From assembly GCA_021836035.1 (NCBI GenBank), contig JAKBJL010000001.1:138142-202141 (forward strand): DNA of 64,000 nucleotides. The letters are read 5' to 3'. This document shows, piece after piece, positions 1 to 64,000 of the stretch. A model generated the notes under the pieces. The model saw only the letters and a list, made by a program, of their open reading frames with translations. It made no database searches and had not been told where the DNA came from. The first letter of the stretch is position 1. The number at the start of each line of letters is the position of its first letter. This stretch comes from a bacterium (GTDB lineage: Bacteria > Patescibacteriota > Microgenomatia > JAMCZE01). The position numbers and the translations under genes were made by a program.

Positions 1-1818
1 ACTAAATTTTACTTCCAAAAGCCGCTCCGGAATATCGGCGACAAAACGGCTGATCATCCCCTCCGACCGGGCACCAAAAAGCAGGCGCCGGCGGGCATAA
101 GTTAGGAAAAGCGTTTCTTTCGCCCGGGTAATCCCGACATAACAAAGGCGCCGTTCTTCTTCCATCTCCAGGTGATCCATAAGACTCCGGCTATGGGGGA
201 ATAACCCCTCTTCCATCCCGATCATAAATACCACCGGAAATTCCAAACCCTTAGCGGCATGTAGGGTCATTAATGTTACGGCTCCCCTGCCATCCGCGCT
301 TCTTCTGCGCGAGCCTTCCCGTTCCACCAGTGCCACGTTTTCCAGGAACTCTCCCGGATCCGGGAACTCGGCAGCGACCGACCGCAATTCCTTAATATTT
401 TCCAGACGCGCTGAATCCTCTTCTTTTTCTTCATCAAACAATTCCAAATAACCCGTGATTTCTAATACCCTATCTAATAGTTCTAGCGTCGCGCTGTCGA
501 TTCCCGGTTTGGGGTGGTCAGCTGCAAATTTCTGCCATTTTTCCGTCCTTCCTTTTCCTAATTTTGCAATCCGCCGGTAAGACACGGTGTCCTTGGGATT
601 ATGCCACAATCTTAAATAAGCCAGAACGTCCTTGATTTCTTTTCGCTCATAAAAGCGCGTGCCTCCGACCAGCGAATAGGGTACCCCTTCATGCAAAAAA
701 GCCTCCTCTAAAACCCGCGACTGGGCATTGGTCCGGTAAAGGACGGCAAAATCGCTAAATTTTATGCCCCTTATTGATTTAGCGATTAACTGATTTATGG
801 TTTTTATGATGTATCTTGCCTCGTCCTGCTCGTTTTCCGCTTCGTAGAGGATAATTTTCCCGCCCCGGTCCTTTTCCGTCCACAATTTTAAGATCGGGTG
901 GTTGCGGTTTTTGGAAATCACGCCGTATGCCGCATCCAGAATTTGCTGGGTAGAACGGTAATTCCGCTCCAGATGAAAAACCCGCGCATCGGGAAATTCC
1001 GTCCGGAAATAAGACAAATTCCGATAGTCCGCTCCCCGCCAGGAATAAATCGATTGCGAAAAATCGCCGACCACACAAATCTGGCGGTATCTTTTGGCTA
1101 GGAGCCGGGTAAGTTCAAACTGCGCATGGTTGGTATCCTGATACTCATCGATTAAAAGATAGCGGAATTTCTCCTGATAGTAAGCCAGCGCGGCCGGTGA
1201 TTTTTGAAACAGGCTGACGGCTTCCATGATCAAATCATCAAAGTCTAAAGCCTGGTTCTCCCGCAACTCTTTCTGATAAGAAAGGTAGATCTGGCTTACG
1301 GTTTCCTGGAAAAATCCCCGGGCATACTGCGGATATGCCAGCGCCGAAATCAGTTGGTTTTTAGCCTGGCTGATAGTAGCCAATACCGCTCCGGGGTTAA
1401 AATTTTTCGGGGAAATATTCATCCGGATCATGATCTGCTTCACTAAATCGGTGCTGTCCCCCTCGTCATAAATAATAAAATCCGGGCTAAGTCCGATTTC
1501 CCTTCCGTCCTGGCGCAAAATTTTAGCGCACAAACTGTGAAATGTTCCCGCCCATGGTTGGCCATTGGCTGTTTGGGTAGGGCTATTAGCCAGTAGCTTT
1601 AATACTCTTTCTTTCATCTCGCTGGCCGCCTTATTGGTAAAAGTAACTAAAAGAATGTTTTCCGGGCGGATTTGCTTGCGGCTGACCAGGTACGCTACCC
1701 GATAGGTTAAAACTTTAGTTTTACCGCTGCCGGCACCAGCTAAAACCAAAGAGGGCCCCTCGGTAAACTTGACCGCTTCAGCTTGTTGCGCGTTAAGATC
1801 ATCTAAAAAATCAGCCAT
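1..1818 (-). CDS. ATP-dependent DNA helicase, UvrD/PcrA/Rep family; the window covers the N-terminal ~600 aa only
   Basis: Reverse translation from the ATG at 1816-1818 reads MADFLDDLNAQQAEAVKFTEGPSLVLAGAGSGKTKVLTYRVAYLVS, with Walker A GAGSGKT. The ORF runs off the window edge. Confidence 0.85.
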   Translation of the reverse strand, partial: MADFLDDLNAQQAEAVKFTEGPSLVLAGAGSGKTKVLTYRVAYLVSRKQIRPENILLVTFTNKAASEMKERVLKLLANSPTQTANGQPWAGTFHSLCAKILRQDGREIGLSPDFIIYDEGDSTDLVKQIMIRMNISPKNFNPGAVLATISQAKNQLISALAYPQYARGFFQETVSQIYLSYQKELRENQALDFDDLIMEAVSLFQKSPAALAYYQEKFRYLLIDEYQDTNHAQFELTRLLAKRYRQICVVGDFSQSIYSWRGADYRNLSYFRTEFPDARVFHLERNYRSTQQILDAAYGVISKNRNHPILKLWTEKDRGGKIILYEAENEQDEARYIIKTINQLIAKSIRGIKFSDFAVLYRTNAQSRVLEEAFLHEGVPYSLVGGTRFYERKEIKDVLAYLRLWHNPKDTVSYRRIAKLGKGRTEKWQKFAADHPKPGIDSATLELLDRVLEITGYLELFDEEKEEDSARLENIKELRSVAAEFPDPGEFLENVALVEREGSRRRSADGRGAVTLMTLHAAKGLEFPVVFMIGMEEGLFPHSRSLMDHLEMEEERRLCYVGITRAKETLFLTYARRRLLFGARSEGMISRFVADIPERLLEVKFS

Positions 1819-1871
1819 AGAAAAAAAGCCTGGGTTATGGCCTTCGGTGGTGTTAAAATAATACCACAAAA

Positions 1872-2636
1872 ATGTTCTTTTCCGGCCAGCCAGCCAGGAC
1901 AGAAAGCGCTCTCCAAAACCTCCGTTCCCGTCTGACAAGCGACCGGGAGCGGGATTACTTTTTAACCCACCAAAACCGCTACCGTTTTATCTTAAAAAAA
2001 ATTGCTGCTCTGGGTCTGCCTCCCGGGGCAACCGTTTTGGATATCGTCTGTTTCCCCTTGCATCTTTTTAAGATGCTGGAAGGCTGGGGCTATCGCGTCT
2101 CGGGCGTCTCCTCCGACCACGAGAAAATAAAAACGGCTAAAATTCACAGCCTGAATATTGAAATCGGGCCCTTGCCTTATCCGGATAACCATTTCGATCT
2201 AATCATTTTTGCGGAAGTGATGGAACATCTCCTTTATAATCCCGGAAATTATCTGCAGGAGATCTATCGGGTACTTAAGCCGGGCGGAACGCTATTTATC
2301 ACCACCCCGAATAGTATCAACATCAAAAACCGCCTGCTGCTCTTGGGCGGCCGCTCCTGCTACCCGCCGCTTTTTCAGCTGTTAGAATCCGAACCGGATA
2401 ATGGTTATATTTATCACCGCCGCAATCGCGAATATACCCTGTCCGAGCTGGAACAACTCCTGAAGCCGCACTTATTTAAAATTAAATCCGGGGGACATTT
2501 TAACGCCTACAGTCCCCTGCGGGAGAAATTGCATCCGAACCCCCGGGCGGTTAGAATAATAAAAGGGGTGGTTTTCCTCCCCACGGTTTTTTTCAGCTCA
2601 TTAAGAGATACCAATTTTATTCTGGCCGCCAAATGA
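1872..2636 (+). CDS. Class I SAM-dependent methyltransferase-like protein with a degenerate motif I
   Basis: Shows a Methyltransf_11-like core (DLIIFAEVMEHL...VLKPGGTLFITTPN). The glycine-rich motif I reads VLDIVCFPLHL where VLDxGCGxG is expected. Confidence 0.55.
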   Translation: MFFSGQPARTESALQNLRSRLTSDRERDYFLTHQNRYRFILKKIAALGLPPGATVLDIVCFPLHLFKMLEGWGYRVSGVSSDHEKIKTAKIHSLNIEIGPLPYPDNHFDLIIFAEVMEHLLYNPGNYLQEIYRVLKPGGTLFITTPNSINIKNRLLLLGGRSCYPPLFQLLESEPDNGYIYHRRNREYTLSELEQLLKPHLFKIKSGGHFNAYSPLREKLHPNPRAVRIIKGVVFLPTVFFSSLRDTNFILAAK

Positions 2637-3319
2637 ATCCAAAATTGTTACTGGTAGCAAACTGGAAAGCTAATTTCCCCGCAGCCTGGTTCCGGGAATT
2701 TTCCCTTCTACCTGCCCAATTTTTAAGCTACCTGGATGTGGCTATCGCCCCGCCGTATCCCCATATTTCCGACGTTCCCCAAAATTTTATCCGCTGTGCC
2801 CAAGATCTATCGGCTTTTTCGCCCGGAGCCTACACCGGAGAGGTTCCGGCGAAACTATTGGCGGACTTAGGGGTTAAATATTGTCTGGTCGGCCATTCCG
2901 AGCGCCGAAAATACCTTGGCGAAACTACGGAAGCGATAGGGAAAAAGGCTCTACAAGCCCTAGAAAATCGGATTACCCCTATTGTTTGCGCCCGAAATTT
3001 TGAGGAAATCCCCCGGCTCGCTTCGCTGCCTCAGGACGGCCCGATGGTCATGTTTGAGCCCGAAGAAGCCATCAGCTCTCACGGCGAATATCACCCCGCA
3101 ACCCCGGAAGAAGTACGGCGGACCCTGGCGGAATGGCAACGGCAGCTTGGTCCGGGCATGCGTTTTCTTTACGGTGGGAGTATAAATCCCGATAACGTTT
3201 CCCGTTATCTGTCTTCCGATTTTCGTCCGCTGCTTTCCGGCTTCGTTATCGGCCATGCTTCCCTGGAAATGCAAACCTTTTTCGCGATTCTTAAACAATG
3301 TCTTCCTACCGTCTCTTAA
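2633..3319 (+). CDS. tpiA: Triosephosphate isomerase
   Basis: N-terminal VANWKAN and the catalytic GHSERR motif are present. Length is 228 aa. Start overlaps the upstream gene (ATGA). Confidence 0.85.
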   Translation: MNPKLLLVANWKANFPAAWFREFSLLPAQFLSYLDVAIAPPYPHISDVPQNFIRCAQDLSAFSPGAYTGEVPAKLLADLGVKYCLVGHSERRKYLGETTEAIGKKALQALENRITPIVCARNFEEIPRLASLPQDGPMVMFEPEEAISSHGEYHPATPEEVRRTLAEWQRQLGPGMRFLYGGSINPDNVSRYLSSDFRPLLSGFVIGHASLEMQTFFAILKQCLPTVS

Positions 3320-4425
3320 TCACCAAAACCCGACGGCGGATCGCCAAGCACGACCGCCTCTTAAAAGCCGCTTTGTCGGCCGGTTGCTTCTTTATTCTGT
3401 TTTTCCTGGCAACCACCTTTTTCCTGCCGGCGGCCAAACTATTAAAGGAAACCGTTTTCGGAACGGTTAATCCGCTGGCGGTTGTTTTAGGCACCGGCCC
3501 GGCCTTAAAAAGCGATGAGGGAAGGACCAATATTTTACTGCTGGGTATCGGCGGAGGATCTCATGAGGGCCCGGATTTAACGGATACAATGATTATCGTT
3601 TCCCTTCCCAATAGCTCTCGGCCGCCTGTCTCTTCCGCTGCCGGAACAATTTATCTGGTCACCATCCCCCGGGACATCTACCTCGCAGACCTCAACGATA
3701 AAATTAACTTTGCTTATTCCTTCGGTCAGGAAAAAAGAAGCGGGGGCGGCTTGACCCTCTCGGAAGCCGCCGTGCGACAGGTAACCGGTTTACCGATTCA
3801 CTACGGCATCCGCGTTGACTTTACCGCTTTTGAAAAAATCATTGACCTGGTGGGCGGAGTGGACATCGAAGTGGAACGGGCTTTTGACGATTTTCAATAC
3901 CCGCTTGCCGGTAGCGAAACCGACAACTGCGGTTTTACACCGTCAGAGCTGGCTGCCCGGGAAGCCACTATGTCTCTGGAAATTGCCTACCCCTGCCGCT
4001 ATGAGCATCTGCATTTTGCCGCCGGTCTGACGCATATGAACGGCGCGACGGCTTTAAAATTCGTCCGCAGCCGGCATGCGGAGGGAGAAGAAGGTTCCGA
4101 TTTCGCCCGCTCCCGCCGCCAGCAAAAACTTATACTGGCATTCAGAAATAAATTGCTTTCCCTGCCTAATTTGCTTTCACCGCAAAAAATGCTGGAGATT
4201 TATAAAACACTCAAAAGTCATGTGGATACCGATGTCGGCAGCGGGGAAATGAATACTTTTTTACGTTTGTGGCTAAAACTTAAAGACAGCCCGGTAAAAA
4301 ACATTAATATCGATGAGAATCTTCTGGTAAACCCGCCGATTGACCAGCGGGGCTGGATTTTACTGCCGCGGGATGCCGACTTCACCGAAGTTCACGACTT
4401 TCTCCGGAAACAAATCTTTCCTTAA
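3298..4425 (+). CDS. LytR-CpsA-Psr (LCP) family cell-envelope glycopolymer transferase
   Basis: N-terminal TM anchor followed by an LCP core (NILLLGIGGG...DLTDTMIIVSLP...TIPRDIY...INFAY). Confidence 0.75.
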   Translation: MSSYRLLITKTRRRIAKHDRLLKAALSAGCFFILFFLATTFFLPAAKLLKETVFGTVNPLAVVLGTGPALKSDEGRTNILLLGIGGGSHEGPDLTDTMIIVSLPNSSRPPVSSAAGTIYLVTIPRDIYLADLNDKINFAYSFGQEKRSGGGLTLSEAAVRQVTGLPIHYGIRVDFTAFEKIIDLVGGVDIEVERAFDDFQYPLAGSETDNCGFTPSELAAREATMSLEIAYPCRYEHLHFAAGLTHMNGATALKFVRSRHAEGEEGSDFARSRRQQKLILAFRNKLLSLPNLLSPQKMLEIYKTLKSHVDTDVGSGEMNTFLRLWLKLKDSPVKNINIDENLLVNPPIDQRGWILLPRDADFTEVHDFLRKQIFP

Positions 4426-4880
4426 AAAGCCAAAAGCCCCAGAAGGATTAAAATACCGCCGATACCGACAAAAAGGACCGTCGGCATTTCTATACCCGTC
4501 CGCGGCAGTGCCGGGGTCGGCACGGGAGTTGCCGCCGGCGGTAGCGCGGGCGTGGGAGTCGGTGCCGGTATCTCCGAAGGCGTTGGCGTGGGAGTCGGCG
4601 CGGGGGTGGCCGTGGGAGTCACGGTCGGCGTCACGCCTGGAGTTACCGAGGGGGTTATGGTGGGAGTCGGTGTTACGGAAACCGCCACCGTAAAAGTTAA
4701 GGAACAGGCAGGATTAGGTTCCGCGGCGCGGGGCTTTATCTGCGGAACGGTGGGGGCTACCGGTTTAGACGGTGCCTGTGAAAGCCTTAGGGCCGTAATA
4801 ATTGCCACGGTCGCTAAAACCGCCGCTAAAACCGTGGCTATTATTCCAATCAGTAATTTTTTATTTTGCCAAATAGGCAT
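4422..4880 (-). CDS. Pro/Thr-rich surface protein with a C-terminal LPRTG sortase-type sorting signal
   Basis: N-terminal signal/TM, a PT-rich low-complexity linker, and a C-terminus LPRTGIEMPTVLFVGIGGILILLGLLAF. Confidence 0.6.
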   Translation of the reverse strand: MPIWQNKKLLIGIIATVLAAVLATVAIITALRLSQAPSKPVAPTVPQIKPRAAEPNPACSLTFTVAVSVTPTPTITPSVTPGVTPTVTPTATPAPTPTPTPSEIPAPTPTPALPPAATPVPTPALPRTGIEMPTVLFVGIGGILILLGLLAF

Positions 4881-4881
4881 A

Positions 4882-7809
4882 TTATTCTAACCAGACGTTA
4901 GCGCTCTTCCAGTGCACCCGGATTTTGACACCATAATTCCCCGGTGCGCTAACAGTGTAGGCCTGGCTGGCTTGATAGAAAACATTGCCGCCGGTGTCTT
5001 TTCCCGGTGCCCGGACGGTATTAACTATCTCGTTGGATACCTCCGTTCCGTCTTTAGTAATAATAAAGTTGATCTGGTCAATGCTGTCGGTACCGGAACT
5101 GACCCAGCCGAAACCGGTAAACGTTACCAGATCCCCTACCCGTACGGTACTTAAATCTTTGTCCGCCTGAACCAGCTGGCAGGCGGCAGTAACTGTCGGT
5201 GGCGGACTGGTAGAGATTGTCGGGGTAACCGGCGGAGTAGGGGAAAGAGTGGGCGCGGCGGAAACGGGAGGTACTACCTGAGCCGTCAGTTTACAAGAGG
5301 ATGCGTGGCCGCAAAGGAACCGCGGCGGGGCATCAACACAATCCGCCCGGCATTCACTGATCGCGTCGTTCCAGACCCGGCCGTAAACAACCGTGGTCCC
5401 CGCCTGGGTTGGAGTCCAGGTAAAGGTATAGGTTCCGGGCCCGCCGTGCTGCTGGGCATAAGGAATAACATTGTTGGAACAGGAATTGATGTAGCCGCTT
5501 ATCGCGACATCGGTAACCGTCCCGGCGGCCTGCAGGGAAAAAGTATAAGGGGTTCCGATCACCAAATTATTCAAGTCGGCGGTAGTGGTAAGGCTTGTGC
5601 AGTCCGGCGGCGGCGGTTGGGTAGAAACCGACGGTACAACACAGTCGCAGTTGTAATAAATGCCGCCGGCCATAATACTTCCGCCCGGTGGATAGGGAGC
5701 ATTCAGACAATCGAGCTGTACCACGGCACAGGTGGGATAGGTCGAAGTAATGACGCAGGATCCGGTACTACTAGTACAGGTGCCTACCTGACTACAGGAA
5801 ATATCCGGATTTTGGCAAGTACTGAGCTCCCCTACCAAATTGGGTCCGCAATTGCTGTCGCGGCACTTTAAACATTGATTCCAGCCGGCTTCGTCATGGC
5901 TAAACTGTTTAACCACTAAAGCTCCGTAATAGGTTTCCGAACCGCTACCGTTTGGTTGCCCTCCGCCGAAACAGAGGGTAGAGGCAGTATTGGAATCGGC
6001 GCGACTTCTGGTCTCCTGCTTCCGCTGGGTTAAGAAAATACCGCCGGCCAGCCCGCTCAATAAAACCAAAGCCGCTAAGGCAATTAACACCGTATTTTTC
6101 CCGTAGGGTGAGCTTTTGATCGGCGGAAGAACCACGGAAGGCATCTCGCTGCTTCCTGCCGGGCTAACGGTAGGAACTGCCTGCGCGGGAGGCGTTACCG
6201 GCTCCGGGGGCGGCGGAAGCGCGTTGGCAGTCAACGGTTTAACTTCCGCTACCGGTGGATTTGTTTCCGGTAAATCAGCTATCGAAGGTTTTTCGGGCGT
6301 TTCCGTTTTGGTAGGCCGCAGGAGTCGGTATAAACTGATGAGCACGACGCCCAGGGCAACCACAAGAACCACCACGCCCAACTTCGGAACGAAAGCCAGC
6401 ATGGCGATCACTCCAATAGTATACAGTCGGTTTCCGGCGATTGCACGCCGGGAGATTAACATTCCTGCTCCGGTAAGAAAAAAACCCAATACCGCCAAAA
6501 GTATCGTTTGCGCGGTAGCTCCGGATGTCGGGGCCCGAGGCGATGAGACCGGAACGGCTACCGGTGTAGGGCTCGGAGTCGGAATAGGAGTCGGCGAAAG
6601 ACGCGGCGTAGGAGAGGGACGGGGGGTCGGTGTGGGTGAAATCGCCGCCAGGCTGATCTGCCGTGGGGTCGGAAGGGGCGCAGCGCTGGGAGTGGCTGTC
6701 GTTGCCGGCAAAAGCGGTTCCTGGCCGGCGTTACCGGCGGCCTGAACCGCAAAAGTTCGGGTAATGGTCTGTTTTATACCGGAAGCATCGAGAAAGCTAA
6801 CCGTAATCGTATGTATACCGGGCGTCAGAACGCTGGACAAAACATAAGACCAGTTGCCGTCGGGTGCGGATTTGACCGAAGCGGAGATAACTCCCGCGGA
6901 ATGGATTTCAATCTGTAAAACCTTATTAGGCGGGGCCTTGCCGCGGAAAGTCGGCAGGGGATCGTTGATTACACCCTGATCCGCAGGACTGGAAATGGTC
7001 AGACCGGCTGAGGGGCTGGCCCCGCCCCTGGCGGGGCTTGCAACCTCCGGTGTCGGGCCAGGAGAAGCTATCGGCGCTGCTGTACACTGACCGCTCTTCC
7101 CCAGGGTGATATCCGGAAAGGGCTTGTCCAGACCGACAGTACAGTTAAGGGTAGCGGTTCCGTCTGGGCCTGCCTCGACCGTTAAAACTTCCGGGGTCTG
7201 TGGTCCGATCTCCGCAAAACCGCTCAGGTCTGCCGTCCGACCGGCGTTGACCATCATGAGAAAATTACCGTTGCTTTTTACCCGGGCAGAAAGCGGAGCC
7301 ATTCCGGGAATATCCAGATAAACAATCGCTCCCGAAGCGGGCGACCCGTCGCTTTTATAAACCGTGCCGTAAGCCGGATTGCCGACAGAGTCTGCTGCGG
7401 CAGGTACCCTAGCAGTACTAGCCTCATAGGGTTTATTGGTCAGCGGTTCTTTGCTGAAGTTTTCCGTGCCACTGATAACGGCAAAGGCATATTTGCTAGC
7501 CGGTTTTAAACCCGTAACCACAAAATAGTGGGTGACGTATCCCTGGGTTTTGAATAACCCGGAATCGCGTTCGTCGTTAACTTTCCGGCCATCGGTCAGA
7601 GAAATCACTCCGGTGGTCGCAGCATCCGTAAGGTAAGAAACGGTAAAGGTGTTATCGCTGATGTTGGTAATCCGGACGCTTTTAGGAACAGATCCCGGTG
7701 CCGCCCGGGAGGACAATTGACGGACTTGGCTAATAGCATAAACCGCGACGCCCAAAGCGAAGAGCAAAACAAGAAGGGCCAGGATCGTGGGTATGCGTAT
7801 CGGTTGCAT
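4882..7809 (-). CDS. Large (975 aa) surface protein: signal peptide, FN3/Ig-like domains, Pro-rich linkers, internal hydrophobic segments, C-terminal Cys-rich domain
   Basis: N-terminal signal MQPIRIPTILALLVLLFALGVAVYA. FN3-like stretch FTVSYLTDAATTGVISLTDG...YFVVTGLKPASKYAFAV. PT-rich stretches. About 40 Cys in the C-terminal third. Sits directly upstream of the LPXTG gene on the same strand. Confidence 0.6.
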   Translation of the reverse strand: MQPIRIPTILALLVLLFALGVAVYAISQVRQLSSRAAPGSVPKSVRITNISDNTFTVSYLTDAATTGVISLTDGRKVNDERDSGLFKTQGYVTHYFVVTGLKPASKYAFAVISGTENFSKEPLTNKPYEASTARVPAAADSVGNPAYGTVYKSDGSPASGAIVYLDIPGMAPLSARVKSNGNFLMMVNAGRTADLSGFAEIGPQTPEVLTVEAGPDGTATLNCTVGLDKPFPDITLGKSGQCTAAPIASPGPTPEVASPARGGASPSAGLTISSPADQGVINDPLPTFRGKAPPNKVLQIEIHSAGVISASVKSAPDGNWSYVLSSVLTPGIHTITVSFLDASGIKQTITRTFAVQAAGNAGQEPLLPATTATPSAAPLPTPRQISLAAISPTPTPRPSPTPRLSPTPIPTPSPTPVAVPVSSPRAPTSGATAQTILLAVLGFFLTGAGMLISRRAIAGNRLYTIGVIAMLAFVPKLGVVVLVVALGVVLISLYRLLRPTKTETPEKPSIADLPETNPPVAEVKPLTANALPPPPEPVTPPAQAVPTVSPAGSSEMPSVVLPPIKSSPYGKNTVLIALAALVLLSGLAGGIFLTQRKQETRSRADSNTASTLCFGGGQPNGSGSETYYGALVVKQFSHDEAGWNQCLKCRDSNCGPNLVGELSTCQNPDISCSQVGTCTSSTGSCVITSTYPTCAVVQLDCLNAPYPPGGSIMAGGIYYNCDCVVPSVSTQPPPPDCTSLTTTADLNNLVIGTPYTFSLQAAGTVTDVAISGYINSCSNNVIPYAQQHGGPGTYTFTWTPTQAGTTVVYGRVWNDAISECRADCVDAPPRFLCGHASSCKLTAQVVPPVSAAPTLSPTPPVTPTISTSPPPTVTAACQLVQADKDLSTVRVGDLVTFTGFGWVSSGTDSIDQINFIITKDGTEVSNEIVNTVRAPGKDTGGNVFYQASQAYTVSAPGNYGVKIRVHWKSANVWLE

Positions 7810-7811
7810 GA

Positions 7812-8096
7812 TTATCTCCTGATACCGCTGGCGGTGGCAGTTGCGCTTTCGCTTGCCGTTCTGGCTGGAAACTCTGCAACAGTAATCAGCGACTGGAAAA
7901 TATTTACCGGTTCATGCCGCTCTTTTAGTTTTTGAATCACAGCTTTATCAATCTTCGGAGTCAGCGGCAAAGCGATCTCCTCTAAAACCGGAGTGATAGT
8001 GTTGGTCGTATAGGCATGGTAAGCGTCAAAGAACACCCAAGCAATAGCGGCCAAAAGCGTTAAGACAGAAATAAAAAGAAAGTTTTTGCTTCTCAT
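7812..8096 (-). CDS. Small membrane protein, last gene of the pilN/pilO operon
   Basis: 94 aa with one N-terminal TM helix. Translationally coupled to the upstream ORF (4-nt overlap). Confidence 0.4.
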   Translation of the reverse strand: MRSKNFLFISVLTLLAAIAWVFFDAYHAYTTNTITPVLEEIALPLTPKIDKAVIQKLKERHEPVNIFQSLITVAEFPARTASESATATASGIRR

Positions 8097-8725
8097 GGAT
8101 AATATAATCCTTTCACCGTGAGCTTCACCGGCAATTCATTGGCGGGCCGCTTGTTAATGGTGCCCGATTGGGTGTGCTGCCCGATGGTTATTTTGGAAAT
8201 AACAAATATCCGCGGCAGGTTAACCAGCTGTTTTAAGAAATAACTGACCACATCGTAGGTACCCGATAGCTGTAGATCGATAGGAATGGCGGTTACCGCC
8301 GATTGGTTGGCGGAAGAATAATAATTTACCTTGGACACGCTAACCGACTCCAAACGCACCCCACTGGAGCTGGCAGTATTTTCCAATAAAATGATCGCGG
8401 CGCCGAGATCTGGGCTGGCCGGCATCGCTTCGTCCACTAAACCCAGATCCGGTTCAATCTCCTGATACTCCGTTTGGAGAAGGGCCAAAGCGTTAATTTT
8501 GGTGTCCAATTTCTGGGCAAATGCCTTTTTGTCAGTAATCTGTTTTTGTAAACCGACAATCGTCGCAATTGTCGGTCTGATAGCAAAAACCAGAAAGATT
8601 GTCACGGTTACAACAGAAGCGATCAGGGAAAAATAAGCCCGTACCGCGGGGTCTTTTAATAAGGGGCCCGCCGCGCTGTAATAGCGCTTATAACGCCGGT
8701 ATTCGGATCGATAGTCTAAGGCCAT
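8093..8725 (-). CDS. pilO: Type IV pilus assembly protein PilO-like
   Basis: Topology is short cytoplasmic N-terminus, one TM, a coiled-coil, then a periplasmic domain. Lies immediately downstream of and overlapping pilN. Confidence 0.55.
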   Translation of the reverse strand: MALDYRSEYRRYKRYYSAAGPLLKDPAVRAYFSLIASVVTVTIFLVFAIRPTIATIVGLQKQITDKKAFAQKLDTKINALALLQTEYQEIEPDLGLVDEAMPASPDLGAAIILLENTASSSGVRLESVSVSKVNYYSSANQSAVTAIPIDLQLSGTYDVVSYFLKQLVNLPRIFVISKITIGQHTQSGTINKRPANELPVKLTVKGLYYP

Positions 8726-9258
8726 AAAGTAGCGGCGACGGAAAAATTCAGAGTTTTCCCGTCTTCTGCCTGCTCTAATTTATTGACGGCAATATTTTTA
8801 ATCTGGGGATTCTTCTCCAACTCGGTAATAATTGTTTGAATTCCTCCTTCGGATTTAACCGTACCGGTCAGCGTCAGCCGGTTCACATCCAAATTGACGG
8901 AGTCGATCACGGATTCCTCCGGCAGGGCCGTGGTTAAGATCGGCAGATATTTTTCCGGCATTAAAATACTGGCGGTCAGCTTATCAATATTTTGCAATTT
9001 GTCCTGCAATTTACGAACTTTATTTTCAAACGGAGCGGAGGCGGAGATGATGCTTTTCTTGCGGGCAATATCTTCGGAAAGGTCGGTAAGATCCCGATCC
9101 AGTTTAAAGCGGGATAAAAAGGCCAAAAGCACAATCAGTTCGGTAATAACCACAATATAGCGCCCGGCGGTTAAAGCCCAGGCAAGAAATTTTCCCAACG
9201 GCGCCTTTTCAATTTCCGCCTGGGGCAACAGGTTAATTTCCGGCGTCGCCGTCTCCAT
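8716..9258 (-). CDS. pilN: Type IV pilus assembly protein PilN
   Basis: Hallmark N-terminal INLLP motif (METATPEINLLPQAEIEK), a single TM helix and a coiled-coil, about 180 aa. Confidence 0.65.
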   Translation of the reverse strand: METATPEINLLPQAEIEKAPLGKFLAWALTAGRYIVVITELIVLLAFLSRFKLDRDLTDLSEDIARKKSIISASAPFENKVRKLQDKLQNIDKLTASILMPEKYLPILTTALPEESVIDSVNLDVNRLTLTGTVKSEGGIQTIITELEKNPQIKNIAVNKLEQAEDGKTLNFSVAATLWP

Positions 9259-9319
9259 ATTTCCAGAATATACTAAACTTTCGCGGGCTACAAGTCCGGT
9301 TTTTTAAAACTACCCGGGG

Positions 9320-9553
9320 CTATCTTACCAGGCGGGAAAGACGGGAGGTCAGGCGTGAAGCTTTATTTTTGTGAATAATATTCTGTTTGACCGCTTTGCC
9401 CAAAGTCGAAGCGACCCGGGCCAAACCCTTTGCCGAAGGCTTGCGGTGGAAAGCGGCCATAATTGACCGCAGGTTAGTCTTAACCTGGCGGTTTTGCTGG
9501 TACCTTTTCTGCGCCTGGCGCAATTGTTTTGTTGCTGACTTGATAACGGGCAT
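9320..9553 (-). CDS. rpsT: 30S ribosomal protein S20
   Basis: MPVIKSATKQLRQAQKR...GLIHKNKASR is typical of S20. Start placed at the internal Met of the listed ORF. Confidence 0.85.
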   Translation of the reverse strand: MPVIKSATKQLRQAQKRYQQNRQVKTNLRSIMAAFHRKPSAKGLARVASTLGKAVKQNIIHKNKASRLTSRLSRLVR

Positions 9554-9562
9554 AGTGTTACA

Positions 9563-11251
9563 ATGAGCCAAACAATTGTACCGCCAATGAAAAACCTTTT
9601 CAACAACGGAAAGAGCTTGCTGTTCTTACGCCAGACCAACATTCTTTCCGCTGCCACGGTGATCGCCGCCGCGGTTCTTGCGGCCAAAATACTGGGTATC
9701 ATCCGCTATTGGCTGCTGGCAGTTTATATCCACCCTATCGCCGACCTGGATCTGTTTTTTGCTGCTTTCCGTATCCCCGACTTTATCTTTCAGGTCCTGG
9801 TCATGGGTACGCTTACGACCGCTTTTATCCCCGTCATTGCCGGTTTTTTAAGCTGCGGACAGCAGGAGAAAGCCTGGCGCGCCGCTTCTACCGTCATCAA
9901 CGCGGCTCTGGTTATTTTTGTCGTTTTAGCCAGCATCGCTTTTTTCTTCGCCCGCGATCTCTCCATTATTGTTGCTCCCGGTCTTTCCCAAAATCCCCAA
10001 AACCTTGTCGCGCTGACAAACCTCACAAGAATTATGCTTTCCGCCCAAATCTTCTTTATTCTTTCCAATTTCCTCTCCGCAATCATCCAATCCACCAAGC
10101 GTTTTCTCATCCCGGCCCTGGCCCCGGTCGCTTACAATTTCGGAATTATTATCGGCATCGTTCTGCTTTCTCCCTATATCGGCATTTACGGTCCCGCTTG
10201 GGGTGTCGTTTTGGGGACGCTTTTGCATTTTTTAATTCAGGTTCCCCTGATTAAGCATATCGGCCTGCGTTATGAGGCCAAAATCAACCTTGCCGACCCG
10301 GGGGTCCGCGAAATCGGCCGTCTCCTGGGACCGCGCACTTTTGGCCTGGCGGTAGCCCAAATCAGCTTTACCGTAGATACCGCCCTGGCCTCGCTCCTGG
10401 CTACCTCCTCGATTACTATTATTAATCTCTCCCAAGCGCTTCAGCAATTCCCGATCGGAATTTTCGGCGCGACGATCGCCCAGGCAGCTCTTCCTACTTT
10501 GTCTGAGGAACAAGCAAGGGAAAATCTGGACAATTTTAAAACCACCCTCCTGAACTCCTTTCATCAAATTCTCTTTCTGACGCTGCCGGCAACCGCCCTG
10601 ATTATCGTTTTGCGCATTCCCGTCGTGCGGTTGGCTTTCGGCGTCGGCAACAGCAATTTTCCCTGGCCCTTAACCGTTCTCACCGGCAAAACTTTGGCGG
10701 TTTTCGGCTTGGGCATTGTAGCCCAAAGCTTAGTCAATCTCCTGGTCCGCGCTTTTTATGCCCTAAGAGACAGCATCACTCCTGTCAAAATCGCCGTGGT
10801 CTCCTTCCTGGTCAATATCGTCTTAAGCCTGACGTTTATTGTTGTTTATAAACTTCCCGTCTGGGCGCTGGCTATCAGTTCCGTCAGCGGAGACCTGGTT
10901 TACTTTTTATTGCTTTTGGCCCTTCTTGATTACCGCCTGCATTTCAACCACCGCCAGCTCCTGTTCCCTGCCGTCAAAATGTTTTTGGCGGCCCTGGCCA
11001 CCGGGATCGCTCTTTATATTCCCATGAAGCTTTTGGACCAATTGGTTTTTGATACGACAAAAACCATCCCCTTAATTATGCTTACCGGTGTCGCCGGCGC
11101 CGTCGGCCTTTCCGTCTATCTTTTCCTTACCTGGCTTTTAGATATTCCGGAGCTTAAGGCTTTCCTGGGGCTAGTCCAGCGCCTGGGACAAATCCGGCAA
11201 ATTTTTACACCTCCGGCCGAAGTCTTGGAAGTGGTTGAAGAACATGGATAA
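9563..11251 (+). CDS. murJ: Lipid II flippase MurJ (MviN)
   Basis: 562 aa polytopic protein. FRIPDFIFQVLVMGTLTTAFIPV matches the MurJ N-terminal signature. Confidence 0.8.
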   Translation: MSQTIVPPMKNLFNNGKSLLFLRQTNILSAATVIAAAVLAAKILGIIRYWLLAVYIHPIADLDLFFAAFRIPDFIFQVLVMGTLTTAFIPVIAGFLSCGQQEKAWRAASTVINAALVIFVVLASIAFFFARDLSIIVAPGLSQNPQNLVALTNLTRIMLSAQIFFILSNFLSAIIQSTKRFLIPALAPVAYNFGIIIGIVLLSPYIGIYGPAWGVVLGTLLHFLIQVPLIKHIGLRYEAKINLADPGVREIGRLLGPRTFGLAVAQISFTVDTALASLLATSSITIINLSQALQQFPIGIFGATIAQAALPTLSEEQARENLDNFKTTLLNSFHQILFLTLPATALIIVLRIPVVRLAFGVGNSNFPWPLTVLTGKTLAVFGLGIVAQSLVNLLVRAFYALRDSITPVKIAVVSFLVNIVLSLTFIVVYKLPVWALAISSVSGDLVYFLLLLALLDYRLHFNHRQLLFPAVKMFLAALATGIALYIPMKLLDQLVFDTTKTIPLIMLTGVAGAVGLSVYLFLTWLLDIPELKAFLGLVQRLGQIRQIFTPPAEVLEVVEEHG

Positions 11252-13211
11252 TCCTTCGACTGCGCTCAGGACGGGTCCTTCGACTTCGCTCAAGACAAGC
11301 CTTCCCCGGTCTCTTATCCGCAATTTTTGCATCATCGCCCATGTGGATCACGGCAAATCCACTCTGGCTGACCGCTTTTTAGAAATTACCGGATCGGTCA
11401 GCAAAAGCGGCCATGCTGAGCAACTTCTCGATAACCACCCAATCTCCCGCGCCCGCGGCATCACTATCCGCCTCGCCCCCGTTACCATGCATTATTCCTT
11501 AATTCGCAATTCGCAATTAGATAATTATCAATTAAATTTGATTGATACTCCCGGCCACGTCGATTTCAGTTATGAAGTGGAACGGACGCTTTCCGCCTGC
11601 GAAGGAGCGATTTTATTAGTTGACGCCACCCAGGGTATCCAAGCCCAGACCCTTTCCCATTTTCAGAAAGCGCAAAAGTTGGGATTAACTATTATTCCCG
11701 TGATCAACAAAATCGATATGCCTAACGCACGGACTGCTGAAACAGAGAAAGACTTACATGAATTATTCAATTCGCAACCCCGCAATAGCGAGGTTCCGAG
11801 TGAAAACGAGGGACTGGATAATTCGCAATTCCCAATTCTTAAGGTTTCTGCCAAGACCGGAGAGGGAGTGCAGGGCTTATTGGAAGAAGTGATTAGGAAA
11901 GTGCCGCCTCCGGCCGGTAATCCCGATGGTCCGGCGCGCGCTCTGGTTTTTTCTTCCCAATTTGCTGCCCAAAAAGGTGTGACCGCATTTGTCCGAGTCT
12001 TTGACGGCAAGTTAGAAGGCCGCGGAAAAATCCGTTTTTTGGCCGCCGGACTGGAAGCAGCTGTTTTAGACCTGGGCCACTTTTCCCCGGCCATGCTCCC
12101 CACGGAGGCCCTCGGAACCGGAGAAGTTGGTTACCTTACCACCAATCTTAAAGATCCGTCGCTCGTCCGTGTCGGCGATACCATCACCACGGAAAATTCG
12201 CAATTCGCAATCCCTCGACAAGCTCGGGATTATCCCGAGCGAAGCCGAAGGACAATTCACAATTCGCAATTGATTCCGTTACCCGGTTACCGCGAAATAA
12301 AGCCCATGGTTTTTATCAGTCTTTTCCCGGTCGACCAGAACGATTACGCGCTTTTGGAGGACGCCCTGGAAAAATTAAAACTCAACGATGCAGCGCTAGC
12401 TTTTTCTCCCATGGGCTCTAAAGTCTTAGGCCGCGGGTTCCGTGCCGGATTTTTAGGGCACCTTCATGCCGAAGTTTCCCGGGAACGGCTGGAAACCGAT
12501 TTCGGGCTGAATGTTCTCGCCACCACCCCCACCGTTGAATACCGAATTCGCAATTCGCAATCTCTCGACAAGCTCGGGATTATCCTGAGCGAAACCGAAG
12601 GACAATTTGCAATTCGCAACTATGAGGAACCTTGGGTTTTAGCTACCGTCATCCTCCCCCAAAATTATGTCGGCCCCATAATGTCCCTGAGCAAAGATCA
12701 CCGGGGAATTTTAAAGAATATGGTTTATCACGGCAATAATGTCACTCTAACTTACGAAATCCCGCTGGGGGAAATTATTACCGATTTTTTTGACGAGTTA
12801 AAGTCGCGCACTTCCGGTTACGGCAGTCTCGATTATGAATTTTTGGACTACCGTCCTTTCGATGCCGTTACCCTGGAAATTTTAATTAACCACGAGGCGG
12901 TCGATGCCTTTTCCCAAATTCTGCCAAAGGAAAAAGCGGAAAGCTACGGCCGTTTTTTGGTGGAGAGACTAAAAGAAGCTATCCCCCGCCAACAAATCCC
13001 CATTATCATTCAAGCAGCCATAGATAACCAGATTATTGCCCGCGCCGATATTGCCGCTTACCGCAAAGACGTAACGGCCAAACTTTACGGCGGGGACCGC
13101 ACCCGCCGGGATAAACTGCTGGAAGCGCAAAGAAAGGGCAAAAAGAAAATGCGGCAGATCGGCCGCGTGCAAATCCCCGGCGACACTTTCCTCAAAATCT
13201 TTAAAACCTAA
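11235..13211 (+). CDS. lepA: Elongation factor 4 (LepA), 658 aa with several in-frame repeat-derived segments
   Basis: G-domain motifs AHVDHGKST, DTPGH and NKID, then the LepA C-terminal region. About 55 aa longer than typical LepA because of the repeat segments described separately. Confidence 0.9.
   Translation: MKNMDNPSTALRTGPSTSLKTSLPRSLIRNFCIIAHVDHGKSTLADRFLEITGSVSKSGHAEQLLDNHPISRARGITIRLAPVTMHYSLIRNSQLDNYQLNLIDTPGHVDFSYEVERTLSACEGAILLVDATQGIQAQTLSHFQKAQKLGLTIIPVINKIDMPNARTAETEKDLHELFNSQPRNSEVPSENEGLDNSQFPILKVSAKTGEGVQGLLEEVIRKVPPPAGNPDGPARALVFSSQFAAQKGVTAFVRVFDGKLEGRGKIRFLAAGLEAAVLDLGHFSPAMLPTEALGTGEVGYLTTNLKDPSLVRVGDTITTENSQFAIPRQARDYPERSRRTIHNSQLIPLPGYREIKPMVFISLFPVDQNDYALLEDALEKLKLNDAALAFSPMGSKVLGRGFRAGFLGHLHAEVSRERLETDFGLNVLATTPTVEYRIRNSQSLDKLGIILSETEGQFAIRNYEEPWVLATVILPQNYVGPIMSLSKDHRGILKNMVYHGNNVTLTYEIPLGEIITDFFDELKSRTSGYGSLDYEFLDYRPFDAVTLEILINHEAVDAFSQILPKEKAESYGRFLVERLKEAIPRQQIPIIIQAAIDNQIIARADIAAYRKDVTAKLYGGDRTRRDKLLEAQRKGKKKMRQIGRVQIPGDTFLKIFKT
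11247..11295 (+). repeat. Imperfect ~20-bp tandem direct repeat inside the lepA N-terminus
   Basis: CCTTCGACTGCGCTCAGGAC / CCTTCGACTTCGCTCAAGAC encodes PSTALRTG-PSTSLKTS. It sits in front of the conserved IRNFCIIAHVDHGKST start of the G domain. Confidence 0.7.
11501..11518 (+). repeat. (AATTCGC)x2.5 heptanucleotide tandem repeat inside lepA
   Basis: aattcgcaattcgcaatt, translated in frame as LIRNSQL. Confidence 0.8.
11768..11837 (+). repeat. Degenerate AATTCGC-type repeats flanking a ~13-aa extra segment in lepA
   Basis: caattcgcaaccccgcaat ... aattcgcaattcccaatt encodes NSQPRNSEVPSENEGLDNSQFPI. This lies between NKID and SAKTG, a stretch about 13 aa shorter in typical LepA. Confidence 0.65.
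12195..12271 (+). repeat. 77-bp palindrome-containing mini-element, copy 1, in frame in lepA
   Basis: AATTCGCAATTCGCAAT, then ccctcgacaagCTCGGGATtATCCCGAGcgaagccgaagg, then ACAATTCACAATTCGCAATT. Heptad repeats flank a perfect 8+1+8 palindrome. Encodes NSQFAIPRQARDYPERSRRTIHNSQL, about 18 aa more than orthologs have between GDTIT and LPGY. Confidence 0.8.
12544..12620 (+). repeat. 76-bp mini-element, copy 2 (about 93% identical to copy 1), in frame in lepA but read in a different frame
   Basis: gaattcgcaattcgcaatctctcgacaagctcgggattatcctgagcgaaaccgaaggacaatttgcaattcgcaac encodes IRNSQSLDKLGIILSETEGQFAIRN. Confidence 0.8.
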
Positions 13212-13252
13212 GCCGTTTCCTCTGTCTGCAGTTTTATGTTATTCTAGAAATA

Positions 13253-14113
13253 ATGCGGCGGTTGTTAATTTGTTCTTTATTTCTCGTCCTTAGCGGTTAC
13301 ATTATTAATTTAGCCAAAAATGATCATGTAGCATTAGCGGCAGAAAACCCCGGCCAATTCCGTTGTCTCTGGTACACATCCGGTTCGAGCTATTGTGGCA
13401 CGGACATAAACGGAAATTCCTGTCAGTCGGGATATAGTGAAGTTCCCCAAATTTGTCTGGAAATAAAAAACCCCTCGGAATGTGACTCCGCTTCCTTTGG
13501 TTGTGTAGAAAAAGCCGGACCCCGGTATAGTTGTAAAAAGAATCAGGGGTGTGTACAGGACCCAAACGGTTACGATAGTTTGACTTCTTGCCAAAATACC
13601 TGTAAAGAACTCGGGGCTGTTAAATGTCCTGAAGGGTGTACCACATATGGCTTGGGTAGCGTCTGCTATGCAGAACCATTAGATATACTTCTTCCGAAAC
13701 CCTGCGAGAGCACTCTCTGTATCCCCTCGGCCGGAGATAAATACACTCAGTATTACTATGATCAAAAAAGTAAGTTTTGTTACTCCGTCAGGCGTGATTT
13801 GAGTCCGGTTTTTCTTTGCGTCGAAGACGGTAGTTGCCAAACCGCTATCGGCACAATATTCGCCAGCCCCGAGGATTTGGTTAAAGTCATTATGCAACTA
13901 GTGATAGGGTTGGTCGGGGGCGTTGCGCTTCTAGTGCTAATTTTAACCGGTTATCAGCTAATGACCTCCTCCGGTGATCCGCAAAAATTAGCGGTTGCTA
14001 AAGAACTAATTGTTTCCGTTATAACCGGTATTCTCATGATCGTTTTTTCCATGGTATTATTACAGGCAATCGGAGTGGATATCTTAAAAATTCCCGCGCT
14101 GGTCGCGCCCTAA
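13253..14113 (+). CDS. Secreted Cys-rich protein with a C-terminal two-helix VirB2/TrbC-like pilin module
   Basis: Signal peptide and about 26 Cys, then GLVGGVALLVLILTGYQLMTSSGDPQKLAVAKELIVSVITGILMIV. This C-terminus is paralogous to the three downstream small proteins. Confidence 0.5.
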   Translation: MRRLLICSLFLVLSGYIINLAKNDHVALAAENPGQFRCLWYTSGSSYCGTDINGNSCQSGYSEVPQICLEIKNPSECDSASFGCVEKAGPRYSCKKNQGCVQDPNGYDSLTSCQNTCKELGAVKCPEGCTTYGLGSVCYAEPLDILLPKPCESTLCIPSAGDKYTQYYYDQKSKFCYSVRRDLSPVFLCVEDGSCQTAIGTIFASPEDLVKVIMQLVIGLVGGVALLVLILTGYQLMTSSGDPQKLAVAKELIVSVITGILMIVFSMVLLQAIGVDILKIPALVAP

Positions 14114-14114
14114 A

Positions 14115-14465
14115 ATGAGATTCCCGGGTTTTAGAACCATCGAGCTGCCCAACGGCTTCCCTACCGGAGGCTTGAGTATTATTGCTACGATCATCGTCAA
14201 TTTAGTATTGCTAGCCCTGATTATTATCTTTATTCTCGCCTTTTCTTACCTGGTTATCGGCGGTCTTAAGTGGATTGCCTCCGGCGGCGACAAACAAGCC
14301 CTTGCTTCCGCCCGGTCTGCTATTACTTATGCTGTACTTGGACTTGTACTTGCGCTGGTTTCTTTTGCCATAATTAACTTTGTCTCCTGCTTTTTTGGCA
14401 TTTATCTTGGTTTAGGAGGTGGCTGTTGGTCTACTGCCCAAATTACCCATGGGCTTACTCCATAA
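14115..14465 (+). CDS. Small two-helix membrane protein, VirB2/TrbC-like pilin candidate (paralog 2)
   Basis: A hydrophobic helix, a loop (IGGLKWIASGGDKQALASARSAI), a second helix, and a GLTP terminus. Starts 1 nt after the upstream stop. Confidence 0.5.
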   Translation: MRFPGFRTIELPNGFPTGGLSIIATIIVNLVLLALIIIFILAFSYLVIGGLKWIASGGDKQALASARSAITYAVLGLVLALVSFAIINFVSCFFGIYLGLGGGCWSTAQITHGLTP

Positions 14466-14485
14466 AACTATTATTAGTCACTTCT

Positions 14486-14518
14486 TGACAGCCTCCGAAA
14501 ATCATGCCATATTAAATA
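14486..14518 (+). promoter_or_regulatory. Candidate sigma70-like promoter for the third pilin-like gene
   Basis: TTGACA at 14486-14491 and an extended TATTAAAT -10 element about 17-19 nt downstream. A GAAGGGGG ribosome-binding site sits ahead of the ATG at 14575. Confidence 0.3.
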
Positions 14519-14574
14519 TAGACGAGAAGCAGGGTCCAGTTATGCTACAACCATAAGTGGCGAAGGGGGTGAAT

Positions 14575-15003
14575 ATGAGAGATTTAAGAAAATTAATTAC
14601 TACCGCTACAATATTAGCCAGCGGCTTATATTTTGCTGCGCCCGTTTTTGCCCAAAATATAAATCTTTGCCCCACTAACGGTGGTAACCTATGCTCGCTC
14701 ACGATCCCTGCGGTTATTACCGGTCTTATCCAATTTGTTTTAATAGTCGCTTTCCTTCTGGCCTTTGCCTTTCTAGTCATGGGAGGCATTAGGTGGATTT
14801 TAAGCGGTGGCGATAAAGCAGGAACGGAAGCGGCCAAGGGGACTATCACTGCGGCTCTTATCGGCCTAATTGTTGTCCTGGTTGCTTGGGCTATTCTCAA
14901 TTTGGTTAAAACTTTCTTTGGCATTAATTTTGATCTCGGTTCATTGGCCATACCAACCATAACCAATCCGGCAACAAATCCTAACCACGGAATAACCCCA
15001 TAG
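14575..15003 (+). CDS. VirB2/TrbC-like pilin candidate (paralog 3) with a cleavable signal peptide
   Basis: MRDLRKLITTATILASGLYFAAPVFA signal, then FLVMGGIRWILSGGDKAGTEAAKGTITAALIGLIVVLVAWAI. Start moved to the ATG that has a ribosome-binding site; the listed ORF starts at an upstream GTG. Confidence 0.5.
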   Translation: MRDLRKLITTATILASGLYFAAPVFAQNINLCPTNGGNLCSLTIPAVITGLIQFVLIVAFLLAFAFLVMGGIRWILSGGDKAGTEAAKGTITAALIGLIVVLVAWAILNLVKTFFGINFDLGSLAIPTITNPATNPNHGITP

Positions 15004-15015
15004 GCCCGTTCGGTA

Positions 15016-15048
15016 AAAACCCGCCCGAATATCAAAGGCGGGTTTTTG
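15016..15048 (+). terminator. Rho-independent terminator
   Basis: aaaacccgcc - cgaatatcaaag - ggcgggtttt followed by a T-rich run. It lies directly after the TAG stop at 15003. Confidence 0.6.
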
Positions 15049-15066
15049 GTGTGTTATACTAAAAAG

Positions 15067-15396
15067 GTGAACGGTTGTGATTGGAATGCATTAAAAGGTG
15101 GCGGAGGTACGGTTCCAACACTTCCCTGCCTAGCGGAGTTTTTTGTGCGGATTATCGGCGCCCTTTTTCTCTTTTTGGGAGCGGTAAGCTTGCTATTTTT
15201 ACTTTATGGTGCCGGGCGTTTCGTTATTTCTTCAGGGGATCCAAAGGCTATAGCCGGAGCCCGTAACACTATGACTTACGCTCTCCTTGGTCTTGTGCTT
15301 ATACTTATCTCCTTCGCCATTCTCCGTTTCGTCGGGGGTTTCCTGGGGCTTCCCGAAGATACCCTCTTAAACTTCAGGCTCTGGGTCGGTCCTTAA
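15067..15396 (+). CDS. VirB2/TrbC-like pilin candidate (paralog 4); start codon uncertain
   Basis: LYGAGRFVISSGDPKAIAGARNTMTYALLGLVLILISFAIL matches the paralog consensus. The listed GTG start at 15046 lies inside the upstream terminator, so a downstream start is more likely. Confidence 0.4.
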   Translation: MNGCDWNALKGGGGTVPTLPCLAEFFVRIIGALFLFLGAVSLLFLLYGAGRFVISSGDPKAIAGARNTMTYALLGLVLILISFAILRFVGGFLGLPEDTLLNFRLWVGP

Positions 15397-15442
15397 TATA
15401 TTCTCCTTGACACCTACCGCTTCCTTAGCCATAATGTAACTA

Positions 15443-17089
15443 ATGAAAAAACTGGGAACGGTCGCGATCCTGGTCCTGTCTTTTTTCTTTTTGACAGCTT
15501 CTTCTGTTTTGGCCCAAACCAACGCCCAACGAAGGACAACTTGCGTCCAGGCCTGTCCAGCCGGAAACGGGGCCGCAGCCTGTGTAGCTAATTGCTATCA
15601 ACTTTACCCCCAAAACCAGAATAATACGCCTATCGAAAACCGCGCTGCGGAAGGCCTTTGGCAGGGAACTCCTATTGATCCGACGCTCCCCCTTTATCAA
15701 AAACAGGTTGAGGAACAGCAGCAAAAAGGCGGTGCTTATGAATGGATGAGCCAGGTAACTTTTAACTATCTGGCTTTGGCGATCACTAATAAAATTGCCG
15801 GCAGCCCCGTGACCGGACCTAACGGCAACGTTACCGGTTATCGGGGGGGGGCGATTAATCTTTTTGCTTCCCTGACCGGAACAATGTATGCTAATAAGCC
15901 GGCTTCTACAGGACAATATGTCCAATATTTGGCGCAAAACGCCGGCTTTCCCAATCTTGTTCCGGTAGCTTACGCCCAAAGCGGCGGAATTGGTTTTCAA
16001 GGATTAAATCCGATCCTACAAATTTGGCAGGTGGTCCGTAATTTAGCTTACCTGGCTTTTGCCGTGATCTTTGTTATTATCGGTTTGATGATCATGCTCC
16101 GGGTGAAGATTGATCCCAAGACTGTAGTTTCCATCCAAAACGCCCTGCCGAAAATCTTTTTGTCCTTAATTTTAATTACTTTTTCCTACCCTATCGCCGG
16201 ATTTCTAATTGATTTAATGTATGTATTAATTGGCGTGATTATCAGTCTTTTTGCCGGCGCTTTCGGTTCTTTTGATGTCACGGGTTTTAGACAAAATATA
16301 CAATATAAAACCATTTTTGAGTTTGTCGGTACCAACCTTTTTATCATGCCATCTTTCCAGAGCGGAAAATCCATCAATGATATTATTGTCGCCTTAACCG
16401 GAAACATCCCCGGTGTTTCTAATCTTTTTGGTTTTGTCGGCGGGGTTATTGGCGGGCTCATAATCTCTCTTGCCATTCTTTACGCCCTTTTTAGAACCTG
16501 GTTGATGCTTCTGGGCGCTTATATCAATATTATTATCGGCGTGATCCTTTCGCCCCTGGCGATGCTTGCCGACGCTATTCCCGGCCAGAGCGGCTTTTCC
16601 GCCTGGCTTCGTTCCATGCTTTCTAATCTCTTGCAGTTCCCTCTGGTTATTACTTTGCTCCTTTTTGGCGGCGGTTTGGTTTCCATGTCTAACCAATTCC
16701 AGCCTTCTCAAAACCCGGGTGGACCTTTTGTTCCGCCACTTATCGGAGGCAGCGATCCCAATGCGATCCCCGCCCTTATCGGTATTGGTATACTACTGAT
16801 GATCCCGAAAGCGGGAGCCATGTTGCAAGAATGGTTAAAATCTCCGCCGTTTAAACACGGTATGGCCTGGGCCGAAGCAGTAGGCTGGGCTTATTCTCCG
16901 TACGCAGGGGGTCTATTAGGGCAACCAAGGGGTAGAGAGGCTGCTGCGCAAGCAGAACGCGGTGGTTTACCACGAGGAATTTGGGATCGTTTATCCCCCC
17001 TGCCCGGAGCTGCTGCCACTGCAGCTAGCGGAGCATTAGCCCGAAGAAGATCTCCCACTGGTGGTTCGCCTTCAGCTACTACACCTTAA
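15443..17089 (+). CDS. VirB6/TrbL-like polytopic membrane protein
   Basis: Signal peptide, an extracytoplasmic domain of about 180 aa, at least six TM helices and a hydrophilic C-terminal tail. Lies immediately downstream of the pilin-like paralog array. Confidence 0.5.
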   Translation: MKKLGTVAILVLSFFFLTASSVLAQTNAQRRTTCVQACPAGNGAAACVANCYQLYPQNQNNTPIENRAAEGLWQGTPIDPTLPLYQKQVEEQQQKGGAYEWMSQVTFNYLALAITNKIAGSPVTGPNGNVTGYRGGAINLFASLTGTMYANKPASTGQYVQYLAQNAGFPNLVPVAYAQSGGIGFQGLNPILQIWQVVRNLAYLAFAVIFVIIGLMIMLRVKIDPKTVVSIQNALPKIFLSLILITFSYPIAGFLIDLMYVLIGVIISLFAGAFGSFDVTGFRQNIQYKTIFEFVGTNLFIMPSFQSGKSINDIIVALTGNIPGVSNLFGFVGGVIGGLIISLAILYALFRTWLMLLGAYINIIIGVILSPLAMLADAIPGQSGFSAWLRSMLSNLLQFPLVITLLLFGGGLVSMSNQFQPSQNPGGPFVPPLIGGSDPNAIPALIGIGILLMIPKAGAMLQEWLKSPPFKHGMAWAEAVGWAYSPYAGGLLGQPRGREAAAQAERGGLPRGIWDRLSPLPGAAATAASGALARRRSPTGGSPSATTP

Positions 17090-17092
17090 ATT

Positions 17093-18958
17093 CTATTTCG
17101 GTTGAGCATACCTACCGAAATACATTTTAAGCACTTCGCTTTCGAGGACAACTGTTGAATTCCTGCTCAAAAAATTACCCTGTTTCATCGCTTGTAATAC
17201 CGCCCTTACTTGCTGATTCGTCCAATACGCCCGCTTATAAGGATTAATAGGATTATCCGGTACCGCCTCAGGAGAGCCACACCAAAAAACTCCTAGAATA
17301 TAATTGAAGCGCATTTTGTCTAAAGTAGCCTCTTGGAATTCTTTTAATGAAGCTCTTGTGTCGGGCATACCTGGCGGTACTCTTAAAAGGGTAGGGCAAA
17401 AAGCGGTAACCCGGTTAATCAGCTTATGCATAGAATCCCAATAACCCGGGTCAACCAGTTTTTTAAGATCCTGGCCTCTTTCTTTGAAGGTGCTGACAAT
17501 GGTGTTAGCAAAAGCTAAATCATAACCGAAATAGCCCGCATATTGGGTGGGTTCCAATTGCCAGAAAGGCATTTGTTTCCAAGTATAATCAGAAAGCCTC
17601 CGCGGTTGCCCAGCGTCTGCAACCTGCACTGAGCGGAAAAAGTCCCCGACTATCTCTGCCCTGGTCACATCAGCGGGGTTAAAAACAAAAACCGCCTTGG
17701 AAGTTTTATTTTTTTTCAAAATATCAATTCTCCTTTTGGCCATATCCTTCGCGCGGCCTTCCCGCGGCCAACCGCCGTAAGTGGCAATATTATCCTGTTC
17801 CGGTGCCGCCCAGTAAGCCCCGACAGTAATATCCGGTCCGGCCGGGTCGCCTTTCATAAAATCGTTGCGCCGCTTGTATTCAAAGTGCATAAGATCCCGA
17901 TCTTCACCGATGGTCGTATGTTGTTCCCTTTCTTTGTCCCACATAGACATGGTTAAATTGCAGGTTAAATAATCGCCAGCTAGTTCGGTAGCCCAGCGAG
18001 CTTGGAAACGGGTGTAATGGTCCTCGTCAACCAATTTATTCTCAATCTGTGCTTTAAAATAAGCCATATACGCGTCTGATTGAATCGCGTCTTTAAAGGA
18101 AATGGTTCCGCGATAAGGATCGGTATAGGCTTCCCCCGCCGCTTTCCATTCGTTCAAAGCGGCGCTAACAGGAATTTTTGCATCCGTGTTACTGACGAAA
18201 GGAAAAATTTCATCCAGATGGGTTATCGTCCAATGATCTTCGGGAGTAAGGTTGGTAAACTTAATCGTGGTTTGCGCTTGAACTTCCGGTGAAACCACCC
18301 CCATAACCGCCAGCGATCCTTTGGACGATTCAATTTCTACTTTGCGATTTCTGATGCGACACAAAGCCCAAAGGGTAGATTTCAATGCTTCCTGATATGG
18401 AACTTGGCGTTCATAACCGAGTCCGGCACCTCGAAACACAGTTACAAAGTTGAGTTTTAAATCTTCCGGCATCGCATCCAAGCCGTTGACTATTGAAGAT
18501 AGTTCTAAATTCTCAGAAATCCTCTCCTGAAATAGTTTACCGTTGATATTTTCGTATTGTTCAAAAACGGTGCCTAAAACCGCTTCCATCCAGCCGTCAA
18601 CACTATTCGGATCCTGCGGGCCTATTTCTAAACGATAGGGTGCCGCTACGGGGCGATTGGTAGCGGACCTGCCTGAAAAAGTCGTTCCTCCGGCAACCGG
18701 GCCCTTACCCTTTTTCATCAATTCATCGATATCGTCCAATTCCTCAGGTTTTAACTCCCCGCCGGACCCCACTATCTCACGAATATAGTTTCCCCAGGCA
18801 ATTTTAATATTAGGCAAGGTTGCCTTTTCCCGCGGGCGCGCAATTTCCTTACAAGGCGCTTCCTGTGATTTGCCCGTTTGTACTCCCGATAATATCTCAG
18901 GAGATCTGGTAGAGGCTCCTGCTTCCGGCGGCCGATATACTCCTTCTCCTTCTGCCAT
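17093..18958 (-). CDS. Hypothetical cytoplasmic protein (621 aa), no recognisable domain
   Basis: Long ORF with no signal peptide, TM helix or Walker motifs. Trp/Tyr-rich. Convergent with the VirB6-like gene. Confidence 0.5.
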   Translation of the reverse strand: MAEGEGVYRPPEAGASTRSPEILSGVQTGKSQEAPCKEIARPREKATLPNIKIAWGNYIREIVGSGGELKPEELDDIDELMKKGKGPVAGGTTFSGRSATNRPVAAPYRLEIGPQDPNSVDGWMEAVLGTVFEQYENINGKLFQERISENLELSSIVNGLDAMPEDLKLNFVTVFRGAGLGYERQVPYQEALKSTLWALCRIRNRKVEIESSKGSLAVMGVVSPEVQAQTTIKFTNLTPEDHWTITHLDEIFPFVSNTDAKIPVSAALNEWKAAGEAYTDPYRGTISFKDAIQSDAYMAYFKAQIENKLVDEDHYTRFQARWATELAGDYLTCNLTMSMWDKEREQHTTIGEDRDLMHFEYKRRNDFMKGDPAGPDITVGAYWAAPEQDNIATYGGWPREGRAKDMAKRRIDILKKNKTSKAVFVFNPADVTRAEIVGDFFRSVQVADAGQPRRLSDYTWKQMPFWQLEPTQYAGYFGYDLAFANTIVSTFKERGQDLKKLVDPGYWDSMHKLINRVTAFCPTLLRVPPGMPDTRASLKEFQEATLDKMRFNYILGVFWCGSPEAVPDNPINPYKRAYWTNQQVRAVLQAMKQGNFLSRNSTVVLESEVLKMYFGRYAQPK

Positions 18959-19013
18959 AAGCTGATTTTATCATACTTTTCCTCAATTTAGGAAAATATG
19001 GTATAAAATAGCC

Positions 19014-19580
19014 ATGCCGAGAAAACATTCCACGGAAACCCCTCGCAAAGTTGCTCTTCTTTCCCCGCAGATTTCCCGCATATTTACCGAGGGGTTTAAA
19101 AAATTCGGCATGATGATGCTCGCGGCGGTGATTATAGCCTTACTCACGGTCAACCTCTTCTTCTCCGGTAAGGAAGCTTACGACCTGGCTAAAGAGCAAG
19201 CCCAGCTTTATCCGCAAAACCCCCAACCCCATTTACTCCTGGCGACGTTTTATCAGCAGAATAACGACCTTGACCGGGCGGAAACGGAACTAAAATTAGC
19301 AGTTAGGGATCGGGGGCTGGGGGCTAGTTCAATTGCGGACAATGAGCTCCGGAAAATTCAGCAGCTACGGGTGCAGCCGGGAGAAATGGAAACGGAAATC
19401 ATCCGCTGGGAAAAAACCGTGGCCAAATATTCCGGCTACCGGGACGGCTACCTGAAGCTGGCTTACCTCAATTGGAAACTCTACCGGAATAAATTGGCCA
19501 AATCCTACTGGGAAAAAGCGTTCTTTCTGGACCCCAATAATGAAACGGTGAGGAGAATCGGAGAACTGGTTAATAAATAA
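19014..19580 (+). CDS. Membrane-anchored TPR-repeat protein
   Basis: One TM helix (MMMLAAVIIALLTVNLFF) followed by TPR-like helical repeats. Confidence 0.5.
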   Translation: MPRKHSTETPRKVALLSPQISRIFTEGFKKFGMMMLAAVIIALLTVNLFFSGKEAYDLAKEQAQLYPQNPQPHLLLATFYQQNNDLDRAETELKLAVRDRGLGASSIADNELRKIQQLRVQPGEMETEIIRWEKTVAKYSGYRDGYLKLAYLNWKLYRNKLAKSYWEKAFFLDPNNETVRRIGELVNK

Positions 19581-20019
19581 ATTAATTCCAAATAATAAAG
19601 CTGATAAAATTAATAAAGGGGGTTTAATCATCACGGGGGAGAATCGTCAGCTACAAAAAAGAATTGAAATTTTGCTGTTAATTATATAAATCCGGCTAAT
19701 AAACTTCCCCATATCATTTCTATTCTTAAAATTGGGCCCCGGTTAATTGCTGCGACTGGAAGTATTGGGGCAAAGTATCAGGGGGCTTATATGGCGGGAA
19801 GCTCTATAGATTTTGTTCGTAAAATAAAAATTTCGGAGAAAGAAGGAAGCAGGCCAGGTCGCGGGTTAAGATTTCTCTATCGCGCAAATTCCGCCCTAAA
19901 GAAAAATATCGAAGATTTAGGAAAGGAGTCGGGGGAAATTGTCAAAATGTTTTCAACTATTCTCTATTAATTTAAATGCCCCGACAACCGGTTTGTTAAC
20001 CTTATTATTTTTATTAATT

Positions 20020-20712
20020 TTATTTCTCTCCGGACTTTTCTTCGTTAGGAGATTCCGGCTTCGGGGTTGCTTCTGCTACCGTTTCCCCCGCGGCTTCTTC
20101 CGCAGCTTTTGCCGCTTCCGCGGCGGCTGCGGCCTCCGCTTCTTTCTTGGCTTCTTCGGAAACTGCCGGAGCAACACGGACAACAATTTCTTCCGCCGGA
20201 GTAAGAACGGACACCCCCTTAGGGATTGTCAAACCCCCAACCGTGATCTGTTGATCAACCTCCGTAAGTTTACCGGCATCGATCACGATTCTCTCCGGCA
20301 AATCCGTTGGTAAAGCTTCAACTTCCACCTCGTTTAGGGTTTGGAGTAACAATCCAATCCCGGCAGTAACCGCCGGCGAGTTGTTTTCCAAGATCAAGGG
20401 TACGTTGGCCCGCAGCTTCTCGGTTAAGGAAACGGCGTGAAATTCCGCATGCAGGGGGTAACGCGTTACTGGATGTACCTGGAGCCCGCTGATCAAGGTG
20501 TGGTGGGTCTTCCCGTCTACCAATAGTTCTACCAATCCCGTTTCTCCGGCTTGACTGTATACGATTAAAAAATCCTTAACCGGCAGTTCTAAAGCCACGG
20601 ACTTTAATCCCTTACCGAAAAGATTAGCCGGCAGTAAGCCGGACTTTCTTAAATTTTTAACCTTCTTTCCGACGGTTTTCCGCACCCCGGCTTTTAAAAC
20701 TGTTTTTTCCAT
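20020..20712 (-). CDS. rplY: 50S ribosomal protein L25 / general stress protein Ctc
   Basis: An L25/Ctc-like body (KAGVRKTVGKKVKNLRKSGLLPANLFGKG...) followed by an acidic, Ala-rich tail. Confidence 0.75.
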   Translation of the reverse strand: MEKTVLKAGVRKTVGKKVKNLRKSGLLPANLFGKGLKSVALELPVKDFLIVYSQAGETGLVELLVDGKTHHTLISGLQVHPVTRYPLHAEFHAVSLTEKLRANVPLILENNSPAVTAGIGLLLQTLNEVEVEALPTDLPERIVIDAGKLTEVDQQITVGGLTIPKGVSVLTPAEEIVVRVAPAVSEEAKKEAEAAAAAEAAKAAEEAAGETVAEATPKPESPNEEKSGEK

Positions 20713-23700
20713 AGCAAATTAAATTCCCGATCCCGGGATAGATTTGTATTGTAACTTATTCTCTCCTGTCCGACAAGAGGAGACGGCAAATCGGGACTTG
20801 GCAAATCCGCCGGAACCAAAAAGGCCGGAAAGTTAATTTTTAGACTCAAGGGGTCGTTGTCCGTTCCCGCCTGTTTGCGGACATAAAAACGGTAGGCAAC
20901 TTTGTCGTTTTTATAACTTACCGCCTGGGGAAGGCTATAACGGAAAGTGACCGTCTTTTGGGAATGAATGGGAATTTCTACCAGGGTTCCAAAGGCTAAA
21001 AGTCCCGATTCGCTGCTTTGATAAACCAAAAAGCGATCCTTGGGCAATTTTTTAAGGATTGTTTCGTCCAGCTTGCTGCTGATAGTGGCCAGGCGGCTGT
21101 CCCCGATATCCAGGGAAATGTTTTGGGCTGTCCGGGGAACATAAAACCGCAGATAATTTTTATAGCGGCCCGCCGGCCAGGTGTCGGTGGCACTGTTATT
21201 TTCATAATTAACGGTGACGGTACTGGCGGCGTCGCCGCCTTTATTTAACTCCGTGACGATATTGATCTTCCGCTTCACGAAATAATTAGCTTTGTTGGCT
21301 CCCAGGTTTGCTTCGACAATCCCTAAACCGTTGTCCGCCCCCTCCGGAAAAACCAGTTTGCCGGTCCAGTTGTTTTGCGCCAGAATTTCTTCCGCCCGGG
21401 GATTTTGCAAATAAATTTGCAGGTGTTTTTCCGCAAGAGCTTCGTAGGCTGCCTGGGCCAGAAGTTGGAAATTCTTTTCCCGGTTACCGGAGAGCTTAAC
21501 CCAAAGCGCCTGAGCTACTGAACTTAGATAATCTTTCTTCTGGGTGCTGCCTGGGAAAAAATTAATTTCGGCATGGTATTCTGTCCGGTTAAAAAAATCA
21601 GCCGCGCTCACCGTCTCATTATAGTCATCCAGTTTGACCGGACCGACTGCCGCTAATAGTTTTTGGACGAAAAAGAGATCTATCCCGATAACGCCGTCCA
21701 CTTTTTCACCGGTTTCCTTTTCCAAAAACCAGGCAGCACGCTTGGCAGAAAGAGCAAAGTCGGGCGACCAATTGGAATCGCGCATAAACCAGCTCGGCTG
21801 TCCCAGAAAGTGTAAAATTTCATCCGGGGGGGTAATTTTGCCGCGCAGTTGTCCGTCGGCAGCATAAATATCCTTAATCTGGTAATCCAGCATCCGTCCG
21901 TTTTCCAGTGTCAGCACGGCAAAAGAACCCAAAAAGCCGCCGCTGGGCCGCAGCTCCGCGTTGTTTTGCAAAAGGACCAGGTATTTTTTCCGGCCGTTAA
22001 CCGCCAAGAGATCCGGCGTCAGGGGTAAAAACTGTTGACCGAAAACCAGAGCTTGCTGAATCTGCGGCAGAACAGTTAGATACTGCTGGCCGGGGAAAAA
22101 GGCCGGAAAGCGGACCAGATCTTTTTCCGCCTGCACAAAAGCCAGTCTGTCGGCAGCCATCCCCAGCTGCAAACCAATCCGGGAAAAATTGGCCGCCAAA
22201 TCCGGGGGAGCAGAATTGTCCGCAGAAGCAAATACCTGTTTTTCCATAGTTAATAGGTCGGCACCGGCCCGGGTTAGAGATAATCCCGCCCCGCTCCCCT
22301 TCTCCGCAATATCCAATAAACGGTAAAAATTATCCGCGGAAGTTTTCTGCCCGACCAGATCGGGAAACCACATAAGACTACGCCATAATTCCCGGGAACC
22401 GGCGAAACGATTTTCCGCCAATTCTATTGCTGCCGCCGCTTCCGTCATTTTCCCCTGTTCCAGGCGGTTGCGGGCAACTAACAGGGCTGCTCCCCCAACC
22501 AGAGTATTGCCGATCATGGCAGAAAAGGGAATAAAAATACTGCCGGCTAACACGATTAAACCGAGGAGAATACTCCGGGGAAAACGCCAGCGCGGCGTAG
22601 GGGGGGTTCTTTTCCCCGGTTTTTCCGGAGTCGTTTCCGTGGAAATTTTTACCGGCACCGGTTCCGTTTTCGAAATTGCCGTCGAAACCGGTGCTTGCTC
22701 TATGGGCCTTTTTTCTGCCGGCGCTTCCGTAGTGGTGGGTACTTGAGCCCCGAAAAAAGCCAGCGTTTGAGTCATCCCTTCCCTAACAAAGGTGTTCTCC
22801 CGCCATCCCAATTCCTCCTGGGATTTTTCAATATCCGCTCCCAAATAGGGGGAAGCCTTTATTCCCTGGCCGTTGCTGAACTTAATCTCTAAATTCTGAC
22901 CGCTCAGCTCGTTTAAAAGATGTGCTAAGCTGACGGTGGTGACTTTTTCCGTCCCCAAAAGCGAAAATATTTTTCCGTCCGTCTCCTGCCGGAACATGGC
23001 CTTGGACAAACCATAAATAAGATCGGTAATAAAAGTTGGATGCAGCTCCTGCAGGCCGTCGCCGGGCAGTTCCATGCTCTCCCCCCTTAACGCTTTCCTT
23101 AGAAGTGCGGCGATCATCGATTGGTCCGTAATCCGCATTCCCGGTCCGTAAACGTCGGCAACCCGGACAACTACCGCTCTGAGGCCAAATTTTTTAACAT
23201 ATTCTGAAAGTATGGTTTCCGCAAACCTTTTAGCTTCGTGGAATGCGTATTGGTGGGTCCCCTGGGCTGCCGGTTCTGCCGGTGCGGAATAGGACGTTAA
23301 AGACTTATTACTCATCACTCCCTGATATACATCAGCGCTGCTGGCTAATAAAAATTTCGCCTGGCATTTGACTGCCAGATCCAAGAGGTTTTTGGTCCCG
23401 TATGCATTAACGGTTAAACTATCCAGGGACCCCTGGCCGGGGTCCTTATTTTCTTCCGCGCCTGCTAGATGAAATATATAGGTGGGGTTCGGACAGTCAG
23501 CCGGCAAGGGAAAATTCAAATCATATTCGAGGAAGCGGAAATTGGCGTGGGTTTTAAAGGCGGCAATGTTTTCGTATTTGCCGGTCTGGAAATTATCAAC
23601 GCAAAATACCGCGAGGTTTTGGCTTAAAAGCGCTTCACAAAGACGGCTGCCGATAAATCCCGCTCCGCCCGCGACTAATGCTACGGGCATTTCTGCTAGT

Positions 23701-23741
23701 TCTTCGGTTTTAAAAATCCTTTGGGGCAGTTCACTTTCCAC
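20694..23741 (-). CDS. Fusion of an NAD-dependent sugar epimerase/dehydratase, a TM helix and a DUF4012 domain (1015 aa)
   Basis: N-terminal Rossmann GGAGFIGSRLCEALL (UDP-sugar decarboxylase/epimerase-like). A Pro-rich linker and one TM helix. A C-terminal domain carrying the NAELRPSGGFLGSFA motif typical of DUF4012. Confidence 0.65.
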   Translation of the reverse strand: MESELPQRIFKTEELAEMPVALVAGGAGFIGSRLCEALLSQNLAVFCVDNFQTGKYENIAAFKTHANFRFLEYDLNFPLPADCPNPTYIFHLAGAEENKDPGQGSLDSLTVNAYGTKNLLDLAVKCQAKFLLASSADVYQGVMSNKSLTSYSAPAEPAAQGTHQYAFHEAKRFAETILSEYVKKFGLRAVVVRVADVYGPGMRITDQSMIAALLRKALRGESMELPGDGLQELHPTFITDLIYGLSKAMFRQETDGKIFSLLGTEKVTTVSLAHLLNELSGQNLEIKFSNGQGIKASPYLGADIEKSQEELGWRENTFVREGMTQTLAFFGAQVPTTTEAPAEKRPIEQAPVSTAISKTEPVPVKISTETTPEKPGKRTPPTPRWRFPRSILLGLIVLAGSIFIPFSAMIGNTLVGGAALLVARNRLEQGKMTEAAAAIELAENRFAGSRELWRSLMWFPDLVGQKTSADNFYRLLDIAEKGSGAGLSLTRAGADLLTMEKQVFASADNSAPPDLAANFSRIGLQLGMAADRLAFVQAEKDLVRFPAFFPGQQYLTVLPQIQQALVFGQQFLPLTPDLLAVNGRKKYLVLLQNNAELRPSGGFLGSFAVLTLENGRMLDYQIKDIYAADGQLRGKITPPDEILHFLGQPSWFMRDSNWSPDFALSAKRAAWFLEKETGEKVDGVIGIDLFFVQKLLAAVGPVKLDDYNETVSAADFFNRTEYHAEINFFPGSTQKKDYLSSVAQALWVKLSGNREKNFQLLAQAAYEALAEKHLQIYLQNPRAEEILAQNNWTGKLVFPEGADNGLGIVEANLGANKANYFVKRKINIVTELNKGGDAASTVTVNYENNSATDTWPAGRYKNYLRFYVPRTAQNISLDIGDSRLATISSKLDETILKKLPKDRFLVYQSSESGLLAFGTLVEIPIHSQKTVTFRYSLPQAVSYKNDKVAYRFYVRKQAGTDNDPLSLKINFPAFLVPADLPSPDLPSPLVGQERISYNTNLSRDREFNLLWKKQF

Positions 23742-23771
23742 GGTTATTCAATTTTAAGATAGGCTCTTGTC

Positions 23772-24209
23772 CTATACAAGAGAAATTTGGTCCAGCGTTT
23801 CGTTAACGAGCTTGTCGGCAAGGTAATTTTTGCTGCGGGGAATGTGCAAGAATTTGATTGATAAGGGAACGAAATTGTTCGCCAGTTCCGCCAGCATAAA
23901 GTTAACTTTCGCCGAAAGCTCTCTCAGGTTACGGTCTTTAATTTTCCAGCGTCCATTGATCTGGGAAACGGCCAGCAAGGAATCGGAATGGAAGTGAATT
24001 GTTTTATATTTCGCAGCCAATCCGCTTTTGAGTAAATACCCCAAGGCCAGGATAACCGCCTGGTATTCGGCGATATTGTTAGTAGATTTACCCAAGTATT
24101 TCCCGCACTTTTCTAAAAATTCCCCCTGATCATTAAGAATAACATAGGCGGCAGCTGCGGGACCGGGGTTTCCTCTTGCTCCCCCATCGGTAAAAATATT
24201 TAATTTCAT
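23772..24209 (-). CDS. rnhA: Ribonuclease HI
   Basis: IFTDGGARGNPGPAAAAYVI...NNIAEYQAVILAL...FHSDSLLAV matches the RNase H active-site region. Confidence 0.85.
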   Translation of the reverse strand: MKLNIFTDGGARGNPGPAAAAYVILNDQGEFLEKCGKYLGKSTNNIAEYQAVILALGYLLKSGLAAKYKTIHFHSDSLLAVSQINGRWKIKDRNLRELSAKVNFMLAELANNFVPLSIKFLHIPRSKNYLADKLVNETLDQISLV

Positions 24210-24315
24210 AATAATCTCGTACTGTGCTTGTTTCCCGTGAGGTAATTATATTTTCTTCACGGGAAAATAATTCTTTTAGATTATACTGTTGGCCTGTACA
24301 AAATCGTGCCCGGGT

Positions 24316-25611
24316 TTAAAAGATCTGTCCTCTTTTTCTGACGATTTCCCCTATCGTTTCGCGAAAATCTCTGAAACCCGGGATTCTCCCTAAATCCCGC
24401 CGCAAAACATACAGGCTTAATACCACAATTAAAGCTTCGGTTATAAAGGTAATAAAAGAAGCGGCATAAAAGGAATAGAGGGGAATAAAAACTATATTTA
24501 AAAAGACGTTGATGGCCAAGGCAACACAGGCAATTAGGAAAGAGGCCCATTGTTTTCCCAAAGCCACAATCGTGTAGCCGTTAATATGATTAAAATAGGA
24601 AACGACAATCGCCAGTGATAAAATCCTTAAGGAGCCGATCGACCCGGCAAAATCCGGTCCGGCGATAATATTAATCGCCAGGGGCGCGAAAATATAATTG
24701 GCGACGGCGACAGCCACCCCCATTATCAGCAGGATGATGAAAGATTTCCGGTAAACATCGCCGAGTTTAAATTTATCGGAGATAGCCAATTGAGAAATTA
24801 ATGGCAAAACGGAATTAGCAAAATAAGCCGCCCCCAAAACCAGGACCTCATAAACTTTATATGAAGCTCCATACAAACCTACCGCCTCCTGTCCTTTATA
24901 TAGGGAGAGAATTACCGTATCGATGCGATTGTAAATGGTAAAGACGACTAAAATTCCGCCCATGGGGATAGCTTCAATCAGTAAAAAGCGGGTTTTGGGA
25001 TGGATGAGGGAATATTTAAGCGGCAATAGTTTAAATCCCAGGAATGCGGCTACCCCGGCAGCAAAGGAATCGGAAAGAACAAAAGCTAAAATTATCATCA
25101 ATAAAGAGGTTTGGTTTTGGATTAAAAAAAGGAGGAGTGCTAAAAAAAGAGCGTTGCCGGCAATTTCGGAAAGAGCCCAGTTTTGCATTTGTAATTTGAC
25201 ATTGAAAATAATTTGAAAAGAGGTCTTTAAGGAGAGGGCGAGCAACATCAATGAGGCAACGCTGACCAAAAGTCTTATCTGTGGATCATAAGGCAAAAGG
25301 TAAATTACCAAAACGGTAATAATAGCCGCGATAAAGGCCAAGCCCAGGCGGATCACTAATACATTGCCGATTATTTCCCGAGCTAAAGCATCATTACGGC
25401 TGGCCTCCCGGACCGTAATCAGTGTCAGACCCCAGTCTGCCAACGTCCCGAACATAGTGACAAAAACCAAAACAAAAGTGTAGGTGCCGAAACCCGCCGG
25501 CCCCAAATGTCGGGTGAGAAGAATGGTAATCAAAACCCCCAAGCCGGCAGAAAAAGATTTCCCGATAATTTGGATAAGCGTATTCCAGGCAATTTTATGC
25601 GATAAGGACAT
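24316..25611 (-). CDS. Polysaccharide/oligosaccharide flippase (Wzx/MOP superfamily)
   Basis: 431 aa with about 12 TM helices. N-terminus IAWNTLIQIIGKSFSAGLGVL is typical of Wzx-type flippases. Confidence 0.65.
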   Translation of the reverse strand: MSLSHKIAWNTLIQIIGKSFSAGLGVLITILLTRHLGPAGFGTYTFVLVFVTMFGTLADWGLTLITVREASRNDALAREIIGNVLVIRLGLAFIAAIITVLVIYLLPYDPQIRLLVSVASLMLLALSLKTSFQIIFNVKLQMQNWALSEIAGNALFLALLLFLIQNQTSLLMIILAFVLSDSFAAGVAAFLGFKLLPLKYSLIHPKTRFLLIEAIPMGGILVVFTIYNRIDTVILSLYKGQEAVGLYGASYKVYEVLVLGAAYFANSVLPLISQLAISDKFKLGDVYRKSFIILLIMGVAVAVANYIFAPLAINIIAGPDFAGSIGSLRILSLAIVVSYFNHINGYTIVALGKQWASFLIACVALAINVFLNIVFIPLYSFYAASFITFITEALIVVLSLYVLRRDLGRIPGFRDFRETIGEIVRKRGQIF

Positions 25612-25619
25612 AAGCCTTG

Positions 25620-26927
25620 TTAATTATAAGTTGCTGGTTTGGCTATTACCAGGCGGGACCAGAAAAGACCAAAAGTAAAAGCCAATAGCATTTGTGTTTG
25701 TTGTAAAGTAAATAAATAGTGGTCAAAAAGACCCAGGAAGAATATTGCCAGGAAAATAATAAGCTGCGGGGAGTGAAACCGCCAGAGGCGTTTTGCGGTC
25801 AGAAACAAAATATAGAAAAAAGCCGTCATGCCAATAATTCCGGTTTCTGCCAACAAAAGAAGAAAAATATTATGGACCGGCTGCCCGATTAAATAAAAAC
25901 TATTGCCTAAAAATTGTTGATCGGCAGAAAGTATTGAAAAATTTCCCAAACCGATACCGGCAAGAGGGGAATGGTAAAAATATTTTATCGCCTCTTGATT
26001 CAGAAGTCGGCGGTTCAGAATCGTATACTTATCGGAGCTAAACAAAGCTCCAAAACGAAAGTAAAGGGTGGGTAAGAAAAAGGTAAACATGGCCAGCGCC
26101 GCAATTACCGCCGCGCCATAATTTCTTCTGAGGCCATACCGAAATACCCCCGGATGGTTAAGGATATGGAGCGCGACAATGCTGCAAACAAAGACTGCTA
26201 AAGCACTACGTGAAAGTGAGAGAAGAATAATTAAAAAAGAAATCAAAACTTCGATATAAATTAATTTCCTAAAAACTTCATTTTTAAAAACAAATTCCTG
26301 CCAGGAAAAAATAATTAATCCGCTGATTAAAAAATAGCCCGCCATTTGGTTGGGGTGGGAAAAAAAGGAATAAGGGCGGAAATATAAATAGCCGTTGATT
26401 ACTGCCGTCGCAATTCCGGGGGTAGCGATATTAAAACTTCTTTCCCCCAACCAATACCAAAAACCACCGAGAGCTGACTGCCGGTATATTTGACCGAGAG
26501 CGGAAATTAAAATAACTATCGACTGGATAAAAAAAATAGCGATCAGCGGCTTAATATTTTTAATGTTTAAAATTTTTCGACTAATAATAAAAATAAAAGT
26601 TAGTTCTAAAACTTTCAGCCATTTATATAAAGAAACCTGGGGCGATCGGGAAGAATAAATATTTAATCCCGCTGTCGCGAAAAATATCAGGACGGCGATT
26701 AGGTTGGTAATCTTTATTTTTCCCGAACTCTTTACGGTAAATAGACAAACAATAATTAAGGCGGCCGCCAGGATATCGGTAAGGTAAACAGTGGGGGAAA
26801 GGTAATCAATTCGTAATCCCCGGACGTAAGCAAAGGGTGGCCAGAAATGCATACCCAGCTGGGTCGGTAAAAATAAAAACCATAAATAAAAAAGGGGAAT
26901 AATTAGTTTTAGGAAATTGACTGCCAC
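25620..26927 (-). CDS. O-antigen ligase / polymerase-like (Wzy_C family) membrane protein
   Basis: Polytopic, 435 aa, with a large loop between later helices. Adjacent to the flippase gene. Confidence 0.5.
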   Translation of the reverse strand: MAVNFLKLIIPLFYLWFLFLPTQLGMHFWPPFAYVRGLRIDYLSPTVYLTDILAAALIIVCLFTVKSSGKIKITNLIAVLIFFATAGLNIYSSRSPQVSLYKWLKVLELTFIFIISRKILNIKNIKPLIAIFFIQSIVILISALGQIYRQSALGGFWYWLGERSFNIATPGIATAVINGYLYFRPYSFFSHPNQMAGYFLISGLIIFSWQEFVFKNEVFRKLIYIEVLISFLIILLSLSRSALAVFVCSIVALHILNHPGVFRYGLRRNYGAAVIAALAMFTFFLPTLYFRFGALFSSDKYTILNRRLLNQEAIKYFYHSPLAGIGLGNFSILSADQQFLGNSFYLIGQPVHNIFLLLLAETGIIGMTAFFYILFLTAKRLWRFHSPQLIIFLAIFFLGLFDHYLFTLQQTQMLLAFTFGLFWSRLVIAKPATYN

Positions 26928-26936
26928 GTGGGATTG

Positions 26937-27431
26937 TTATTCCTGTCCGGTCTTGGGTTTGACAATTAACCTGCGCTGTTCACCTTCTCCGATTGATTCA
27001 GCGGTTATCTGAGGATGATCTTTTAGGGCGATGTGTATTACCCGACGGTCGGCGGCCGTTAAATAGGGAAAAGTTACCGGGGAATTGGTGGTAATCGCCC
27101 GGTTGGCAAAACCCGTCGCCATCTCTTTTAACTGCTCTTCTCTTTTGGCACGGTAATCGCCGACTTCGACGACAATCTTCTCCCATTGCCCCAGTTTTTT
27201 ATATACCATAATTCCTAAGATTAATTGGAAAGAAGATAGTGTGTCCCCGTGGAAACCGATTAGCAAGCCGGAGTCGGGAGTGTTAATGCTTACCTGATAA
27301 GTGTCTTCTTCTAAAAGCTTTACTTCCGCCTCGCCGTCAAGTTGTAAAGCCGACAGCAATTCTACGGCGATATCTTTGATTACGCGGTCAGTTTTATTTT
27401 TATTTTCACTGATTTTTTTGGTGCGTGCCAT
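26937..27431 (-). CDS. khpB: Jag/KhpB RNA-binding protein (KH + R3H domains)
   Basis: An R3H region (RVIHIALKDHPQITAESIGEGEQRRLIV). Lies downstream of yidC, the conserved origin-region gene order. Confidence 0.75.
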   Translation of the reverse strand: MARTKKISENKNKTDRVIKDIAVELLSALQLDGEAEVKLLEEDTYQVSINTPDSGLLIGFHGDTLSSFQLILGIMVYKKLGQWEKIVVEVGDYRAKREEQLKEMATGFANRAITTNSPVTFPYLTAADRRVIHIALKDHPQITAESIGEGEQRRLIVKPKTGQE

Positions 27432-27434
27432 AAG

Positions 27435-28178
27435 CTACCTTCCTCCTAATTTTCTGAATTTTATCACGTATTGTTCCAGTCCGCCAAGACCGGAGATACG
27501 AAACTGTTGATAAATAGCCAATAAACTGCTTACCGACCAATATAAAGCCAGTCCCGCGGGCCATTGTGTCCCCAAGAACAGAAACATCAGGGGGAACATC
27601 CAGATCATGGAAGACTGCGCTTCGGCAAATTCGCCCATGAAATCACTTTTCTCTTGTTTTTCTGCGGGCTTATCTTCTTTTCTAATCTTGGGGGCTGTGG
27701 GCATCATCATTTTGGTCTGGATAAATTGAGTCAGGGCGGCGATGACTACTAAAATTCCGGGTACGGCAATCGGTATGCCGGTAAGATGATAAGCGTCAGG
27801 TTTAGCCATATTCCAAACAAAAAACTCCGTATTTACTTTCATACTCAAAATTCTACTGAGAGCACCTAAAAGACCGAAAAGAATAACTATCTGGACAATA
27901 CTGGGAAGGCAGCCGGCCGCGGGGTTAACTCCGTGTTGTTTAAAAAGATCCATTTGGGCGGTAGCGAATGCCTGCTGGTTGCCTTTATGTTTTTCCTTGA
28001 GGGCATTAATATGCGGCTGCAGCTCAGACATTTTTTTACTGTATTGCACTTGCTGTTTGATAACCGGATAAAAAATAAGGCGGGAAAGAACGGCAATCTC
28101 CACAATAGCAACTCCCAGATTATGAAAACCCACCGTGCTGTAAATGAAGAGAACAATTTGTAAAAAAAACTCCGTCAT
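27435..28178 (-). CDS. yidC: Membrane protein insertase YidC/Oxa1 (short Gram-positive type)
   Basis: 247 aa with 5 TM helices. Conserved gene context yidD-yidC-jag. Confidence 0.8.
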   Translation of the reverse strand: MTEFFLQIVLFIYSTVGFHNLGVAIVEIAVLSRLIFYPVIKQQVQYSKKMSELQPHINALKEKHKGNQQAFATAQMDLFKQHGVNPAAGCLPSIVQIVILFGLLGALSRILSMKVNTEFFVWNMAKPDAYHLTGIPIAVPGILVVIAALTQFIQTKMMMPTAPKIRKEDKPAEKQEKSDFMGEFAEAQSSMIWMFPLMFLFLGTQWPAGLALYWSVSSLLAIYQQFRISGLGGLEQYVIKFRKLGGR

Positions 28179-28191
28179 TAAAATTTAGTAA

Positions 28192-28443
28192 TTATAAATT
28201 AGAAATTCCCGGAACCGGGTCGTTGCCTCCTTTGTTCCAGGGATGGCAGCGGATAATACGTTTTAGGCCCAGCCAAAGCCCCGGAATTGTACCATATTTT
28301 TCTACCGCTAGATAGGTATATTCACTGCAGGTTGGAATGAAACGGCAGGCCTTGTCGGTTAAAAACAATAAACGGAAGACTCCGCCGTCAAAAGAGAGAT
28401 ACTTCTGGTAAAAACGAATTAGGAACAAAACGAGATTCCGCAC
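28192..28443 (-). CDS. yidD: Membrane protein insertion efficiency factor YidD
   Basis: CRFIPTCSEYTYLAVEKYG...RCHPWNKGGNDPVP matches the YidD signature. Confidence 0.8.
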   Translation of the reverse strand: MRNLVLFLIRFYQKYLSFDGGVFRLLFLTDKACRFIPTCSEYTYLAVEKYGTIPGLWLGLKRIIRCHPWNKGGNDPVPGISNL

Positions 28444-28463
28444 TCCTGTATTATAATAGTTTT

Positions 28464-28805
28464 TTAAGAAAGAAGCTGGGCGCGGTGCAAAATCTTTTCC
28501 ACCTCCTGAGTTATCTCGATTCTGGCAGTCGTCGCCGCTTTAGTTTTTGCTAAAAAAACCAGTTCGGTGTTTTGGGGTATCCGGTTAAGAAAAGGGTCTA
28601 CGGCGTCCGCTAGTTTCCTTTTAATCTCATGGCGAACCACGGATTTTTTATCCACCTTTTTACTGACGATAAAGGCAGCTTGGCGGCCTGGGACTTTGCC
28701 GTAAGAAACCAGCAAACCAAAAGAGGGGGAATCATACAATTTCCCGGATTTACGGATGCGCTTAAATTCTCTCCTTAAAGGAATCAGATTTTTACGGGGA
28801 AGCAT
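28464..28805 (-). CDS. rnpA: RNase P protein component
   Basis: 113 aa basic protein. LRREFKRIRKSGKLYDSPSFGLLV...AAFIVSKKVDKKSVVRHEIKRKLA is RnpA-like. Confidence 0.8.
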   Translation of the reverse strand: MLPRKNLIPLRREFKRIRKSGKLYDSPSFGLLVSYGKVPGRQAAFIVSKKVDKKSVVRHEIKRKLADAVDPFLNRIPQNTELVFLAKTKAATTARIEITQEVEKILHRAQLLS

Positions 28806-28870
28806 TTATAACTACTAATGGCAAATAGCCGTTGGCCAACAGCCTTGGGCCGCCTGCCTTAAACTGTTTA

Positions 28871-29008
28871 CTATATGGTTATTCGTTTTCTTCCTTTAAG
28901 CGTTCTCCGATGCATGAGCTTGCGCCCGCTATGTGTAGCGTTGCGCTGAAGAAAGCCGTGTTTTCTCTGTCTTTTTAATTTTTTCGGCTGCCAGACTCTT
29001 TTGGGCAT
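28871..29008 (-). CDS. rpmH: 50S ribosomal protein L34
   Basis: MPKRVWQPKKLKRQRKHGFLQRNATHSGRKLMHRRTLKGRKRITI, 45 aa, too short for the ORF track. Found by manual translation upstream of rnpA. Confidence 0.8.
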   Translation of the reverse strand: MPKRVWQPKKLKRQRKHGFLQRNATHSGRKLMHRRTLKGRKRITI

Positions 29009-29087
29009 AGCCTAATTATATCCGGCCGTTCTCTGCGAGACAATAGTGTCTTTGGCAATTTGTTATAGTTCTGCCCACTTGAAAAAA

Positions 29088-29096
29088 TGTGGATAA
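29088..29096 (-). promoter_or_regulatory. Consensus DnaA box in the dnaA promoter region
   Basis: tgtggataa, the reverse complement of TTATCCACA, lies 19 nt upstream of the dnaA start. Confidence 0.55.
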
Positions 29097-29114
29097 CTTG
29101 TAAGATGCCGTCGT

Positions 29115-30503
29115 ATGAACCCCGGCGATATTTGGAAAACGGTTCTGGCGGAAATTGAAGTAGACCTGGGGAAAAGCACGACCAAAATTAACTTCAGTAA
29201 CAGCCGGCTTTTATCCCTGGAAAAAGGTATTGCCAGGATATCGCTGGCAACCAATTTAGCCCGGGAAACCGTGGAAAAAAGATATTATGTTCTGCTGCAA
29301 AATGCCCTCGAACGACAAAGCAAAGAAAAATTATCGCTTGTTTTTGAAGTAATCAAACCGGAGCTGGCCGCTCCCGCCGGACCACTCTTTGAAACCCTCA
29401 ACTTTCCGGAACAGGTCAATAAACCGGATATCAGCCGGACAGACAGTTTTAATCTGTCCAATACCGAAGAACAATACCGTAAAACCGGTCTCAATCCCAA
29501 GTACAGTTTAAAATCTCTGGTGGTCGGCGCCAGCAACAATTTTGCACACGCCGCGGCTATGACCATCTGTAAAAACCCCGGGAAAGAATATAATCCCTTC
29601 TTTATTTACGGCGGAGTCGGAGTTGGTAAAACCCACCTTATGCAGGCCATCGGCAATGAACTTTTTGTCCGCAACTCTAATCTGCGGATTTTATACATAA
29701 CCGCCGAGCATTTTATGAACGATCTAGTCGCCTCTTTACAACAAAAAACTATGCCTGCTTTCAAGAAACGCTATCGGGAAGTCGATGTTTTATTAGTGGA
29801 CGATATCCAGTTTATTTCCAAAAAAGAAGCTATGCAGGATGAGTTTTTCTATACTTTTAATTCCTTATTTATGGGCGAGAAGCAGATTATTCTTACCTCC
29901 GATCGGCCGCCGCAAGAAATCCAGGTCGAGGACCGGCTTCTTTCGCGCCTGATGGGCGGTTTAGCCGCAGATATTCAAACTCCTGATCTGGAAATGCGCA
30001 TCGCTATTATTAAACAAAAATTATCCGCCCGGCGAGAAAACTGGGATGAGGCTTCGATAGAATACCTGGCTACCCGTTTGGAAAACAACATCCGGGAAAT
30101 TGAAGGTGCTATGCAAAAAATTATGGCCGTCTCCCAGTCCGCAAACACGCCGGTAAATTTGGATTTGGTTAAAAAAGCCCTGGGAGTAGCCAACGGCCTC
30201 GATAAGCCCCCGGTTCCGGCTTCGCCGCAAAAAATTATCTCCGCGGTTTCCAAAGTCTTCGGGATTAAACAGGGAGATATTCTTTCCGATAAGCGCGATG
30301 CGGAATTTGTTTTACCCAGGCAGGTAATCATGTTCCTTTTACGGACGGATTGCCGGATTAAACTGGAAGAGGTTGCCCGGATTATGAAACGCAAAGACCA
30401 TACGACGGTTATCCACGCCGTGGGGAAAATTGAGAAACAGTTTGCGGATAATCAACAGCTAAGGCAACAGATTTTGTTGATAAAACGGGAAGTTTGGGGA
30501 TAA
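29115..30503 (+). CDS. dnaA: Chromosomal replication initiator DnaA
   Basis: AAA+ Walker A GGVGVGKTHL, Walker B LLVDDIQF, and a C-terminal DNA-binding domain (TDCRIKLEEVARIMKRKDHTTVIHAV). Confidence 0.9.
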   Translation: MNPGDIWKTVLAEIEVDLGKSTTKINFSNSRLLSLEKGIARISLATNLARETVEKRYYVLLQNALERQSKEKLSLVFEVIKPELAAPAGPLFETLNFPEQVNKPDISRTDSFNLSNTEEQYRKTGLNPKYSLKSLVVGASNNFAHAAAMTICKNPGKEYNPFFIYGGVGVGKTHLMQAIGNELFVRNSNLRILYITAEHFMNDLVASLQQKTMPAFKKRYREVDVLLVDDIQFISKKEAMQDEFFYTFNSLFMGEKQIILTSDRPPQEIQVEDRLLSRLMGGLAADIQTPDLEMRIAIIKQKLSARRENWDEASIEYLATRLENNIREIEGAMQKIMAVSQSANTPVNLDLVKKALGVANGLDKPPVPASPQKIISAVSKVFGIKQGDILSDKRDAEFVLPRQVIMFLLRTDCRIKLEEVARIMKRKDHTTVIHAVGKIEKQFADNQQLRQQILLIKREVWG

Positions 30504-30761
30504 CTTACCCAAACTGTCCACAAACTGCCGGGAATTATCCACAAAGATATCAACAAGAAAAGTTCAATTATCAACAGAGATAATCTTAAGCTTAAAGCTA
30601 ATAGTTAATGGCTAATAGGTTAATAGATGACAAGAACAAAATAAAATGCATTTATCAACATTATAAATCAGACTGGCCAGGCTGGGCTGCCCACAAATAC
30701 ACAAAGACTACTAACAAACAAATACTAATTGTAAATAGGAAAGGGGGCGGCTAAGATTACA
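30504..30761 (+). promoter_or_regulatory. Candidate oriC: a DnaA-box cluster plus an AT-rich unwinding region in the dnaA-dnaN spacer
   Basis: Perfect TTATCCACA at 30537-30545. Box variants TGTCCACAA (30516-30524), TTATCAACA (30569-30577 and 30652-30660) and ATATCAACA. An AT-rich tract at 30585-30670. Confidence 0.6.
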
Positions 30762-31901
30762 ATGATGAAACTAGAAATATTACAGGAAAATTTGCTGAAG
30801 GGTCTCTCTATGGTAGGACGGGTGATCACTTCCAAGCCGCAAATGCCCGTACTGGCAAACATTCTATTGGAAACCGATAACGGCAGATTAAAACTCAGCG
30901 CTACGGATTTGGAAATCAGCATTACCACCTTAATCGGAGTCAAAATTCTTAAAGAAGGCAAATATACCATTCCGGCTAAAACTTTCGCGGAACTGGTCGG
31001 TAGCCTGCCTCCCGGGAAAGTGGAGATGGAATTAGAAGAAGGCCAGTTGGCGATAACCGCCGGCCGGTTTAAAGCCAAAGTTAACGGTGTACCGGCGCAG
31101 GAGTGGCCACTAAAGGCGATGGAAGGTAAAAAAACCGCAGGTTGGAAATTGGAAATCGCCGCGGAGGAATTCATTGTCGGTGTTGCCTGTACTTCCTTTG
31201 CTGCCGCCGCAGACGAGGGTCGGCCTGTACTTACCGGAATCTTATTTAAATTAACCGATTCCGGTTTAACCATGGTGGCTACTGACGGTTTTCGCTTATC
31301 GGTAAAAAAACTGGCAGCCGTAAAGGCGGAAGGAAAAGGGGAAGAAACAAGATCCTTTATTATTCCAGTGAAAGCGCTACAGGAGGTTGCCCGCATTTTG
31401 AGCGAGAATAAAGAATTAAAGATATTAAAAATCAATCTTACGGAAAACAGCGCGGATTTTGATTTGGGAGATACCCAGCTTTCTGCCCGTTTAATTGAGG
31501 GGCTTTATCCTGCATATGAAAAGATTATTCCCGGCGCTCCGGTGATTAAAGCCCGGGTCGGACGGGAAGAATTAGCTTCCGGGATCCGGACAGCCGGGGT
31601 TTTTGCCCGCGACAGCGCTAATATCGTCAAATTTGTTTTAAACAAATCTCAATTTTTAGTCAAAGCGGTAGCCGCTCAAGTAGGAGAGAATGAAAGCGAA
31701 ATTGACGCTAAAATCGAAGGGATAGAAGAGGAATTGGCAATTGCTTTTAATTTCCACTATCTATTGGATCTTTTAAATTGTGCCGGGAAAAGCGAAGAAC
31801 TGACTTTGGGTTTTTCCGGTCCTCTGGCCGCCGGGATGTTTAAAATCTCCGACGATCAGAGCTTCCTGCATATTATTATGCCTGTTCGGGTGCAGAGCTA
31901 G
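30762..31901 (+). CDS. dnaN: DNA polymerase III beta sliding clamp
   Basis: MKLEILQENLLKGLSMVGRVI...LANILLE...LKLSATDLE, a three-domain 379-aa protein. Lies next to dnaA. Confidence 0.85.
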   Translation: MMKLEILQENLLKGLSMVGRVITSKPQMPVLANILLETDNGRLKLSATDLEISITTLIGVKILKEGKYTIPAKTFAELVGSLPPGKVEMELEEGQLAITAGRFKAKVNGVPAQEWPLKAMEGKKTAGWKLEIAAEEFIVGVACTSFAAAADEGRPVLTGILFKLTDSGLTMVATDGFRLSVKKLAAVKAEGKGEETRSFIIPVKALQEVARILSENKELKILKINLTENSADFDLGDTQLSARLIEGLYPAYEKIIPGAPVIKARVGREELASGIRTAGVFARDSANIVKFVLNKSQFLVKAVAAQVGENESEIDAKIEGIEEELAIAFNFHYLLDLLNCAGKSEELTLGFSGPLAAGMFKISDDQSFLHIIMPVRVQS

Positions 31902-33729
31902 CCTCTTTTTCCCTTTGTTTTTTAGCGGCGATGAGCTCCTCGGGCTTACTGGTGATGAGTTCGTGTTCTTCGGGGGAGGCGACCACCTGTATGGCGACAT
32001 GCGAGGAGCCGGCAAAGAAAAGGCCTTGGCCGACATTGGCTGAAAGCAGAAGGCTTTTTTCTCCCTCGGAAAGATAAAATATCTGCGCCACTTTATCAAT
32101 CGCCGCCGGTGACTGTTTCATCAGCATTTGAATACTGCTGTTGGTAACAATGGTTTTACCCAGGTCGGTGGCGAGGAAATCTTCGATGTCCTGGGTAATC
32201 GTCGTTAGCCCCAGGTAATATTTGCGGGCGCGTTTAGCAAAACCCCATAAAAATTCGGCGCTGTTCTGGTTTTTCATTAAATACCAGCCTTCATCGACGA
32301 TTAAAATCCGCCTTTTCATTTTCCTTTTTATCTGGCTCCAGACATAATCCATAATGATAAAAATTGCCAAGCTGCGCATTTGATCCTCCAGGTTTTTAAA
32401 GGAGAATACGGTAAAAGAATTATTGAGATTCACGGTCGAGCGCTGGTTAAAGACGCCGCCGAAACTGCCTTTGACAAATTTTTCCAGGCGCAAAGCCAGA
32501 TTTTGGGCTATTTGCGTTTCCATCCCGATCAGTGTCCGATAAAGGTCTTCGAGAAGCGGCGGTTCGTTTCTGTGGGTAGCCGGATCATAGGTGATCCCTT
32601 TTTGTTTATAAGTCAGCTCCAGGGCGTTGTGCAAAATAGCATCTTCTTCGGCGGATTTTGTTTCGACCATAATTTTAAGAAGCCGCGCCAGGGTAAAACC
32701 GATTTTTAGCTGCAGTTCGTTCTCTGCTTCTTCACCGGAGCCGGATAAATCGAAAGGGTTGATATGGGTATCGCTGCCGAAAGCAAAGGAAATATAATCG
32801 CCGCCCACAGAATCGGACAGGCTTTTATATTCCTCTTCCGGATCGACAATAATCACATCCGTACCGAACATCAGAGAACGCAAAGCTTCTAATTTGACTA
32901 AAAAACTTTTTCCGCTGCCGCTTTTTCCTAAAACTACTTCATTGGCGTTTTCTAAAGAAAAACGGTCAAAGATAATCAGCGATCCGTTATGTTCGTTGAG
33001 GCCGTATAAAATTCCAGAATTAGCGGTTAGTTCCGAAGAGGTAAAAGGAAAGGTGGTAGCGAGCGACGTGGTATCCATATTGCGGGTGATCATCAGTTTG
33101 TCCAGACAAGTAGGAGAAGTAGTTTTAAAACCGTCCTCCATCTGGAGGGTCGCCGGCTTGCTGATAATCAAAAGCGCTCCTAGGGTGGAGGAGACCTCTT
33201 TAGTTAACTGGTTTAACTGTTCGATGCTGTCGCTGCTGATAGTGACATAAAGCCCGAATTGGTAAAACTTTTCCGCACCTTTGGCCAGTTGTTCCTGAAG
33301 ATTTAACGCGTCATCAAGAGCTACCTGGACATTGGGGTCAATTACTTTGCCGCGCTTGATATCGCTTTCAATGGTTGCTTCCATTTCTGCAATTTTCCGT
33401 TTCATATCGGAGAGGATCTCCTTGGACTCAACGGGATAAATAAAGATGGAAACGTCCAGACTGCTGTTGAAATTAATAAGCGGCGCCAGCCAATTGGCGC
33501 TGACAAACCGCGGGTAGCCGGCGACAAAAAGGGTGCGGTAAAATTTTTCCCCGATTTTTAAATAATCAAAATCAACTTCGATGGCGGCCGGGGCGATGAT
33601 ATCCTGGACGGTAACCATCCCGGCAGCCAGGGATTTGTCAGGGCCTTCCGGTACGCTTTCGGGCTGGAAGCGCTTTACCAGAGGGATGTTAATTTTGGGC
33701 AGTTTAACCATAAGAGAATCTTTAATCAT
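31876..33729 (-). CDS. VirB4/TrbE/CagE-family T4SS ATPase (C-terminal two thirds)
   Basis: CagE/TrbE/VirB4 signature IIAPAAIEVDFDYLKIGEKFYRTLFVAGYPRFV. Walker A GKSGSGKS. Walker B RRILIVDEGW. RKYYLGLTTITQ. Confidence 0.75.
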   Translation of the reverse strand: MIKDSLMVKLPKINIPLVKRFQPESVPEGPDKSLAAGMVTVQDIIAPAAIEVDFDYLKIGEKFYRTLFVAGYPRFVSANWLAPLINFNSSLDVSIFIYPVESKEILSDMKRKIAEMEATIESDIKRGKVIDPNVQVALDDALNLQEQLAKGAEKFYQFGLYVTISSDSIEQLNQLTKEVSSTLGALLIISKPATLQMEDGFKTTSPTCLDKLMITRNMDTTSLATTFPFTSSELTANSGILYGLNEHNGSLIIFDRFSLENANEVVLGKSGSGKSFLVKLEALRSLMFGTDVIIVDPEEEYKSLSDSVGGDYISFAFGSDTHINPFDLSGSGEEAENELQLKIGFTLARLLKIMVETKSAEEDAILHNALELTYKQKGITYDPATHRNEPPLLEDLYRTLIGMETQIAQNLALRLEKFVKGSFGGVFNQRSTVNLNNSFTVFSFKNLEDQMRSLAIFIIMDYVWSQIKRKMKRRILIVDEGWYLMKNQNSAEFLWGFAKRARKYYLGLTTITQDIEDFLATDLGKTIVTNSSIQMLMKQSPAAIDKVAQIFYLSEGEKSLLLSANVGQGLFFAGSSHVAIQVVASPEEHELITSKPEELIAAKKQREKEASSAPEQA

Positions 33730-33759
33730 TATTATATATGAAGAAGGGAACCTTGAGAA

Positions 33760-34437
33760 TTACTGGGTTGAGATTGCCGGAGAAGTGTAAGGGACGCTGC
33801 CGACCAGCTCTGTTCCTTCGGCGCCGGGATTATAAATAGTGTAAAAAAGCTCGATCAATTCCTGGGTGTTAAGCTGCCGGGCGCGCAGTCCCAGGCGCCC
33901 GAGCTGTCGGTAGATATGTTCTGCCTTAGGGGCTAAAGCGACCTTGGCCTTTTCGATGATCGTTTCTACCGGCAAAGGCAAGCCGGTTTGTTTAATCAAA
34001 AGCTTTGCCGAGCTGGAAACCCCCAATTCCAGGGAGCTGAAAGGGATGCAAATGTAGAATTTTTTGTCCAGGACGTTGTTTTCTTTGACTGTTTTGACGA
34101 TAAAATCACGGTATTTGGCAATCTGGTTTTTAAGAAGGGCGTTCTGTTGTTCATCCTCTGCTTTCTGAAGCTGGGATACGTAGGAGGAAATATCTTTACG
34201 TTTACTCCTGATGACGATCTGAATGGGGAAAGTGAGTGAATTTAAAAGGCCGGCATAAGCGTAAATAATTGCGTCCTGTTCCATTTCGGACAAAAGGCCG
34301 AAGTTGACGGCGGTAGTCTGGATGGTCAGGGTAACGGAACCGTCTTTAAGAATGATTAAATTATCCCGGATATCATAGATTTCCAGGTGTTCCTGAGTAG
34401 CCCCGCGGATAGCAACTTTACTAAGGTCGACGGGCAT
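33760..34437 (-). CDS. VirB4 N-terminal-domain-like protein, encoded separately 30 nt upstream of the ATPase ORF
   Basis: Soluble 225 aa protein (DIRDNLIILKDGSVTLTIQTTAVNFGLLSEMEQDAIIYAYAGLL), resembling VirB4/TraC N-terminal regions. The gap to the next ORF contains a stop codon and a possible AAGG ribosome-binding site. Confidence 0.45.
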   Translation of the reverse strand: MPVDLSKVAIRGATQEHLEIYDIRDNLIILKDGSVTLTIQTTAVNFGLLSEMEQDAIIYAYAGLLNSLTFPIQIVIRSKRKDISSYVSQLQKAEDEQQNALLKNQIAKYRDFIVKTVKENNVLDKKFYICIPFSSLELGVSSSAKLLIKQTGLPLPVETIIEKAKVALAPKAEHIYRQLGRLGLRARQLNTQELIELFYTIYNPGAEGTELVGSVPYTSPAISTQ

Positions 34438-34476
34438 TGGTAACAGTATGCCATAAGTTTATGCTATCATCAAGCC

Positions 34477-35205
34477 GTGTTGGGACTTTTCTTTGCCCTG
34501 CTAACTTTTATTTCCACCTTAAGCGGCGGTTGGGCGGCCATCCGTTTTCGCGACCGGCTCCATTTGGTTTTGGGTTTTGCTTCCGGGGCAGTAATAGCCA
34601 CGGCCCTATTTGAAATTCTGCCGGAGGTTATTAGCGAAGCGCAAAAAATGCTCCTGCCCCTCAATAATCTCCTGTTTTTCAGCGCTGTCGGTTTTTTATT
34701 TTTCCATTCTTTAGAGAGAATTATTGTCTTTCGCTCGGGAAATCATTCGGAGGAAGGCGGTAACCGCCACGTCGGTACTTTATCGGCAACCGGTTTTTCC
34801 GTACATTCTTTTTTTGACGGGCTGGGCATCGGTTTAGGCTTTTTAACCAGCATTCAGTTGGGATTGGTTATTTCCCTGGCGGTTCTGGCTCACGATTTTT
34901 CCGACGGCCTCAATACAGCTACGGTGATATTAAAAAATCAGGGGAAAAAGTCCCAGGCTTGGCGTTGGCTTTTAATTGATGCGCTGGCCCCGCTTTTGGG
35001 GCTGGCGGTGTCTTTTTATTTCAACGGTCTTACCGCGATCCTGCCGTACATTTTGGCATTCTACTTCGGCTTTTTTCTTTATCTGGGCGCGGCTGATCTT
35101 TTACCCGAAGCCCACCATCGTCATAGCTCTTATCTGACACTGTTTACTACCGTTTTGGGATTTGCCGCGGTTTTTATTATCTCCGCCCTGCTCCGCGGTT
35201 TATAA
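34477..35205 (+). CDS. ZIP-family divalent metal transporter (ZupT-like)
   Basis: Eight TM helices and a histidine-rich loop. AVLAHDFSDGLNTA resembles the ZIP signature helix. Confidence 0.65.
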   Translation: MLGLFFALLTFISTLSGGWAAIRFRDRLHLVLGFASGAVIATALFEILPEVISEAQKMLLPLNNLLFFSAVGFLFFHSLERIIVFRSGNHSEEGGNRHVGTLSATGFSVHSFFDGLGIGLGFLTSIQLGLVISLAVLAHDFSDGLNTATVILKNQGKKSQAWRWLLIDALAPLLGLAVSFYFNGLTAILPYILAFYFGFFLYLGAADLLPEAHHRHSSYLTLFTTVLGFAAVFIISALLRGL

Positions 35206-35229
35206 TAAGGGTTGTCGGAGGCGAGAAAG

Positions 35230-35385
35230 ATGACGGGTTATGGCCGCACCTACGGAATGATGAGCGGATTCGGCGGACCCGTATCTTATTGGGAATTTCT
35301 TTTAGAAACGATTACCTGGCTTTTGGTGATTGCCGCGCTAACCGCTTGCGTTCGCTATTTCTGGAAAAAGGGCAATGGAAAATAA
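35230..35385 (+). CDS. Small (51 aa) Gly-rich membrane protein; its 3' end overlaps the mpg start
   Basis: MTGYGRTYGMMSGFGGPVSYWEFLLETITWLLVIAALTACVRYFWKKGNGK. The ORF is too short for the track. Confidence 0.3.
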   Translation: MTGYGRTYGMMSGFGGPVSYWEFLLETITWLLVIAALTACVRYFWKKGNGK

Positions 35386-35938
35386 TGCTCCATTACCGCG
35401 CCGTTTCTTCGCCCGGTCGGCGGAAATCGTGGCCCGGGAACTTTTAGGAAATTATTTAATCCGTGAGGAAGAGGGGAAATGCCTGATTGTCAAAATTGTA
35501 GAAACGGAAGGATATTTAGGTCCGCAGGACTTAGCCGCGCATAGCCGCTTCGGAGAAACGCAAAGAAACCGGGTGATGTTTGGCCCGCCGGGATTTGCTT
35601 ACGTTTATTTAATTTACGGCATGTACTATTGCCTTAATGTAGTTACGGAAAAAGAGGGAATAGGGGCAGCGGTATTGCTAAGGGCTGCGGAGCCGGTAAA
35701 AAACGTGGCCGAAAAAACATCCGGCCCCGGCTTGCTCTGTAAAGCATTACATATTAATAAATCTTTATACGGGACGGATATGGCGAAATTCGGGCCTTTG
35801 TATTTTGTTTTGGGGAAGAACGTCCCCGAAGAACAAATTGCCGCGGCTCCGCGTGTCGGAGCGGCTTATGCCGGGATCTGGGCGGAGGAAAAATTGCGCT
35901 TTTACCTTAAAAACAATCCTTTTGTGTCGAGAAGATAG
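35375..35938 (+). CDS. mpg: DNA-3-methyladenine glycosylase (MPG/AAG family)
   Basis: PRRFFARSAEIVARELLG...GRIVETEAY-type N-terminus. MFGPPGFAYVYLIYGMYYCLNVV core. Confidence 0.8.
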   Translation: MENNAPLPRRFFARSAEIVARELLGNYLIREEEGKCLIVKIVETEGYLGPQDLAAHSRFGETQRNRVMFGPPGFAYVYLIYGMYYCLNVVTEKEGIGAAVLLRAAEPVKNVAEKTSGPGLLCKALHINKSLYGTDMAKFGPLYFVLGKNVPEEQIAAAPRVGAAYAGIWAEEKLRFYLKNNPFVSRR

Positions 35939-35953
35939 GAATCGGTAAAATTG

Positions 35954-37171
35954 TTAAGCCGCAGCCGATTGCTTTTCCTGAAGGCCTTCGGTTTGACTGC
36001 CGTCTGCTTCCGCGCTTTCCTTGGCCTCAATTTCTAACGGGGTAACGACATTGCCGTCTAATTTAATTTCTAAAATGTCGAAATGATAACCCTCTTTATC
36101 CATTTCCAAATAATAAGTGCCGCTTTCCAGCGGGGTGCTGGCTAAAAACTGGCCGACTTTATTAGTCCGCAGGGCCCGGACGCTAGTTCCCTGGATGTTT
36201 TTAATAATAACGATAACCCCGGGAAGAATTTGGTCCTGGGCATCTTTAACTACCCCGGAAATCAGGTTGGGAGTGGTAATTTGGAAAATGCCGGCGTAGG
36301 CCGGCTTGGGCGGTTTCTTTTCCGTTTTGGGCTGGGCGGGCTTGGCGTAAGGCGAATATCTTTTGGGGAAGGTCAGGTTTGCCGCTTTAATTTCCGTTGC
36401 CTCCTTGATTGTCGACTGCGGCAGCTTGGCTTGCTCCCGGATTTTTACCATCTCGTCGATGGTAATTGTCGCCTTTGGGGCCGTCTCTTTTGGTGCTTCT
36501 TGAACCCGCGCCTGTACCTGTTCTTCTAGCGGGGGTATTTTTTCCTCCGGCGACGGCTCTTCCGACGGGACTTTCGCGTTTTGATCACCGGAAAATTCCT
36601 TTAACAAATCTTCGCGGATGCGGATGAGGTCCTCGATGCCCATCTGTCGTTTTTCGTTGGGTTTTTCTTCAGGCGGGGGCAGGGGATTTAGCGCTACCTG
36701 CGGAGCCTCTTCCGCCGCCGCTTCTTCCGGTTCGGTCTGGGGCAGGGTTTGCAGATACTCCTGCAGGCGGGTGTCAGTAGGCGCCGAAGCCGCGGCTTGC
36801 TCTAAAGACACCGGCGGGGCTAAAGGTTCTTCGGTGGTCTCGGGAATATTCCAGACTCCCGCCTGTTTGCGCCCGCTTTTTTTCCAAAGATAAAGTGTCG
36901 GGCGGTAGATAGAGCGGAAGAAATTGATGACCCAGATGTCCAGCGGCCGCTCATTGACCGGGACAAAGGCAAAAGTGACCCCGGAAACAATAAAAAGGAT
37001 TGCCAGGGGGAATTTGATAATAGCATACCAATCGGAAGCATAGAAGATAAAAGCGGTAATAAATCCGGCCGCCAGGTAGCCGAATTGTTTCAGGGTCATA
37101 TCGCCGACCAGCTTAAACTCAAAACCGGTAATGTTCTGAGGGACAGGATGCTGCTCCATGGCAAATTTCAT
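35954..37171 (-). CDS. PrgI/VirB3-like two-TM N-terminal module fused to a Pro/Glu-rich linker and a C-terminal CarboxypepD_reg-like beta-sandwich domain
   Basis: N-terminus FKLVGDMTLKQFGYLAAGFI...FVPVNERPLDIWVINFFRSIYRPTLYLW resembles PrgI-family (VirB3-like) proteins of Gram-positive T4SS. C-terminus VKDAQDQILPGVIVIIKNIQG...GTYYLEMDKEGY. Confidence 0.4.
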   Translation of the reverse strand: MKFAMEQHPVPQNITGFEFKLVGDMTLKQFGYLAAGFITAFIFYASDWYAIIKFPLAILFIVSGVTFAFVPVNERPLDIWVINFFRSIYRPTLYLWKKSGRKQAGVWNIPETTEEPLAPPVSLEQAAASAPTDTRLQEYLQTLPQTEPEEAAAEEAPQVALNPLPPPEEKPNEKRQMGIEDLIRIREDLLKEFSGDQNAKVPSEEPSPEEKIPPLEEQVQARVQEAPKETAPKATITIDEMVKIREQAKLPQSTIKEATEIKAANLTFPKRYSPYAKPAQPKTEKKPPKPAYAGIFQITTPNLISGVVKDAQDQILPGVIVIIKNIQGTSVRALRTNKVGQFLASTPLESGTYYLEMDKEGYHFDILEIKLDGNVVTPLEIEAKESAEADGSQTEGLQEKQSAAA

Positions 37172-37443
37172 TGTAAAGGCAAAACGATGAAAAACAAGAG
37201 GGTCACCTTTTCATAGAAAGACTAATTAGGATTTGATACGCACCTGGGCTACCCGGCCGCTGGATTTTAAAATATCACCCTTCTTTACAAAATAACACTA
37301 TTCCTATCTGTTCCGGAAACCTTGCCATTTCTTCCGGCGGCGACTTCCACCCTGTTTCTAAAAAAGATAGAATTGCAAAGCTTTTTTCCTACCCTACCTG
37401 AATATCCTCAATTTTTCGAAATGCCGGGCTATCCAATTCCTTC

Positions 37444-37668
37444 TTATACGCAGATGGTTCTGAGAGAACCAAAATAGATTAATTTTCCCCCCGGCTTGAT
37501 TGCCCTGGCGGTTTTCGCTTCTGCTTTCCTTTGCGATTCTTTGTCCGCGAGCATATGACTACAACCAAAATCTGAAGCCGTGTCAAGGTGTTTGTCGGGA
37601 AAGGGTAATTTTGTGATGTCCGCTTGAAGACATACCGGTTTTACTCCGAGCCCTTCGGCTTTTTACCT
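37444..37668 (-). pseudogene. Remnant of a class I SAM-dependent methyltransferase gene
   Basis: Minus-strand translation reads LQADITKLPFPDKHLDTASDFGCSHMLADKESQRKAEAKTARAIKPGGKLIYFG (motifs II-III and post-II of a Methyltransf_11 fold). No start codon and no N-terminal half. Confidence 0.5.
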
Positions 37669-37697
37669 AGCTTCAACAACTTCTTCCTCGTGAATAT

Positions 37698-37961
37698 TTA
37701 TCGTACTTCTGGTCTTTTGCGGGCCAGCCGATTAGCAATCCTGCCGAAACCGCCACCGGTATCTGGAACCCTATCGCCGGTTTTTAATAATCCGCCCCAA
37801 TAGCTTTTTATAATTATCCCTGTCGGTTCGTTTCCTAGCCAGGCGATATTTGCGGGAGCAGCCACTATTTGGTTCCAGGTTGCACCCCCGTTATTATCCG
37901 GGGAATTAAGGCGGGTAGAGATGTGACCGCTCGCAACAAATACTACCGGGCGGATACCCAG
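37698..37961 (-). pseudogene. Remnant of a BNR (Asp-box) repeat protein gene
   Basis: An 87-codon open frame with no start codon reads ...RLNSPDNNGGATWNQIVAAPANIAWLGNEPTGIIIKSYWGGLL..., and SPDNNGGATW fits the SxDxGxTW Asp-box. Bounded upstream by an in-frame stop. Confidence 0.4.
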
Positions 37962-38003
37962 TTAGTAATAATCGGATTATTGATCTTATGGTAAGATGAA
38001 TTT

Positions 38004-40706
38004 ATGGCCCAGACGAAAGCGGATACACCGATCGTTTCTGTTCCGGCAGGAAACGGTCCTGTTTTTAAGATTTCCGAATTGCAAAAATTGCGGGCACGCC
38101 GTCACGGTCCGGCGAAAAATAGATTAGCCGAAGCGCTCCGCCGGTCTATTTTAACTTACAACAAAAATCTTTTCCGGCGTCTGGCTTTAGCTCCCGGCGA
38201 CGAAAATGTGCAGACAGTGGTGGACAACTATATCGATGACGTTACGGATAATGTGGCCCAGGAACTGGCAAACGGCCGGGGACTGGAAGAAACGGTAGCG
38301 GAAACCCTGCGGGAGAATATTACGGAAGAAGAAAATATTTCCTGGGAGCCGCAGGCGGTTGCGGAAACGGCCAAGGAAGTAGCCGAAGTTGTCGACCCGG
38401 CGACAATTGCAGAGACTATTGCCGAGGAAAGAGCCCAGGAGCAAACACAGGAGGAAGAACAAGTTCCAGCACAAGGGCAAGCGGAGGGGGAAAAAGAAAA
38501 CATTCCGCCCTTAATCTTTCGGGGCTATACGCCGCCGACCAGCCAGAGACAGGAGGCCCGGACTGCGGCACCGAAAGAAGCACCTATTCACTATACCCCG
38601 GGGGTAGGTACCGGAGCCGGTGAGAAAAAACTGACGAAAGCCCGGGAGGAGATCAAAAGCCTACGGGAACGTTACGAGAAAGAGGAGCCCTCCCTTTTAC
38701 AGTCGCCGGGTCGGAGTTTGGGGCGGATCGCCGGCAGATTTGGGATTCAACTGGGACGCCGTGGACAGGTTGTTTCTCCAGAGCCGGAAGAAGGGTTTTT
38801 ACCCGGAGTACCTATGGCTCCGGTTTCTGCAGCAGCGGCAGGGAAGGAAGCCGGAAGACCCGGAACCCTTCCCGCGAAAATGCCGGATATCCAACCGGCG
38901 CAAACGGAAACAGCCCGCGAGAAAACGGCGGCAAAAGTGGCAAAAATCCAAGCCCGGCGCGAAGCCATGCTCCGCCCGGAAACCCAGGAAGCTTTGGGCG
39001 AACCGGAAGGTATCTACGGGGCTGTCCCGGGGGAACGGCCCCGAACGGCTCAGGAATTTATCCGCCAAACCCACCGCGAAAGCCCTGAGGAAATCAGGAT
39101 ACGGGCCCCGGGACCTGCCGGCTGGCTAAGCAGTATCAAAGACCGGATTTTTACCAGCCTGGGGTTGGGAAAGAAAAAAACCGCGGAAAAAGTCGCCGGT
39201 ACGGTAACGGCAGCCGCTAAGATCGCCGCCGGTAAAGAAGCACTGGCCGGGACGGGGAAAATTTTAATTTCGGCAGCGGCTAAGAAATTTGCCGGAACTG
39301 CATTGGGGACAATTCTGGGGGGACCGGTAGGGGCTGCTCTGGCCTGGGGGATCACGCTGGTAGCCGATAGACTATGGCCCGAAATTAAAAAACTATTAAA
39401 GGTTTTGGGCGGAGCGGCCGGTGCGGCATTTATGATGCTTATGACCCTTCTGGCCAAAGCCGGTTTGGCCGGTTGGGTTGCAGGCGGAGCCTTAACAGGA
39501 GCCTTAATTGGTAGTTTTATTCCTGGTGTCGGGACCATCGGCGGTTTTATCATCGGTGGTTTTGTCGGCGGGGTAGCGGGATATATTTCCCAGATGGTGG
39601 CGGCTACTAGCGCTGCCGGGGCGGGAGCAGGAGGGGTTGCGGCAACGGCGGCGACGGCTATCAGCGGTACCGTTCCTTCCCTGATGGGAATTGCGACCGG
39701 CTTAGGGGGAACGGGTCTTTTGGGAACTGCCGCCGTTTCTATTACTACGGGCCTGTCGGCAACTTTTCTTACCGCTACGATGCTTTTGGGCCTGCGCGAT
39801 GCGGTTTATCAGGATCCGGTTTATAACGCTCAGGTCGGAGCTGATATCGCCGCGCCGGTCGGGGTTTATGTAAAGAAGGTTGGTTCACCGGATACGGTAG
39901 CAAATGATCAGATCGGCAAAACGGAAATTGCCTATCTAGCCGATGTCGTTCAGGCCAGGCAAATTAAAAGCGCGACCGTCAAAGACGAAATTATTATTAA
40001 TAAAAAGGGAACTCCCGGCACCCCGATCGTTATTTTCGGTCCGCAACCATACCAGCAGGGCAAAATGTACGATTATAAAATGCCTCTGACTCCCCAAATG
40101 CAGGATTCGTTGGTAATTAATAAATTCACCATTGAAGGAACTATGGTTAATTCTGTCGGAAAGGAAGAACAGTTTACCGCCTCCGCTTCTTTCCCGATCA
40201 AAGTCGGTACGCCGTCTATGGAAGTTTTTTCCTGCCCGGTAATTAGCGGCCGGCTGTGCGAACACTCCTTAAGTAATGGTTCACCGGCTCATTGCGACAC
40301 CAATTATCGGAGCAATCCGGAACTAGATCGGATTTGCCCGGGAGGAACGAATTATTGGCAGGGCAACGAAACGGCTATTGATGTTTGTTCCACCCAGGGC
40401 GCGCCTGTTTATTTACCCTCAATTGACGGGCAGGCGGTTAATTGGCATTATGAACATGACGGCAATGATAATAATTACCCCGGCCAAAAGTACCGCCAAT
40501 TTTCGGCGACGGTTAACGGCGTTCCCTATGTTTTACAATTGCACCACATGATTAATGAGCAGGTAACCGCCAGCACTCTGGCTTCCGGGACAGTGGTAGG
40601 ACACTTGGCAGCATTTCCCGGCGGCAATACGCCGCATTCCCATATTCAGATCAAACGTAACGGCACTTTTATCTCCGCCGAAGAAGTTTTTAAAGGCTGC
40701 CTGTAA
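38004..40706 (+). CDS. Large membrane protein: acidic cytoplasmic N-terminal region, a Gly/Ala-rich multi-helix membrane region, and a C-terminal M23 (LytM-type) peptidase domain
   Basis: C-terminal NWHYEHDGND (HxxxD-like) ... LQLHHMINEQV ... PHSHIQIKRNG (HxH) matches M23 metallopeptidase motifs. A central run of glycine-zipper helices (GGPVGAALAWGITL..., GGFIIGGFVGGVAGYI). Confidence 0.55.
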   Translation: MAQTKADTPIVSVPAGNGPVFKISELQKLRARRHGPAKNRLAEALRRSILTYNKNLFRRLALAPGDENVQTVVDNYIDDVTDNVAQELANGRGLEETVAETLRENITEEENISWEPQAVAETAKEVAEVVDPATIAETIAEERAQEQTQEEEQVPAQGQAEGEKENIPPLIFRGYTPPTSQRQEARTAAPKEAPIHYTPGVGTGAGEKKLTKAREEIKSLRERYEKEEPSLLQSPGRSLGRIAGRFGIQLGRRGQVVSPEPEEGFLPGVPMAPVSAAAAGKEAGRPGTLPAKMPDIQPAQTETAREKTAAKVAKIQARREAMLRPETQEALGEPEGIYGAVPGERPRTAQEFIRQTHRESPEEIRIRAPGPAGWLSSIKDRIFTSLGLGKKKTAEKVAGTVTAAAKIAAGKEALAGTGKILISAAAKKFAGTALGTILGGPVGAALAWGITLVADRLWPEIKKLLKVLGGAAGAAFMMLMTLLAKAGLAGWVAGGALTGALIGSFIPGVGTIGGFIIGGFVGGVAGYISQMVAATSAAGAGAGGVAATAATAISGTVPSLMGIATGLGGTGLLGTAAVSITTGLSATFLTATMLLGLRDAVYQDPVYNAQVGADIAAPVGVYVKKVGSPDTVANDQIGKTEIAYLADVVQARQIKSATVKDEIIINKKGTPGTPIVIFGPQPYQQGKMYDYKMPLTPQMQDSLVINKFTIEGTMVNSVGKEEQFTASASFPIKVGTPSMEVFSCPVISGRLCEHSLSNGSPAHCDTNYRSNPELDRICPGGTNYWQGNETAIDVCSTQGAPVYLPSIDGQAVNWHYEHDGNDNNYPGQKYRQFSATVNGVPYVLQLHHMINEQVTASTLASGTVVGHLAAFPGGNTPHSHIQIKRNGTFISAEEVFKGCL

Positions 40707-40738
40707 AAGGCTCCTTATCGTAGCCAAGGGACGGATTA

Positions 40739-41488
40739 TCAATATTCCGGCAGCGGCCCACTATTAGCTATAGGGGTAGCCATCTCGCTCCGTTTTTTAC
40801 GGAAGGGTTTTACTGCGGTAAGGAGGAAATAATTAGACAGCAATGAGACTCCCATAGCAGCCTGAACCAGTAAACGTCTCAGGGGAGAACGGTTCGGGAA
40901 AAGCCTAAAAACGTTGGGGTCGACTAATTTAATTCCTTCAGGAGCTAGGAATAAATTGTAGGAATTTCTTAAGGGGAAAATAATTCTTTTCGCTCTTTGG
41001 CTGAGGGTTCGGGATTTAGAATCTTCCGCATCGCTTCCGATAAGATCGTAGAACACCCCCGTTTTTATAAAGCAGCGAAGGGAATCCAGGCAAAGAGAAC
41101 GCAAGGTGTCGAGGTTGTTTTGGTCTAAACTTAAAATTCCTTGAAAACCAAGATTTTTTAAAGGGACTCCTTTCACAAATTTTTGTGTCCGGACAATATG
41201 GGAGCTTTCCGGTTCTGTACCCTGGGCGAGGACATATTCTTGCGGAACGATGGCTTTCTGACTATGGGGGCTTGCTATTTCCCGGGCAATTTCTTCCAGG
41301 CGCCTGAACTCTAGGGTTTTATTCAGAGCTTCCTGTACCGGTTTAGCCGGTACTTTTTGCTTGCCAATTTTTACGACCGGTTTTTCCTTTTGGGCGGGAA
41401 GGAAGACGTTGGTACCGACGCTTTCTGTTTGCCGGGGGTGCCCGGAGAGATCAAAAGGCAGAAAGGGATTTTCCCCAGAATGATCCAT
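40739..41488 (-). CDS. Hypothetical protein (249 aa)
   Basis: Open frame with typical codon usage and no confident domain. Confidence 0.4.
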   Translation of the reverse strand: MDHSGENPFLPFDLSGHPRQTESVGTNVFLPAQKEKPVVKIGKQKVPAKPVQEALNKTLEFRRLEEIAREIASPHSQKAIVPQEYVLAQGTEPESSHIVRTQKFVKGVPLKNLGFQGILSLDQNNLDTLRSLCLDSLRCFIKTGVFYDLIGSDAEDSKSRTLSQRAKRIIFPLRNSYNLFLAPEGIKLVDPNVFRLFPNRSPLRRLLVQAAMGVSLLSNYFLLTAVKPFRKKRSEMATPIANSGPLPEY

Positions 41489-41499
41489 AATTTATTGTA

Positions 41500-43758
41500 C
41501 TAGATTTTGTCTGTCCGGTGAATCGGGGGCCAGGAAGTACTTATCAGCAGTTTTTCCGGGGAGAACTGGTCCCAAACCGCCTCGGTGACAAAAGGGATAA
41601 AAGGGTGGAGCAGTTTAAGGATAGTAAGATAGGAATTTTTCAGTACCGAATAAGAAAGCAGGCCCTTTTTATACTCCTCAATATATTTGTCAGCCAGTTC
41701 GTGCCAGGTAACGCGATAAAGTTCTTCAGCGGCCTGGCCGAAACGGTAAGTCCTTAAATAGTCTGTGGTTTGCCTTACCAAATTTTTAACCAGCAATTCC
41801 AGGGCGGCATCGCCCGGCGATTTGGCCGTTAAATCCTTTTTTATTTTATCACTGCTTAAAAACCGTCCCATGTTCCAGATTTTATTAGCAAAGTTGCGGT
41901 AACCGATAATTTTTTCCTCGCTTAGGGCAATATCGCCGCCGGGGGTGACGCCGGCTGTAAGGGCCATGCGGAGCGCATCGGCGCCGTATTTATCGACCAT
42001 AATAATCGGGTCAATGACATTGCCGCGGCTTTTGCTCATTTTTTGACCGGTCCGGTCTACCACACGGGCATGAAGGTGGATTACCCGGAAAGGGGCCTCA
42101 CCGGTTAGGTAAAGCCCGAACATCATCATTCGTCCGACCCAGAAAAATAATATGTCCCACAGCGTATCTAAAACAGAAGTAGGATAGAAATATTCAAAAT
42201 CCCCGGAGCTTTCCTCGGGATGCGCAACATTATAACCCAGAGTAGTTAAAGGCCACTGGCCGGAGAGAAACCAGGTATCAAAAGTATCGGTCTCCTGGAG
42301 GGTCTGTTCGCTGTGGCATTTTTGGCACGGACCCGGTTCCAACTGGTAAACCGCGTCCTGAGGAGCTATCAGGGTTTGAAGTCCCCGGCTTATTTCCGCG
42401 AAGGGATAATTTTCTTTTAATACCCGGTAAGGACCGCTGACTTTCTCGCCCCGGGAACTGATAAAACCGATTTGAATTTCCGCGTTGCAGTCCAGGCAGT
42501 ACCAAACGGGAATACGTGGCCCCCAGACAATCTGACGGGAAATATTCCAGTCTTTTATGTTTTCCATCCAGTCGAAGTACATTTTGGCAAAGCGTTTTTG
42601 GGGGACGATTTTGGTTTTGCCCGTTTTGATCGCGGCAATCGCCGGTTCAGCCAGCGATTTGGTTTTAACAAACCACTGCGGCAAAAGCAGGGGTTCAATG
42701 ACGGTCCCACAGCGGTAGCAGATGCCGACAGCGTGCGTCAGCGGCTCTTTTTTGATAAGCGCTCCGCTTTTTACCAGGAGTTCCAGGATCTTTTCCCGGG
42801 CGGCCGGGATTTTTAATCCGGAAAGCGTTTCTAATATCGCTTTCTCGCGCAGCCCGTTAAAACGCGGGTCCGAAAAATCCAGGCGGCCGGCACGGTCGAC
42901 TATGGAAATTACCGGAAGATGATGGCGGCTGCCGATTTCGAAATCCAGCGGGTCATGGCCCGGGGTTACTTTTAGGGCGCCGCTACCGAATTTAATATCG
43001 ATCGCCGGGTCGGTAATGATGGGAATGGTTAAATTAAGAAGGGGAATGGTAGCTTGTTGTCCCGGGAGTTTCAGATAGCGTTTGTCCTTGGGGTTAATCG
43101 CAACGGCCGTATCGGCAAATATAGTCTCCGGACGGGTGGTAGCTACAGAGACGGGGCCGTAGTTTAGATAGTATAAAAAGTCAGACCGTTCCTGGTAATC
43201 CACTTCCAGCTCTGAGAAAGCCGTGCCGCAGCGGGGACAATAATTTACCAGGCGCTGTCCGCGGTAGAGTAATTTATCATGGTATAATTTCCGGAATGTA
43301 GCCAGAACGTTTTCCACGATCTGCGGCTCCAGGCTGTAGTGGTAACGGGTCCAGTCCAGGGAAAAACCCAGACGCTTGAGTTGGTTTTTGTTTAACTCCC
43401 GGTTTTTTTCCACAAACCCCCAAACCATCTTAAAGAGCGTCTCCCGGTCGAAATCAAAGCGGCTTTTGCCCTCTTTTGCCAGATGTTTCTCATAAACATA
43501 CTGTGTTTCGATACCGGCATGATCGGCCCCGGGCAGCCATAAAGTGGGATCGCCAAGCATACGGTGGTAGCGGGCCAAGATATCCCCAACGGTAAAAAGG
43601 GCATGGCCCATATGCATCGGGTCATTGGCATTCGGCAGCGGCAGGAGAATGGTGAAAGGTTTTTTTTGTGGATTTATTTGCGGCGTAAAAGCTCCGCTTT
43701 CTTCCCAGCGGTGATAAATTTTTTCTTCTATTGCCCGGTGATCATATTTTGGTTCCAT
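41500..43758 (-). CDS. valS: Valine--tRNA ligase (short form)
   Basis: Class I HMGH (PMHMGHAL) and KMSKS (KMSKSRGNV) motifs. WLPGADHAGIETQYVYEKHL matches the ValRS signature. Confidence 0.8.
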   Translation of the reverse strand: MEPKYDHRAIEEKIYHRWEESGAFTPQINPQKKPFTILLPLPNANDPMHMGHALFTVGDILARYHRMLGDPTLWLPGADHAGIETQYVYEKHLAKEGKSRFDFDRETLFKMVWGFVEKNRELNKNQLKRLGFSLDWTRYHYSLEPQIVENVLATFRKLYHDKLLYRGQRLVNYCPRCGTAFSELEVDYQERSDFLYYLNYGPVSVATTRPETIFADTAVAINPKDKRYLKLPGQQATIPLLNLTIPIITDPAIDIKFGSGALKVTPGHDPLDFEIGSRHHLPVISIVDRAGRLDFSDPRFNGLREKAILETLSGLKIPAAREKILELLVKSGALIKKEPLTHAVGICYRCGTVIEPLLLPQWFVKTKSLAEPAIAAIKTGKTKIVPQKRFAKMYFDWMENIKDWNISRQIVWGPRIPVWYCLDCNAEIQIGFISSRGEKVSGPYRVLKENYPFAEISRGLQTLIAPQDAVYQLEPGPCQKCHSEQTLQETDTFDTWFLSGQWPLTTLGYNVAHPEESSGDFEYFYPTSVLDTLWDILFFWVGRMMMFGLYLTGEAPFRVIHLHARVVDRTGQKMSKSRGNVIDPIIMVDKYGADALRMALTAGVTPGGDIALSEEKIIGYRNFANKIWNMGRFLSSDKIKKDLTAKSPGDAALELLVKNLVRQTTDYLRTYRFGQAAEELYRVTWHELADKYIEEYKKGLLSYSVLKNSYLTILKLLHPFIPFVTEAVWDQFSPEKLLISTSWPPIHRTDKI

Positions 43759-43832
43759 TCTGGGCTAATTGTAACAACTAGATCTGAACTTGACAAACAG
43801 CAATCCGGTACTTATGATCGGCCTAACTACCG

Positions 43833-45080
43833 ATGAAGAAGATACCGGGGGTGAATTTTTATTTTTTCCGCCATTGGCGGGTCAGCCTTGGGCTGATATT
43901 TTTTATTTTTTATTTAGTGCCGGCCCCGGTGCTAGCCCAGGGCTATGAGCTGCTTCCCGCCGGGCAGGTTATTGGCTCCGATTTTATCAGAGCCGCCGAT
44001 ACGGTCCAAATTGACGGCGAAATCAAAGGCGACGCTTTTTTAGCCGGCGGGTTGGTGACGGTAAACGGCCCCGTAGACGGCGACCTGTTTGTTGTCGGCG
44101 GCAAAGTCAATATCAACGGCCCGGTGGGTAACAGCATCCGGGTTCTAGCCGGAGATGTTTCCGTTAATAGTACGGTGGGGCGGAATGTCCTCCTCTTGTG
44201 CGGCAATTGTACCGTAACCCGCAGGGCGACAATCTCCGGGAGTTTACTAACCGCCGGCGGCAATCTGGAGTTATCGGCGGCCAAAATCGGCCGCGGCTTT
44301 CGCTTTTTGGGCAGCCGTTTATATTTAAATTCGGAGATTGCCAACGAAGCTTTTGTCGTCGCCGACAGGGAATTTTTACTGGGGCCAATGGCTTCAATTT
44401 CCGGCAGTTTAAAATATACCGGAAGCACCGAAGCGGTTTTGGAACCGGGGGCTACCGTTGCCGGCAATATTGCTTATCAGAAAACAACCAGGGATGAAAC
44501 TTTCCCGCGCTTTTTCGGTGCCCGGACGGTGCTTTCCTCGTATCAGCGGATTAAACCGCTGACCGACTTCCTGGGTTTTGTCGTTTCGGCAATCATCGGC
44601 TTTATTCTGCTCGGACTTTTTCCCAGGGGTTTTGAGAAAGTGGTATCGGCGATAGAAAATCGGCCTTATGCCAGTTTTGGCTGGGGCATTGTCGTTGTCT
44701 TAATGGTCCCTACTTTAGCCCTGTTGTTTGCGATTACTCTCATCGGGATCCCCGTATCGCTGGTTATTTTACTTCTGGCCTATCTGGCGTGGATTTTAGC
44801 CCAGTATCTGATGGCTTTTTTTATCGGCCGGCGTATTTTATTTGCCCGCTTCGGGGAGCGGCGCGGTTGGGCTCTCGTTTTGGGCCTGTTTTTAATTTAT
44901 TTGGTGGGTCTTGTCCCGATTATCGGAGGGATTGTGAAGCTTATATTGGTGCTCTTTGCCTTAGGAGCGATAATCCTGGCTTACCGGCAACCGGAAATCT
45001 ATATTCAGAAACAATTACCCTTCGATTACCACCCGGCTCCCGAGCGCTCACGAAAAATAAGATTTAAAAACAAAATATAA
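43833..45080 (+). CDS. Membrane protein with N-terminal signal, a bactofilin-like beta-helical repeat region and a C-terminal multi-TM domain
   Basis: Repeats DGEIKGDAFLAGGLVTVNGPVDGDLFVVGGKVNINGPVGNSIRVLAGDVSVN, followed by four hydrophobic helices. Confidence 0.4.
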   Translation: MKKIPGVNFYFFRHWRVSLGLIFFIFYLVPAPVLAQGYELLPAGQVIGSDFIRAADTVQIDGEIKGDAFLAGGLVTVNGPVDGDLFVVGGKVNINGPVGNSIRVLAGDVSVNSTVGRNVLLLCGNCTVTRRATISGSLLTAGGNLELSAAKIGRGFRFLGSRLYLNSEIANEAFVVADREFLLGPMASISGSLKYTGSTEAVLEPGATVAGNIAYQKTTRDETFPRFFGARTVLSSYQRIKPLTDFLGFVVSAIIGFILLGLFPRGFEKVVSAIENRPYASFGWGIVVVLMVPTLALLFAITLIGIPVSLVILLLAYLAWILAQYLMAFFIGRRILFARFGERRGWALVLGLFLIYLVGLVPIIGGIVKLILVLFALGAIILAYRQPEIYIQKQLPFDYHPAPERSRKIRFKNKI

Positions 45081-45094
45081 GAAGGCCCCCCGCT

Positions 45095-45595
45095 TTAAGG
45101 CGTGTTGATTCTTACGCTTTGGGCGGAGACAGAGCTATTAGCGGTTCTGGTGCCGAAAATAGTCACATTTTCCCCGGCCCTCAGGCTTTGTTGGGTGGCA
45201 GAACTAACCTGGGAGTAAGCGGTACCGGTATTAAGCGTCACGTTTAGCGTTTGGCCGTTGGGAAGGGTGACCTGCAGCTGGTTACCGTTAACGTTACTTA
45301 CCTGGCCGCTTAAGCCCCCGGCGCCGCTTCGTAAGCCCAAAGCTCTTCCGCGCCGCCTCAAGGCGCCGTTTCCGAAGGGCTGCATCATCCGCCCGAAGAG
45401 AGCTGGCCGCCTGGAAAGCGCGCCGTTTCTTAAGGCTTGGAATCTTTGTATGCGCCAACCGACAAAAAACGCCAGGGCAGCGATCAGGATAACTAGCAGG
45501 ATGCCCAATAATCCCTTTGTCCAATTACTGGTCTGCCTAACATCCCGCACGTCGGCCGGTTTGTTATTTACTTCAGCGGTGGTTGTGGTGTCCAT
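45095..45595 (-). CDS. Membrane-anchored hypothetical protein (166 aa)
   Basis: One TM helix (LLGILLVILIAALAFFVGW) and a beta-rich C-terminus (LQVTLPNGQTLNVTLNTGTAY). Confidence 0.4.
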   Translation of the reverse strand: MDTTTTAEVNNKPADVRDVRQTSNWTKGLLGILLVILIAALAFFVGWRIQRFQALRNGALSRRPALFGRMMQPFGNGALRRRGRALGLRSGAGGLSGQVSNVNGNQLQVTLPNGQTLNVTLNTGTAYSQVSSATQQSLRAGENVTIFGTRTANSSVSAQSVRINTP

Positions 45596-45643
45596 ATATT
45601 TATTTACTTATACTGTAGAATTCTGAAAAAACGCTGAAGAATA

Positions 45644-46021
45644 TTATTCTTGGGGGGGAGTTTCCTCGGCCAGGTCTTTGACCATGGCGAAATAGAGATA
45701 TTGTACATCGCGGCTATGGCGCCCGTAAGAGGTTACCCTCAGGCGCAACATATCACCGTGAAGCTCATAATATCTGGCTTCATTGATGGGAATAGCAGTT
45801 CCTTCCTTCGTAACCGGATCTTCACCACCGGAACGTTCATAATAAACATCTCCGACCCTAGGCAAGACTTCTACCCTTAAATTTCCGATCCAATGTAAAC
45901 TGGCGTTCCTATAGAGAGGAAGCCGCTCTCTCTCAATTTCAAAAACTTCCCGTCTGATCTCGCCATGCAAGAGCCTAGCGGCTTTTCCTTTTACTCCCCG
46001 GACAAGCTCGGAAATTAACAT
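45644..46021 (-). CDS. Hypothetical protein (125 aa)
   Basis: ORF with typical composition and no recognisable motifs. Confidence 0.35.
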   Translation of the reverse strand: MLISELVRGVKGKAARLLHGEIRREVFEIERERLPLYRNASLHWIGNLRVEVLPRVGDVYYERSGGEDPVTKEGTAIPINEARYYELHGDMLRLRVTSYGRHSRDVQYLYFAMVKDLAEETPPQE

Positions 46022-46193
46022 GGGTAGACATTAACACCGGGCACAGGGCTTGTCAATGGTTGGCACCCAAATTTTAAATAACAGGCAATCCCTAACCCAA
46101 TTTAGTAACCCAGATATTAATTGACACATACTAAAAAGCTGTTAATATGGCCATAACCACACGATATAAAGTGTTGAACGGCAACAGAAAATC

Positions 46194-46535
46194 TTGCAAA
46201 GGGCCCTGCGGGAAATAAAAGCCACCCCCAATATTAAAAGCATATCCCTACCGGAAGAATTATCGACCGCGCGGTGTTGGAGATATGGGATTGATTTGTT
46301 AATTGAAGCTACAGAAAATAATGGGAAAACAGCCCATAAAGCAATTTTAAAAGCATTTTCCGGTGCTGAACCGCCAATTGTTCATAATCGCGGCGAGCCC
46401 CATTGGGGCGGGCAACCCATCGCCGATCCCCACGGCGTCCGACCGTTAGTTTATGACGAGGAGCTTCTGAGTAAATCGCCGGGAGTGAAAGAATCGTTTA
46501 TCAGAGCAAAGAGGCTATTCCCGGACCACGAATAA
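46194..46535 (+). CDS. Hypothetical protein (113 aa)
   Basis: ORF only. Confidence 0.3.
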   Translation: MQRALREIKATPNIKSISLPEELSTARCWRYGIDLLIEATENNGKTAHKAILKAFSGAEPPIVHNRGEPHWGGQPIADPHGVRPLVYDEELLSKSPGVKESFIRAKRLFPDHE

Positions 46536-46543
46536 GCCGACTT

Positions 46544-47629
46544 TTAACTGTTAAAGTCCAACCCCGGGTCAGCGTCAACTTTTCCGACAGGAACCGGATG
46601 GTGATTAAAATAAGCCGCGGAGGCGATATAGGCTGCGTTGTCGGTGCATAACTTTATCTTGGGAACATGAATTGCGAATTGCGAACCGTCAAATTGCGAA
46701 TTAAGTTTCTCGCGGAGGCGGGAATTAGCTGCGACGCCGCCGGCCAACAGAACGGACCGGGTACGGAATTTTTCCGCCGCCCGGAGGGTTTTATATACCA
46801 GGACATCGGTGACGGACTCCTGCAGCTCAGCAGCCAGGGCTGATGAAAAGAAGATTTCTTCTGCAGAAGAAATCTTCTTTTTTAGCTCATTAGCCACCGC
46901 AGTTTTGAGGCCGCTGAAACTGAAGTCAAATTGCTTGTCATAAAGCAACGGACGGGGCAATTTAATTTGGAATTTGGAATTTGGAATTTGGAATTTGGAA
47001 GCCGCAGCTTCTATTGCCGGGCCGCCGGGGTAGCCGAGGTTTAACAGCCGGGCACATTTGTCAAAACATTCGCCCGCAGCATCGTCCCGGGTCCCCCCAA
47101 GCCGTTTAAATTTTCCATGGTTTTCCATAAGCACTAATTCCGTATGGCCGCCGCTGACAATAAGAACGACGGCGGGGAATTCCGGCCTCGGGCTATTTGC
47201 CCCGCCCAGCCAATTCGCATAAATGTGGCCGACCAAATGGTTAACGGGAACAAGCGGTTTATTCCAGGCAAGGGCTAAGGCCTTGGCTGTTTCCACGCCG
47301 ACGAGTAAACTGCCGATCAGACCGGGACCGACGGTCACGGCAAGGGCATCTATATCAGAGGCTAGCGGATGGCGGTAAGTATATAGACCGGGTAATATTT
47401 TTTCTTTACGCTTTACGCTAAACGCTTTACGCTCCGGATTTAAGGCTTCATTTATCACCGGAATAATCGCCCTAATTTGTTCCCGCGCGGCTTGTTCGGG
47501 AATAATCCCGCCGTATTTGGCGTGAATTTCCTGCGAACTGGCAACCACATTAGAAACAATTTCCGTGCCATCTTTTACGATAGCAGCTGCCGTTTCGTCA
47601 CAGGAGGTCTCGATAGCGAGGATTGTCAT
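46544..47629 (-). CDS. tsaD: tRNA N6-adenosine threonylcarbamoyltransferase TsaD (Kae1/Qri7 family), with in-frame heptad-repeat segments
   Basis: MTILAIETSCDETAAAIV start. HxxGH metal site (NHLVGHIYANWL). SGGHTELV, GYPGGPAIE, LCTDNAAYIA. 361 aa against about 335-340 for typical orthologs. Confidence 0.85.
   Translation of the reverse strand: MTILAIETSCDETAAAIVKDGTEIVSNVVASSQEIHAKYGGIIPEQAAREQIRAIIPVINEALNPERKAFSVKRKEKILPGLYTYRHPLASDIDALAVTVGPGLIGSLLVGVETAKALALAWNKPLVPVNHLVGHIYANWLGGANSPRPEFPAVVLIVSGGHTELVLMENHGKFKRLGGTRDDAAGECFDKCARLLNLGYPGGPAIEAAASKFQIPNSKFQIKLPRPLLYDKQFDFSFSGLKTAVANELKKKISSAEEIFFSSALAAELQESVTDVLVYKTLRAAEKFRTRSVLLAGGVAANSRLREKLNSQFDGSQFAIHVPKIKLCTDNAAYIASAAYFNHHPVPVGKVDADPGLDFNS
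46669..46702 (-). repeat. (GCAATTC)-type heptad repeats inside tsaD, the same family as the lepA repeats
   Basis: Plus strand gaattgcgaattgcgaaccgtcaaattgcgaatt; the minus strand encodes LNSQFDGSQFAI. Confidence 0.75.
46964..46998 (-). repeat. (AATTTGG)x5 heptanucleotide tandem repeat inside tsaD
   Basis: Five perfect tandem units; the minus strand encodes SKFQIPNSKFQIK. Confidence 0.85.
47404..47433 (-). repeat. (CTTTACG)x4 heptanucleotide tandem repeat inside tsaD (one unit CTAAACG)
   Basis: Encodes ERKAFSVKRKEK. It lies within a segment of about 24 aa that is absent from typical TsaD, between the ALNP and DIDALAVTVGPG regions. Confidence 0.8.
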
Positions 47630-47670
47630 ATTATATAGGCAAATTCTACTACAAATGGTAAGATAAAATT

Positions 47671-47898
47671 ATGGAGCCGGGAAAATATCTTGAGGGTAGA
47701 ACCGAGGAAGAACAACGCAATTTTTGGTTGGAAGAAATGCGGGAAAAATCACCGGAAGAGCTGAAAAAAGAGCTAACGGCAGAAATTAAGTTTGCCACCG
47801 AAGATTATCCTAAGATCAACAGCAGCGGGCGGGTTGGTGCCCCCTCTGCTTCTAATTGGAAAATAAACGCTTTAAGAGAGCTACTTAACGAGGGTTAA
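47671..47898 (+). CDS. Small hypothetical protein (75 aa)
   Basis: ORF in the tsaD-glycosyltransferase spacer; acidic and Lys-rich. Confidence 0.3.
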   Translation: MEPGKYLEGRTEEEQRNFWLEEMREKSPEELKKELTAEIKFATEDYPKINSSGRVGAPSASNWKINALRELLNEG

Positions 47899-49737
47899 AT
47901 CCCCATTAATTTTATAAACCGTATCTTCTCCCCGGGAATAGATTGTCGGGTAGTTGGTGTCGAAGAAGGCTTTGTTAAACCCCCGGGAAATTTCTACCGG
48001 TCCGATAAATACGTAATCAATCCCATTTTGGGCCAAAAGCCTTTTGGCTTCCGGTCCGCCTTCCTTAATTTGTGCGACGATTTGCTGGCGCGGAGCATAA
48101 TCAATCCCGTAGGACCAGAGCCAGCCGGGGAAACCCAAAAAAATTTTGCGCCCGGCCAGCGACGCGACCGGGTTGTCATGATTGTCGGCGGTTAAAAAAA
48201 CCGCGTCGGAAGGCGTGTTCTCTTTAATAAACTCAGCGGCCGTTACCTGTTGGCGGCCGAAAAGACGCTGTTTATTTTTCTCAAACCGGAAAAGCTGGCT
48301 GACATCGTAAAAACCGGAAACGGTACTCAGCGCAAAGAGTACAAGCGCAAATACAAGAAAAAAAGGATTTTTAGAAGCAAACATTTTTTGGAGAAGGATG
48401 CCGGCAGAAATGGCAGCCCCCAGATACCAATAGGTTAATAACTTGGAATTGTCCCAATCCCAGGGTTGGAAAAGAAAAAGGTGGGCCAGGATAAAAAGAG
48501 AAAAAAACGGCAATAGAAAAAGACGCAGCGTTCGGGGCATGAAGAATAAGCCGACAAGAGACAAAAAGAGCATCGGGCAGAAGTTTTTTAACCAAAAAAG
48601 GAAAATATTGCCACGGGCCATCCAGCCGGGCTTAAACTGAAAAAAACTATTGAGACGGCTGCCGAAATAAAAATAATATATTGCCGGCAGGGCCAGGATA
48701 AGAATAGGCAGGGCAAATCCGAGCCAGAGAAAAACCCGCCGCCGGCTCCTTAAAAAATCTTTGAGAAATACCCAGCCGGAAACCAGGATGATTACTAGGA
48801 AGCTGTGGGCGTGGACTAAAACAACTAAGGCAGTGAGCGTGCCGGCTAAAAAATAAAGCCGGAAACCGGCTTTTCCTTGCCAGATTTGCCAGAGGAGATA
48901 AAAAACTATCAGGGCCAACGGAAAAGCGAGGGCAAAACCGCGCTGGGGAACGAACTGGGTGGTCAGAACGTTAGCCCACTGGATATTTTGGCTATCGATT
49001 TTTGTCGCCTGGGAATAAATATCCGGTTGCTGCAGGACATAATAGATTCCTAAACCGCCGTTGCCCAAGAAGAGAAGGGCAGCCAGAGCCGCGCTCCCGA
49101 ATTTACCGCTTAAATTTGCCGCCAGCCGGGTAAGGAGAATGATAGCGCTGAGGGTAAACAAAAGGCTGGGGAAAACCAGGGCGGCCGTAATGTCGAGGTT
49201 CAGCTTAAGCAGGAAAGCGGAAAAGAGGTCAGTTAAGAAAGGGTAGGAAAGAACCTGCCCGGCGAAAATAGGCATCTGCGGGGGAAAATTGCGGCCATAA
49301 ACAAATCCGGTGGTATAGGCCAAATGGGCCGCCCAATCACCCCAGACGGTAATCCAACCGGAAAAAAGTTCCCCGCTTTGCCAAAACAAGAGACGGGGGA
49401 AAATAAAAAATCCCAAAACAGTCAACCCCCCAAAAAAACAGGTTTTACCCAGAGTTTTCCGGGAAAGCGGGGGAGCTATAAAGCGTTTTCTTATTAAATA
49501 AAAGAAAGAAAGAAGAGTTGCACCGAAGAGGAAAAGAAGAAGCGGCCGAGCAGCGATTTGTCCTAGGGCTAAGGACAGCCCGAGAACGACCCAGGTGAAA
49601 AATACGGTGCCGATAACAAAACCGCCGACCAAATCATAAGTGTTCCATTTTTTCTGCCCCGAACCCCAAACCCAGAGGGCTAATCCGCTGGTGGTTAGCG
49701 GCAAAAGCAGCGAAATAAATATCAGGATTTCAGCCAT
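47881..49737 (-). CDS. GT-C-fold glycosyltransferase (PMT/ArnT-like dolichyl-phosphate-mannose-protein mannosyltransferase family)
   Basis: 618 aa, with about 12 TM helices and a C-terminal soluble domain, the typical GT39/GT83 architecture. Confidence 0.5.
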   Translation of the reverse strand: MAEILIFISLLLPLTTSGLALWVWGSGQKKWNTYDLVGGFVIGTVFFTWVVLGLSLALGQIAARPLLLFLFGATLLSFFYLIRKRFIAPPLSRKTLGKTCFFGGLTVLGFFIFPRLLFWQSGELFSGWITVWGDWAAHLAYTTGFVYGRNFPPQMPIFAGQVLSYPFLTDLFSAFLLKLNLDITAALVFPSLLFTLSAIILLTRLAANLSGKFGSAALAALLFLGNGGLGIYYVLQQPDIYSQATKIDSQNIQWANVLTTQFVPQRGFALAFPLALIVFYLLWQIWQGKAGFRLYFLAGTLTALVVLVHAHSFLVIILVSGWVFLKDFLRSRRRVFLWLGFALPILILALPAIYYFYFGSRLNSFFQFKPGWMARGNIFLFWLKNFCPMLFLSLVGLFFMPRTLRLFLLPFFSLFILAHLFLFQPWDWDNSKLLTYWYLGAAISAGILLQKMFASKNPFFLVFALVLFALSTVSGFYDVSQLFRFEKNKQRLFGRQQVTAAEFIKENTPSDAVFLTADNHDNPVASLAGRKIFLGFPGWLWSYGIDYAPRQQIVAQIKEGGPEAKRLLAQNGIDYVFIGPVEISRGFNKAFFDTNYPTIYSRGEDTVYKINGDLTLVK

Positions 49738-50960
49738 AAAGTTAGTTCGGTAAGAAAAATAAACAAAACCAGGAGCAGACAGTTGCGTAGGGCCAGAAGC
49801 CAGAAGACCCAGGCATCGTTGCCGGAAGTATAAAAGACTCCCAGTAACTCATTGTAACGCAGGGGGTAAATATATTGGCTCAGGAGCGAAATAAAAAGAA
49901 TTAGAAAAAAACCGAGAGACCAAAGGCGGGTTTCCCGATTATTCCCGCTCTCGGTGGGCGGGGTGAGCGCCGGGAAAAGAAGGAAAGCCCAGAGAAGATA
50001 TTGGGCGGTGAGGATTTTAGAAAAAGTTAAAAAAAGCAGAATGATAGTTATTGCCGGCAGCAACGGAGAGATTTGACGCGGCGCTTTAAAAATCAGCCAG
50101 AAATAATAGAGGCCCAGAGGAACGAGCCAGAAGAAGTTATAAAAAAACAAGGGGCCGGGAGTATACTGCGGCGCAATTCCGAAAATACCGGTAGCCCCTT
50201 TACCCAAAGCATACGTACCGGTTGTCAGCCAGGGAATGAGGGTAAGAATCGTGCCCCAAAGACTTTCCGCATGGACCGGTTTTAAAGCGTGAACGTCGGC
50301 GTTAGTAATAAGGTCGGCGGGGGGTACCTGGAAAAACAAGAGGTAAAGAAGGATAACCGCGGCTGCGCCCATCAGAAAGATTGCCGTCTGGACCGCGGCC
50401 GTCTTAATATGCCGGCTTTTGACCGCCGGAAGGAGATAGTAGGGCAAAAGCAGGGCGGGGTAGATTTTGATACTGGTCGCTATTCCTAGCAGGAAAAAAG
50501 CCCGTCCCGCCTTTCGTTTTACTAAAAACCAGAGGGATAACAAGGTAAAAAAGACGACATAAAGATCAAAACGATAGAGAACAATCGGTCCCATAAAAAG
50601 CAGGATTAAAGCGAAGACCAGGATGCTTAAATTGTTTCCCGAAAATTTCCGGTAAAGACCGGCCAAAGCGATGATAAAAAGAATATTGGCGGCGAACAAG
50701 CCTGCCAGATATAAATTATTGCTGTTTTGCCAAAGAAGTAAAGGGGAAAGCGCCAGAAAAAAAAGAACCGCGCCCGGCTGGTACTCATTGTAGCCCAGAC
50801 CGGTGAGATTATGGTTGACTAAAAAATAACGTGCGCGGGAGAGATAAAAACCGTCAGCATCAACCCGTAGGTGGTAGGACCAGGCGGGGTGGGTAGCCAG
50901 GAGAACCAGAGTAATTATGGTCAGGGATAAAAATAATTTGCTGAAATGTTTATCGGGCAT
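49722..50960 (-). CDS. Polytopic membrane protein, probable glycosyltransferase (GT-C-like)
   Basis: 412 aa, with more than 10 TM helices. Overlaps the downstream glycosyltransferase gene by 16 nt. Confidence 0.4.
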   Translation of the reverse strand: MPDKHFSKLFLSLTIITLVLLATHPAWSYHLRVDADGFYLSRARYFLVNHNLTGLGYNEYQPGAVLFFLALSPLLLWQNSNNLYLAGLFAANILFIIALAGLYRKFSGNNLSILVFALILLFMGPIVLYRFDLYVVFFTLLSLWFLVKRKAGRAFFLLGIATSIKIYPALLLPYYLLPAVKSRHIKTAAVQTAIFLMGAAAVILLYLLFFQVPPADLITNADVHALKPVHAESLWGTILTLIPWLTTGTYALGKGATGIFGIAPQYTPGPLFFYNFFWLVPLGLYYFWLIFKAPRQISPLLPAITIILLFLTFSKILTAQYLLWAFLLFPALTPPTESGNNRETRLWSLGFFLILFISLLSQYIYPLRYNELLGVFYTSGNDAWVFWLLALRNCLLLVLFIFLTELTLWLKS

Positions 50961-50981
50961 CTGCGGTTAGTTTTTATGAAT

Positions 50982-52409
50982 CTAATTTGCTTTGGTTCCC
51001 CTGAGAAAACGGGCGGGCCAGGGGACGTAATCGGAAGTCACGGTTTCATCGATAAGAACCTCTCCGTTTCTCGTTACCGTCCGCTTAAAGAAGACCTTGG
51101 CACCGCTGTGGGCGGTATCAACTTGCTGGACAATACCCACGGGAAGGTTGGGGGCGTCTTCGTAAATGGGGTCGGGCGGAGGGGTGGAGGAGAGAATAAC
51201 CGGATCGGAAATTTTAGTTTTTCGCCCGTCGGCAGTGCCGAAAAGATCAAAGGTTAGTTGCGATTTTTCCTGGTCAAAAGTTGCCTGGAGGAGAATCCAG
51301 CCGGGCGTATCATTTTCAAATTTTAAATCCGGGGAAGGGGGATAAACAGTTGCGTCTAAGCCCGGCTTAAAGCCGCCTTGTTCATAAAATCCTACCCGGT
51401 AGCTGTGAGCTACCCGTTCAATAATGGGTAATCCGGCGTTAAGGGCGGCTCGATAGAGAGTGGTTGAAACCTGGCAGACGCCGCCGCCGTCGTCTAAAAC
51501 GGTTTTATTATTTTTAATAATATAGGCTTTTTGAAAACCGAAAACGGCGGAAATGGTTCCGATGGAATTGTCAAAGGAAAAAGTTTCCCCGGGGGCGATG
51601 AGGGAGCCGGAAATCTTTTCCGCGCCGATACGGATATTATCCACCCTGCCCGGTATAGAGTCATAAAAATAGGAAGTGCCGCTGCCGAGGAGATCTTTAA
51701 GGCCCAGGGAGTCGGCCGCGGTAGAGTTGACCTTCGGCGTTATGGTAGTTACCGGCAGGGGCAAAAGGCATTCCGTTTCCCCGGCGCAGGTTTGGCCCGT
51801 AATTAAAGAGGTAAAGATGTTTAATAGTTTTTCGTGATCGATTTCCCGACCGTTTCGGGAGGGAGCAAAGGCGACCACCCGTCCTTTGTGGTCCGGTCCG
51901 GCTTCGGGTTCAAATTTAAATTGGGCATCAACGGGGGTAACGGCAATGCTGCGGTTATAAAGGCCCTCGGTCTCCGATAGCAGATTGCCGTCGTAAGCAA
52001 TTTCCGCCGGCAGGTCAATACCGCCGCTGAAAGCGGCAATTTTCTGCACCAGGTTGTTATAAAAGTTATCCGTTTGCCGGCCGACGGAATAAGCGCGGCT
52101 GCTCATTTGCCGGGTATTAAAATGCAGATTAAGCGCCGGCAGGTCTAAGGGATAAGAGTTGTCTTCATAAATAAAAGCGACCCCTGACGGTAGTACCAAG
52201 CGGGCCCGGAAATAAGCGGTGAGCTCTTCGGGCGTCCGGCCGCCGAAATTTACCCCCGCGACTTTTACCCCGGGATAGATTTTCCCCCGGAAGGAATATT
52301 CAAAAAGGTAATTTGCTCCGACGGCCAAGAAGAGGAGAATTAAAATAAAAATCTCGCTAACCAAAATCAGCTTCTTGAGCAGTTTTTCAATTTGTGATAA
52401 CTTAACCAT
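50982..52409 (-). CDS. VanW-family protein
   Basis: N-terminal TM helix, then IYPGVKVAGVNFGGRTPEEL. A C-terminal VanW-like region. Confidence 0.6.
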   Translation of the reverse strand: MVKLSQIEKLLKKLILVSEIFILILLFLAVGANYLFEYSFRGKIYPGVKVAGVNFGGRTPEELTAYFRARLVLPSGVAFIYEDNSYPLDLPALNLHFNTRQMSSRAYSVGRQTDNFYNNLVQKIAAFSGGIDLPAEIAYDGNLLSETEGLYNRSIAVTPVDAQFKFEPEAGPDHKGRVVAFAPSRNGREIDHEKLLNIFTSLITGQTCAGETECLLPLPVTTITPKVNSTAADSLGLKDLLGSGTSYFYDSIPGRVDNIRIGAEKISGSLIAPGETFSFDNSIGTISAVFGFQKAYIIKNNKTVLDDGGGVCQVSTTLYRAALNAGLPIIERVAHSYRVGFYEQGGFKPGLDATVYPPSPDLKFENDTPGWILLQATFDQEKSQLTFDLFGTADGRKTKISDPVILSSTPPPDPIYEDAPNLPVGIVQQVDTAHSGAKVFFKRTVTRNGEVLIDETVTSDYVPWPARFLRGTKAN

Positions 52410-52428
52410 ACAGTCTCTATTTTAATCT

Positions 52429-53736
52429 ATGGCGGTCGGAAAATTAATTGCTGTTCTTTTGGGGGTGCTGGCTTTTTTAATTGTGGTCGTTTTGATCCTG
52501 GCCAAGGTTTTTTTTGGCGGCCTCTCCCCGGTTACCTTAGAGTATTGGGGCCTTTGGGAACCGGAATCGGTGATGAATGTGGCGATTACCGATTACGAGC
52601 GACTTCACCCTAATATTAAAATCAATTACAAAAAACAATCGCCGATTCAGTACCGGGACCGGCTGGCTCTGCTTTTGGCCGGCAATAGCAGCCCGGATAT
52701 CTTTCGCTTTCATAATAGTTGGCTGCCGATGCTAAAAGACGATCTTTCTCCCGTGCCGGGCAGTGCTTATACGACTACAGCCTTCCAGAGCACTTTTTAT
52801 CCCGTTGCCCAAAAAGACCTTTATTTAAACGGCCGCTATTACGGGATTCCCCTGGAGGTTGACACCTTGCTTCTCTATATAAATAATGACATTTTTACCG
52901 AAAGGGGGATGGTAGCCCCGCTTCTTTGGCAGCCGGATTTTATTGATGCCGCTAAAAATCTGAAAGTGGAAAACGGGGACCTACTAATCCGCGGCGGAGC
53001 GGCTTTAGGTAACGCCGGCAATGTCACCCACTGGCAGGATATTTTAGCCCTGATATCGCTGCAGAACCGAGCAGACTTTGGAAAATACACGGACAGCAGC
53101 GCTAAAAACGCCCTCGGCTTTTATACTGATTTTGAAAAAGTGGACAAGGTTTGGGATCAGTCTCAGGACGAGAGCAAAATGGCTTTTGCCCGGGGGAACC
53201 TGGCGATGTTTTTCGGTTATTCCTGGGACTATTTTGATATTGTCGAAATGGCGAAAAATAGGAACACCCCGCTGAATTTTAAAGTGGTTCCCGTTCCGCA
53301 ATTACCGGGCGGAAATGTTAATTATGCTTCGTATTGGGTAGAGGGGGTAGCGAAGCGATCCCCGCACCAGCAGGAAGCCTGGGAGTTTTTAAAGTTCTTA
53401 AGCTCTAAAGAGGAATTGGCCAAGCTATATGAAGCGGAAACTAAGCTGCGGGGATTCGGGGAACCTTACGGGAGAGTGGACATGGCCGGTTTGGTTGCTG
53501 ACCAGCCGGTGGTGTCGGTAGTTTTGAATCAGGCGAAAACGGCGCAAAGCTGGTATTTAGACAGCCTTACCTGGGATGGGGATACGGGAATTAACAGCCG
53601 GATCGGCAATTATTTTGCCGATGCCGTCAATTCCCTTCTCCATGGCGGGCAGATCGAAAGCGCGCTGGATACCGTTTCCCAGGGAATTGGCCAGGTTCTT
53701 ACCTCTTATGGTGTAACCCCGGCAGCCGCAAGATAA
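52429..53736 (+). CDS. Extracellular solute-binding protein (ABC transporter, family 1-like) with an N-terminal membrane anchor
   Basis: TM anchor, then a two-lobe periplasmic-binding-protein-like sequence (e.g. WGLWEPE...YKKQ). Confidence 0.55.
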   Translation: MAVGKLIAVLLGVLAFLIVVVLILAKVFFGGLSPVTLEYWGLWEPESVMNVAITDYERLHPNIKINYKKQSPIQYRDRLALLLAGNSSPDIFRFHNSWLPMLKDDLSPVPGSAYTTTAFQSTFYPVAQKDLYLNGRYYGIPLEVDTLLLYINNDIFTERGMVAPLLWQPDFIDAAKNLKVENGDLLIRGGAALGNAGNVTHWQDILALISLQNRADFGKYTDSSAKNALGFYTDFEKVDKVWDQSQDESKMAFARGNLAMFFGYSWDYFDIVEMAKNRNTPLNFKVVPVPQLPGGNVNYASYWVEGVAKRSPHQQEAWEFLKFLSSKEELAKLYEAETKLRGFGEPYGRVDMAGLVADQPVVSVVLNQAKTAQSWYLDSLTWDGDTGINSRIGNYFADAVNSLLHGGQIESALDTVSQGIGQVLTSYGVTPAAAR

Positions 53737-53919
53737 TTTTTTTAGCTTAGGGTCCCGGTAACCGCTTTTCCCGGAAAGATATCCTGTCGCGCGGCAGTTT
53801 TAGAAGGCTTCTATTTGTTTTTTACTTTTTCCTGATTTTATAAAAAGAGGGGGGGCAAGCTGCGACCATCCGGGGTTCTCTGCGGTTGCTGCCCTTTCTG
53901 GGGTTAAAGTAGTTGGCAA

Positions 53920-54915
53920 TTATCTTCTGTCTGCCTCCTCTTTCCAGTAGAGGAGAAGGTCGCGGATAATAATGACCAAAGCGGAAATGACCGGGACGGA
54001 AAAGACAGCACCCCAAACCCCGGCTATTTTATAGCCAACCAAAAAAGAAATTAAGATGATAATCGGGTGGATTTTTAGGGCGGTGCCCAAAAGCTTCGGA
54101 GCCCAGACGTTATAAACTATCTGGGCGGCGATAACAATAATAATCACGGCAATAAACATTTTTTGGAGCGAGACGGTAAGTGTGGCTAAAATTACCGGCA
54201 GGAGAAAAATAATGGGGCCGACTACGGGGATGAAAGCTAATATGGCGGCGATGACGGCGGTGGAGAAGGAATAATTAATACCCAGGGCAAAAAGAGTTAA
54301 AAAGACCAGCAGGCCCAAAAAAGCGCCCATTAACGCCTGAACGCGTAAAAAAGTGGCAAAGGTGGTGTTTAAAACGTTTTCCAGGAAGCGGTAGTCGCTT
54401 TTATACGCCTCGGGGATAACTCTTAAAATAAATTGGGAAATTTCCTCGCGGGAGATAAGAACGTAAAATGAGAGAATAAAAACGAGCAACAGGCTGGTGG
54501 CAGTGGAGGCGACTCCGGTAGCCAAAGGAGCGAAGTTGGCGGTTAAAGAGGTGAGGAAATTTTCCAGGCGGATAGCCCAGACGGAATTTTCGGGAAAATA
54601 TTGCGAGAGGAGGGGAACGGCTTGGGAAAATTGAGTCACCGTCGCCGGAATAGCGACCCAGATAAGGATAATGGTAATGATAGCCAGGATAAGATAAATA
54701 GTGGCTGCCGCCCAGACGCGCGGGAAACTCTTGGCAGAAAGTTGAGTGACAAATGGTTCCAGAATAAAGGCGAGAATCCAGGAAAGAAAAAGGATCAGAA
54801 AAATGTCCGCAAAAATTGCCAGGAACGAGCCGAAAATAGACAAAAGGTATATGCTAAGAGCAATGATGCCTAAAAAGCCTAAAATTCGCCACTCGGGAAA
54901 CCGCGATAAATTCAT
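53920..54915 (-). CDS. AI-2E family transporter (PerM/UPF0118)
   Basis: 331 aa, with 7-8 TM helices and the length and topology typical of the family. Confidence 0.6.
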   Translation of the reverse strand: MNLSRFPEWRILGFLGIIALSIYLLSIFGSFLAIFADIFLILFLSWILAFILEPFVTQLSAKSFPRVWAAATIYLILAIITIILIWVAIPATVTQFSQAVPLLSQYFPENSVWAIRLENFLTSLTANFAPLATGVASTATSLLLVFILSFYVLISREEISQFILRVIPEAYKSDYRFLENVLNTTFATFLRVQALMGAFLGLLVFLTLFALGINYSFSTAVIAAILAFIPVVGPIIFLLPVILATLTVSLQKMFIAVIIIVIAAQIVYNVWAPKLLGTALKIHPIIILISFLVGYKIAGVWGAVFSVPVISALVIIIRDLLLYWKEEADRR

Positions 54916-54955
54916 AGTTTCACATCCGCCTTGTACTTAATGGATAATAACGCCA

Positions 54956-55807
54956 ATGCAGTTAAAGCGCAACCAGATTAAAACCCTGGCCTATTCCGAC
55001 TTATTTAACTATCCCCTAAGCGGCAAAGAGCTGAAACTTTGGGAAATCTCCGTGGGCCAGAAGGAGTCGGGTGAAAGCAAAATAAAAACCGGGCACCGCG
55101 ACGGCTTTTATTTTTTGCCCGGAAGAGCGGGCTTAGTGAATTTGCGCCGGGAGAGAGAAAAATATACGGCGGAGAAAAGGGTAAAAGGACAGGATGTTGC
55201 CAGGGTTCTGCAACGGATTCCTTTTGTTCGGGCAATATTTTTAACCGGCTCGGTTGCCGCCGGCAGCGCGGAGGAAAACGCAGATATTGATTTAATGATT
55301 GTGGTTCAACCCGGAGCCTTATGGCTGACCAGGCTTTCCGTCGTTACCTACCTGAAAATTAAAGGAATTTATTCGGGCCGGACTGGCCATAACCGGAATA
55401 AAATTTGCCCGAATATTTTTTTAGACCTAAATCATTTGCCAATTGCCGAGAGAAATTTATTCACGGCGCATGAAGTGTTACAGGCCCAGTGTCTTTTCGA
55501 TCGGGGAGGAATAGAAAAGCTGTGGTTTAAGAAAAACCCCTGGACAAGGGAATTTTTACCGAACATTTTTCAGCTTAAAGTAAAAGGCTTAAAGCAAATA
55601 GCCAAAACCAGGAATGCAGGCAGGGGGGACTTTTTGTGGTATCTAATTCTCCCCCTTGAGCTTTTAGCCTTTAGCCTCCAGTTGGTTTATATGAAGCCGA
55701 AGATGACAAACGAAAATGTTGGACTGGGTTTTGCTTTCTTCCATCCGCGGAATATTTCCGCTATTATTTTGCAACAATGGCAAAAAAGACTAGAATTACT
55801 AAAGTGA
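54956..55807 (+). CDS. Nucleotidyltransferase-fold protein
   Basis: A GS...D.D signature (FLTGSVAAGSAEENADIDLMIVV). Confidence 0.5.
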   Translation: MQLKRNQIKTLAYSDLFNYPLSGKELKLWEISVGQKESGESKIKTGHRDGFYFLPGRAGLVNLRREREKYTAEKRVKGQDVARVLQRIPFVRAIFLTGSVAAGSAEENADIDLMIVVQPGALWLTRLSVVTYLKIKGIYSGRTGHNRNKICPNIFLDLNHLPIAERNLFTAHEVLQAQCLFDRGGIEKLWFKKNPWTREFLPNIFQLKVKGLKQIAKTRNAGRGDFLWYLILPLELLAFSLQLVYMKPKMTNENVGLGFAFFHPRNISAIILQQWQKRLELLK

Positions 55808-57543
55808 AAAAGCTCGCCGCCGTTGTTGGCATTCTCTTTGCGCTTTCCGCTTTCCGCCTTACGCTTTCCGCTCCGATTTTTTCTGCCGAGTGTTCCTCTT
55901 CCTGTTCTAATGATGATTTGGATAACTGCATTAAAGAATGCAATAAGCTCTTGGATATATCTATCAATGCCACCAAGCCGCACGAACAGCGGATGGAGCA
56001 GCTGCAGGAAACGATCGCTAACATTGACGCAAACGTCGAGACTTTAACCGGACTGATTGCCCGCAAAAAAGCCCAGATTGAAACCCAGGAAAAAAAGCTC
56101 GGGGGACAGCAAAAGGATTTTGAGGTAAAAGTCCGTAATTATTATGAAAAAAGCTACCAGTTCGGAACCAATTATTTATATACCGTATTATTTTCCCACC
56201 ACAATACCGGGGATGCCGTGCGCAACATTTCCTACCGCCAGAATTTTATTAACAGCGATAAACAGACAATTACCAATTTGGTTTTGCAGTTGATTGATCT
56301 AAATAAAGCCCGGGAAACCCTGGAGGAAAACCAAAATCAATTAACAAATCAAAAAGCGCAGCTGGAAACGATTTTGGCCCCGATCCGGGATCTCGTTAAG
56401 GGAGCAAAAGCTTATCAGTCGCAATTGTCGCAGACAGCAGCGGGCTTGACGAAACGCCAGGAGGAATTGTTGGCGCAGAAAACCGGCAATTTCCAGACCA
56501 GCGTCGGGGATGTGCCGCCCGCGGATGATCCGGCCTCCCGTCCGGACTATAATCCCGGTTTTAGCCCTGCATACGCCGGCTTTTCTTTCGGCGCCCCGCA
56601 CCGCAAGGGGATGAGCCAATATGGAGCTTTCGGCCGGGCCAAACAGGGGCAAAGCGCCGAAGATATTTTGAAAGCTTATTATGGCGGCAGCATCGAGATT
56701 AAAAAAGATTATTCCACTTCCGTAAATATTGCCGTTCAGGGTTACGGGACATATAAAATTGAAGATTACGTTAAAAGAATTTACGAAGTGCCGAACTCCT
56801 GGGGCGACGAGGGCGGTTACGAAGCGCTCAAGGCGCAGGCAGTTGCGGCCCGCTCTTATGCTTTGGCATATACCAGTAACGGTTCCGGTTCCATTTGCGC
56901 GAGCGAATCCTGCCAGGTTTTCCAGGCTGGAGAAAAAGGCGGGAACTGGGGAAGGGCGGTAGATGAAACGCGCGGTTGGGTACTGGTAGCAAACGGCCAG
57001 CCGTTTTCCGCCTGGTACGCCGCTACCTCCGGCGGGTATAACTACTCTTATGCAGCTAATGGTTATAGTACTCCCGGCGGCTGGGATACCAAATGCGGCA
57101 ACCAATCCTGCTGGACTAACGACGCTTATGAAAAAATCGCGGGCAGCCCCTGGTTTTATAAAGCTTGGTACCGGCCGCGCTACACAAGTCCCAGCCGTTC
57201 CCACCCGTGGCTTAATAAGGAGGAGTTTGTCGATATTGTTAATGCGGTACTCTTGTTTGTCAAAGATAACGGTACCCTTTCTCATTTATCCCAGACCGAC
57301 AAATCCAATCCCGATACCTGGTCACGCGACGAGGTCCGCAGCCACCTGGGCGGCGATGCCGTTTCCGAAGTAAACGGTATTTCCGTAACTTATAGTACCG
57401 GCGGCTATACCAGCAGCGTGCATCTGGAAACGGATAAGGGGGGAAAAGACATAGGCGGCGATATTTTTCGCCAGATTTTTAATATCCGGGCTCCGGGCGA
57501 AATCTGGCTGGCCAGCGCTCTTTTTAATATCGAGAAAAAATAG
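55777..57543 (+). CDS. SpoIID/LytB-domain protein with N-terminal anchor and coiled-coil
   Basis: AVAARSYALAYTS...CASESCQVFQAG...SAWYAATSGGYN matches the SpoIID amidase-enhancer domain. Confidence 0.7.
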   Translation: MAKKTRITKVKKLAAVVGILFALSAFRLTLSAPIFSAECSSSCSNDDLDNCIKECNKLLDISINATKPHEQRMEQLQETIANIDANVETLTGLIARKKAQIETQEKKLGGQQKDFEVKVRNYYEKSYQFGTNYLYTVLFSHHNTGDAVRNISYRQNFINSDKQTITNLVLQLIDLNKARETLEENQNQLTNQKAQLETILAPIRDLVKGAKAYQSQLSQTAAGLTKRQEELLAQKTGNFQTSVGDVPPADDPASRPDYNPGFSPAYAGFSFGAPHRKGMSQYGAFGRAKQGQSAEDILKAYYGGSIEIKKDYSTSVNIAVQGYGTYKIEDYVKRIYEVPNSWGDEGGYEALKAQAVAARSYALAYTSNGSGSICASESCQVFQAGEKGGNWGRAVDETRGWVLVANGQPFSAWYAATSGGYNYSYAANGYSTPGGWDTKCGNQSCWTNDAYEKIAGSPWFYKAWYRPRYTSPSRSHPWLNKEEFVDIVNAVLLFVKDNGTLSHLSQTDKSNPDTWSRDEVRSHLGGDAVSEVNGISVTYSTGGYTSSVHLETDKGGKDIGGDIFRQIFNIRAPGEIWLASALFNIEKK

Positions 57544-57594
57544 AAAAGCGCCGATCTTGTCAATCTGATTCCGATCTGCTAATCTCAGATTGTT

Positions 57595-58296
57595 ATGGCT
57601 CGCATCAAATTGGCCCCGGCTGCTGAGTCGGAATCGGCCCCTCCGGAACCTACGGCCTCGCCGGTTGCCGCGCCCGCGGAAGTCACCGCGTCGCCTGCAA
57701 ACGGCGTGGACCGGGAATTAAAACAAAAATCCGGGGGCCGCTTTTCCGCTTTTGCTGCTTTTCCCGACGGGGTGAGTTTTACCGGCGAGGAGACCGGTGA
57801 AAATGTAATTTTACTTTTACGCCAACATATAATTACCAACGTTCCTTGGATTTTGGTAACAACCCTCCTTCTCTTAGCCCCGCTGGTTTTATTTCCCGCC
57901 TTTTTTATGGCGGGTATTATTCCGCCTGTTCCCGCCGGTTTTCGCCTGGTAGCTCTGCTTTTTTGGTATTTGGCAACGGGCACCTATGTCCTTTTAAATT
58001 TTCTCTATTGGTACTTTAATGCTTATCTTTTGACCAACGAACGGGTGGTGGATATCGATTGGTTTTCCATTATCTACCGTCGGGTAAGTTCTGCGCAGGT
58101 GAGTAAAATTCAGGATATCAGCGCGACGCAAAGCGGGGTGGTTGCCGGTATTTTTGATTTCGGCGATGTCGTGATCCAAACCGCAGGGGAGTTGCCGAAT
58201 TTTGATTTTGAAAACGTCCCGCATCCCCAGTTGGTAGCCAAAAAACTGAACGAAATGACGGAAAAGGAAGAAAAGCAATGGGAGGCTAATCCGTGA
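57595..58296 (+). CDS. Bacterial PH-domain (YdbS/YdbT-like) membrane protein
   Basis: Pro/Ala-rich N-terminus, two TM helices, then a bPH_2-like region (TNERVVDIDWFSIIYRRVSSAQVSKIQDI). Confidence 0.55.
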   Translation: MARIKLAPAAESESAPPEPTASPVAAPAEVTASPANGVDRELKQKSGGRFSAFAAFPDGVSFTGEETGENVILLLRQHIITNVPWILVTTLLLLAPLVLFPAFFMAGIIPPVPAGFRLVALLFWYLATGTYVLLNFLYWYFNAYLLTNERVVDIDWFSIIYRRVSSAQVSKIQDISATQSGVVAGIFDFGDVVIQTAGELPNFDFENVPHPQLVAKKLNEMTEKEEKQWEANP

Positions 58297-58529
58297 CCGT
58301 AGAGAATATTGCCGCCATTATTGCCTTGTTAAATATCTGGCTGTTTATCAAGTTGTTTGTTTTAGTTTTATTGTTTTTCTATTTTGTTCTTTCGCTGATT
58401 ATTACCCGGCAGGTTGACCTCATGAACCAGGTATTGGGGACGAGAATTTCGCCGGCCATTCAAACAGCTGTGGTTTTCCACGCGATTGCCGTGGGCATTC
58501 TTTTTTTCCTGGCGGTAGTCTTAATATAG
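58293..58529 (+). CDS. Small membrane protein (78 aa, 2 TM)
   Basis: Translationally coupled to the upstream gene (ATGA overlap). Confidence 0.4.
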   Translation: MTVENIAAIIALLNIWLFIKLFVLVLLFFYFVLSLIITRQVDLMNQVLGTRISPAIQTAVVFHAIAVGILFFLAVVLI

Positions 58530-58564
58530 GTTTTTTGCCTTGCTCCGTTGCGTTATACTAAGAT

Positions 58565-60577
58565 ATGCGAAAGCTCCTGTCCCAGACCTGCGTTAAGGTT
58601 TCCGGTAACCCCGCTCCCGGCAAGCTTTCTCTTGCTTTTGAATTTTCTCCGGAGGCGGAAGAAATCAGAACCACCCGGGGCAAACTTTTCGGGGCTCTGG
58701 AAATTTTTGACGGAGGAGAAGAAATCGATACGGCCCTGGGTAAAAGCGCCGTCGATTTTCTGGAGGAAACTTATTTTACCAACCTGGCTGGTTCCAATCT
58801 CACGGCGCTTAAGGAAGCTCTGGGTAAAGCGGTGGAATATGTTCGGGAACGGTTTCACGGCGGGACGGTCAATATCAATGTCGCCCTGGCGGTAGTCTGG
58901 GGAGAAATTGTGTATTTAGCGATTGCCGGGAGAGGGAAGGTAAACCTGTTGCGTCAGGGAAATTTAACCACTCTTCTGTGTGATGATAAAAGCGAATTTG
59001 TCCAGGGGGCTTCCGGATATGCCGGCGATCGGGACATCCTGGTTTTACAGACCGACAGCTTCGGGCAGATTGTTTCCGGGGAACAGCTTAAGAGCTTGCT
59101 GACCGAGAGAGATCCGGCGGAAGCAGCGGAAGCTTTGGTGCCGCTGATTCACAGCGAAGCGGCGGAAGGCGGGGGGGCGGGGGCCGCGGCGGTAATTTTG
59201 CAGTTTAAAGTAGCCGAAGTTCCGTCCGAAGAGGAGATGATTCGTTTTACGGTTCCGGAGGAAATGGTTCCCCAGCAGATTATCCCGACGGCTTTACCGG
59301 TTGCGGAATCGGGGGTGAAACTTGCGGCGCAAATGACCGGTATCCGGCAGAAAATAATAGGGAAGACGGAAAATTTTTTGCATACCCTTTTTGCCAAAAC
59401 CCCGGCGCGTCGTCCGGTTTATCTAATCTCCGGTTACCAAAAAACAAGCAATAAAAAAGCCATCCTTCTGGTTTTGGCGGTCCTGGTTTTTCTGGTTCTG
59501 ATTATTGCCGTCGTGCAACAGTTATTTATCCGCCAGAGTATCAACCGCTCCGGTTTGTTAAAAGAAGGCATGGCGCGGGTAGAGAAAAAAATGGACATCG
59601 GGATGTCGCTTAAGGGACTGAACGACCCGCTCGCTCGCAGTACCCTTTTAGAAGCTAAGGGGGACCTGACGGAGCTGGCGGTCCGCTTGTACGGGAAGGA
59701 GTGGGAAAGCAGTAAAAATGCCGATTTGGCTTCGGTGCGCTTATTGCAGGAAAAGATTGGGAACAATATTGCGGAAATTGCCCGGATTTATAAAGTCGAC
59801 TCCCCTACCACGTTTTACGACGTTAGCTTTTTAAAGGATAACGCCAAAATTTCCGCTGCCGTGCTGCGCGACGGGAGAATTACAGCGATAGATCGCGATT
59901 CCGGAACCGTTTTTCAGGTTGATGATAAAACTAAAGCTGGAACGCTCATTGCCGGGGACGAAAACTTTCGCGGAGCCAAATTTGTCGGCGTTCGGGCGGA
60001 TCTGGTTTATATTTTTGCGGACAAGGGCATTTATCAGATTAATACCTTAAATAATAAAAAGAGCCTGGCCATATCTTCCGATTCTCAATGGCAGGAAATT
60101 GGCGATTTGGCGACTTATGCGGGAAATATTTATTTATTGGATAAGAAAGCCGGGCAGATCTGGAAATATATGGCGACGGAAAACGGCCTCAGTACCGTCC
60201 GCAATTACCTTAATACTGATATCAAACCGGATTTTAGCCAAGCCCTGTCGCTGGCCATCGACGGCTCAGTCTACGTTTTACGTGCTGATGGGAATATCGT
60301 GAAATATACCCAGGGGCAACCGGATCCCCTAACGCTTTCCGGTTTGGACAAACCCCTTTCCAATCCCCGGAAAATCATCGCGGCCGACGATTTGGATAAA
60401 ATCTATCTTTGGGATGCGGGGAATAACCGGATAGTGACTTTTGACCAAAAAGGAGAGTACTTTTCCCAATATCAGTTTAAAAACGATTTTAAACCCGCTG
60501 ACTTTTTAGTTGACGAAGCGGCAAAGAAGCTCTTTCTCCTCTCCGGCAGCAAAATTTATAGCGTGGATTTGAAATAG
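58565..60577 (+). CDS. Hypothetical membrane protein: N-terminal globular domain, one TM helix, C-terminal beta-propeller-like repeats
   Basis: TM helix ILLVLAVLVFLVLIIAVV at about residue 300. Repeats IYLLDKKAGQIWKY / VYVLRADGNIVKY / IYLWDAGNNRIVTF suggest NHL/YVTN-like blades. Confidence 0.45.
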   Translation: MRKLLSQTCVKVSGNPAPGKLSLAFEFSPEAEEIRTTRGKLFGALEIFDGGEEIDTALGKSAVDFLEETYFTNLAGSNLTALKEALGKAVEYVRERFHGGTVNINVALAVVWGEIVYLAIAGRGKVNLLRQGNLTTLLCDDKSEFVQGASGYAGDRDILVLQTDSFGQIVSGEQLKSLLTERDPAEAAEALVPLIHSEAAEGGGAGAAAVILQFKVAEVPSEEEMIRFTVPEEMVPQQIIPTALPVAESGVKLAAQMTGIRQKIIGKTENFLHTLFAKTPARRPVYLISGYQKTSNKKAILLVLAVLVFLVLIIAVVQQLFIRQSINRSGLLKEGMARVEKKMDIGMSLKGLNDPLARSTLLEAKGDLTELAVRLYGKEWESSKNADLASVRLLQEKIGNNIAEIARIYKVDSPTTFYDVSFLKDNAKISAAVLRDGRITAIDRDSGTVFQVDDKTKAGTLIAGDENFRGAKFVGVRADLVYIFADKGIYQINTLNNKKSLAISSDSQWQEIGDLATYAGNIYLLDKKAGQIWKYMATENGLSTVRNYLNTDIKPDFSQALSLAIDGSVYVLRADGNIVKYTQGQPDPLTLSGLDKPLSNPRKIIAADDLDKIYLWDAGNNRIVTFDQKGEYFSQYQFKNDFKPADFLVDEAAKKLFLLSGSKIYSVDLK

Positions 60578-60579
60578 TC

Positions 60580-60852
60580 TTATTCGGTATTGAATTCGCG
60601 AAAATTTCTTTGGGATGTCTCCAATTTAACGGCTGCCTCCTCTACCCTAGCCGCCGGCGGGCCTTTTTTTAATAGCCCGAGAAACTTTGCTAGATTTTCT
60701 TTTTTTCCTTCGGCAATAATTTCTACCCGCCCATCGGGAAGATTTCTTGCCAGACCTGTTAATCCTAATTTATCCGCCTGCGTTTTTGCCCAGGCGCGAA
60801 GGAATACTCCCTGGACCCGGCCGGAAAGGAAAACATGAAGACGGGAAGGCAT
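60580..60852 (-). CDS. acyP: Acylphosphatase
   Basis: MPSRLHVFLSGRVQGVFLRAWAKTQADKLGLTGLARNLPDGRVEIIAEG matches the AcyP signature. Start moved to the internal Met because the longer ORF overlaps the tRNA. Confidence 0.7.
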   Translation of the reverse strand: MPSRLHVFLSGRVQGVFLRAWAKTQADKLGLTGLARNLPDGRVEIIAEGKKENLAKFLGLLKKGPPAARVEEAAVKLETSQRNFREFNTE

Positions 60853-60856
60853 AAGG

Positions 60857-60943
60857 CGGAAGGTACAGGATTCGAACCTGTGTGAGCCTATTCGGCTCAA
60901 GGGGTTAGCAACCCCTCGCTTTGGGCCACTCAGCCAACCTTCC
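60857..60943 (-). tRNA. tRNA-Ser (anticodon GCU)
   Basis: Manual fold: acceptor GGAAGGT/ACCTTCC, a Ser-type D-arm, anticodon loop TTGCTAA, a long variable arm (TGAGCCGAATAGGCTCAC), T-arm ACAGG-TTCGAAT-CCTGT, discriminator G. 87 nt. Confidence 0.8.
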
Positions 60944-60959
60944 AGACCCCAAGATTATA

Positions 60960-61646
60960 TCATCTAGCTTTTATCAGTTCTCCAATAAAGCATTCGTATA
61001 TCCCTAATAATTTCAATTGGACTTTGTAATCACCATACTTTAAAGTGCAGGTTCCCTTATAATCTTCTCGATGTTTTCCTCCATGAGGGGTGGTAATTGT
61101 AGGCTTGATGAAAACCTCCGTTGGAAGCTTAAGTAAATTTGACCAATAACTTTTTAGGGAATCAAAATCATGATTCGAATGGATTTGCAGATGAACCGAA
61201 AATTTTTCCTCATTTAGGTAAAACGATCTCCTCAGAAGATTTATAAAGGTTGCAACAAGGAAAGGGTTACTATTGGAAAAAGCTACTCCGCGATTGTTTG
61301 GATATTTCGATCCCTCACAACCATATAATAAACCCGCAAGTAACTTGGCCTTTGGCGAGGATAGAGAACAAACTTTGGGAACTATCCCAATCTCTGACTC
61401 TTTGATCTCACCACACTGTTTCCTATGTCGCCCAATTAAATAATCTCTAGATGTTCCGACCAATTCAAGATTCCAATTGCCAATGGTAGTATCGGGAATA
61501 TTAAATCTTTTACCAAGCTCAGAAAACGAGAGTTTTTCCTTTATTCTTGTTTCTTTGATTTGATTAACCAAGCTGTCGCTATATCTTTTTAGTGGCTTAG
61601 AATTCATAATGGTATATAAACCATTATTATATGACAAAGATATCAT
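60960..61646 (-). mobile_element. Free-standing LAGLIDADG homing endonuclease gene (228 aa), AT-rich relative to its surroundings
   Basis: Single LAGLIDADG motif (KAKLLAGLLYGCEGSK) plus the second signature FLVATFINLLR. GC content is visibly lower (about 35%) than the neighbours (about 50%). Wedged with 2-17 nt spacers between comFC and tRNA-Ser. Confidence 0.7.
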
Positions 61647-61649
61647 GTC

Positions 61650-62315
61650 AACGGGCTAAAGTAAGCGCGAAGACTTTCGGAAATCCCACATGTTTTAAGA
61701 CTGACCCGCAGCTTTTTAGGGTCGTCCCTGTTGTCCAAATGCCATCGACAAGAATGAGCGTATAACGGTTAGCGGAAAGCGTAAAGTTGAAACTGGGATT
61801 AATAGCGAAAATACCGGCCACATTTTTTGCCGCTCCTTTTCGGAAAGGCCCCGCTGTGATTCGGTCAGTGTGGTTCCGTTGAGTAAATTTTCCGCGACCG
61901 GAATACTTAGTTGTTTACTTAATTCCCGCGCCAAACTCGTTGACTGATTAAATCCGCGCTGTTTTTCCTTCCACCAATGCAGCGGTACCGGAATAAGAAG
62001 AAGATTGTCAAACTGTCTTTTTAAAATTGTGATCTACGGCTGAACAGCGCTTTGCTCCAATAAAATTTTTATCAGCCCTGCGGAAGCCGCGAAAGTGAAC
62101 GGCCGGAATTTTAAACGGCTGATAGCGTTTTTGATCGGTTGCTGATAAATAAATCCCGATAACAATCCGTCGAGGGAATATTTTGTCTGACAGCGGAAAT
62201 GGGTCCGGCCATGAATCGCGGGATATTCACAAACCGGGCAAACCCGGGGATTAACCGAATAATTTTCCCGGCAATCCTGACAAAAATAAACCCCGGTTTT
62301 CCACGCCCCAAACAC
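61650..62315 (-). pseudogene. comFC: comFC-like (ComF amidophosphoribosyltransferase family) gene disrupted by an in-frame TAG and a frameshift
   Basis: N-terminal zinc finger (CQDCRENY...CPVCEYP). A TAG stop at 62034-62036 (minus strand), then the in-frame IPVPLHWWKEKQRGFNQS ComF motif. A later +1 shift within an A6 run is needed to reach the PRTase motif LVDGIWTTGTTL...ALTLAR. Confidence 0.6.
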
Positions 62316-62379
62316 CCCAGGAGAAACAGAAAATTTAATCTTCTTCCCCCAAAAGGATCGACTGTTATAATCATATTAT

Positions 62380-62817
62380 ATGCGCGTAATTAATCGCACC
62401 GCCAACTATAATTATGACATTTTGGAAAAATTAGAAGCCGGGATTGATTTGTTGGGGCCGGAGGTAAAATCCGTGCGCGCCGGCCAAGTTTCTTTAAACG
62501 AAGCTTTTGTGCACATTCGGGACGGCCAGGCGTATTTGGTTAACGCCCACATTCACCCTTACCAAAATTCCCAGGAATCGATCCTTCCTACCCGGGCGCG
62601 CCGGTTGCTTTTCCATAAAAAAGAAATCATAAGTTTAGCAAGTAAAGCCGCCACAGAAGGTTTGACCCTTATACCCCTGGCGCTGTATAATAAGGGCAAC
62701 ATCTTTAAGGTTGAGGTGGGACTAGGCAAGGGGAAAAAGAAGTGGGATAAGCGGGAAGCCTTAAAGAAAAAAGCCCAGGAAAGAGAAATCGATATCGCAT
62801 TACGAGGAAAAGAGTAA
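62380..62817 (+). CDS. smpB: SsrA-binding protein SmpB
   Basis: NYDILEKLEAGIDLLGPEVKSVRAGQVSL...LLFHKKEI and a basic C-terminal tail. Confidence 0.85.
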   Translation: MRVINRTANYNYDILEKLEAGIDLLGPEVKSVRAGQVSLNEAFVHIRDGQAYLVNAHIHPYQNSQESILPTRARRLLFHKKEIISLASKAATEGLTLIPLALYNKGNIFKVEVGLGKGKKKWDKREALKKKAQEREIDIALRGKE

Positions 62818-62842
62818 TTAGAGCAAGCGATTAAAAATTATC

Positions 62843-63201
62843 GTTTGGGGATGTACGAATCGACGGGAGAGCACTTTGAAAACGGCAAGCCGAAGAAGAA
62901 ACCTACTTCGTAAAAGATGGTTTCAAAACTTAAGTGCTGATAATCATCAGTACGCGTACGCTTACGCTTAAAAACGTAGACTAACGCTGTTCCCTAAATC
63001 TTTTTCCGGTGAGATTTTCGGAGCATAAACAAAGCCGGGATGCTGAAGACAAAGTTTGATTCTCTTTATCTTTATAAGCCGAACAATCACGCAATAATTT
63101 TCTTGTCGGCCCGACCAATTATTGCAAGAGTAAGAACCGAATAAGCTTGTAGATGTTTAGAAGTCACTTTCTCGCACGGGAGCTCACCCTCCCCATCTCC
63201 A
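62843..63201 (+). ncRNA. ssrA: tmRNA (ssrA); 3' end approximate
   Basis: 5' end GGGGATGTACGAATCGACGGGAG matches the conserved tmRNA 5' region. The 3' acceptor CATCTCC-A pairs with GGGGATG and gives a G3:U70 pair and discriminator A. Candidate tag frame GCT GAT AAT CAT CAG TAC GCG TAC GCT TAC GCT TAA (ADNHQYAYAYA). About 359 nt, directly downstream of smpB. Confidence 0.55.
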
Positions 63202-63446
63202 CATCGCGGAAACCCAGTTCAGAAACCCTCTGGATTAGCTGTATCGAATAAGACAAACCAGGAGATCCAAACCCATTGCCGACAAATAGCCAGCAACCTA
63301 ATCTCTGTCGGGGTTTCTAACACGAACATCCTCCACCTGTATCCCCCGAAAACAATCGGTGTAGTCAATAATCCGACCGCAATTAGGAATAGACCGGAAG
63401 CACCGATTGATTTGACCAAGGAAACTAAATATACTATTCATAGTTC

Positions 63447-63929
63447 ATGAAAAATTTTGGAACTATCTTCTTGGTTGCAATGGCTATTTTAATGGCATTG
63501 CTGGCGTTTGGAAGCCTCAGTACGCCTGTTCCTGCCGCCGAGAAAGCGATAACGTTTCGTGATTTTATGATAATGTCCGGGTCGCTTTTAGCGATGTTGG
63601 TAATCTTTAATGTTGTCAAGACGCCTGCAGCCCCTCTTAAAATTTGTCCAAAATGCGGGACAAACAACCTCCGGACTGCAACTATTTGCGTACAATGCGG
63701 GCAACAGCTTGGCGATGTTACCACTACTACTGTCCAAGGCGTAGCAACACCCATTCAATATCTAAGCTCACCGCAAATGATTGTGGGAATTGTCTGCATG
63801 GCGTTTCTGGTAAATAGCGGCTTACTCGACAAAGACCTTACCGGCTTCTTTGCCCTCACGGGGGCGATCCTTGTAATCAAGACATGTGCTTTGATGATCT
63901 GGGGTTTTATAAAAGCCAGGCCAAAATAA
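63447..63929 (+). CDS. Membrane protein with a central zinc-ribbon (CPKCG...CVQCG)
   Basis: Two N-terminal and two C-terminal TM helices flank a CxxC...CxxC loop. Confidence 0.4.
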   Translation: MKNFGTIFLVAMAILMALLAFGSLSTPVPAAEKAITFRDFMIMSGSLLAMLVIFNVVKTPAAPLKICPKCGTNNLRTATICVQCGQQLGDVTTTTVQGVATPIQYLSSPQMIVGIVCMAFLVNSGLLDKDLTGFFALTGAILVIKTCALMIWGFIKARPK

Positions 63930-63936
63930 CCCTCTT

Positions 63937-64000
63937 ATGAAGTGTCCAAATTGCCAATTTGAAAATAATCCAGACACAAAATTTTGTGTCAAGTGCGGAA
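63937..64000 (+). CDS. Zinc-ribbon protein, 5' fragment (window edge)
   Basis: MKCPNCQFENNPDTKFCVKCG; the ORF continues beyond the window. Confidence 0.35.
   Translation, partial: MKCPNCQFENNPDTKFCVKCG

Follow-up and report, generated by a model that had tools for sequence, protein, structure and literature searches.

The lepA gene in the window, i.e., the whole 64,000-nt stretch of DNA that was analysed, carries a short direct repeat at the very beginning of its coding sequence. The question is whether this repeat is a duplicated part of LepA itself or an inserted sequence that came to be translated. The gene (positions 11244–13211; all features given here are on the + strand) encodes LepA (EF4), a protein of 655 aa with five in-frame repeat-derived inserts, as determined from the open reading frame, Pfam, PDB matches and an AF2 model. 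Pfam domains on the identical protein are GTP_EFTU, EFG_C and LepA_C (PF00009, PF00679, PF06421). The G1 AHxDHGKST, DTPGH and NKxD motifs are present together with EFG_C and LepA_C, which assigns the product to LepA/EF4, and all family-invariant LepA columns are retained. Solved LepA structures, including 2ywe, are matched at E = 5e-167. The AF2 model has a pLDDT of 84.9 and a TM of 0.92 to 2ywe; comparison with A. aeolicus LepA gives TM 0.91–0.92. The closest LepA among 5.8 billion clusters has an identity of only 64–70%, and the same 655-aa LepA is found on 5 contigs of 0.2–1 Mb each. A sequence-only reading of this DNA had termed lepA an essential gene. This is inaccurate as a general statement: LepA is conserved, yet it is not essential in E. 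coli, where a lepA deletion results in no obvious growth defect (PMC4245954, PMC4324249).

The 5' end of lepA consists of ATG GAT AAT, two repeat units, a short segment that resembles the unit, and then TCT CTT ATC CGC AAT TTT. Unit N1 (CCTTCGACTGCGCTCAGGAC + GGGT, positions 11253–11276) encodes PSTALRTG, and unit N2 (CCTTCGACTTCGCTCAAGAC + AAGC, positions 11277–11300) encodes PSTSLKTS; in the lepA frame the two read PSTALRTG-PSTSLKTS. The 20-mers at positions 11253–11272 and 11277–11296 are identical at 18/20 positions and have an exact 24-nt period. With the 4-nt spacers included, N1 and N2 are identical at 19/24 positions (79%). A 20-bp imperfect direct repeat had been reported at 11247–11295. 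The repeat is real, in frame and far above chance, but the reported positions are a few bases off. The 20-mer pattern with ≤3 mismatches is found at only these two sites in the 64 kb, compared to 0.01 expected from shuffles. This direct-repeat family is labelled D7 in the repeat survey of the window. The sequence CTTCCCCGG at positions 11301–11309, which encodes LPR, probably represents a partial third unit. It has a weak resemblance to the unit start, and comparison with relatives that have no insert suggests that it completes an insert of 57 nt (19 codons). The insert (positions 11253–11309) is between lepA codons 3 and 4, directly past the murJ stop. Since the 24-nt unit is 8 codons long and has no stops in five of the six frames, the array keeps the reading frame.

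The gene murJ (positions 9563–11251) is upstream of lepA and ends with a TAA stop codon at positions 11249–11251. The lepA ATG (positions 11244–11246) overlaps the last murJ codons. This overlap, as well as the S20-murJ-lepA synteny, is kept in three relatives (L247, L248 and L249). A comparison of the junctions shows cATGGAtaa in the window (murJ ...H G stop) versus aATGGAtca in L248 (murJ ...N G S T T N stop). The ATGGAT of the window aligns with that of L248, and the additional 57 nt come after codon 3, with the insert beginning one to two bases past the murJ stop. The relatives represent an "empty site" at the position of the insert. A start codon downstream of the repeat is ruled out, as there is no in-frame ATG, GTG or TTG from position 11247 to the G1 motif. 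The alignment identifies the ATG at 11244 as ancestral: it is homologous by position to the relatives' start codon inside the murJ-lepA overlap. An alternative history has the array starting out in intergenic DNA and turning into coding sequence when a start at CTT 11301 was lost. It was rejected on the grounds that the relatives' start in the conserved murJ overlap is the homologue of the ATG at 11244. Orthologues had been said to begin close to the G domain, and the alignment bears this out: 114/119 homologues have no more than 10 residues ahead of the IRNF arginine (median 6), and the product of the window has 25. The proposed in-frame insertion ahead of the G1 motif also holds, in view of the empty site, the homologous ATG and the lack of an alternative start. 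Judged by these comparisons, the N-terminal repeat is a true insertion and neither an ancestral extension nor a mis-called start.

The inserted unit is not confined to lepA. The 24-nt consensus is CCTTCGACTTCGCTCAGGAC+ARGC, and the exact pattern (20–24 nt) is present on more than 120 metagenome contigs (a lower bound, i.e., at least 120) and in 69 viral stretches. Its copies there are single, paired as inverted doublets or arranged in exact tandem arrays of 24-nt period, both in intergenic regions and within long open reading frames. In 93 type-B copies the 24-nt block is conserved and the flanks are not; the GC content of these contigs is 31–70%. Exact 24-nt tandem arrays occur in L212 (three copies in unrelated intergenic DNA) and L214 (two copies), and N2 is 23/25 identical to one unit of the L212 array. 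Inverted partners are found at offsets of -46, -47 and -51 in GC-rich genomes. P0116, a distant Gottesmanbacteria LepA, has a single comparable unit at almost the same position near its N-terminus but in a different reading frame, which suggests that the site is permissive and has been subject to recurrent insertion. Within 80.9 kb of contig sequence (the window plus 17 kb of additional flanking sequence) there are four unit-like sequences with ≤4 mismatches. All four are within lepA, and the unit thus shows no visible dispersal in this genome. The Pfam-annotated genes of L001, L319 and L320 include no transposase apart from one faint HTH_Tnp_1 match, and no other mobilising function was identified in the available sequence. 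Neither the unit sequence nor its peptides turned up in a literature search. A parent IS element was considered from three viral contigs that have inverted units exactly 1292 nt apart and was rejected; these are REPIN-like doublets that flank a phage capsid gene. Also rejected was the unit as the loop of variable hairpins, because flank-stem lengths are distributed almost as in the control. L139 and L148 are striking individual cases of the unit as a hairpin loop.

The count of at least five repeat-derived in-frame segments in lepA was confirmed, as all five are found. In addition to the N-terminal array, which has no heptamer flanks, there is a heptamer-only array, (AATTCGC)x2.6, at positions 11501–11518 (18 nt, encoding IRNSQL). 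A degenerate composite element at about 11768–11838 has partial heptamers around a 42-nt core, and its right arm is ~75% identical to the arms of the 75-nt elements (15/20, counted manually). These 75-nt composite elements (25 codons, family D2) are at positions 12195–12269 (NSQFAIPRQARDYPERSRRTIHNSQ, phase 0) and 12545–12619 (IRNSQSLDKLGIILSETEGQFAIRN, phase 2). The two are 93% identical and are translated in different frames. The element at 12195–12269 consists of (AATTCGC)2.4, a hairpin of two inverted unit-like arms, and (AATTCRC)2.x. The hairpin arms of both 75-nt elements match the reverse complement of the unit at 81–85% (I1–I3). Insert lengths of 57, 18, 75 and 75 nt are multiples of 3 and no copy has a stop in its own frame; tested over all inserts, every length preserves the lepA frame. 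Period-7 arrays are enriched in the window (7 observed versus 0.4 in shuffles) and recur in the lepA genes of relatives. A scan of genome contigs for the AATTCGC heptamer gives at least 120 loci, with none from this genome among those listed, and in Nostoc genomes AATTCGC arrays are interrupted by inserts of 23–34 nt.

Structure prediction gives low AF2 pLDDT values at residues 1–20, 181–200 (56–74, the degenerate element), 321–340 (46–52, the first 75-nt element) and 441–460 (55–62, the second), with a confident core. The short heptamer-only insert is modelled confidently. The model puts four inserts, the N-terminal tail among them, in loops of low confidence and is confident about the remaining LepA fold. 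The inserts are predicted to be at the protein surface and to leave the fold undisturbed.

The explanation that we consider probable is that the repeat represents a 57-nt array of the dispersed 24-nt unit, inserted in lepA and translated as a passenger tail, with its copies produced by amplification. What had been described as an 8-aa duplication would be a head-to-tail array of ~2.4 copies of the unit. Two findings weigh against this explanation: unit-like sequences in the 80.9 kb are confined to lepA, and no mobilising function was identified in the available sequence. Because the ancestral ATG is upstream and there is no other start, the array would be translated, as a Ser/Thr/Pro-rich, slightly basic tail of 19 residues before strand beta-1 of the G domain. 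The tail would be tolerated without a required function, as would the three low-confidence surface-loop inserts and the heptamer-only insert. Its neutrality is assumed from the predicted disorder and the lack of conservation in relatives; it is most likely a harmless floppy tail. Ribosome binding is compatible with additions at the N-terminus, as EF4 structures on the ribosome were solved with an N-terminal L9 fusion (4w2e/5j8b). For the two-copy form, slipped-strand or unequal-recombination amplification of a single inserted unit is the most likely origin, comparable to the arrays of 24-nt period found elsewhere. However, N1 and N2 differ at 5/24 positions, which makes the routes of insertion indistinguishable; two independent insertions, or the arrival of a ready-made array, may fit the sequences as well as local amplification.

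The sequence-only reading had taken the repeat as a recent duplication of LepA sequence. Replication slippage that duplicated LepA's own N-terminal coding sequence in tandem, with no repeat family involved, would produce the exact head-to-tail arrangement with its 24-nt period in frame, and it is the simplest route from one copy to two. However, none of the orthologues contains the 8-aa segment as native sequence, even in single copy, and the 20–24-nt unit recurs both in unrelated genomes and in the hairpin arms of other lepA inserts. A native LepA origin of the unit appears already largely refuted by these comparisons, and we regard such a duplication as very improbable. The event is also not obviously recent because the copies are just 79% identical over the 24 nt. 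An artefact, i.e., an assembly error or a mis-called start with no real protein tail, is scarcely credible. The source is a metagenome-assembled genome and short repeats can confuse assemblers, but the identical 655-aa product is found on the 5 contigs of 0.2–1 Mb, the frame is intact, and the start is homologous to that of the relatives with no alternative available.

Other explanations accept the insertion and assign a role to it. The tail may have been co-opted, e.g., to modulate protein stability or how the G domain contacts the ribosome or membrane; selection would then maintain it. The open reading frame remains open, the tail adjoins the G domain, its sequence is identical on the 5 contigs, and P0116 represents a second lineage with the unit at the same place. 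The P0116 unit is in another frame, however, and encodes a different peptide, which argues against selection on the peptide; any extension is absent from 114/119 homologues, and the model has low confidence and no contacts in this region. Co-option is considered unlikely. The direct repeats could also act as nucleic acid, as an operator or RNA element that tunes murJ-lepA translational coupling, with translation being incidental. They are exactly at the murJ stop/lepA start junction, and the region folds less stably than shuffles (z = +1.5), as expected for an open initiation region. A known RNA family was searched for and rejected, as Rfam gives no match at the gathering score or up to E = 5. 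A promoter or terminator was rejected as well, since promoter-like and terminator-like sites are no commoner than in shuffles. The unit itself turns up in numerous unrelated settings, both between genes and within long ORFs, and we give a nucleic-acid role only a slim chance.

Returning to the passenger tail, it would by itself be a small curiosity; more can be learned from its context. In a reduced CPR genome, one conserved translation factor has five in-frame repeat-derived inserts, including one 75-nt element that is translated in two frames, and the 24-nt building block recurs across genomes of very different composition. If the repeats are mobile, selfish DNA inside protein-coding genes, known in Rickettsia and hinted at in Nostoc, would extend to Patescibacteria. 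Mobility would also help explain odd low-complexity peptides (PSTSLRTG, FDFAQDK, LRLRSGQA, PERSRR) in metagenome protein predictions. For annotation there is a warning that such segments represent insertions and not domain features. A more far-reaching proposal, which we hold to be doubtful, is that the 24-nt unit and 75-nt composite form an active, cross-phylum family of ultra-small mobile elements similar to the small dispersed repeats (SDRs) of cyanobacteria. Lengths of 8 or 25 codons and an almost complete lack of stops would allow it to colonise coding DNA, and it would spread to new sites through homing into heptamer arrays or through templated repair. Streamlined CPR proteomes would then repeatedly gain new surface peptides from it, with lepA as a hotspot.

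By analogy, the closest known systems are the Rickettsia palindromic elements (RPEs) and the small dispersed repeats of Nostoc. RPEs, as summarised in PMC10969869 from Ogata et al. (2000 Science 290:347), are short hairpin-capable repeats located in frame within unrelated housekeeping genes, where they are translated and compatible with the fold. The same summary describes them as about 100–150 bp in length, restricted to Rickettsia and dispersed over many genes (PMC10969869). Compared by description and size, the lepA inserts are similar in that they are in frame, a multiple of 3 in length, stop-free and apparently translated as extra segments, with predicted positions on surface loops of a confident core. 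They differ in size (24 nt for the unit, 75 nt for the composite), in the spread of the unit across very different genomes, and in that all unit copies in 81 kb of this genome are in one gene and not dispersed over many.

REP sequences lie outside genes, are specific to a species, carry a GTAG-type head and are accompanied by a RAYT gene (PMC3116915). As in REP/REPIN sequences, the unit is a short imperfect palindrome. Similarities to REPINs are the inverted doublets at fixed spacing (-46, -47, -51) in GC-rich genomes, including the doublets that flank the capsid gene, and the hairpin formed by two arms in lepA. Unlike REPs, the lepA copies are intragenic, the unit spans genomes of 31–70% GC, and no RAYT is seen in the available sequence. 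Heptanucleotide simple sequence repeats were reported in 2007 to be over-represented in bacteria, according to the account in PMC4692102 (ref. 33 therein). The enrichment of period-7 arrays in the window and their recurrence in relatives' lepA agree with this, although the arrays in that literature are mostly intergenic and those found here are short, in frame and coding.

In cyanobacteria, SDRs of 21–27 nt are reportedly nested in tandem heptameric repeats. Set beside these by description, the unit is similar in having a conserved 24-nt block with unrelated flanks (the 93 type-B copies). An insert nested in a tandem heptamer array is found in the 75-nt elements, where it is a hairpin, and in L020, but not in the N-terminal array. 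Heptamer STRR repeats are described from Calothrix (PMC4692102), and the SDR work (Elhai et al. 2008 Genome Res 18:1484) is among that cited in PMC3116915. Unlike the SDRs, the copies described here are in a host from the Patescibacteria (CPR), and are intragenic and by all appearances translated. The inserted core sequence differs from that of the Nostoc inserts examined, but the very same heptamer, AATTCGC, forms the arrays around the inserts in both.

The lepA gene (LepA/EF4) is an ORF at 11244..13211 on the forward strand, assigned from Pfam and solved-structure matches. The domains GTP_EFTU, EFG_C and LepA_C are found on the identical protein by Pfam, and the window protein aligns to LepA proteins of solved structure with E = 5e-167. 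The 5' end of the gene reads ATG GAT AAT, followed by CCTTCGACTGCGCTCAGGAC GGGT, CCTTCGACTTCGCTCAAGAC AAGC and CTTCCCCGG TCT CTT ATC CGC AAT TTT. Two 20-mers, at 11253-11272 and 11277-11296 on the same strand, are 18/20 identical, have a period of exactly 24 nt and are both in the lepA frame; with their spacers they form two 24-nt units, N1 and N2, which encode PSTALRTG and PSTSLKTS. With up to 3 mismatches allowed, the 20-mer pattern is present only at these two sites in the 64 kb, where 0.01 matches are expected. The in-frame tandem repeat that a sequence-only reading had placed at the LepA N-terminus is thus real, with coordinates that were a few bases off.

That reading also held that orthologues start close to the G domain and that the repeat is inserted ahead of the G1 motif, and both points are borne out. 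Among 119 aligned homologues, no more than 10 residues (median 6) precede the R of IRNF in 114, compared with 25 in the window LepA. The other five have N-termini of 15-72 residues; four of these contain nothing that resembles the repeat and may owe their length to a mis-called start, and the fifth is P0116, a distant Gottesmanbacteria homologue. Between 11247 and the G1 motif the lepA frame offers no ATG, GTG or TTG, so any LepA made from this gene must include the N-terminal segment. Three relatives (L247, L248 and L249) share the order S20-murJ-lepA, and in them too the murJ stop overlaps the lepA start. The junction is cATGGAtaa in the window, where murJ ends in ...H G stop (TAA at 11249-11251, forward strand, from the junction reading), and aATGGAtcaacaacaaattag in L248, where murJ ends in ...N G S T T N stop and lepA starts M D Q Q Q I R N F. 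Because these junctions are homologous within the conserved overlap, the ATG at 11244 is, judged from sequence, the ancestral lepA start. The relatives represent the empty site; in the window, an additional 57 nt (11253-11309, 19 codons) separate ancestral codon 3 from codon 4 and start one to two bases past the murJ stop. An originally intergenic array, turned into coding sequence when a start at 11301 was lost, is less likely, because the junction is homologous and MurJ length is conserved.

The insertion is not a duplication of LepA sequence, as had been proposed, to judge by the other places where the unit occurs: hairpin arms within lepA and metagenome and viral contigs, in varied arrangements. 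The unit's reverse complement matches the right arms of two 75-nt elements in lepA (12195-12269 and 12545-12619) at 81-85%. A scan of metagenomes with CCYTCGACTNCGCTCRRGAC shows at least 120 loci, and a complete scan of viral contigs shows 69 stretches with the unit. Among the matches listed, 93 lepA-type copies (CCTTCGAC...CAGGAC) have a conserved block of 24 nt, CCTTCGACTTCGCTCAGGAC + ARGC, with flanks that are not conserved and a contig GC of 31 to 70%. Single copies, inverted doublets and direct arrays of exact 24-nt period are all present among the matches listed; the inverted doublets have fixed offsets of -46, -47 and -51 and are mostly on GC-rich contigs. Locus L212 has three tandem units in an intergenic position upstream of a 409-aa ORF, and one of them is identical to N2 at 23/25 positions, spacer included. 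In L188, a 508-codon ORF contains the peptide PSTSLRTG as an insert, with the unit read in the LepA frame. Five of the six frames of the unit have no stop codons. The unit sequence and its peptides were not found mentioned in a literature search. Three related viral contigs (L255 at 183-245 and 1440-1506, L263, L314) carry REPIN-like doublets of a GC-rich unit variant on both sides of a phage capsid-like gene; the spacing between inverted units is exactly 1292 nt.

The P0116 gene (L003, 3001-3060) has one similar 24-nt unit right after the start codon, TCCTTCGATAAAACTCAGGACG, with 18/24 identity to N1 and read in another frame as SFDKTQD. This nearly identical position in a different frame suggests a permissive site that has received such insertions more than once, and not common ancestry.

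All five repeat-derived in-frame segments claimed for lepA are present: the N-terminal array, the two 75-nt elements, a degenerate composite copy (about 11768-11838, with a 42-nt core) and a heptamer-only array (11501-11518), all on the forward strand. The 75-nt copies are exactly 25 codons each and 93% identical. They are 350 nt apart and are therefore translated in different reading phases, as NSQFAIPRQARDYPERSRRTIHNSQ and IRNSQSLDKLGIILSETEGQFAIRN. Each consists of (AATTCGC)2.4, two inverted unit-like arms with an 8-bp core stem, and (AATTCRC)2.x. The same composite is found in a Planctomycetaceae MAG (L020, 6224-6296), where AATTCGC heptamers surround CCCTCGACTTCGCTCGGGAC / CCTGAGCCTGTCGAAGGG with two inverted arms, CCYTCGAC...GCTCRGG. 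The (AATTCGC)n arrays among the matches listed are from Nostoc, Calothrix, Planctomycetes, Holophagae, Anaerolineae, Acutalibacteraceae, Microgenomates and Peregrinibacteria.

The window has 7 period-7 arrays compared with 0.4 in shuffles, an enrichment that other periods do not show. Period-7 arrays of different heptamers, GAAATTG, TCACATG, CTCAGTT and others, are present in the lepA of relatives (L245, L246, L003). At the protein level the variable loops of these relatives hold unrelated inserts. In this clade such repeats seem to collect repeatedly in the loops of LepA. The tsaD gene (46544-47629, reverse strand) has three in-frame period-7 arrays, at 46669-46702 (AATTCGC type), 46964-47000 and 47404-47433, and a perfect 36-nt palindrome at 46846-46881. 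Compared with T. maritima TsaD (6nak), extra residues are present at three of these four features, and the 46669 array gives no length change. An in-frame (TTGGAAA)x2.1 at 31142-31156 encodes WKLEI in DnaN, and (CTTTCCG)x5.3 at 55836-55872 is in frame in the N-terminal region of a SpoIID-like protein (ORF 55777-57543). The replication-origin neighbourhood (27435-31901) has yidC-like and rnpA-like genes, dnaA (29115-30503) and dnaN (30762-31901), with AT-rich short tandem repeats in the spacers at 28177-28207 and 30597-30725. Three small T4SS_pilin-like genes are directly downstream of lepA (13253-15003); in relatives such genes follow lepA directly (L245) or after several other small genes (L249). 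A tmRNA gene (113.8 bits) adjoining smpB (62380-62817) and tRNA-Ser(GCT) are found at 62847-63204 and 60855-60943, respectively.

An AlphaFold2 model of LepA from 120 input sequences has a mean pLDDT of 84.9 and a TM of 0.92 to A. aeolicus LepA. Values below about 65 are at residues 1-20, 181-200, 321-340 and 441-460, which represent the N-terminal tail and three internal inserts; residues 611-620 near the C-terminus have a mean of 63 with no insert there. The heptamer-only insert is modeled confidently in a strand-turn-strand stretch (residues 80-99). Since EF4 with L9 fused N-terminally has been crystallised in ribosome-bound form (4w2e, 5j8b), extra N-terminal residues are not necessarily an obstacle to ribosome binding. 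Folding of the lepA 5' region is weaker than in shuffled sequence (z = +1.5), and no Rfam family, promoter signal or terminator signal was found there. The description of lepA as essential does not agree with its deletion in E. coli, which gives no obvious growth defect (PMC4245954, PMC4324249). This relaxed importance may contribute to tolerance of the inserts.

In the best-supported reading, an SDR/REP-like 24-nt unit would have inserted into lepA at its 5' end, immediately beyond the murJ stop, and then been amplified to about 2.4 copies; the array would persist because the frame is kept and only a disordered tail is added. Its main weakness is the limited distribution. In 80.9 kb (the window plus the flanking stretches L319 and L320, contig DAHXMT010000002.1) unit-like sequences are confined to lepA, and five of the six AATTCGC arrays are within the 2-kb lepA, the other being in tsaD; there is therefore no visible dispersal in this genome. 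No mobilising enzyme was found in the contig stretch examined. For the internal elements, intragenic copying by gene conversion between heptamer arrays or by templated repair is a plausible, hypothetical route. The case is an ordinary-looking, well-defined repeat-derived in-frame insertion; less ordinary are the concentration of five inserts in a single gene and the presence of the 24-nt unit in genomes that differ greatly from one another.

Membership of the lepA repeats in the Rickettsia palindromic element, SDR or REPIN families is not demonstrated. They differ from Rickettsia palindromic elements in having no dispersal in the 80.9 kb, and from REP/REPIN systems in that a RAYT gene was not seen in the contig stretch examined. 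Inverted unit doublets in other genomes are like REPINs. The composite elements in lepA are like Nostoc SDRs nested in heptamer repeats. Small dispersed repeats were reportedly described by Elhai et al. 2008 as inserts interrupting heptamer arrays. In Nostoc spp. the (AATTCGC)n arrays are broken by inserts of 23-34 nt (L008, L026, L032, L072, L076) that end in ...CGCTAACGC or ...GCGAACGC, which looks like this published arrangement; Elhai et al. 2008 is cited in PMC3116915. Rickettsia palindromic elements are in-frame, translated and compatible with the fold of the host protein (PMC10969869), and the lepA inserts are functionally like them in being in-frame, translated by prediction and fold-compatible in the model.

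Follow-up and report, generated by a model that had tools for sequence, protein, structure and literature searches.

Heptanucleotide arrays in lepA and tsaD and hairpin blocks lodged in frame in lepA of a member of the Patescibacteria

Heptad arrays and hairpin blocks in lepA

The window, by which we mean the whole analysed stretch of 64,000 nucleotides, contains the gene lepA of elongation factor 4 and the gene tsaD, and both carry tandem arrays of heptanucleotides (Table 1). In the public gene call, lepA begins from an ATG at 11244 and encodes 655 amino acids. The comparison of its product with Aquifex LepA (PDB 2ywe) gave E = 4.9e-167, the GTPase motifs are intact, and the AlphaFold model of the protein has a pTM of 0.76.

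Table 1. Positions of the repeats and of the genes carrying them in the window
Feature	Position	Strand	Basis or remark
lepA (elongation factor 4) ORF, 658 aa	11235..13211	+	TTG start at 11235
Direct dimer of a 24-nt unit, CCTTCGACTGCGCTCAGGACGGGT / CCTTCGACTTCGCTCAAGACAAGC	11253..11300	+	Encodes LepA N-terminal extension PSTALRTG PSTSLKTS
AATTCGC array, 2.6 units, without core; LepA site 1	11501..11518	+	Heptad scan and alignment with structure and relatives
Block of heptads around a diverged 42-nt core (11778-11819); LepA site 2	11769..11837	+	Alignments
Copy A, 75-nt block, encodes NSQFAIPRQARDYPERSRRTIHNSQ	12195..12269	+	Alignment, folding, translation
Copy B, 75-nt block, encodes IRNSQSLDKLGIILSETEGQFAIRN	12545..12619	+	Alignment, translation
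tsaD (t6A synthesis), hosts three heptad arrays	46544..47629	-	Gene call, homology
AATTCGC-type array, sense strand NSQFDGSQFAIH	46667..46702	-	Heptad scan
CCAAATT array, 5.3 units in the sense strand (AATTTGG on +), encodes SKFQIPNSKFQI	46964..47000	-	Repeat scan
AGCGTAA array, 4.3 units in the sense strand	47404..47433	-	Repeat scan, codons
CTTTCCG array, 5.3 units, in SpoIID-domain gene (55777-57543)	55836..55872	+	Repeat scan, gene table
Degenerate CGTAAAG/CGGAAAG-type array, intergenic	61756..61786	.	Repeat scan, gene table

Six AATTCGC arrays were found in lepA, which bears out the initial annotation, where the heptad motif had been counted there at least five times. All of them are short (2.4–2.7 units). 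The exact 17-mer AATTCGCAATTCGCAAT occurs three times, and the remaining three lepA sites differ from it by 1–2 mismatches. When up to two mismatches were allowed, AATTCGCAATTCGC had 10 matches in the window against 1.19 expected from shuffles, and this number was reached in none of 100 shuffles. Seven of the ten matches are located in lepA (at 11501, 11508, 11820, 12195, 12254, 12545 and 12604), and the other three are in tsaD, at 46667–46702, where the same heptad had already been noticed. The array of LepA site 1 lies in the turn of a beta-hairpin of the G domain and adds about 3 amino acids to it.

Two blocks of heptad–hairpin–heptad structure, 93% identical to each other, are inserted in lepA as copies A and B. 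In copy A, heptads at 12195–12211 and 12254–12269 enclose a core of 42 nt (12212–12253), and in copy B the core at 12562–12603 is placed between heptads at 12545–12561 and 12604–12619. The earlier description of two units with about 93% identity was correct in this respect, but their size is 75 nt and not 76–77 bp, with the limits given in Table 1. The palindrome CTCGGGATtATCCCGAG, which had been regarded as perfect in each unit, is perfect in copy A (12223–12239), whereas copy B has one mismatch (CCTGAG).

Palindromy is limited to the central 42 nt of the block, and its termini consist of direct heptad repeats. In the core, a unit of about 21 nt, GTCCTTCGRCTTCGCTCRRGAY, is present as an inverted dimer; the N-terminal extension of LepA contains this unit too, there as a direct dimer. 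The 24-nt unit of the extension matches the reverse-complemented right arm of the core at 16 of 19 positions. Altogether, four arm copies were seen in the source DNA (78.7 kb). The hairpin of the block folds with an energy of –21.5 kcal/mol (z = –3.3) in the sense RNA and –37.2 kcal/mol (z = –6.3) in the antisense RNA.

Copy B starts 350 nt after copy A (350 = 3 × 116 + 2), and so the blocks are read in different frames, as had been claimed with correctly quoted peptides. The two copies encode unrelated peptides, and the peptides predicted across the blocks include QARDYPER and SLDKLGIILSETEGQ. Both blocks are free of stop codons in the frame used and leave the ORF uninterrupted, also in accordance with the earlier observation; block A is open in five of the six frames (P = 0.006 against shuffles). 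Judging from this maintenance of the frame, the blocks are probably translated. At LepA site 2, the protein is about 14–16 amino acids longer than its orthologues. Global alignment of the site-2 core with core A gave a marginal result, its score being matched by 26 of 2000 shuffles, and the site-2 block is possibly an older or degraded third copy of the same module.

Inserts in LepA and in its relatives

LepA was compared with 69 close homologues from CPR bacteria and with solved LepA structures. Over all the LepA homologues retrieved, the length ranges from 526 to 731 amino acids. The best relative found shows 64% identity, too low for an empty site to be available by which the insertions could be dated. 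The N-terminal extension is missing in all 69 close relatives, and copy A is an insert with respect to every one of them. Copy B adds no length in comparison with Aquifex or Thermus LepA and is a 25-amino-acid insertion with respect to the close relatives, which have about 3 amino acids there. As a whole, the lepA inserts are missing in nearly all relatives, and insert-free sisters are present in the neighbour-joining tree of LepA. The statement that LepA is longer than its orthologues at the insert sites held against both the solved structures and the close homologues.

The AlphaFold model contains four segments with pLDDT <50 and no others, and the inserts coincide with them: residues 4–16 (N-terminal extension), 189–193 (site 2), 326–340 (copy A) and 440–455 (copy B). 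A location of the inserts in loops agrees with this model. These data support the view that the inserts are additional DNA, which has stayed in frame within predicted disordered surface loops that the relatives lack.

When relatives do have inserts in lepA, these consist of other heptads in tandem, in some cases with a heptad–core–heptad structure; exact heptad arrays at the relatives' loci were found in lepA only. TsaD of relatives contains peptides with a 7-amino-acid period at the same two sites. In the genome GCA_023380635.1, the same heptamer occurs in the unlinked genes tpiA and lepA. Three relatives (P0040, P0015 and P0047) carry in the same LepA loop a genuinely palindromic insert, about 135 nt long and in frame, which ends in 12-bp terminal inverted repeats, and peptides of the arm type were found at LepA site 3 of another one (P0068). 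The comparison shows the arrays to be long-term residents of the same loops throughout the clade, with the sequence of the heptamer differing between genomes.

Arrays in tsaD and elsewhere in the window

Eight exact arrays of period 7 were found in the window against 0.3 expected from shuffles, with the units AATTCGC, AATTTGG, CTTTACG and CTTTCCG, and seven of the eight are in ORFs. There are no exact arrays of periods 8–12 in the window. The AATTCGC-type array of tsaD adds no length in comparison with Thermotoga TsaD. In the AGCGTAA array of this gene, the second unit is AGCGTTT, and the would-be in-frame TAA is thereby gone; the substitution is placed exactly at the in-frame TAA, which points to selection acting at the level of translation. 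The CTTTCCG array lies within the N-terminal hydrophobic segment (signal anchor) of the SpoIID-domain gene. In a reading by replication orientation, which was set aside at n = 2, lepA and tsaD would both be head-on to replication, with AATTCGC on the lagging-strand sequence.

The number of units varies between assemblies. Over 20.7 kb, positions 36882–57629 of the window align with the ENA contig k141_542298 without any mismatch; the only gap, of 7 nt, corresponds to one CCAAATT unit of tsaD (4 units in the contig instead of 5). One fewer unit shifts the frame, and so tsaD is split into ORFs of 246 and 117 amino acids. Four large contigs have the 5-unit allele and one has the 4-unit allele. 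The heptads behave as microsatellite arrays that gain and lose whole 7-nt units. In lepA, by comparison, the encoded protein (P0001) is identical on 5 large contigs.

Occurrence of the core and of the arrays in other genomes

The 42-nt core and the arm motif were not found outside lepA within the 78.7 kb read, from a genome of perhaps 1 Mb. The exact core AAGCTCGGGATNATCCYGAGCGAA gave no matches in a set of one representative genome for each of 185,579 species, among which the source genome is not included. A pattern derived from the left arm had 93 matches in JGI metagenomes, none of them flanked by heptads; many of these belong to a widespread intergenic motif GATCCCTCGACAAGCTCGGGATGAC..ATCC, and others are coding coincidences (LDKLGI). 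Eight matches of a relaxed structural pattern in viral contigs were all due to chance in high-GC DNA. When the core was translated in its five open frames and searched against a collection of 5.8 billion proteins, one protein shared words with the translations, and nothing scored, which is a weak negative result since the index requires several shared 5-mers. In 12 motif-bearing metagenome loci, Rfam contained no family for the motif, and its matches elsewhere in these loci were tRNAs and glycine riboswitches only. Neither a transposase, nor a RAYT-type transposase, nor a reverse transcriptase was found in the gene tables covering the region; one faint HTH_Tnp_1 match is situated about 9 kb beyond the end of the window.

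Arrays of AATTCGC themselves were found at more than 120 loci, and 62 of the 120 loci listed belong to Nostocales. At many of these loci, the arrays surround short GC-rich modules, which are common in Nostocales and also occur in other phyla. A clearly related core was found at a planctomycete locus (L002), and in another organism a tRNA-Arg(CCG) gene contains a related hairpin as a D-loop insert of about 47 nt (L172, L190). The core in lepA has a weak bracket, AAT...AAT, which may be a target duplication of 3 bp, and the same bracket is present around Nostocales modules. It is inconsistent in locus L002, and was rejected as a target-site duplication and kept as a hint.

Similarity to known repeat systems

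By analogy, the closest known kind appears to be the heptamer repeats of cyanobacteria (STRR) together with the small dispersed repeats (SDR) embedded in them. Elhai et al. in 2008 reportedly described the SDRs of Nostoc as hairpin modules of 21–27 nt lodged in heptamer arrays, including nested and dimeric forms. Similarly, the arms in LepA are of about 21 nt, forming an inverted dimer in the core and a direct dimer in the N-terminal extension, and the core is embedded in AATTCGC arrays. Both systems have tandem 7-nt units with several families per genome, and the AATTCGC heptamer is abundant in Nostocales too. STRRs were reportedly also found inside a functional gene, that of RNase P RNA (Vioque in 1997). 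No function has been assigned to STRRs (PMC2670836).

There are also differences. The host belongs here to Patescibacteria and not to Nostocaceae, and STRRs are mostly non-coding repeats of heterocystous cyanobacteria, whereas our arrays are in frame inside essential protein-coding genes. The LepA module has no visible similarity to Nostocales modules and was seen in 2–3 copies instead of hundreds. A paper citing the SDR work examined cyanobacterial genomes rich in HIP1 (highly iterated palindrome 1) and reports SDRs from the Nostocaceae lineage only (PMC5861425).

Rickettsia palindromic elements (RPE; Ogata et al. 2000) are inserted in frame in conserved genes at fold-compatible positions and tolerated as an extra peptide (PMC10969869), and the lepA blocks are likewise in frame at structurally tolerant sites. 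However, RPEs are about 105–150 bp long and wholly palindromic, and the lepA block has 75 nt and direct heptad termini; RPEs are dispersed in dozens of copies (44 in R. conorii), and the block was found in lepA only; an RPE encodes one conserved peptide, and the lepA blocks are read in two frames. The initial comparison with RPEs remains valid for in-frame extra DNA in loops, but the data do not support it for a dispersed mobile palindromic family, the block being confined to lepA in the 78.7 kb. A REPIN is a doublet of REP sequences (PMC3116915), and the LepA core, a small GC-rich hairpin and an inverted dimer, resembles it; REPs, on the other hand, are extragenic and depend on RAYT, and no transposase of this type is present in the gene tables. 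MITEs (Correia, ERIC, Nezha) are also small GC-rich hairpins, but with terminal inverted repeats and target-site duplications, whereas the termini of the lepA block are direct (AATTCGC)n.

Heptanucleotide phase variation is known in Haemophilus (e.g., hmw1A). Contingency loci of this kind share with our arrays a unit length indivisible by 3 and a variation in unit number between genomes that alters expression or frame; they are, however, surface and virulence genes with long arrays, and here the hosts are housekeeping genes of translation with mostly 2–5 units. In the Borg study, intragenic repeat units are reportedly multiples of 3 nt, in contrast to the 7-nt unit considered here, in which the peptide period is 7 amino acids per 3 units and a change by a single unit shifts the frame. 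Tandem repeats of Borg elements evolve rapidly, lie inside ORFs and add disordered segments (PMC9879509), and tandem repeats adding disordered segments to ORFs are the common trait of both cases.

Origin of the inserts

In our opinion, which we hold with moderate confidence, the features are best read as slippage-prone heptamer microsatellites with SDR-like modules, the frame of which is kept by selection. According to this scheme, lepA and tsaD carry heptamer microsatellites of AATTCGC, its relative AATTCCA, and CGTAAAG at surface-loop positions, and these arrays would grow and shrink by replication slippage. In three lepA arrays, the 42-nt GC-rich hairpin interrupts the heptads, and a complete block with its 2.4 heptads at either end was probably copied to a second site 350 nt away. 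Heptad-guided template switching or gene conversion may have achieved this, or else an uncharacterised insertion process of SDR type. In a gene-dense genome, the versions that survive would be those with a length divisible by three, free of stop codons in the frame used and placed in a disordered loop, and translation would turn the inserts into passenger peptides of which no function is required. Several circumstances do not fit this scheme well. The same heptamer in unlinked genes (lepA and tsaD here, tpiA and lepA in the relative) is hard to obtain by local slippage alone and suggests that some copying takes place from locus to locus; with 17 nt, the arrays offer little length for homologous recombination; and the 78.7 kb read are a small part of the genome, where more copies may exist.

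It is rather unlikely that the 75-nt block is a non-autonomous mobile element similar to RPEs or MITEs, served by a trans-acting enzyme and evolved to be harmless in any frame. Equal numbers of flanking heptads in two copies of 93% identity do mean that the block moved as a unit, and its five open frames, the AAT...AAT bracket, the palindromic inserts with terminal inverted repeats in three relatives and the arm-type peptides in P0068 fit such an element. Its termini, however, are direct and not inverted; no copy lies outside lepA in the DNA read, the species representatives do not contain the core, the metagenomes do not contain it with flanking heptads, and a single protein shares words with its translations. 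Apart from the faint HTH_Tnp_1 match, none of the enzymes sought appears in the gene tables of the region. It is unlikely, too, that the arrays are contingency loci, in which gain or loss of units would switch lepA or tsaD off and on as adaptive phase variation: the lepA arrays have only 2.4–2.7 units, with an identical product on 5 contigs, and further arrays lie within a signal anchor and between genes. As most bacteria cannot do without tsaD, its off state is likelier a deleterious minority allele, even though the one-unit difference that breaks its frame, the unit length indivisible by three, the persistence of the arrays at the same sites throughout the clade and the phase variation of Haemophilus speak in favour of switching.

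Removal of the hairpin blocks at the RNA level, as intervening sequences that never appear in the protein, seems very improbable, as all the blocks are in frame and stop-free in the frame used although A and B use different frames, and the loss of a stop codon by substitution in the tsaD array is a sign of translation. The strong hairpin in both sense and antisense RNA would suit such removal, as would the insert in tRNA-Arg(CCG), a tRNA that could work only if the insert is removed or tolerated; nevertheless, no Rfam family was found for the motif in the metagenome loci scanned, and bacteria are not known to have a splicing machinery for elements of this sort. The chance that we are dealing with an assembly artefact or with ancestral LepA sequence, both of which had been named as conceivable objections, is close to negligible, and the comparisons refute both. 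The source is indeed a metagenome-assembled genome, and copy B adds no length in comparison with LepA of Aquifex or Thermus, but the LepA sequence is the same on 5 contigs, with independent assemblies of 343,325 and 343,976 bp, relatives from other samples share the architecture, the 69 close homologues are without these segments, and their tree includes sisters free of inserts.

A broader proposal, which we regard as distinctly unlikely, is an uncharacterised copying process by which heptanucleotide arrays, and with them hairpin modules of about 21 nt, would be written into coding as well as other DNA. Patescibacteria would share this process with Nostocales, Chloroflexota, Acidobacteriota and Planctomycetota, and the candidates for it are RNA-templated synthesis or a single-stranded-DNA route, possibly linked to the lagging strand. 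If it exists, each genome would have its own heptamer at several unlinked conserved genes, with other heptamers in the orthologous loops elsewhere, and essential proteins of gene-dense CPR genomes would have a steady source of new disordered loops and, occasionally, of frameshift switches.

As a rule, repeats with a unit that is not a multiple of three are purged from essential genes. Such repeats persist across the CPR clade in lepA, tsaD and, in a relative, tpiA; their heptamers are replaced by different ones between genomes, and tsaD appears to be broken in at least one population. The locus is a checkable case of how micro-repeats in very small genomes remodel the surface loops of proteins that are otherwise conserved, and it would extend the long-unexplained heptamer and SDR phenomenon of cyanobacteria to other phyla and to coding DNA. 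For annotation, it should be taken into account that these arrays cause split gene calls (tsaD as 246 + 117 amino acids) and inflate the variation of protein length.

Period-7 Repeats in lepA and tsaD and Hairpin Blocks in lepA

The repetitiveness of the window is specific to period 7 and is not general. Eight exact period-7 tandem runs were observed, compared with 0.3 in dinucleotide-preserving shuffles, and none of periods 8–12 were found in the window; six of them fall within lepA or tsaD, two genes that jointly occupy less than 5% of it. The AATTCGCAATTCGC motif (up to 2 mismatches) gave 10 matches in the window versus 1.19 expected, seven in lepA and three in tsaD. The AATTCGC heptads that the initial annotation had reported inside lepA, as well as their occurrence in tsaD, were confirmed.

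Repeat-bearing genes and related features
Feature	Sequence	Position	Remark
lepA	window	11235-13211 (+)	ORF; solved LepA/EF4 structures matched at E = 1e-157 to 1e-167
N-terminal extension	window	11253-11300	lepA
Site 1, core-less heptad array	window	11501-11518	lepA
Site 2, third heptad-core-heptad block	window	11769-11837	lepA; diverged core
Copy A	window	12195-12269	lepA
Copy B (site 4)	window	12545-12619	lepA
T4SS_pilin family (PF18895) small-gene cluster	window	13253-14465 and beyond	after lepA
dnaA and dnaN	window	within 29115-31901	
tsaD	window	46544-47629 (-)	three arrays, three units: AATTCGC-type, CCAAATT x5.3, AGCGTAA x4.3
ATTTCAA arrays	L231 (GCA_023380635.1)	3580-3595, 3991-4021	tpiA
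ATTTCAA array	L231	10190-10205	lepA
P0040 palindromic insert	L231	~11031-11174	lepA; same loop as copy B
L002 hairpin, 39 nt	Planctomycetaceae MAG CAYQJH010000188.1	6228-6296	AATTCGC heptads on both sides

The two near-identical units described previously are indeed 93% identical and were sized at 75 nt, each with a 42-nt core preceded by 17 nt and followed by 16 nt of heptads. The palindrome CTCGGGATtATCCCGAG within the core, claimed to be perfect in each unit, is so in copy A, but has one mismatch in copy B. Copy B starts 350 nt after copy A; therefore, the copies are translated in different reading frames, as had been noted, and encode the peptides NSQFAIPRQARDYPERSRRTIHNSQ (A) and IRNSQSLDKLGIILSETEGQFAIRN (B). 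The alignment score of the site-2 core against core A was equalled by 26 of 2000 shuffles, and their kinship is only marginally supported.

The right arm of the core, when reverse-complemented, reads GTCCTTCGGCTTCGCTCGGGAT and the left arm CCCTCGACAAGCTCGGGAT. The N-terminal extension of LepA is encoded by two head-to-tail copies of CCTTCGACTKCGCTCARGAC, which matches the right arm at 16 of 19 positions. Judging by these sequences, a unit of ~21–24 nt is present in two arrangements, an inverted dimer in the core and a direct dimer in the extension. All four arm-motif matches in 78.7 kb are within lepA. RNA of block A folds far better in the antisense (minus strand) orientation (-37.2 kcal/mol, z = -6.3) than in the sense one (-21.5 kcal/mol), because UUGCGA self-pairs via G-U pairs, and the whole antisense block, including heptads, forms one long hairpin.

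Insertion Status and Reading Frame

Nearly all of 69 close Patescibacteria homologues of LepA (56–64% identity) lack the N-terminal extension, site 2, copy A and copy B, which agrees with the proposal that at least two of the inserts lie where LepA orthologs are shorter. Copy B adds no length in comparison with Aquifex or Thermus LepA and is an insertion on the close-clade background, because this clade shrank the region to ~3 aa. In the AlphaFold model of LepA, built with 40 homologues (pTM 0.76), pLDDT falls below 50 only at residues 4–16, 189–193, 326–340 and 440–455, corresponding to the N-terminal units, the site-2 core, core A and core B, respectively. The lepA segments are insertions in tolerant loops.

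The length of LepA homologues varies from 526 to 731 aa. A ~25-aa hairpin of the Aquifex and Thermus proteins is cut to 3 aa in most of the clade, and in a subclade among homologues P0035–P0066, domain II has lost its GDT...PLPGY segment and reads KIxLWE-GY instead (alignment sites 3 and 4).

All arrays and blocks keep the frame. In the AGCGTAA array of tsaD, AGCGTTT stands precisely at the unit where TAA would be in frame, and the stem-weakening substitution of copy B creates TGA in an unused frame only. Five of six frames are open in block A (P = 0.006 versus shuffles; 4.8% of native 75-mers of the window are as open). The claim that neither copy interrupts the ORF holds for the frame, and the inserts appear, from their sequence, to be translated.

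Heptads as Evolving Microsatellites

For tsaD, an essential gene, there is direct evidence that the number of units is unstable. Contig k141_542298, from an independent assembly (ENA ERZ27233560), aligns with window positions 36882–57629 (20.7 kb) with 0 mismatches, the sole difference being a 7-nt gap that corresponds to exactly one CCAAATT unit of tsaD (4 units versus 5). In the 4-unit allele, tsaD is split into two ORFs (246 and 117 aa); on large contigs, the full-length allele was found four times and the broken one once. Peptides with a 7-aa period, such as KFEIRNSKFEIKLP, QFSISNSQFSIKLP and KYQILNTKYKIHLP, occupy both array sites in most of 44 TsaD relatives, and one protein often has the same motif at its two sites. 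At orthologous positions the arrays are old, with turnover of the unit sequence.

In matching loops of lepA, four relatives carry heptad arrays of CAGTTMT, ACGTATA, AAATTAG, GAAATTG, AAAATTG and GAATTAW, some as heptad-core-heptad and some as inverted arrays; exact heptad arrays in each of these loci are confined to lepA. In a neighbour-joining tree, LepA with a site-4 insert adjoins insert-free sisters at least 6 times, which points to repeated gain or loss. GCA_023380635.1 carries the heptamer ATTTCAA in two unlinked conserved genes, with two arrays in tpiA and one in lepA, in parallel with AATTCGC in lepA and tsaD of the window. The behaviour of the heptads is that of evolving microsatellites resident at these loops.

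The repeat anatomy, insertion status, unit-number change between assemblies and clade-wide recurrence at the same loops are established. Array units may change by replication slippage, and the entire 75-nt block may have been copied between two lepA sites, since copies A and B both have 2.4 + 2.4 flanking heptads. Selection would act as a filter, leaving only in-frame, stop-free versions in loops.

Search for Dispersed Copies and Comparison with Known Systems

The initial interpretation, a family similar to Rickettsia palindromic elements (RPE), was partly supported. In-frame, loop-tolerated inserts are an outcome common to RPE and the lepA blocks, but the two differ in size, overall palindromy, copy number and the single-frame peptide of RPE. 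The core was not found outside lepA in the 78.7 kb readable after extension along contig DAHXMT010000002.1 (GCA_027371575.1), and had zero matches among representative genomes of 185,579 species (one per species). A protein search with five open-frame translations of the core gave only one candidate, and neither a transposase (RAYT-type included) nor a reverse transcriptase is listed in gene tables covering the region, apart from a faint HTH_Tnp_1 match ~9 kb beyond the window. As far as the readable sequence shows, the block does not form a dispersed family. The site-4 insert of LepA homologue P0040 is truly RPE- or MITE-like: it is in frame, palindromic and ~135 nt long, its 12-bp terminal inverted repeats (AAGATTTTGGGT/ACCCAAAATCTT) are perfect, and its RNA minimum free energy is -65 kcal/mol over 171 nt. 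Homologues P0015 and P0047 have similar peptides at this site.

Small dispersed repeats of 21–27 nt reportedly share a hairpin and are often embedded in tandem heptameric sequences (Elhai et al. 2008), and the lepA blocks likewise place a hairpin module inside heptamer arrays. The pattern AATTCGCAATTCGC-N25-55-CAATTCGCAA matched at least 120 loci; among the matches listed, Nostocales account for 62 of 120, and the other hosts are further cyanobacteria, Chloroflexota, Acidobacteriota, Spirochaetota, Bacteroidota, Planctomycetota, Proteobacteria and one SR1 genome. In Nostocales, a short GC-rich module in an AAT...AAT bracket typically fills the gap, e.g., AATGACGCTCGCGGACTCGCTAACGC. The only public locus resembling the block, among the matches listed, is the planctomycete L002, whose core CCCTCGACTTCGCTCGGGACCCTGAGCCTGTCGAAGGGC is clearly related to that of lepA; this hairpin is apparently intergenic, downstream of a stop codon, and preceded by inverse-orientation heptads. 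The lepA/tsaD repeats are a variant of heptamer-plus-hairpin micro-repeats, located in Patescibacterial coding regions.

Scanning JGI metagenomes for the left arm gave 93 loci, none of them heptad-flanked. The motif GATCCCTCGACAAGCTCGGGATGAC(N0-3)ATCC recurs, apparently in intergenic positions, in L134–L226 (e.g., L136, 3913-3936; L143, 6712-6737; L156; L214), on metagenomic contigs with GC of 0.42 to 0.71, and matched no Rfam family. This motif and the lepA core have the left arm in common, and this suggests that short hairpin units form a very widespread superfamily. On contigs SDBT01126468.1 (L172, 218-336) and SDBV01016548.1 (L190), GC ~0.34, a tRNA-Arg(CCG) gene has a ~47-nt D-loop/D-stem insert including GGGATTATAATCCCGAGCTTGTCGAGGG, which is the core-type hairpin in reverse complement. 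ARAGORN made no tRNA call there and the Rfam score is only 29.6 bits; the gene is either disrupted or its insert is removed from the RNA.

Genomic Neighbourhood

The presence of dnaA and dnaN, together with a cumulative GC-skew minimum at ~22–24 kb, indicates that the replication origin is close, and the transcription of both lepA and tsaD would run head-on against replication. On either side of dnaA there are short AT-rich tandem repeats with periods of 7–8 and 14 (28177-28207, 30597-30725). The order S20-murJ-lepA-pilin is kept in all relatives sampled.

Follow-up and report, generated by a model that had tools for sequence, protein, structure and literature searches.

A tandem array of four VirB2-like PF18895 proteins beside a divergent VirB6-like gene in a Microgenomatia-type Patescibacterium

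A run of plus-strand genes in the 64,000-nucleotide stretch analysed here (the window), which derives from a Patescibacteria MAG of Microgenomatia type, is probably the pilin array of a chromosomal, conjugation-derived type IV secretion system (T4SS), composed of four VirB2-like PF18895 proteins and a divergent VirB6, and we propose that it builds a fibre. VirB2-like pilin arrays in the chromosomal T4SSs of Patescibacteria have already been published (Wang 2023; Quinonero-Coronel 2025). A total of 441 arrays are known from 383 Patescibacteria assemblies, abundantly in Microgenomatia and with the T4SS near dnaA (PMC12102498); named examples are the Southlakia epibionticum ML1 locus SEML1_0006-0019 and the 'Sec-secreted array' of TM7x (PMC12102498, PMC10633639). 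In Southlakia epibionticum, the pilin array and the T4SS are essential (PMC10633639). The array in the window is a further example of these known arrays, not a new kind of system.

The four genes follow one another on the + strand, where the earlier note had placed them, and public annotation of the source contig is concordant with the gene calls. They encode a type-1 pilin-family protein (P1; 13253..14113, 286 aa), a type-2 protein (P2; 14115..14465, 116 aa), a canonical type-3 pilin (P3; 14575..15003, 142 aa from ATG 14575 or 148 aa from GTG 14557), and a type-4 protein (P4; 15046..15396, 116 aa from TTG 15046). The C-terminal module that the note described as common to all four is seen in each and consists of two hydrophobic helices with an S(S/G)GD(K/P) loop between them; its similarity among P1-P4 exceeds chance. 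Pairwise BLAST comparison within the window's array gave 87 bits for P2-P3 (42% identity), 61 for P2-P4, 52 for P3-P4, and 41 for P1-P4, with zero matches for P1-P2 and P1-P3. Lys and Arg residues are concentrated in the inter-helix loop and are almost lacking from the C-terminal tails, and a hairpin with a basic loop is present in 4/4 proteins. The proposed (G)xTP end is found in P2 and P3, but P1 and P4 share only the terminal Pro, and the motif is not kept in orthologues.

The shared module belongs to the Pfam family PF18895, 'Type IV secretion system pilin'. Taking the curated gathering cut-off of 26.6 bits as the lower limit for membership, P1 (32.3 bits), P2 (28.4 bits), and P3 (34.4 bits) are members; P4 scores 20.4 bits (E 5.5e-4), under the cut-off, and its positional orthologues in two related loci (L003 and L004) carry PF18895. 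All 36 family members scanned match PF18895, and seven of these also match Pfam TrbC/VirB2 (PF04956; best E 2.1e-5), in agreement with the VirB2/TrbC-like assignment made earlier. Among the four families matched by most members, TrbC/VirB2 is the sole named family of known function and has the second-best E-value, and P1 itself reaches 16.2 bits against Pfam TrbC, below the cut-off of 27.9. Direct homology of the array proteins to solved VirB2/TraA pilins is weakly supported. An hhalign comparison with seven annotated VirB2/TrbC proteins, a narrow, self-assembled reference alignment from alphaproteobacterial plasmids, was collinear at a probability of 9% and an E of 0.0037. A family profile search of PDB sequences retrieved no pilin chain and only chance matches to Smoothened. 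The AF2 model of P3 consists of a signal helix and a helical hairpin (pLDDT 90-94, as 10-residue block means over residues 51-110); Foldseek of this model against the PDB returned unspecific helical hairpins and nothing at E <= 0.001, with an Aeropyrum conjugation pilin at rank 13 (E 5.2). A tblastn search of P3 against 72,556 plasmids gave zero matches.

Comparison with pilins of diderm systems and of other classes helps to place the module. As in VirB2/TrbC/TraA (PF04956; T-pilus and F-pilus), P1 and P3 combine a signal peptide with a two-helix hairpin, the inter-helix loop is basic, the termini are predicted to lie outside, and the genes are associated with VirB3, VirB4, and VirB6. In contrast to these pilins, with which there is no significant sequence match, the loop is ∼14 residues longer and bears the S(S/G)GD motif, two of the four types lack a signal peptide, and one carries a large ectodomain; VirB5, VirB7, VirB9, and VirB10 are absent from the host, a monoderm. 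P1-P4 also give weak, collinear matches over the two-helix module to NCBIfam NF045849, the Mbov_0395 family of pilin-like conjugal transfer proteins from a Mycoplasma ICE (24.5, 16.0, 16.7, and 24.2 bits, respectively), all under the 40-bit cut-off and therefore a hint of relationship rather than membership. That element likewise resides in a monoderm and has a related VirB4, the VirB4_plasma model being the second-best match of the VirB4 in the window. Type IV pilins, which are PilD-processed, resemble the array proteins as a small, secreted, fibre-forming class (the fibre here being our proposal) but have a single N-terminal helix and a globular head rather than a two-helix hairpin. The class III prepilin motif G-(F/M)TL(I/L)E, searched for as a regular expression, is absent from all five proteins, and we therefore dropped a type IV pilin reading, as the earlier note had done.

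P1 begins with a signal peptide (about residues 1-29, 13253-13339), continues with a Cys-rich ectodomain (residues 30-195, 13340-13837), and ends with the PF18895 two-helix module (residues 196-286, 13838-14113). The additional Cys-rich N-terminal domain reported earlier is thus present, with a mature length of ∼165 aa, but by direct count P1 contains 19 Cys residues, 18 of them after the signal peptide, and not 26. The ectodomain is an orphan. An exhaustive HMMER search yielded three weak matches, to Cys-rich repeats in giant surface/LRR proteins, and no family; in ten long position-1 orthologues, Pfam likewise recognised no ectodomain family. Relative to P0122, the closest homologue, the module is 55% identical and the ectodomains are unrelated; across type-1 proteins, the ectodomain ranges from 90 to 520 aa. 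These comparisons describe the type-1 pilin as a conserved anchor with a hypervariable ectodomain, to which variation within the array is limited. Because it displays a fast-evolving ectodomain, the type-1 protein is a candidate host-recognition module.

For P2 and P4, a signal peptide is ruled out because their ORFs are closed upstream. The P1 stop codon and the P2 start are separated by 1 nt, and alignment of 16 position-2 orthologues shows a short N-terminal tail with a conserved ...P.G(I/V/F)PTGG motif that leads into the two-helix module. In the position-4 alignment, the tail instead holds a conserved Cys pair, C...(V/A)(A/P)(T/S)L.C, ahead of the module. The start of P4 is ambiguous between TTG 15046 (116 aa), GTG 15049 (115 aa), and GTG 15067 (109 aa), the last of which is preceded at 7 nt by an extended -10-like element, TGTTATACT.

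P3 has a Sec signal peptide that ends VFA (followed by QN) and, besides the two-helix module, contains a Cys pair. Its start is most likely ATG 14575, which follows the Shine-Dalgarno-like AAGGGGGTG and corresponds to the public call of 142 aa. The search for P3 homologues returned 323, and PF18895 was present in 119 of the 120 listed. Upstream of the gene is a sigma-70-like promoter (14485..14513, + strand; TTGACA, 17 nt, CATATT, with TG), which agrees with the consensus at 10/12 positions; in five relatives (L003, L007, L008, L009, and L012), a TCTTGAC(A/T) box occurs right after the P2 stop codon, with a strong GGAGGTG-type Shine-Dalgarno site downstream. Directly after P3 is an intrinsic-terminator-like hairpin (15014..15048, + strand; ACCCGCC...GGCGGGT, then a T-run) with a dG of -19.7 kcal/mol and a z of -2.74, which overlaps the earliest possible start codons of P4. 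The hairpin is conserved 3' of the position-3 gene in L003, L007, and L008, and in L008 it carries one compensatory change, from C-G to U-A. A terminator and a promoter-like element between the copies, and with them separate transcription, had been suggested previously; the hairpin proved real and is kept in three related genomes, the promoter-like element retains its -35 box in relatives, and such conservation lends support to the predicted separate transcription. Its own conserved promoter and terminator suggest P3 as the candidate major subunit.

The array is followed by a gene for a 548-aa polytopic membrane protein (15443..17089, + strand) that we assign as a divergent, 'extended' VirB6-like protein. 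It is built from a signal peptide, a ∼165-aa extracellular domain, a membrane core of helices that spans residues ∼190-470, and a Pro-, Gly-, and Arg-rich tail that is disordered. The polytopic core is that of the VirB6 fold, as the note had anticipated for the gene downstream of the pilins. There is no direct match to Pfam TrbL (PF04610; cut-off 25.9 bits), a cut-off passed by just 2/40 members of the VirB6-like family. One of these, P0092, scores 32 bits over residues 314-502, a region that is 40% identical to residues 316-517 of the protein in the window. A search of PDB sequences with the family profile gave nothing, and structure comparison was required instead. By hhalign against a narrow, self-assembled reference of five VirB6 sequences from alphaproteobacterial plasmids, the invariant P371...W388 segment aligns to VirB6 P179...W197 with a probability of 1.4% and an E of 0.036. 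Adjoining pilin genes are shared with VirB6/TrwI of R388, DotA of Dot/Icm, and the 'extended VirB6' proteins, and this weak alignment may be a further resemblance; the total length, the N-terminal extracellular domain, the disordered tail, and the lack of a direct TrbL match set the protein apart, and its identity to TrwI is 12%. A promoter-like site (15407..15435, + strand; TTGACA, 17 nt, CATAAT; 11/12 consensus matches) ends 7 nt before the VirB6-like ATG, a spacing that implies a leaderless mRNA, and TTGAC(A/T)-17-CATxxT also occurs 6-7 nt upstream of the start codon in L007 and L009. Directly after the VirB6-like gene, and linked to it by synteny only, is a convergent gene for a 621-aa soluble protein (17093..18958, - strand) with no Pfam or NCBIfam match. 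In 73/86 loci, the corresponding place is taken by a large convergent ORF; homology among these ORFs is undetectable past the closest relatives, and an iterative profile search from the 621-aa protein found nothing past its closest relative.

Further T4SS genes in the window lie on the - strand, 17-22 kb from the array, flanking dnaA and dnaN. The VirB4-like T4SS ATPase (31876..33729, 617 aa) scores 394 bits against NCBIfam conju_CD1110 (cut-off 325) and 115 bits against Pfam P-loop_TraG. The TrsD-like protein (33760..34437, 225 aa) has a weak, below-cut-off match to NCBIfam TrsD (E 2.8e-6) and aligns, also below cut-off, to positions 113-233 of VirB4_plasma (E 3.3e-8); it corresponds to the VirB4 N-terminal region, carried on a gene of its own, and its location between the PrgI-like and VirB4 genes is conserved in 13 related loci. 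The third gene (35954..37171, 405 aa) encodes a fusion of a VirB3-like PrgI domain (29.2 bits; cut-off 27) with CarboxypepD_reg (32.6 bits). Type IV pilus genes (PilN, PilO), which form a set distinct from the T4SS, also occur upstream in the window.

The array in the window is not adjacent to virB4, which counts against its reading as a T4SS pilin array, as does the lack of signal peptides in P2 and P4, unlike in classical VirB2. Pilin ORFs occur at 67/80 related VirB6-like loci and at 35/35 of those with full flanks, and all 317 pilin ORFs are on the same strand as the VirB6-like gene. Within 10 kb of that gene, 23 loci have PrgI, 13 have TrsD, and 10 have VirB4; at L004, a PrgI homologue directly follows a four-pilin array. 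The earlier note had named lack of co-occurrence with T4SS genes in relatives as grounds for refutation, and co-occurrence is what these loci display. The VirB6 called 'scarce' in Microgenomatia is probably the family described here, which is linked to pilins at every full-flank locus. The published arrays are defined by at least two PF18895/VirB2-like genes in tandem or one gene apart, with VirB4 in the genome, and by an association with VirB3/PrgI, TrsD, and VirB6 near dnaA (Quinonero-Coronel 2025); the window has four such genes in tandem, together with VirB4 and these partners. Other common features are weak identity between array members and a chromosomal T4SS whose ancestry is monoderm (MPF-FATA-like) and whose genes are near dnaA/dnaN; no relaxase or coupling protein was seen in the window. 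The window differs in that the array is beside VirB6 and 17 kb from virB4, in a VirB6 too divergent for the HMMs of the published survey, and in a fixed, Microgenomatia-type cassette of four types: an ectodomain pilin, a signal-less PTGG type, a canonical pilin, and a signal-less Cys-pair type.

In the mechanism that we propose, each pilin protein would form a helical hairpin in the cytoplasmic membrane, with the N and C termini outward and the basic S(S/G)GD(K/P) loop in the cytoplasm. A VirB4/VirB3/VirB6 machine would then extract the subunits from the membrane and polymerise them, with VirB6 as the platform, to give a fibre or conduit outside the cell that touches the host. P3, which combines a Sec signal peptide, a conserved promoter of its own, and a strong Shine-Dalgarno sequence with a terminator expected to reduce read-through, may be the bulk subunit; P1 would add a disulphide-rich, fast-diverging ectodomain on a conserved anchor, probably for surface or tip recognition of the host; and P2 and P4 are probably specialised low-copy subunits, for example an initiator or adaptor. 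These roles are assigned from expression signals and architecture only. A more specific version, which we offer tentatively, is that the four-type cassette forms a heteromeric VirB2-like fibre in a monoderm, in which P1 is a pilin-adhesin fusion whose hypervariable, disulphide-rich ectodomain would replace the missing VirB5/PrgB adhesins and set the host specificity of Microgenomatia, and that the VirB6-like protein would be the assembly platform missed in this class by HMM surveys.

The products could alternatively be related to VirB2 without polymerising, serving as structural or gating subunits in the membrane around VirB6 or as a short cell-wall stalk, with no extracellular pilus. We consider this unlikely. 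Monoderm T4SSs are normally without pili, nor has a fibre been seen experimentally in any Patescibacterium (PMC12102498, PMC12857230); the array proteins are linked only weakly to filament-forming pilins by sequence and structure, two of four types lack a signal peptide, and strict conservation of four distinct types is expected for parts of a complex of fixed stoichiometry. Against it, the strong signals and terminator of the P3-type gene suggest a high copy number, the extracellular Cys pairs are conserved, and type-1 ectodomains of 90-520 aa make sense only if displayed outside the cell.

A pool of interchangeable pilin variants for antigenic or host-range variation has been proposed for Bartonella and Anaplasma and suggested for Patescibacteria, with host adaptation as a role (PMC12102498). 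The arrays of VirB2 paralogues in Bartonella and Anaplasma, read as immune-evasion variation, likewise comprise several tandem, divergent virB2-like genes at one T4SS locus; low identity within the window's array (31-42% for BLAST-detected pairs, with P1 undetectable against P2 and P3) and the hypervariable P1 ectodomain would fit such a pool. However, in 15 other genomes every array position is matched by an orthologue of its own. Best hits fell to the same array position in 240/240 comparisons for P1, 179/240 for P2, 236/240 for P3, and 235/240 for P4, and orthologues are 42-49% identical, against the 31-42% of the paralogue pairs. Judged by these best hits, the four genes are a conserved cassette with strict positional orthology, and the four pilin types are ancient and positionally conserved. 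Every position also has type-specific architecture and motifs, which together with the positional orthology indicates that the paralogues are old and non-redundant and not recently diversifying copies. A variant pool is therefore improbable, and the suggestion of 'variable' fibre subunits in the earlier note is not supported; a fibre, if formed, may be heteromeric.

That these are unrelated small two-helix membrane proteins (holins, immunity proteins, or transporter subunits) under a misleading Pfam name is highly improbable: hairpins are low in information, with sub-threshold matches to many membrane families and unspecific Foldseek matches, but PF18895 alone passes threshold in the Pfam scan of P1-P4 and family members, the same-strand linkage to the VirB6-like gene is 100% at full-flank loci with PrgI, TrsD, and VirB4 recurring nearby, and the matches to TrbC/VirB2 and to the Mycoplasma ICE model point the same way. 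The holin or transporter reading, for which the note had asked for a profile search, was rejected as no such family reached threshold.

The preferred reading, a pilin array of a conjugation-derived T4SS, concerns a machine that, with its pilin array, is essential to the epibiotic growth of the sole genetically tractable Patescibacterium. Taken alone, the locus adds little as a further example; set beside its relatives, it yields points that can be tested. For a monoderm T4SS, a pilus would be without precedent, and the Microgenomatia-type 'array' would comprise four fixed, specialised types of subunit rather than a pool of variants.

The four consecutive plus-strand genes that an earlier note reported at 13253–15396 are all present there as open reading frames. 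P1 encodes 286 residues, and P2 (116 residues) starts 1 nt past its stop codon. P3 can be read as 148 residues from GTG 14557 and more probably, judging by the preceding AAGGGGGTG, as 142 residues from ATG 14575; P4 yields 116 residues from TTG 15046, with alternative starts at GTG 15049 and GTG 15067. A polytopic protein of 548 residues (15443–17089) is encoded after P4. Public gene calls agree, at 286, 116, 142, 115, and 548 residues. The C-terminal (G)xTP end described in the earlier note fits P2 and P3, but neither P1 nor P4, and is not conserved in orthologues. Proline is the last residue of all five proteins (AP, TP, TP, GP, and TP at 14108–14113, 14460–14465, 14998–15003, 15391–15396, and 17084–17089, respectively); its conservation among orthologues is only partial, and it may reflect either chance or a processing signal.

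The setting is chromosomal and typical of Patescibacteria, with MurJ and LepA upstream of the array, PilN and PilO at 8.1–9.3 kb, and rnpA, yidC, dnaA, and dnaN at 27–32 kb. PilO and PilN belong to a type IV pilus gene set that, together with the gene for a 975-residue surface protein containing Big_13, fn3, and filamin repeats, occupies 4882–9258 on the minus strand, 4–8 kb upstream of the array, so that two different, closely spaced fibre systems are encoded in the genome. The lepA gene (11235–13211) carries in-frame repeat insertions, among them two 75-nt elements (12195–12269 and 12545–12619) that are 93% identical and have the motif AATTCGCAATTCGCAAT at their bounds. This motif occurs six times within lepA and once in a tsaD-like gene (46671–46687, minus strand, two mismatches), against a chance expectation of 0.02, and LepA is 658 residues long in the window (655 in the public gene call) versus 586 in a relative.

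As proposed from the sequence, P1–P4 share a C-terminal module in which a long hydrophobic helix is joined to a second helix by a loop that holds S(S/G)GD(K/P) and basic residues. The module is recovered by Pfam PF18895 (‘Type IV secretion system pilin’) and by pairwise BLAST. The Pfam scores of P1, P2, and P3 (32.3, 28.4, and 34.4 bits) exceed the cut-off of 26.6 bits, and that of P4 (20.4 bits, E 5.5e-4) falls below it. BLAST pairs P2 with P3 at 87 bits (42% identity), P2 with P4 at 61, P3 with P4 at 52, and P1 with P4 at 41 bits, and finds no match of P1 to P2 or P3. P3 has 323 detectable homologues, with PF18895 present in 119 of 120 among the matches listed; the family is also matched by 36 of 36 aligned sequences, seven of which additionally touch Pfam TrbC/VirB2 (best E 2.1e-5). 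At the level of sequence, membership of P1–P4 in PF18895 is therefore established. One relative, the 231-residue P0124, carries two such modules in a single polypeptide, a tandem double pilin.

The VirB2/TrbC-like identity suggested in the earlier note stands as far as PF18895 membership goes, but the direct connection to classical VirB2 is weak. A search of PDB sequences with a profile of the family found no pilin, hhalign against seven annotated VirB2/TrbC proteins from plasmids gave 9% probability (E 0.0037), and the AF2 model, a confident helical hairpin, drew non-specific Foldseek matches. In the hhalign alignment the signal-peptide cleavage site and both helices are collinear, and the loop of the PF18895-type proteins has 14 additional residues. 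Homology to classical VirB2/TrbC is plausible on these comparisons. The class III signal of type IV pilins is indeed missing, as no prepilin motif is present.

The pattern of a long protein followed by proteins of ∼115, 140, and 105 residues recurs in sixteen loci, the window included. When the best match of every module was sought in every other locus, it matched the query's array position in 240/240 (position 1), 179/240 (position 2), 236/240 (position 3), and 235/240 (position 4) comparisons. Orthologues are 42–49% identical, compared with 31–42% for the BLAST-detected paralogue pairs in the window's array. Each type has its own architecture: type 1 consists of a signal peptide, an ectodomain of 90–520 residues, a C...C motif, and the hairpin; type 2 has no signal peptide and a conserved N-tail (...P.G(I/V)PTGG); type 3 has a classical signal peptide ending in AxA, often followed by a Cys pair; and type 4 has no signal peptide and an N-tail with a conserved Cys pair (C...VATL.C). 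P2 and P4 cannot carry a signal peptide because their reading frames are closed upstream. There are thus four conserved pilin types. Multiple copies have been read, by analogy with Bartonella and Anaplasma, as interchangeable variants (PMC12102498), and variability was one of two possibilities raised in the earlier note (variable or heteromeric subunits); however, same-position best matches and type-specific architectures indicate that the copies are old and non-redundant, with most of the variation in the type-1 ectodomain. That of P1 contains fewer cysteines than first counted (19 in the protein, 18 of them after the signal peptide, rather than 26). A search of 1.84 billion representative proteins gave it no relatives beyond weak Cys-repeat matches, and none of the ectodomains in the 15 other cassettes has anything in common with it. 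P1 and its homologue P0122 have anchors that are 55% identical and ectodomains that share nothing, and the long type-1 ectodomains of orthologues match no Pfam family.

Further T4SS genes lie elsewhere in the window: a PrgI/VirB3-like protein fused to CarboxypepD_reg (35954–37171), a 225-residue TrsD-like protein (33760–34437, minus strand), and a VirB4 ATPase (31876–33729, minus strand; NCBIfam conju_CD1110, 394 bits, cut-off 325). No relaxase or coupling protein was found among the large reading frames scanned in the window. VirB4 is apparently split: the TrsD-like protein, which matches VirB4 models at their N-terminal part, precedes the 617-residue ATPase. A PrgI-like gene followed by this pair is conserved in 13 related loci. 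The unit is contiguous in relatives, whereas in the window it is interrupted by opposite-strand ZIP transporter and methylpurine glycosylase genes (34477–35938, plus strand), and ∼15 kb including dnaA and dnaN separate it from the pilin/VirB6 part.

Among 80 loci from a scan of species-representative genomes for the VirB6-like family, 67 contain PF18895-type reading frames (1–9 each), as do 35 of the 35 with full 10-kb flanks, and all 317 of 317 pilin frames lie on the strand of the VirB6-like gene. Short or truncated contigs account for the 13 loci lacking them, and 10 of these lose the upstream side because no more than ∼1.5 kb separates the start of the VirB6-like gene from the contig end. 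Within 10 kb of the VirB6-like gene, PrgI-like genes occur in 23 loci, TrsD-like in 13, and VirB4 in 10, and in locus L004 a PrgI-like gene directly follows a four-pilin array. Because pilin, VirB6-like, and PrgI/TrsD/VirB4 genes are linked both in the window and in related loci, the co-occurrence on which the original reading depended holds, and the array is linked to T4SS genes. Many MAG records with the Patescibacteria-type gene set (loci L007–L085) bear the title ‘uncultured Gammaproteobacteria’ or ‘Pseudomonadales’, and single ones ‘Clostridia’, ‘Methylococcaceae’, or ‘Limisphaerales’; mislabelling or mis-binning is the probable cause. In 73 of 86 loci the VirB6-like gene is immediately followed by a large convergent reading frame (250–1560 residues), and the sequences of these frames form many unrelated BLAST clusters. 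The window's copy (17093–18958, minus strand; 621 residues) has no known domain and relatives confined to the closest genomes; its product may be a T4SS-associated protein, or a T4SS substrate, that evolves rapidly.

The polytopic protein encoded after P4 has itself no Pfam or NCBIfam match, and has 274 homologues in Microgenomatia-type genomes (e.g., Levy-, Collier-, Woese-, Curtiss-, and Gottesmanbacteria). Pfam TrbL/VirB6 is passed by 2 of 40 family members, one of which, P0092 (32 bits, residues 314–502), is 40% identical over this region to residues 316–517 of the window protein. With the AF2 model (mean pLDDT 72.5; membrane core mostly >80), the eight best PDB matches in Foldseek are all TrwI/VirB6 chains of R388, and a weak hhalign alignment to five VirB6 proteins (E 0.036) pairs the family's invariant P371...W388 with the VirB6 invariant P179...W197. 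The predicted structure thus shows a VirB6 fold, as the earlier note had anticipated. In Microgenomatia, VirB6 was ‘scarce’ in a published survey, which suspected that it had diverged to an extreme degree (PMC12102498), and the family described here is a strong candidate to fill that gap.

The type-1 gene either abuts the type-2 gene or overlaps it. The expected promoter-like element between copies was located at 14485–14513 (10/12 matches plus a TG extension), and its −35-like box, TCTTGAC(A/T) after the type-2 stop codon, is conserved in the window and loci L003, L007, L008, L009, and L012. Before the type-3 start codon there is a Shine-Dalgarno site of the GGAGGTG type. The putative terminator was likewise recovered as a hairpin (15014–15048, −19.7 kcal/mol, z −2.74), ACCCGCC...GGCGGGT-Tn, after the type-3 gene, conserved in L003, L007, and L008, with one compensatory change in L008. 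These predicted signals fit P3 as the abundant subunit. Before the VirB6-like gene, TTGAC(A/T)-17-CATxxT ends 6–7 nt from the start codon in the window (15407–15443), L007, and L009, and extended −10-like elements stand 7 nt before the P1 ATG (13225–13255) and before P4 GTG 15067 (15051–15069). Unlike P3 with its strong site, the VirB6-like, P1, and possibly P4 starts have no Shine-Dalgarno site; since −10 elements end 6–7 nt before start codons, this suggests leaderless mRNAs for the VirB6-like gene, P1, and possibly P4.

Arrays of 2–11 VirB2-like (PF18895) genes have been published from 383 Patescibacteria assemblies, and are especially frequent in Microgenomatia and Saccharimonadia; the T4SS often lies close to dnaA (PMC12102498), so the P1–P4 array is another example of these. 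In the main texts consulted we found no account of the positional orthology of the four-type cassette, of type 1 with its ectodomain, of the conserved promoter and terminator signals of P3, or of the candidate Microgenomatia VirB6; these are incremental results open to testing. A T4SS fibre in Patescibacteria has not yet been shown by experiment, and the array is known only as essential, in Southlakia epibionticum (PMC10633639; PMC12857230).

We propose that the subunits have both termini outside and the basic loop in the cytoplasm; P1–P4 have 2–3 K/R residues in the loop and 0–1 in the C-tails, and the conserved Cys pairs sit in the N-tails. The split VirB4 (TrsD-like protein and ATPase), PrgI/VirB3, and VirB6 would pull subunits out of the membrane, to be polymerised on the VirB6 platform. 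P3 would be the bulk subunit, P2 and P4 specialised minor subunits, and P1 would display a fast-evolving ectodomain for host contact. P1–P4 also match, all weakly (16–24.5 bits, cut-off 40), the Mycoplasma ICE model NCBIfam NF045849 (‘Mbov_0395 family pilin-like conjugal transfer protein’), a hint that monoderm MPF-FATA systems may already have pilin-like proteins of their own; if so, there would be no need to invoke import from diderm T4SSs.
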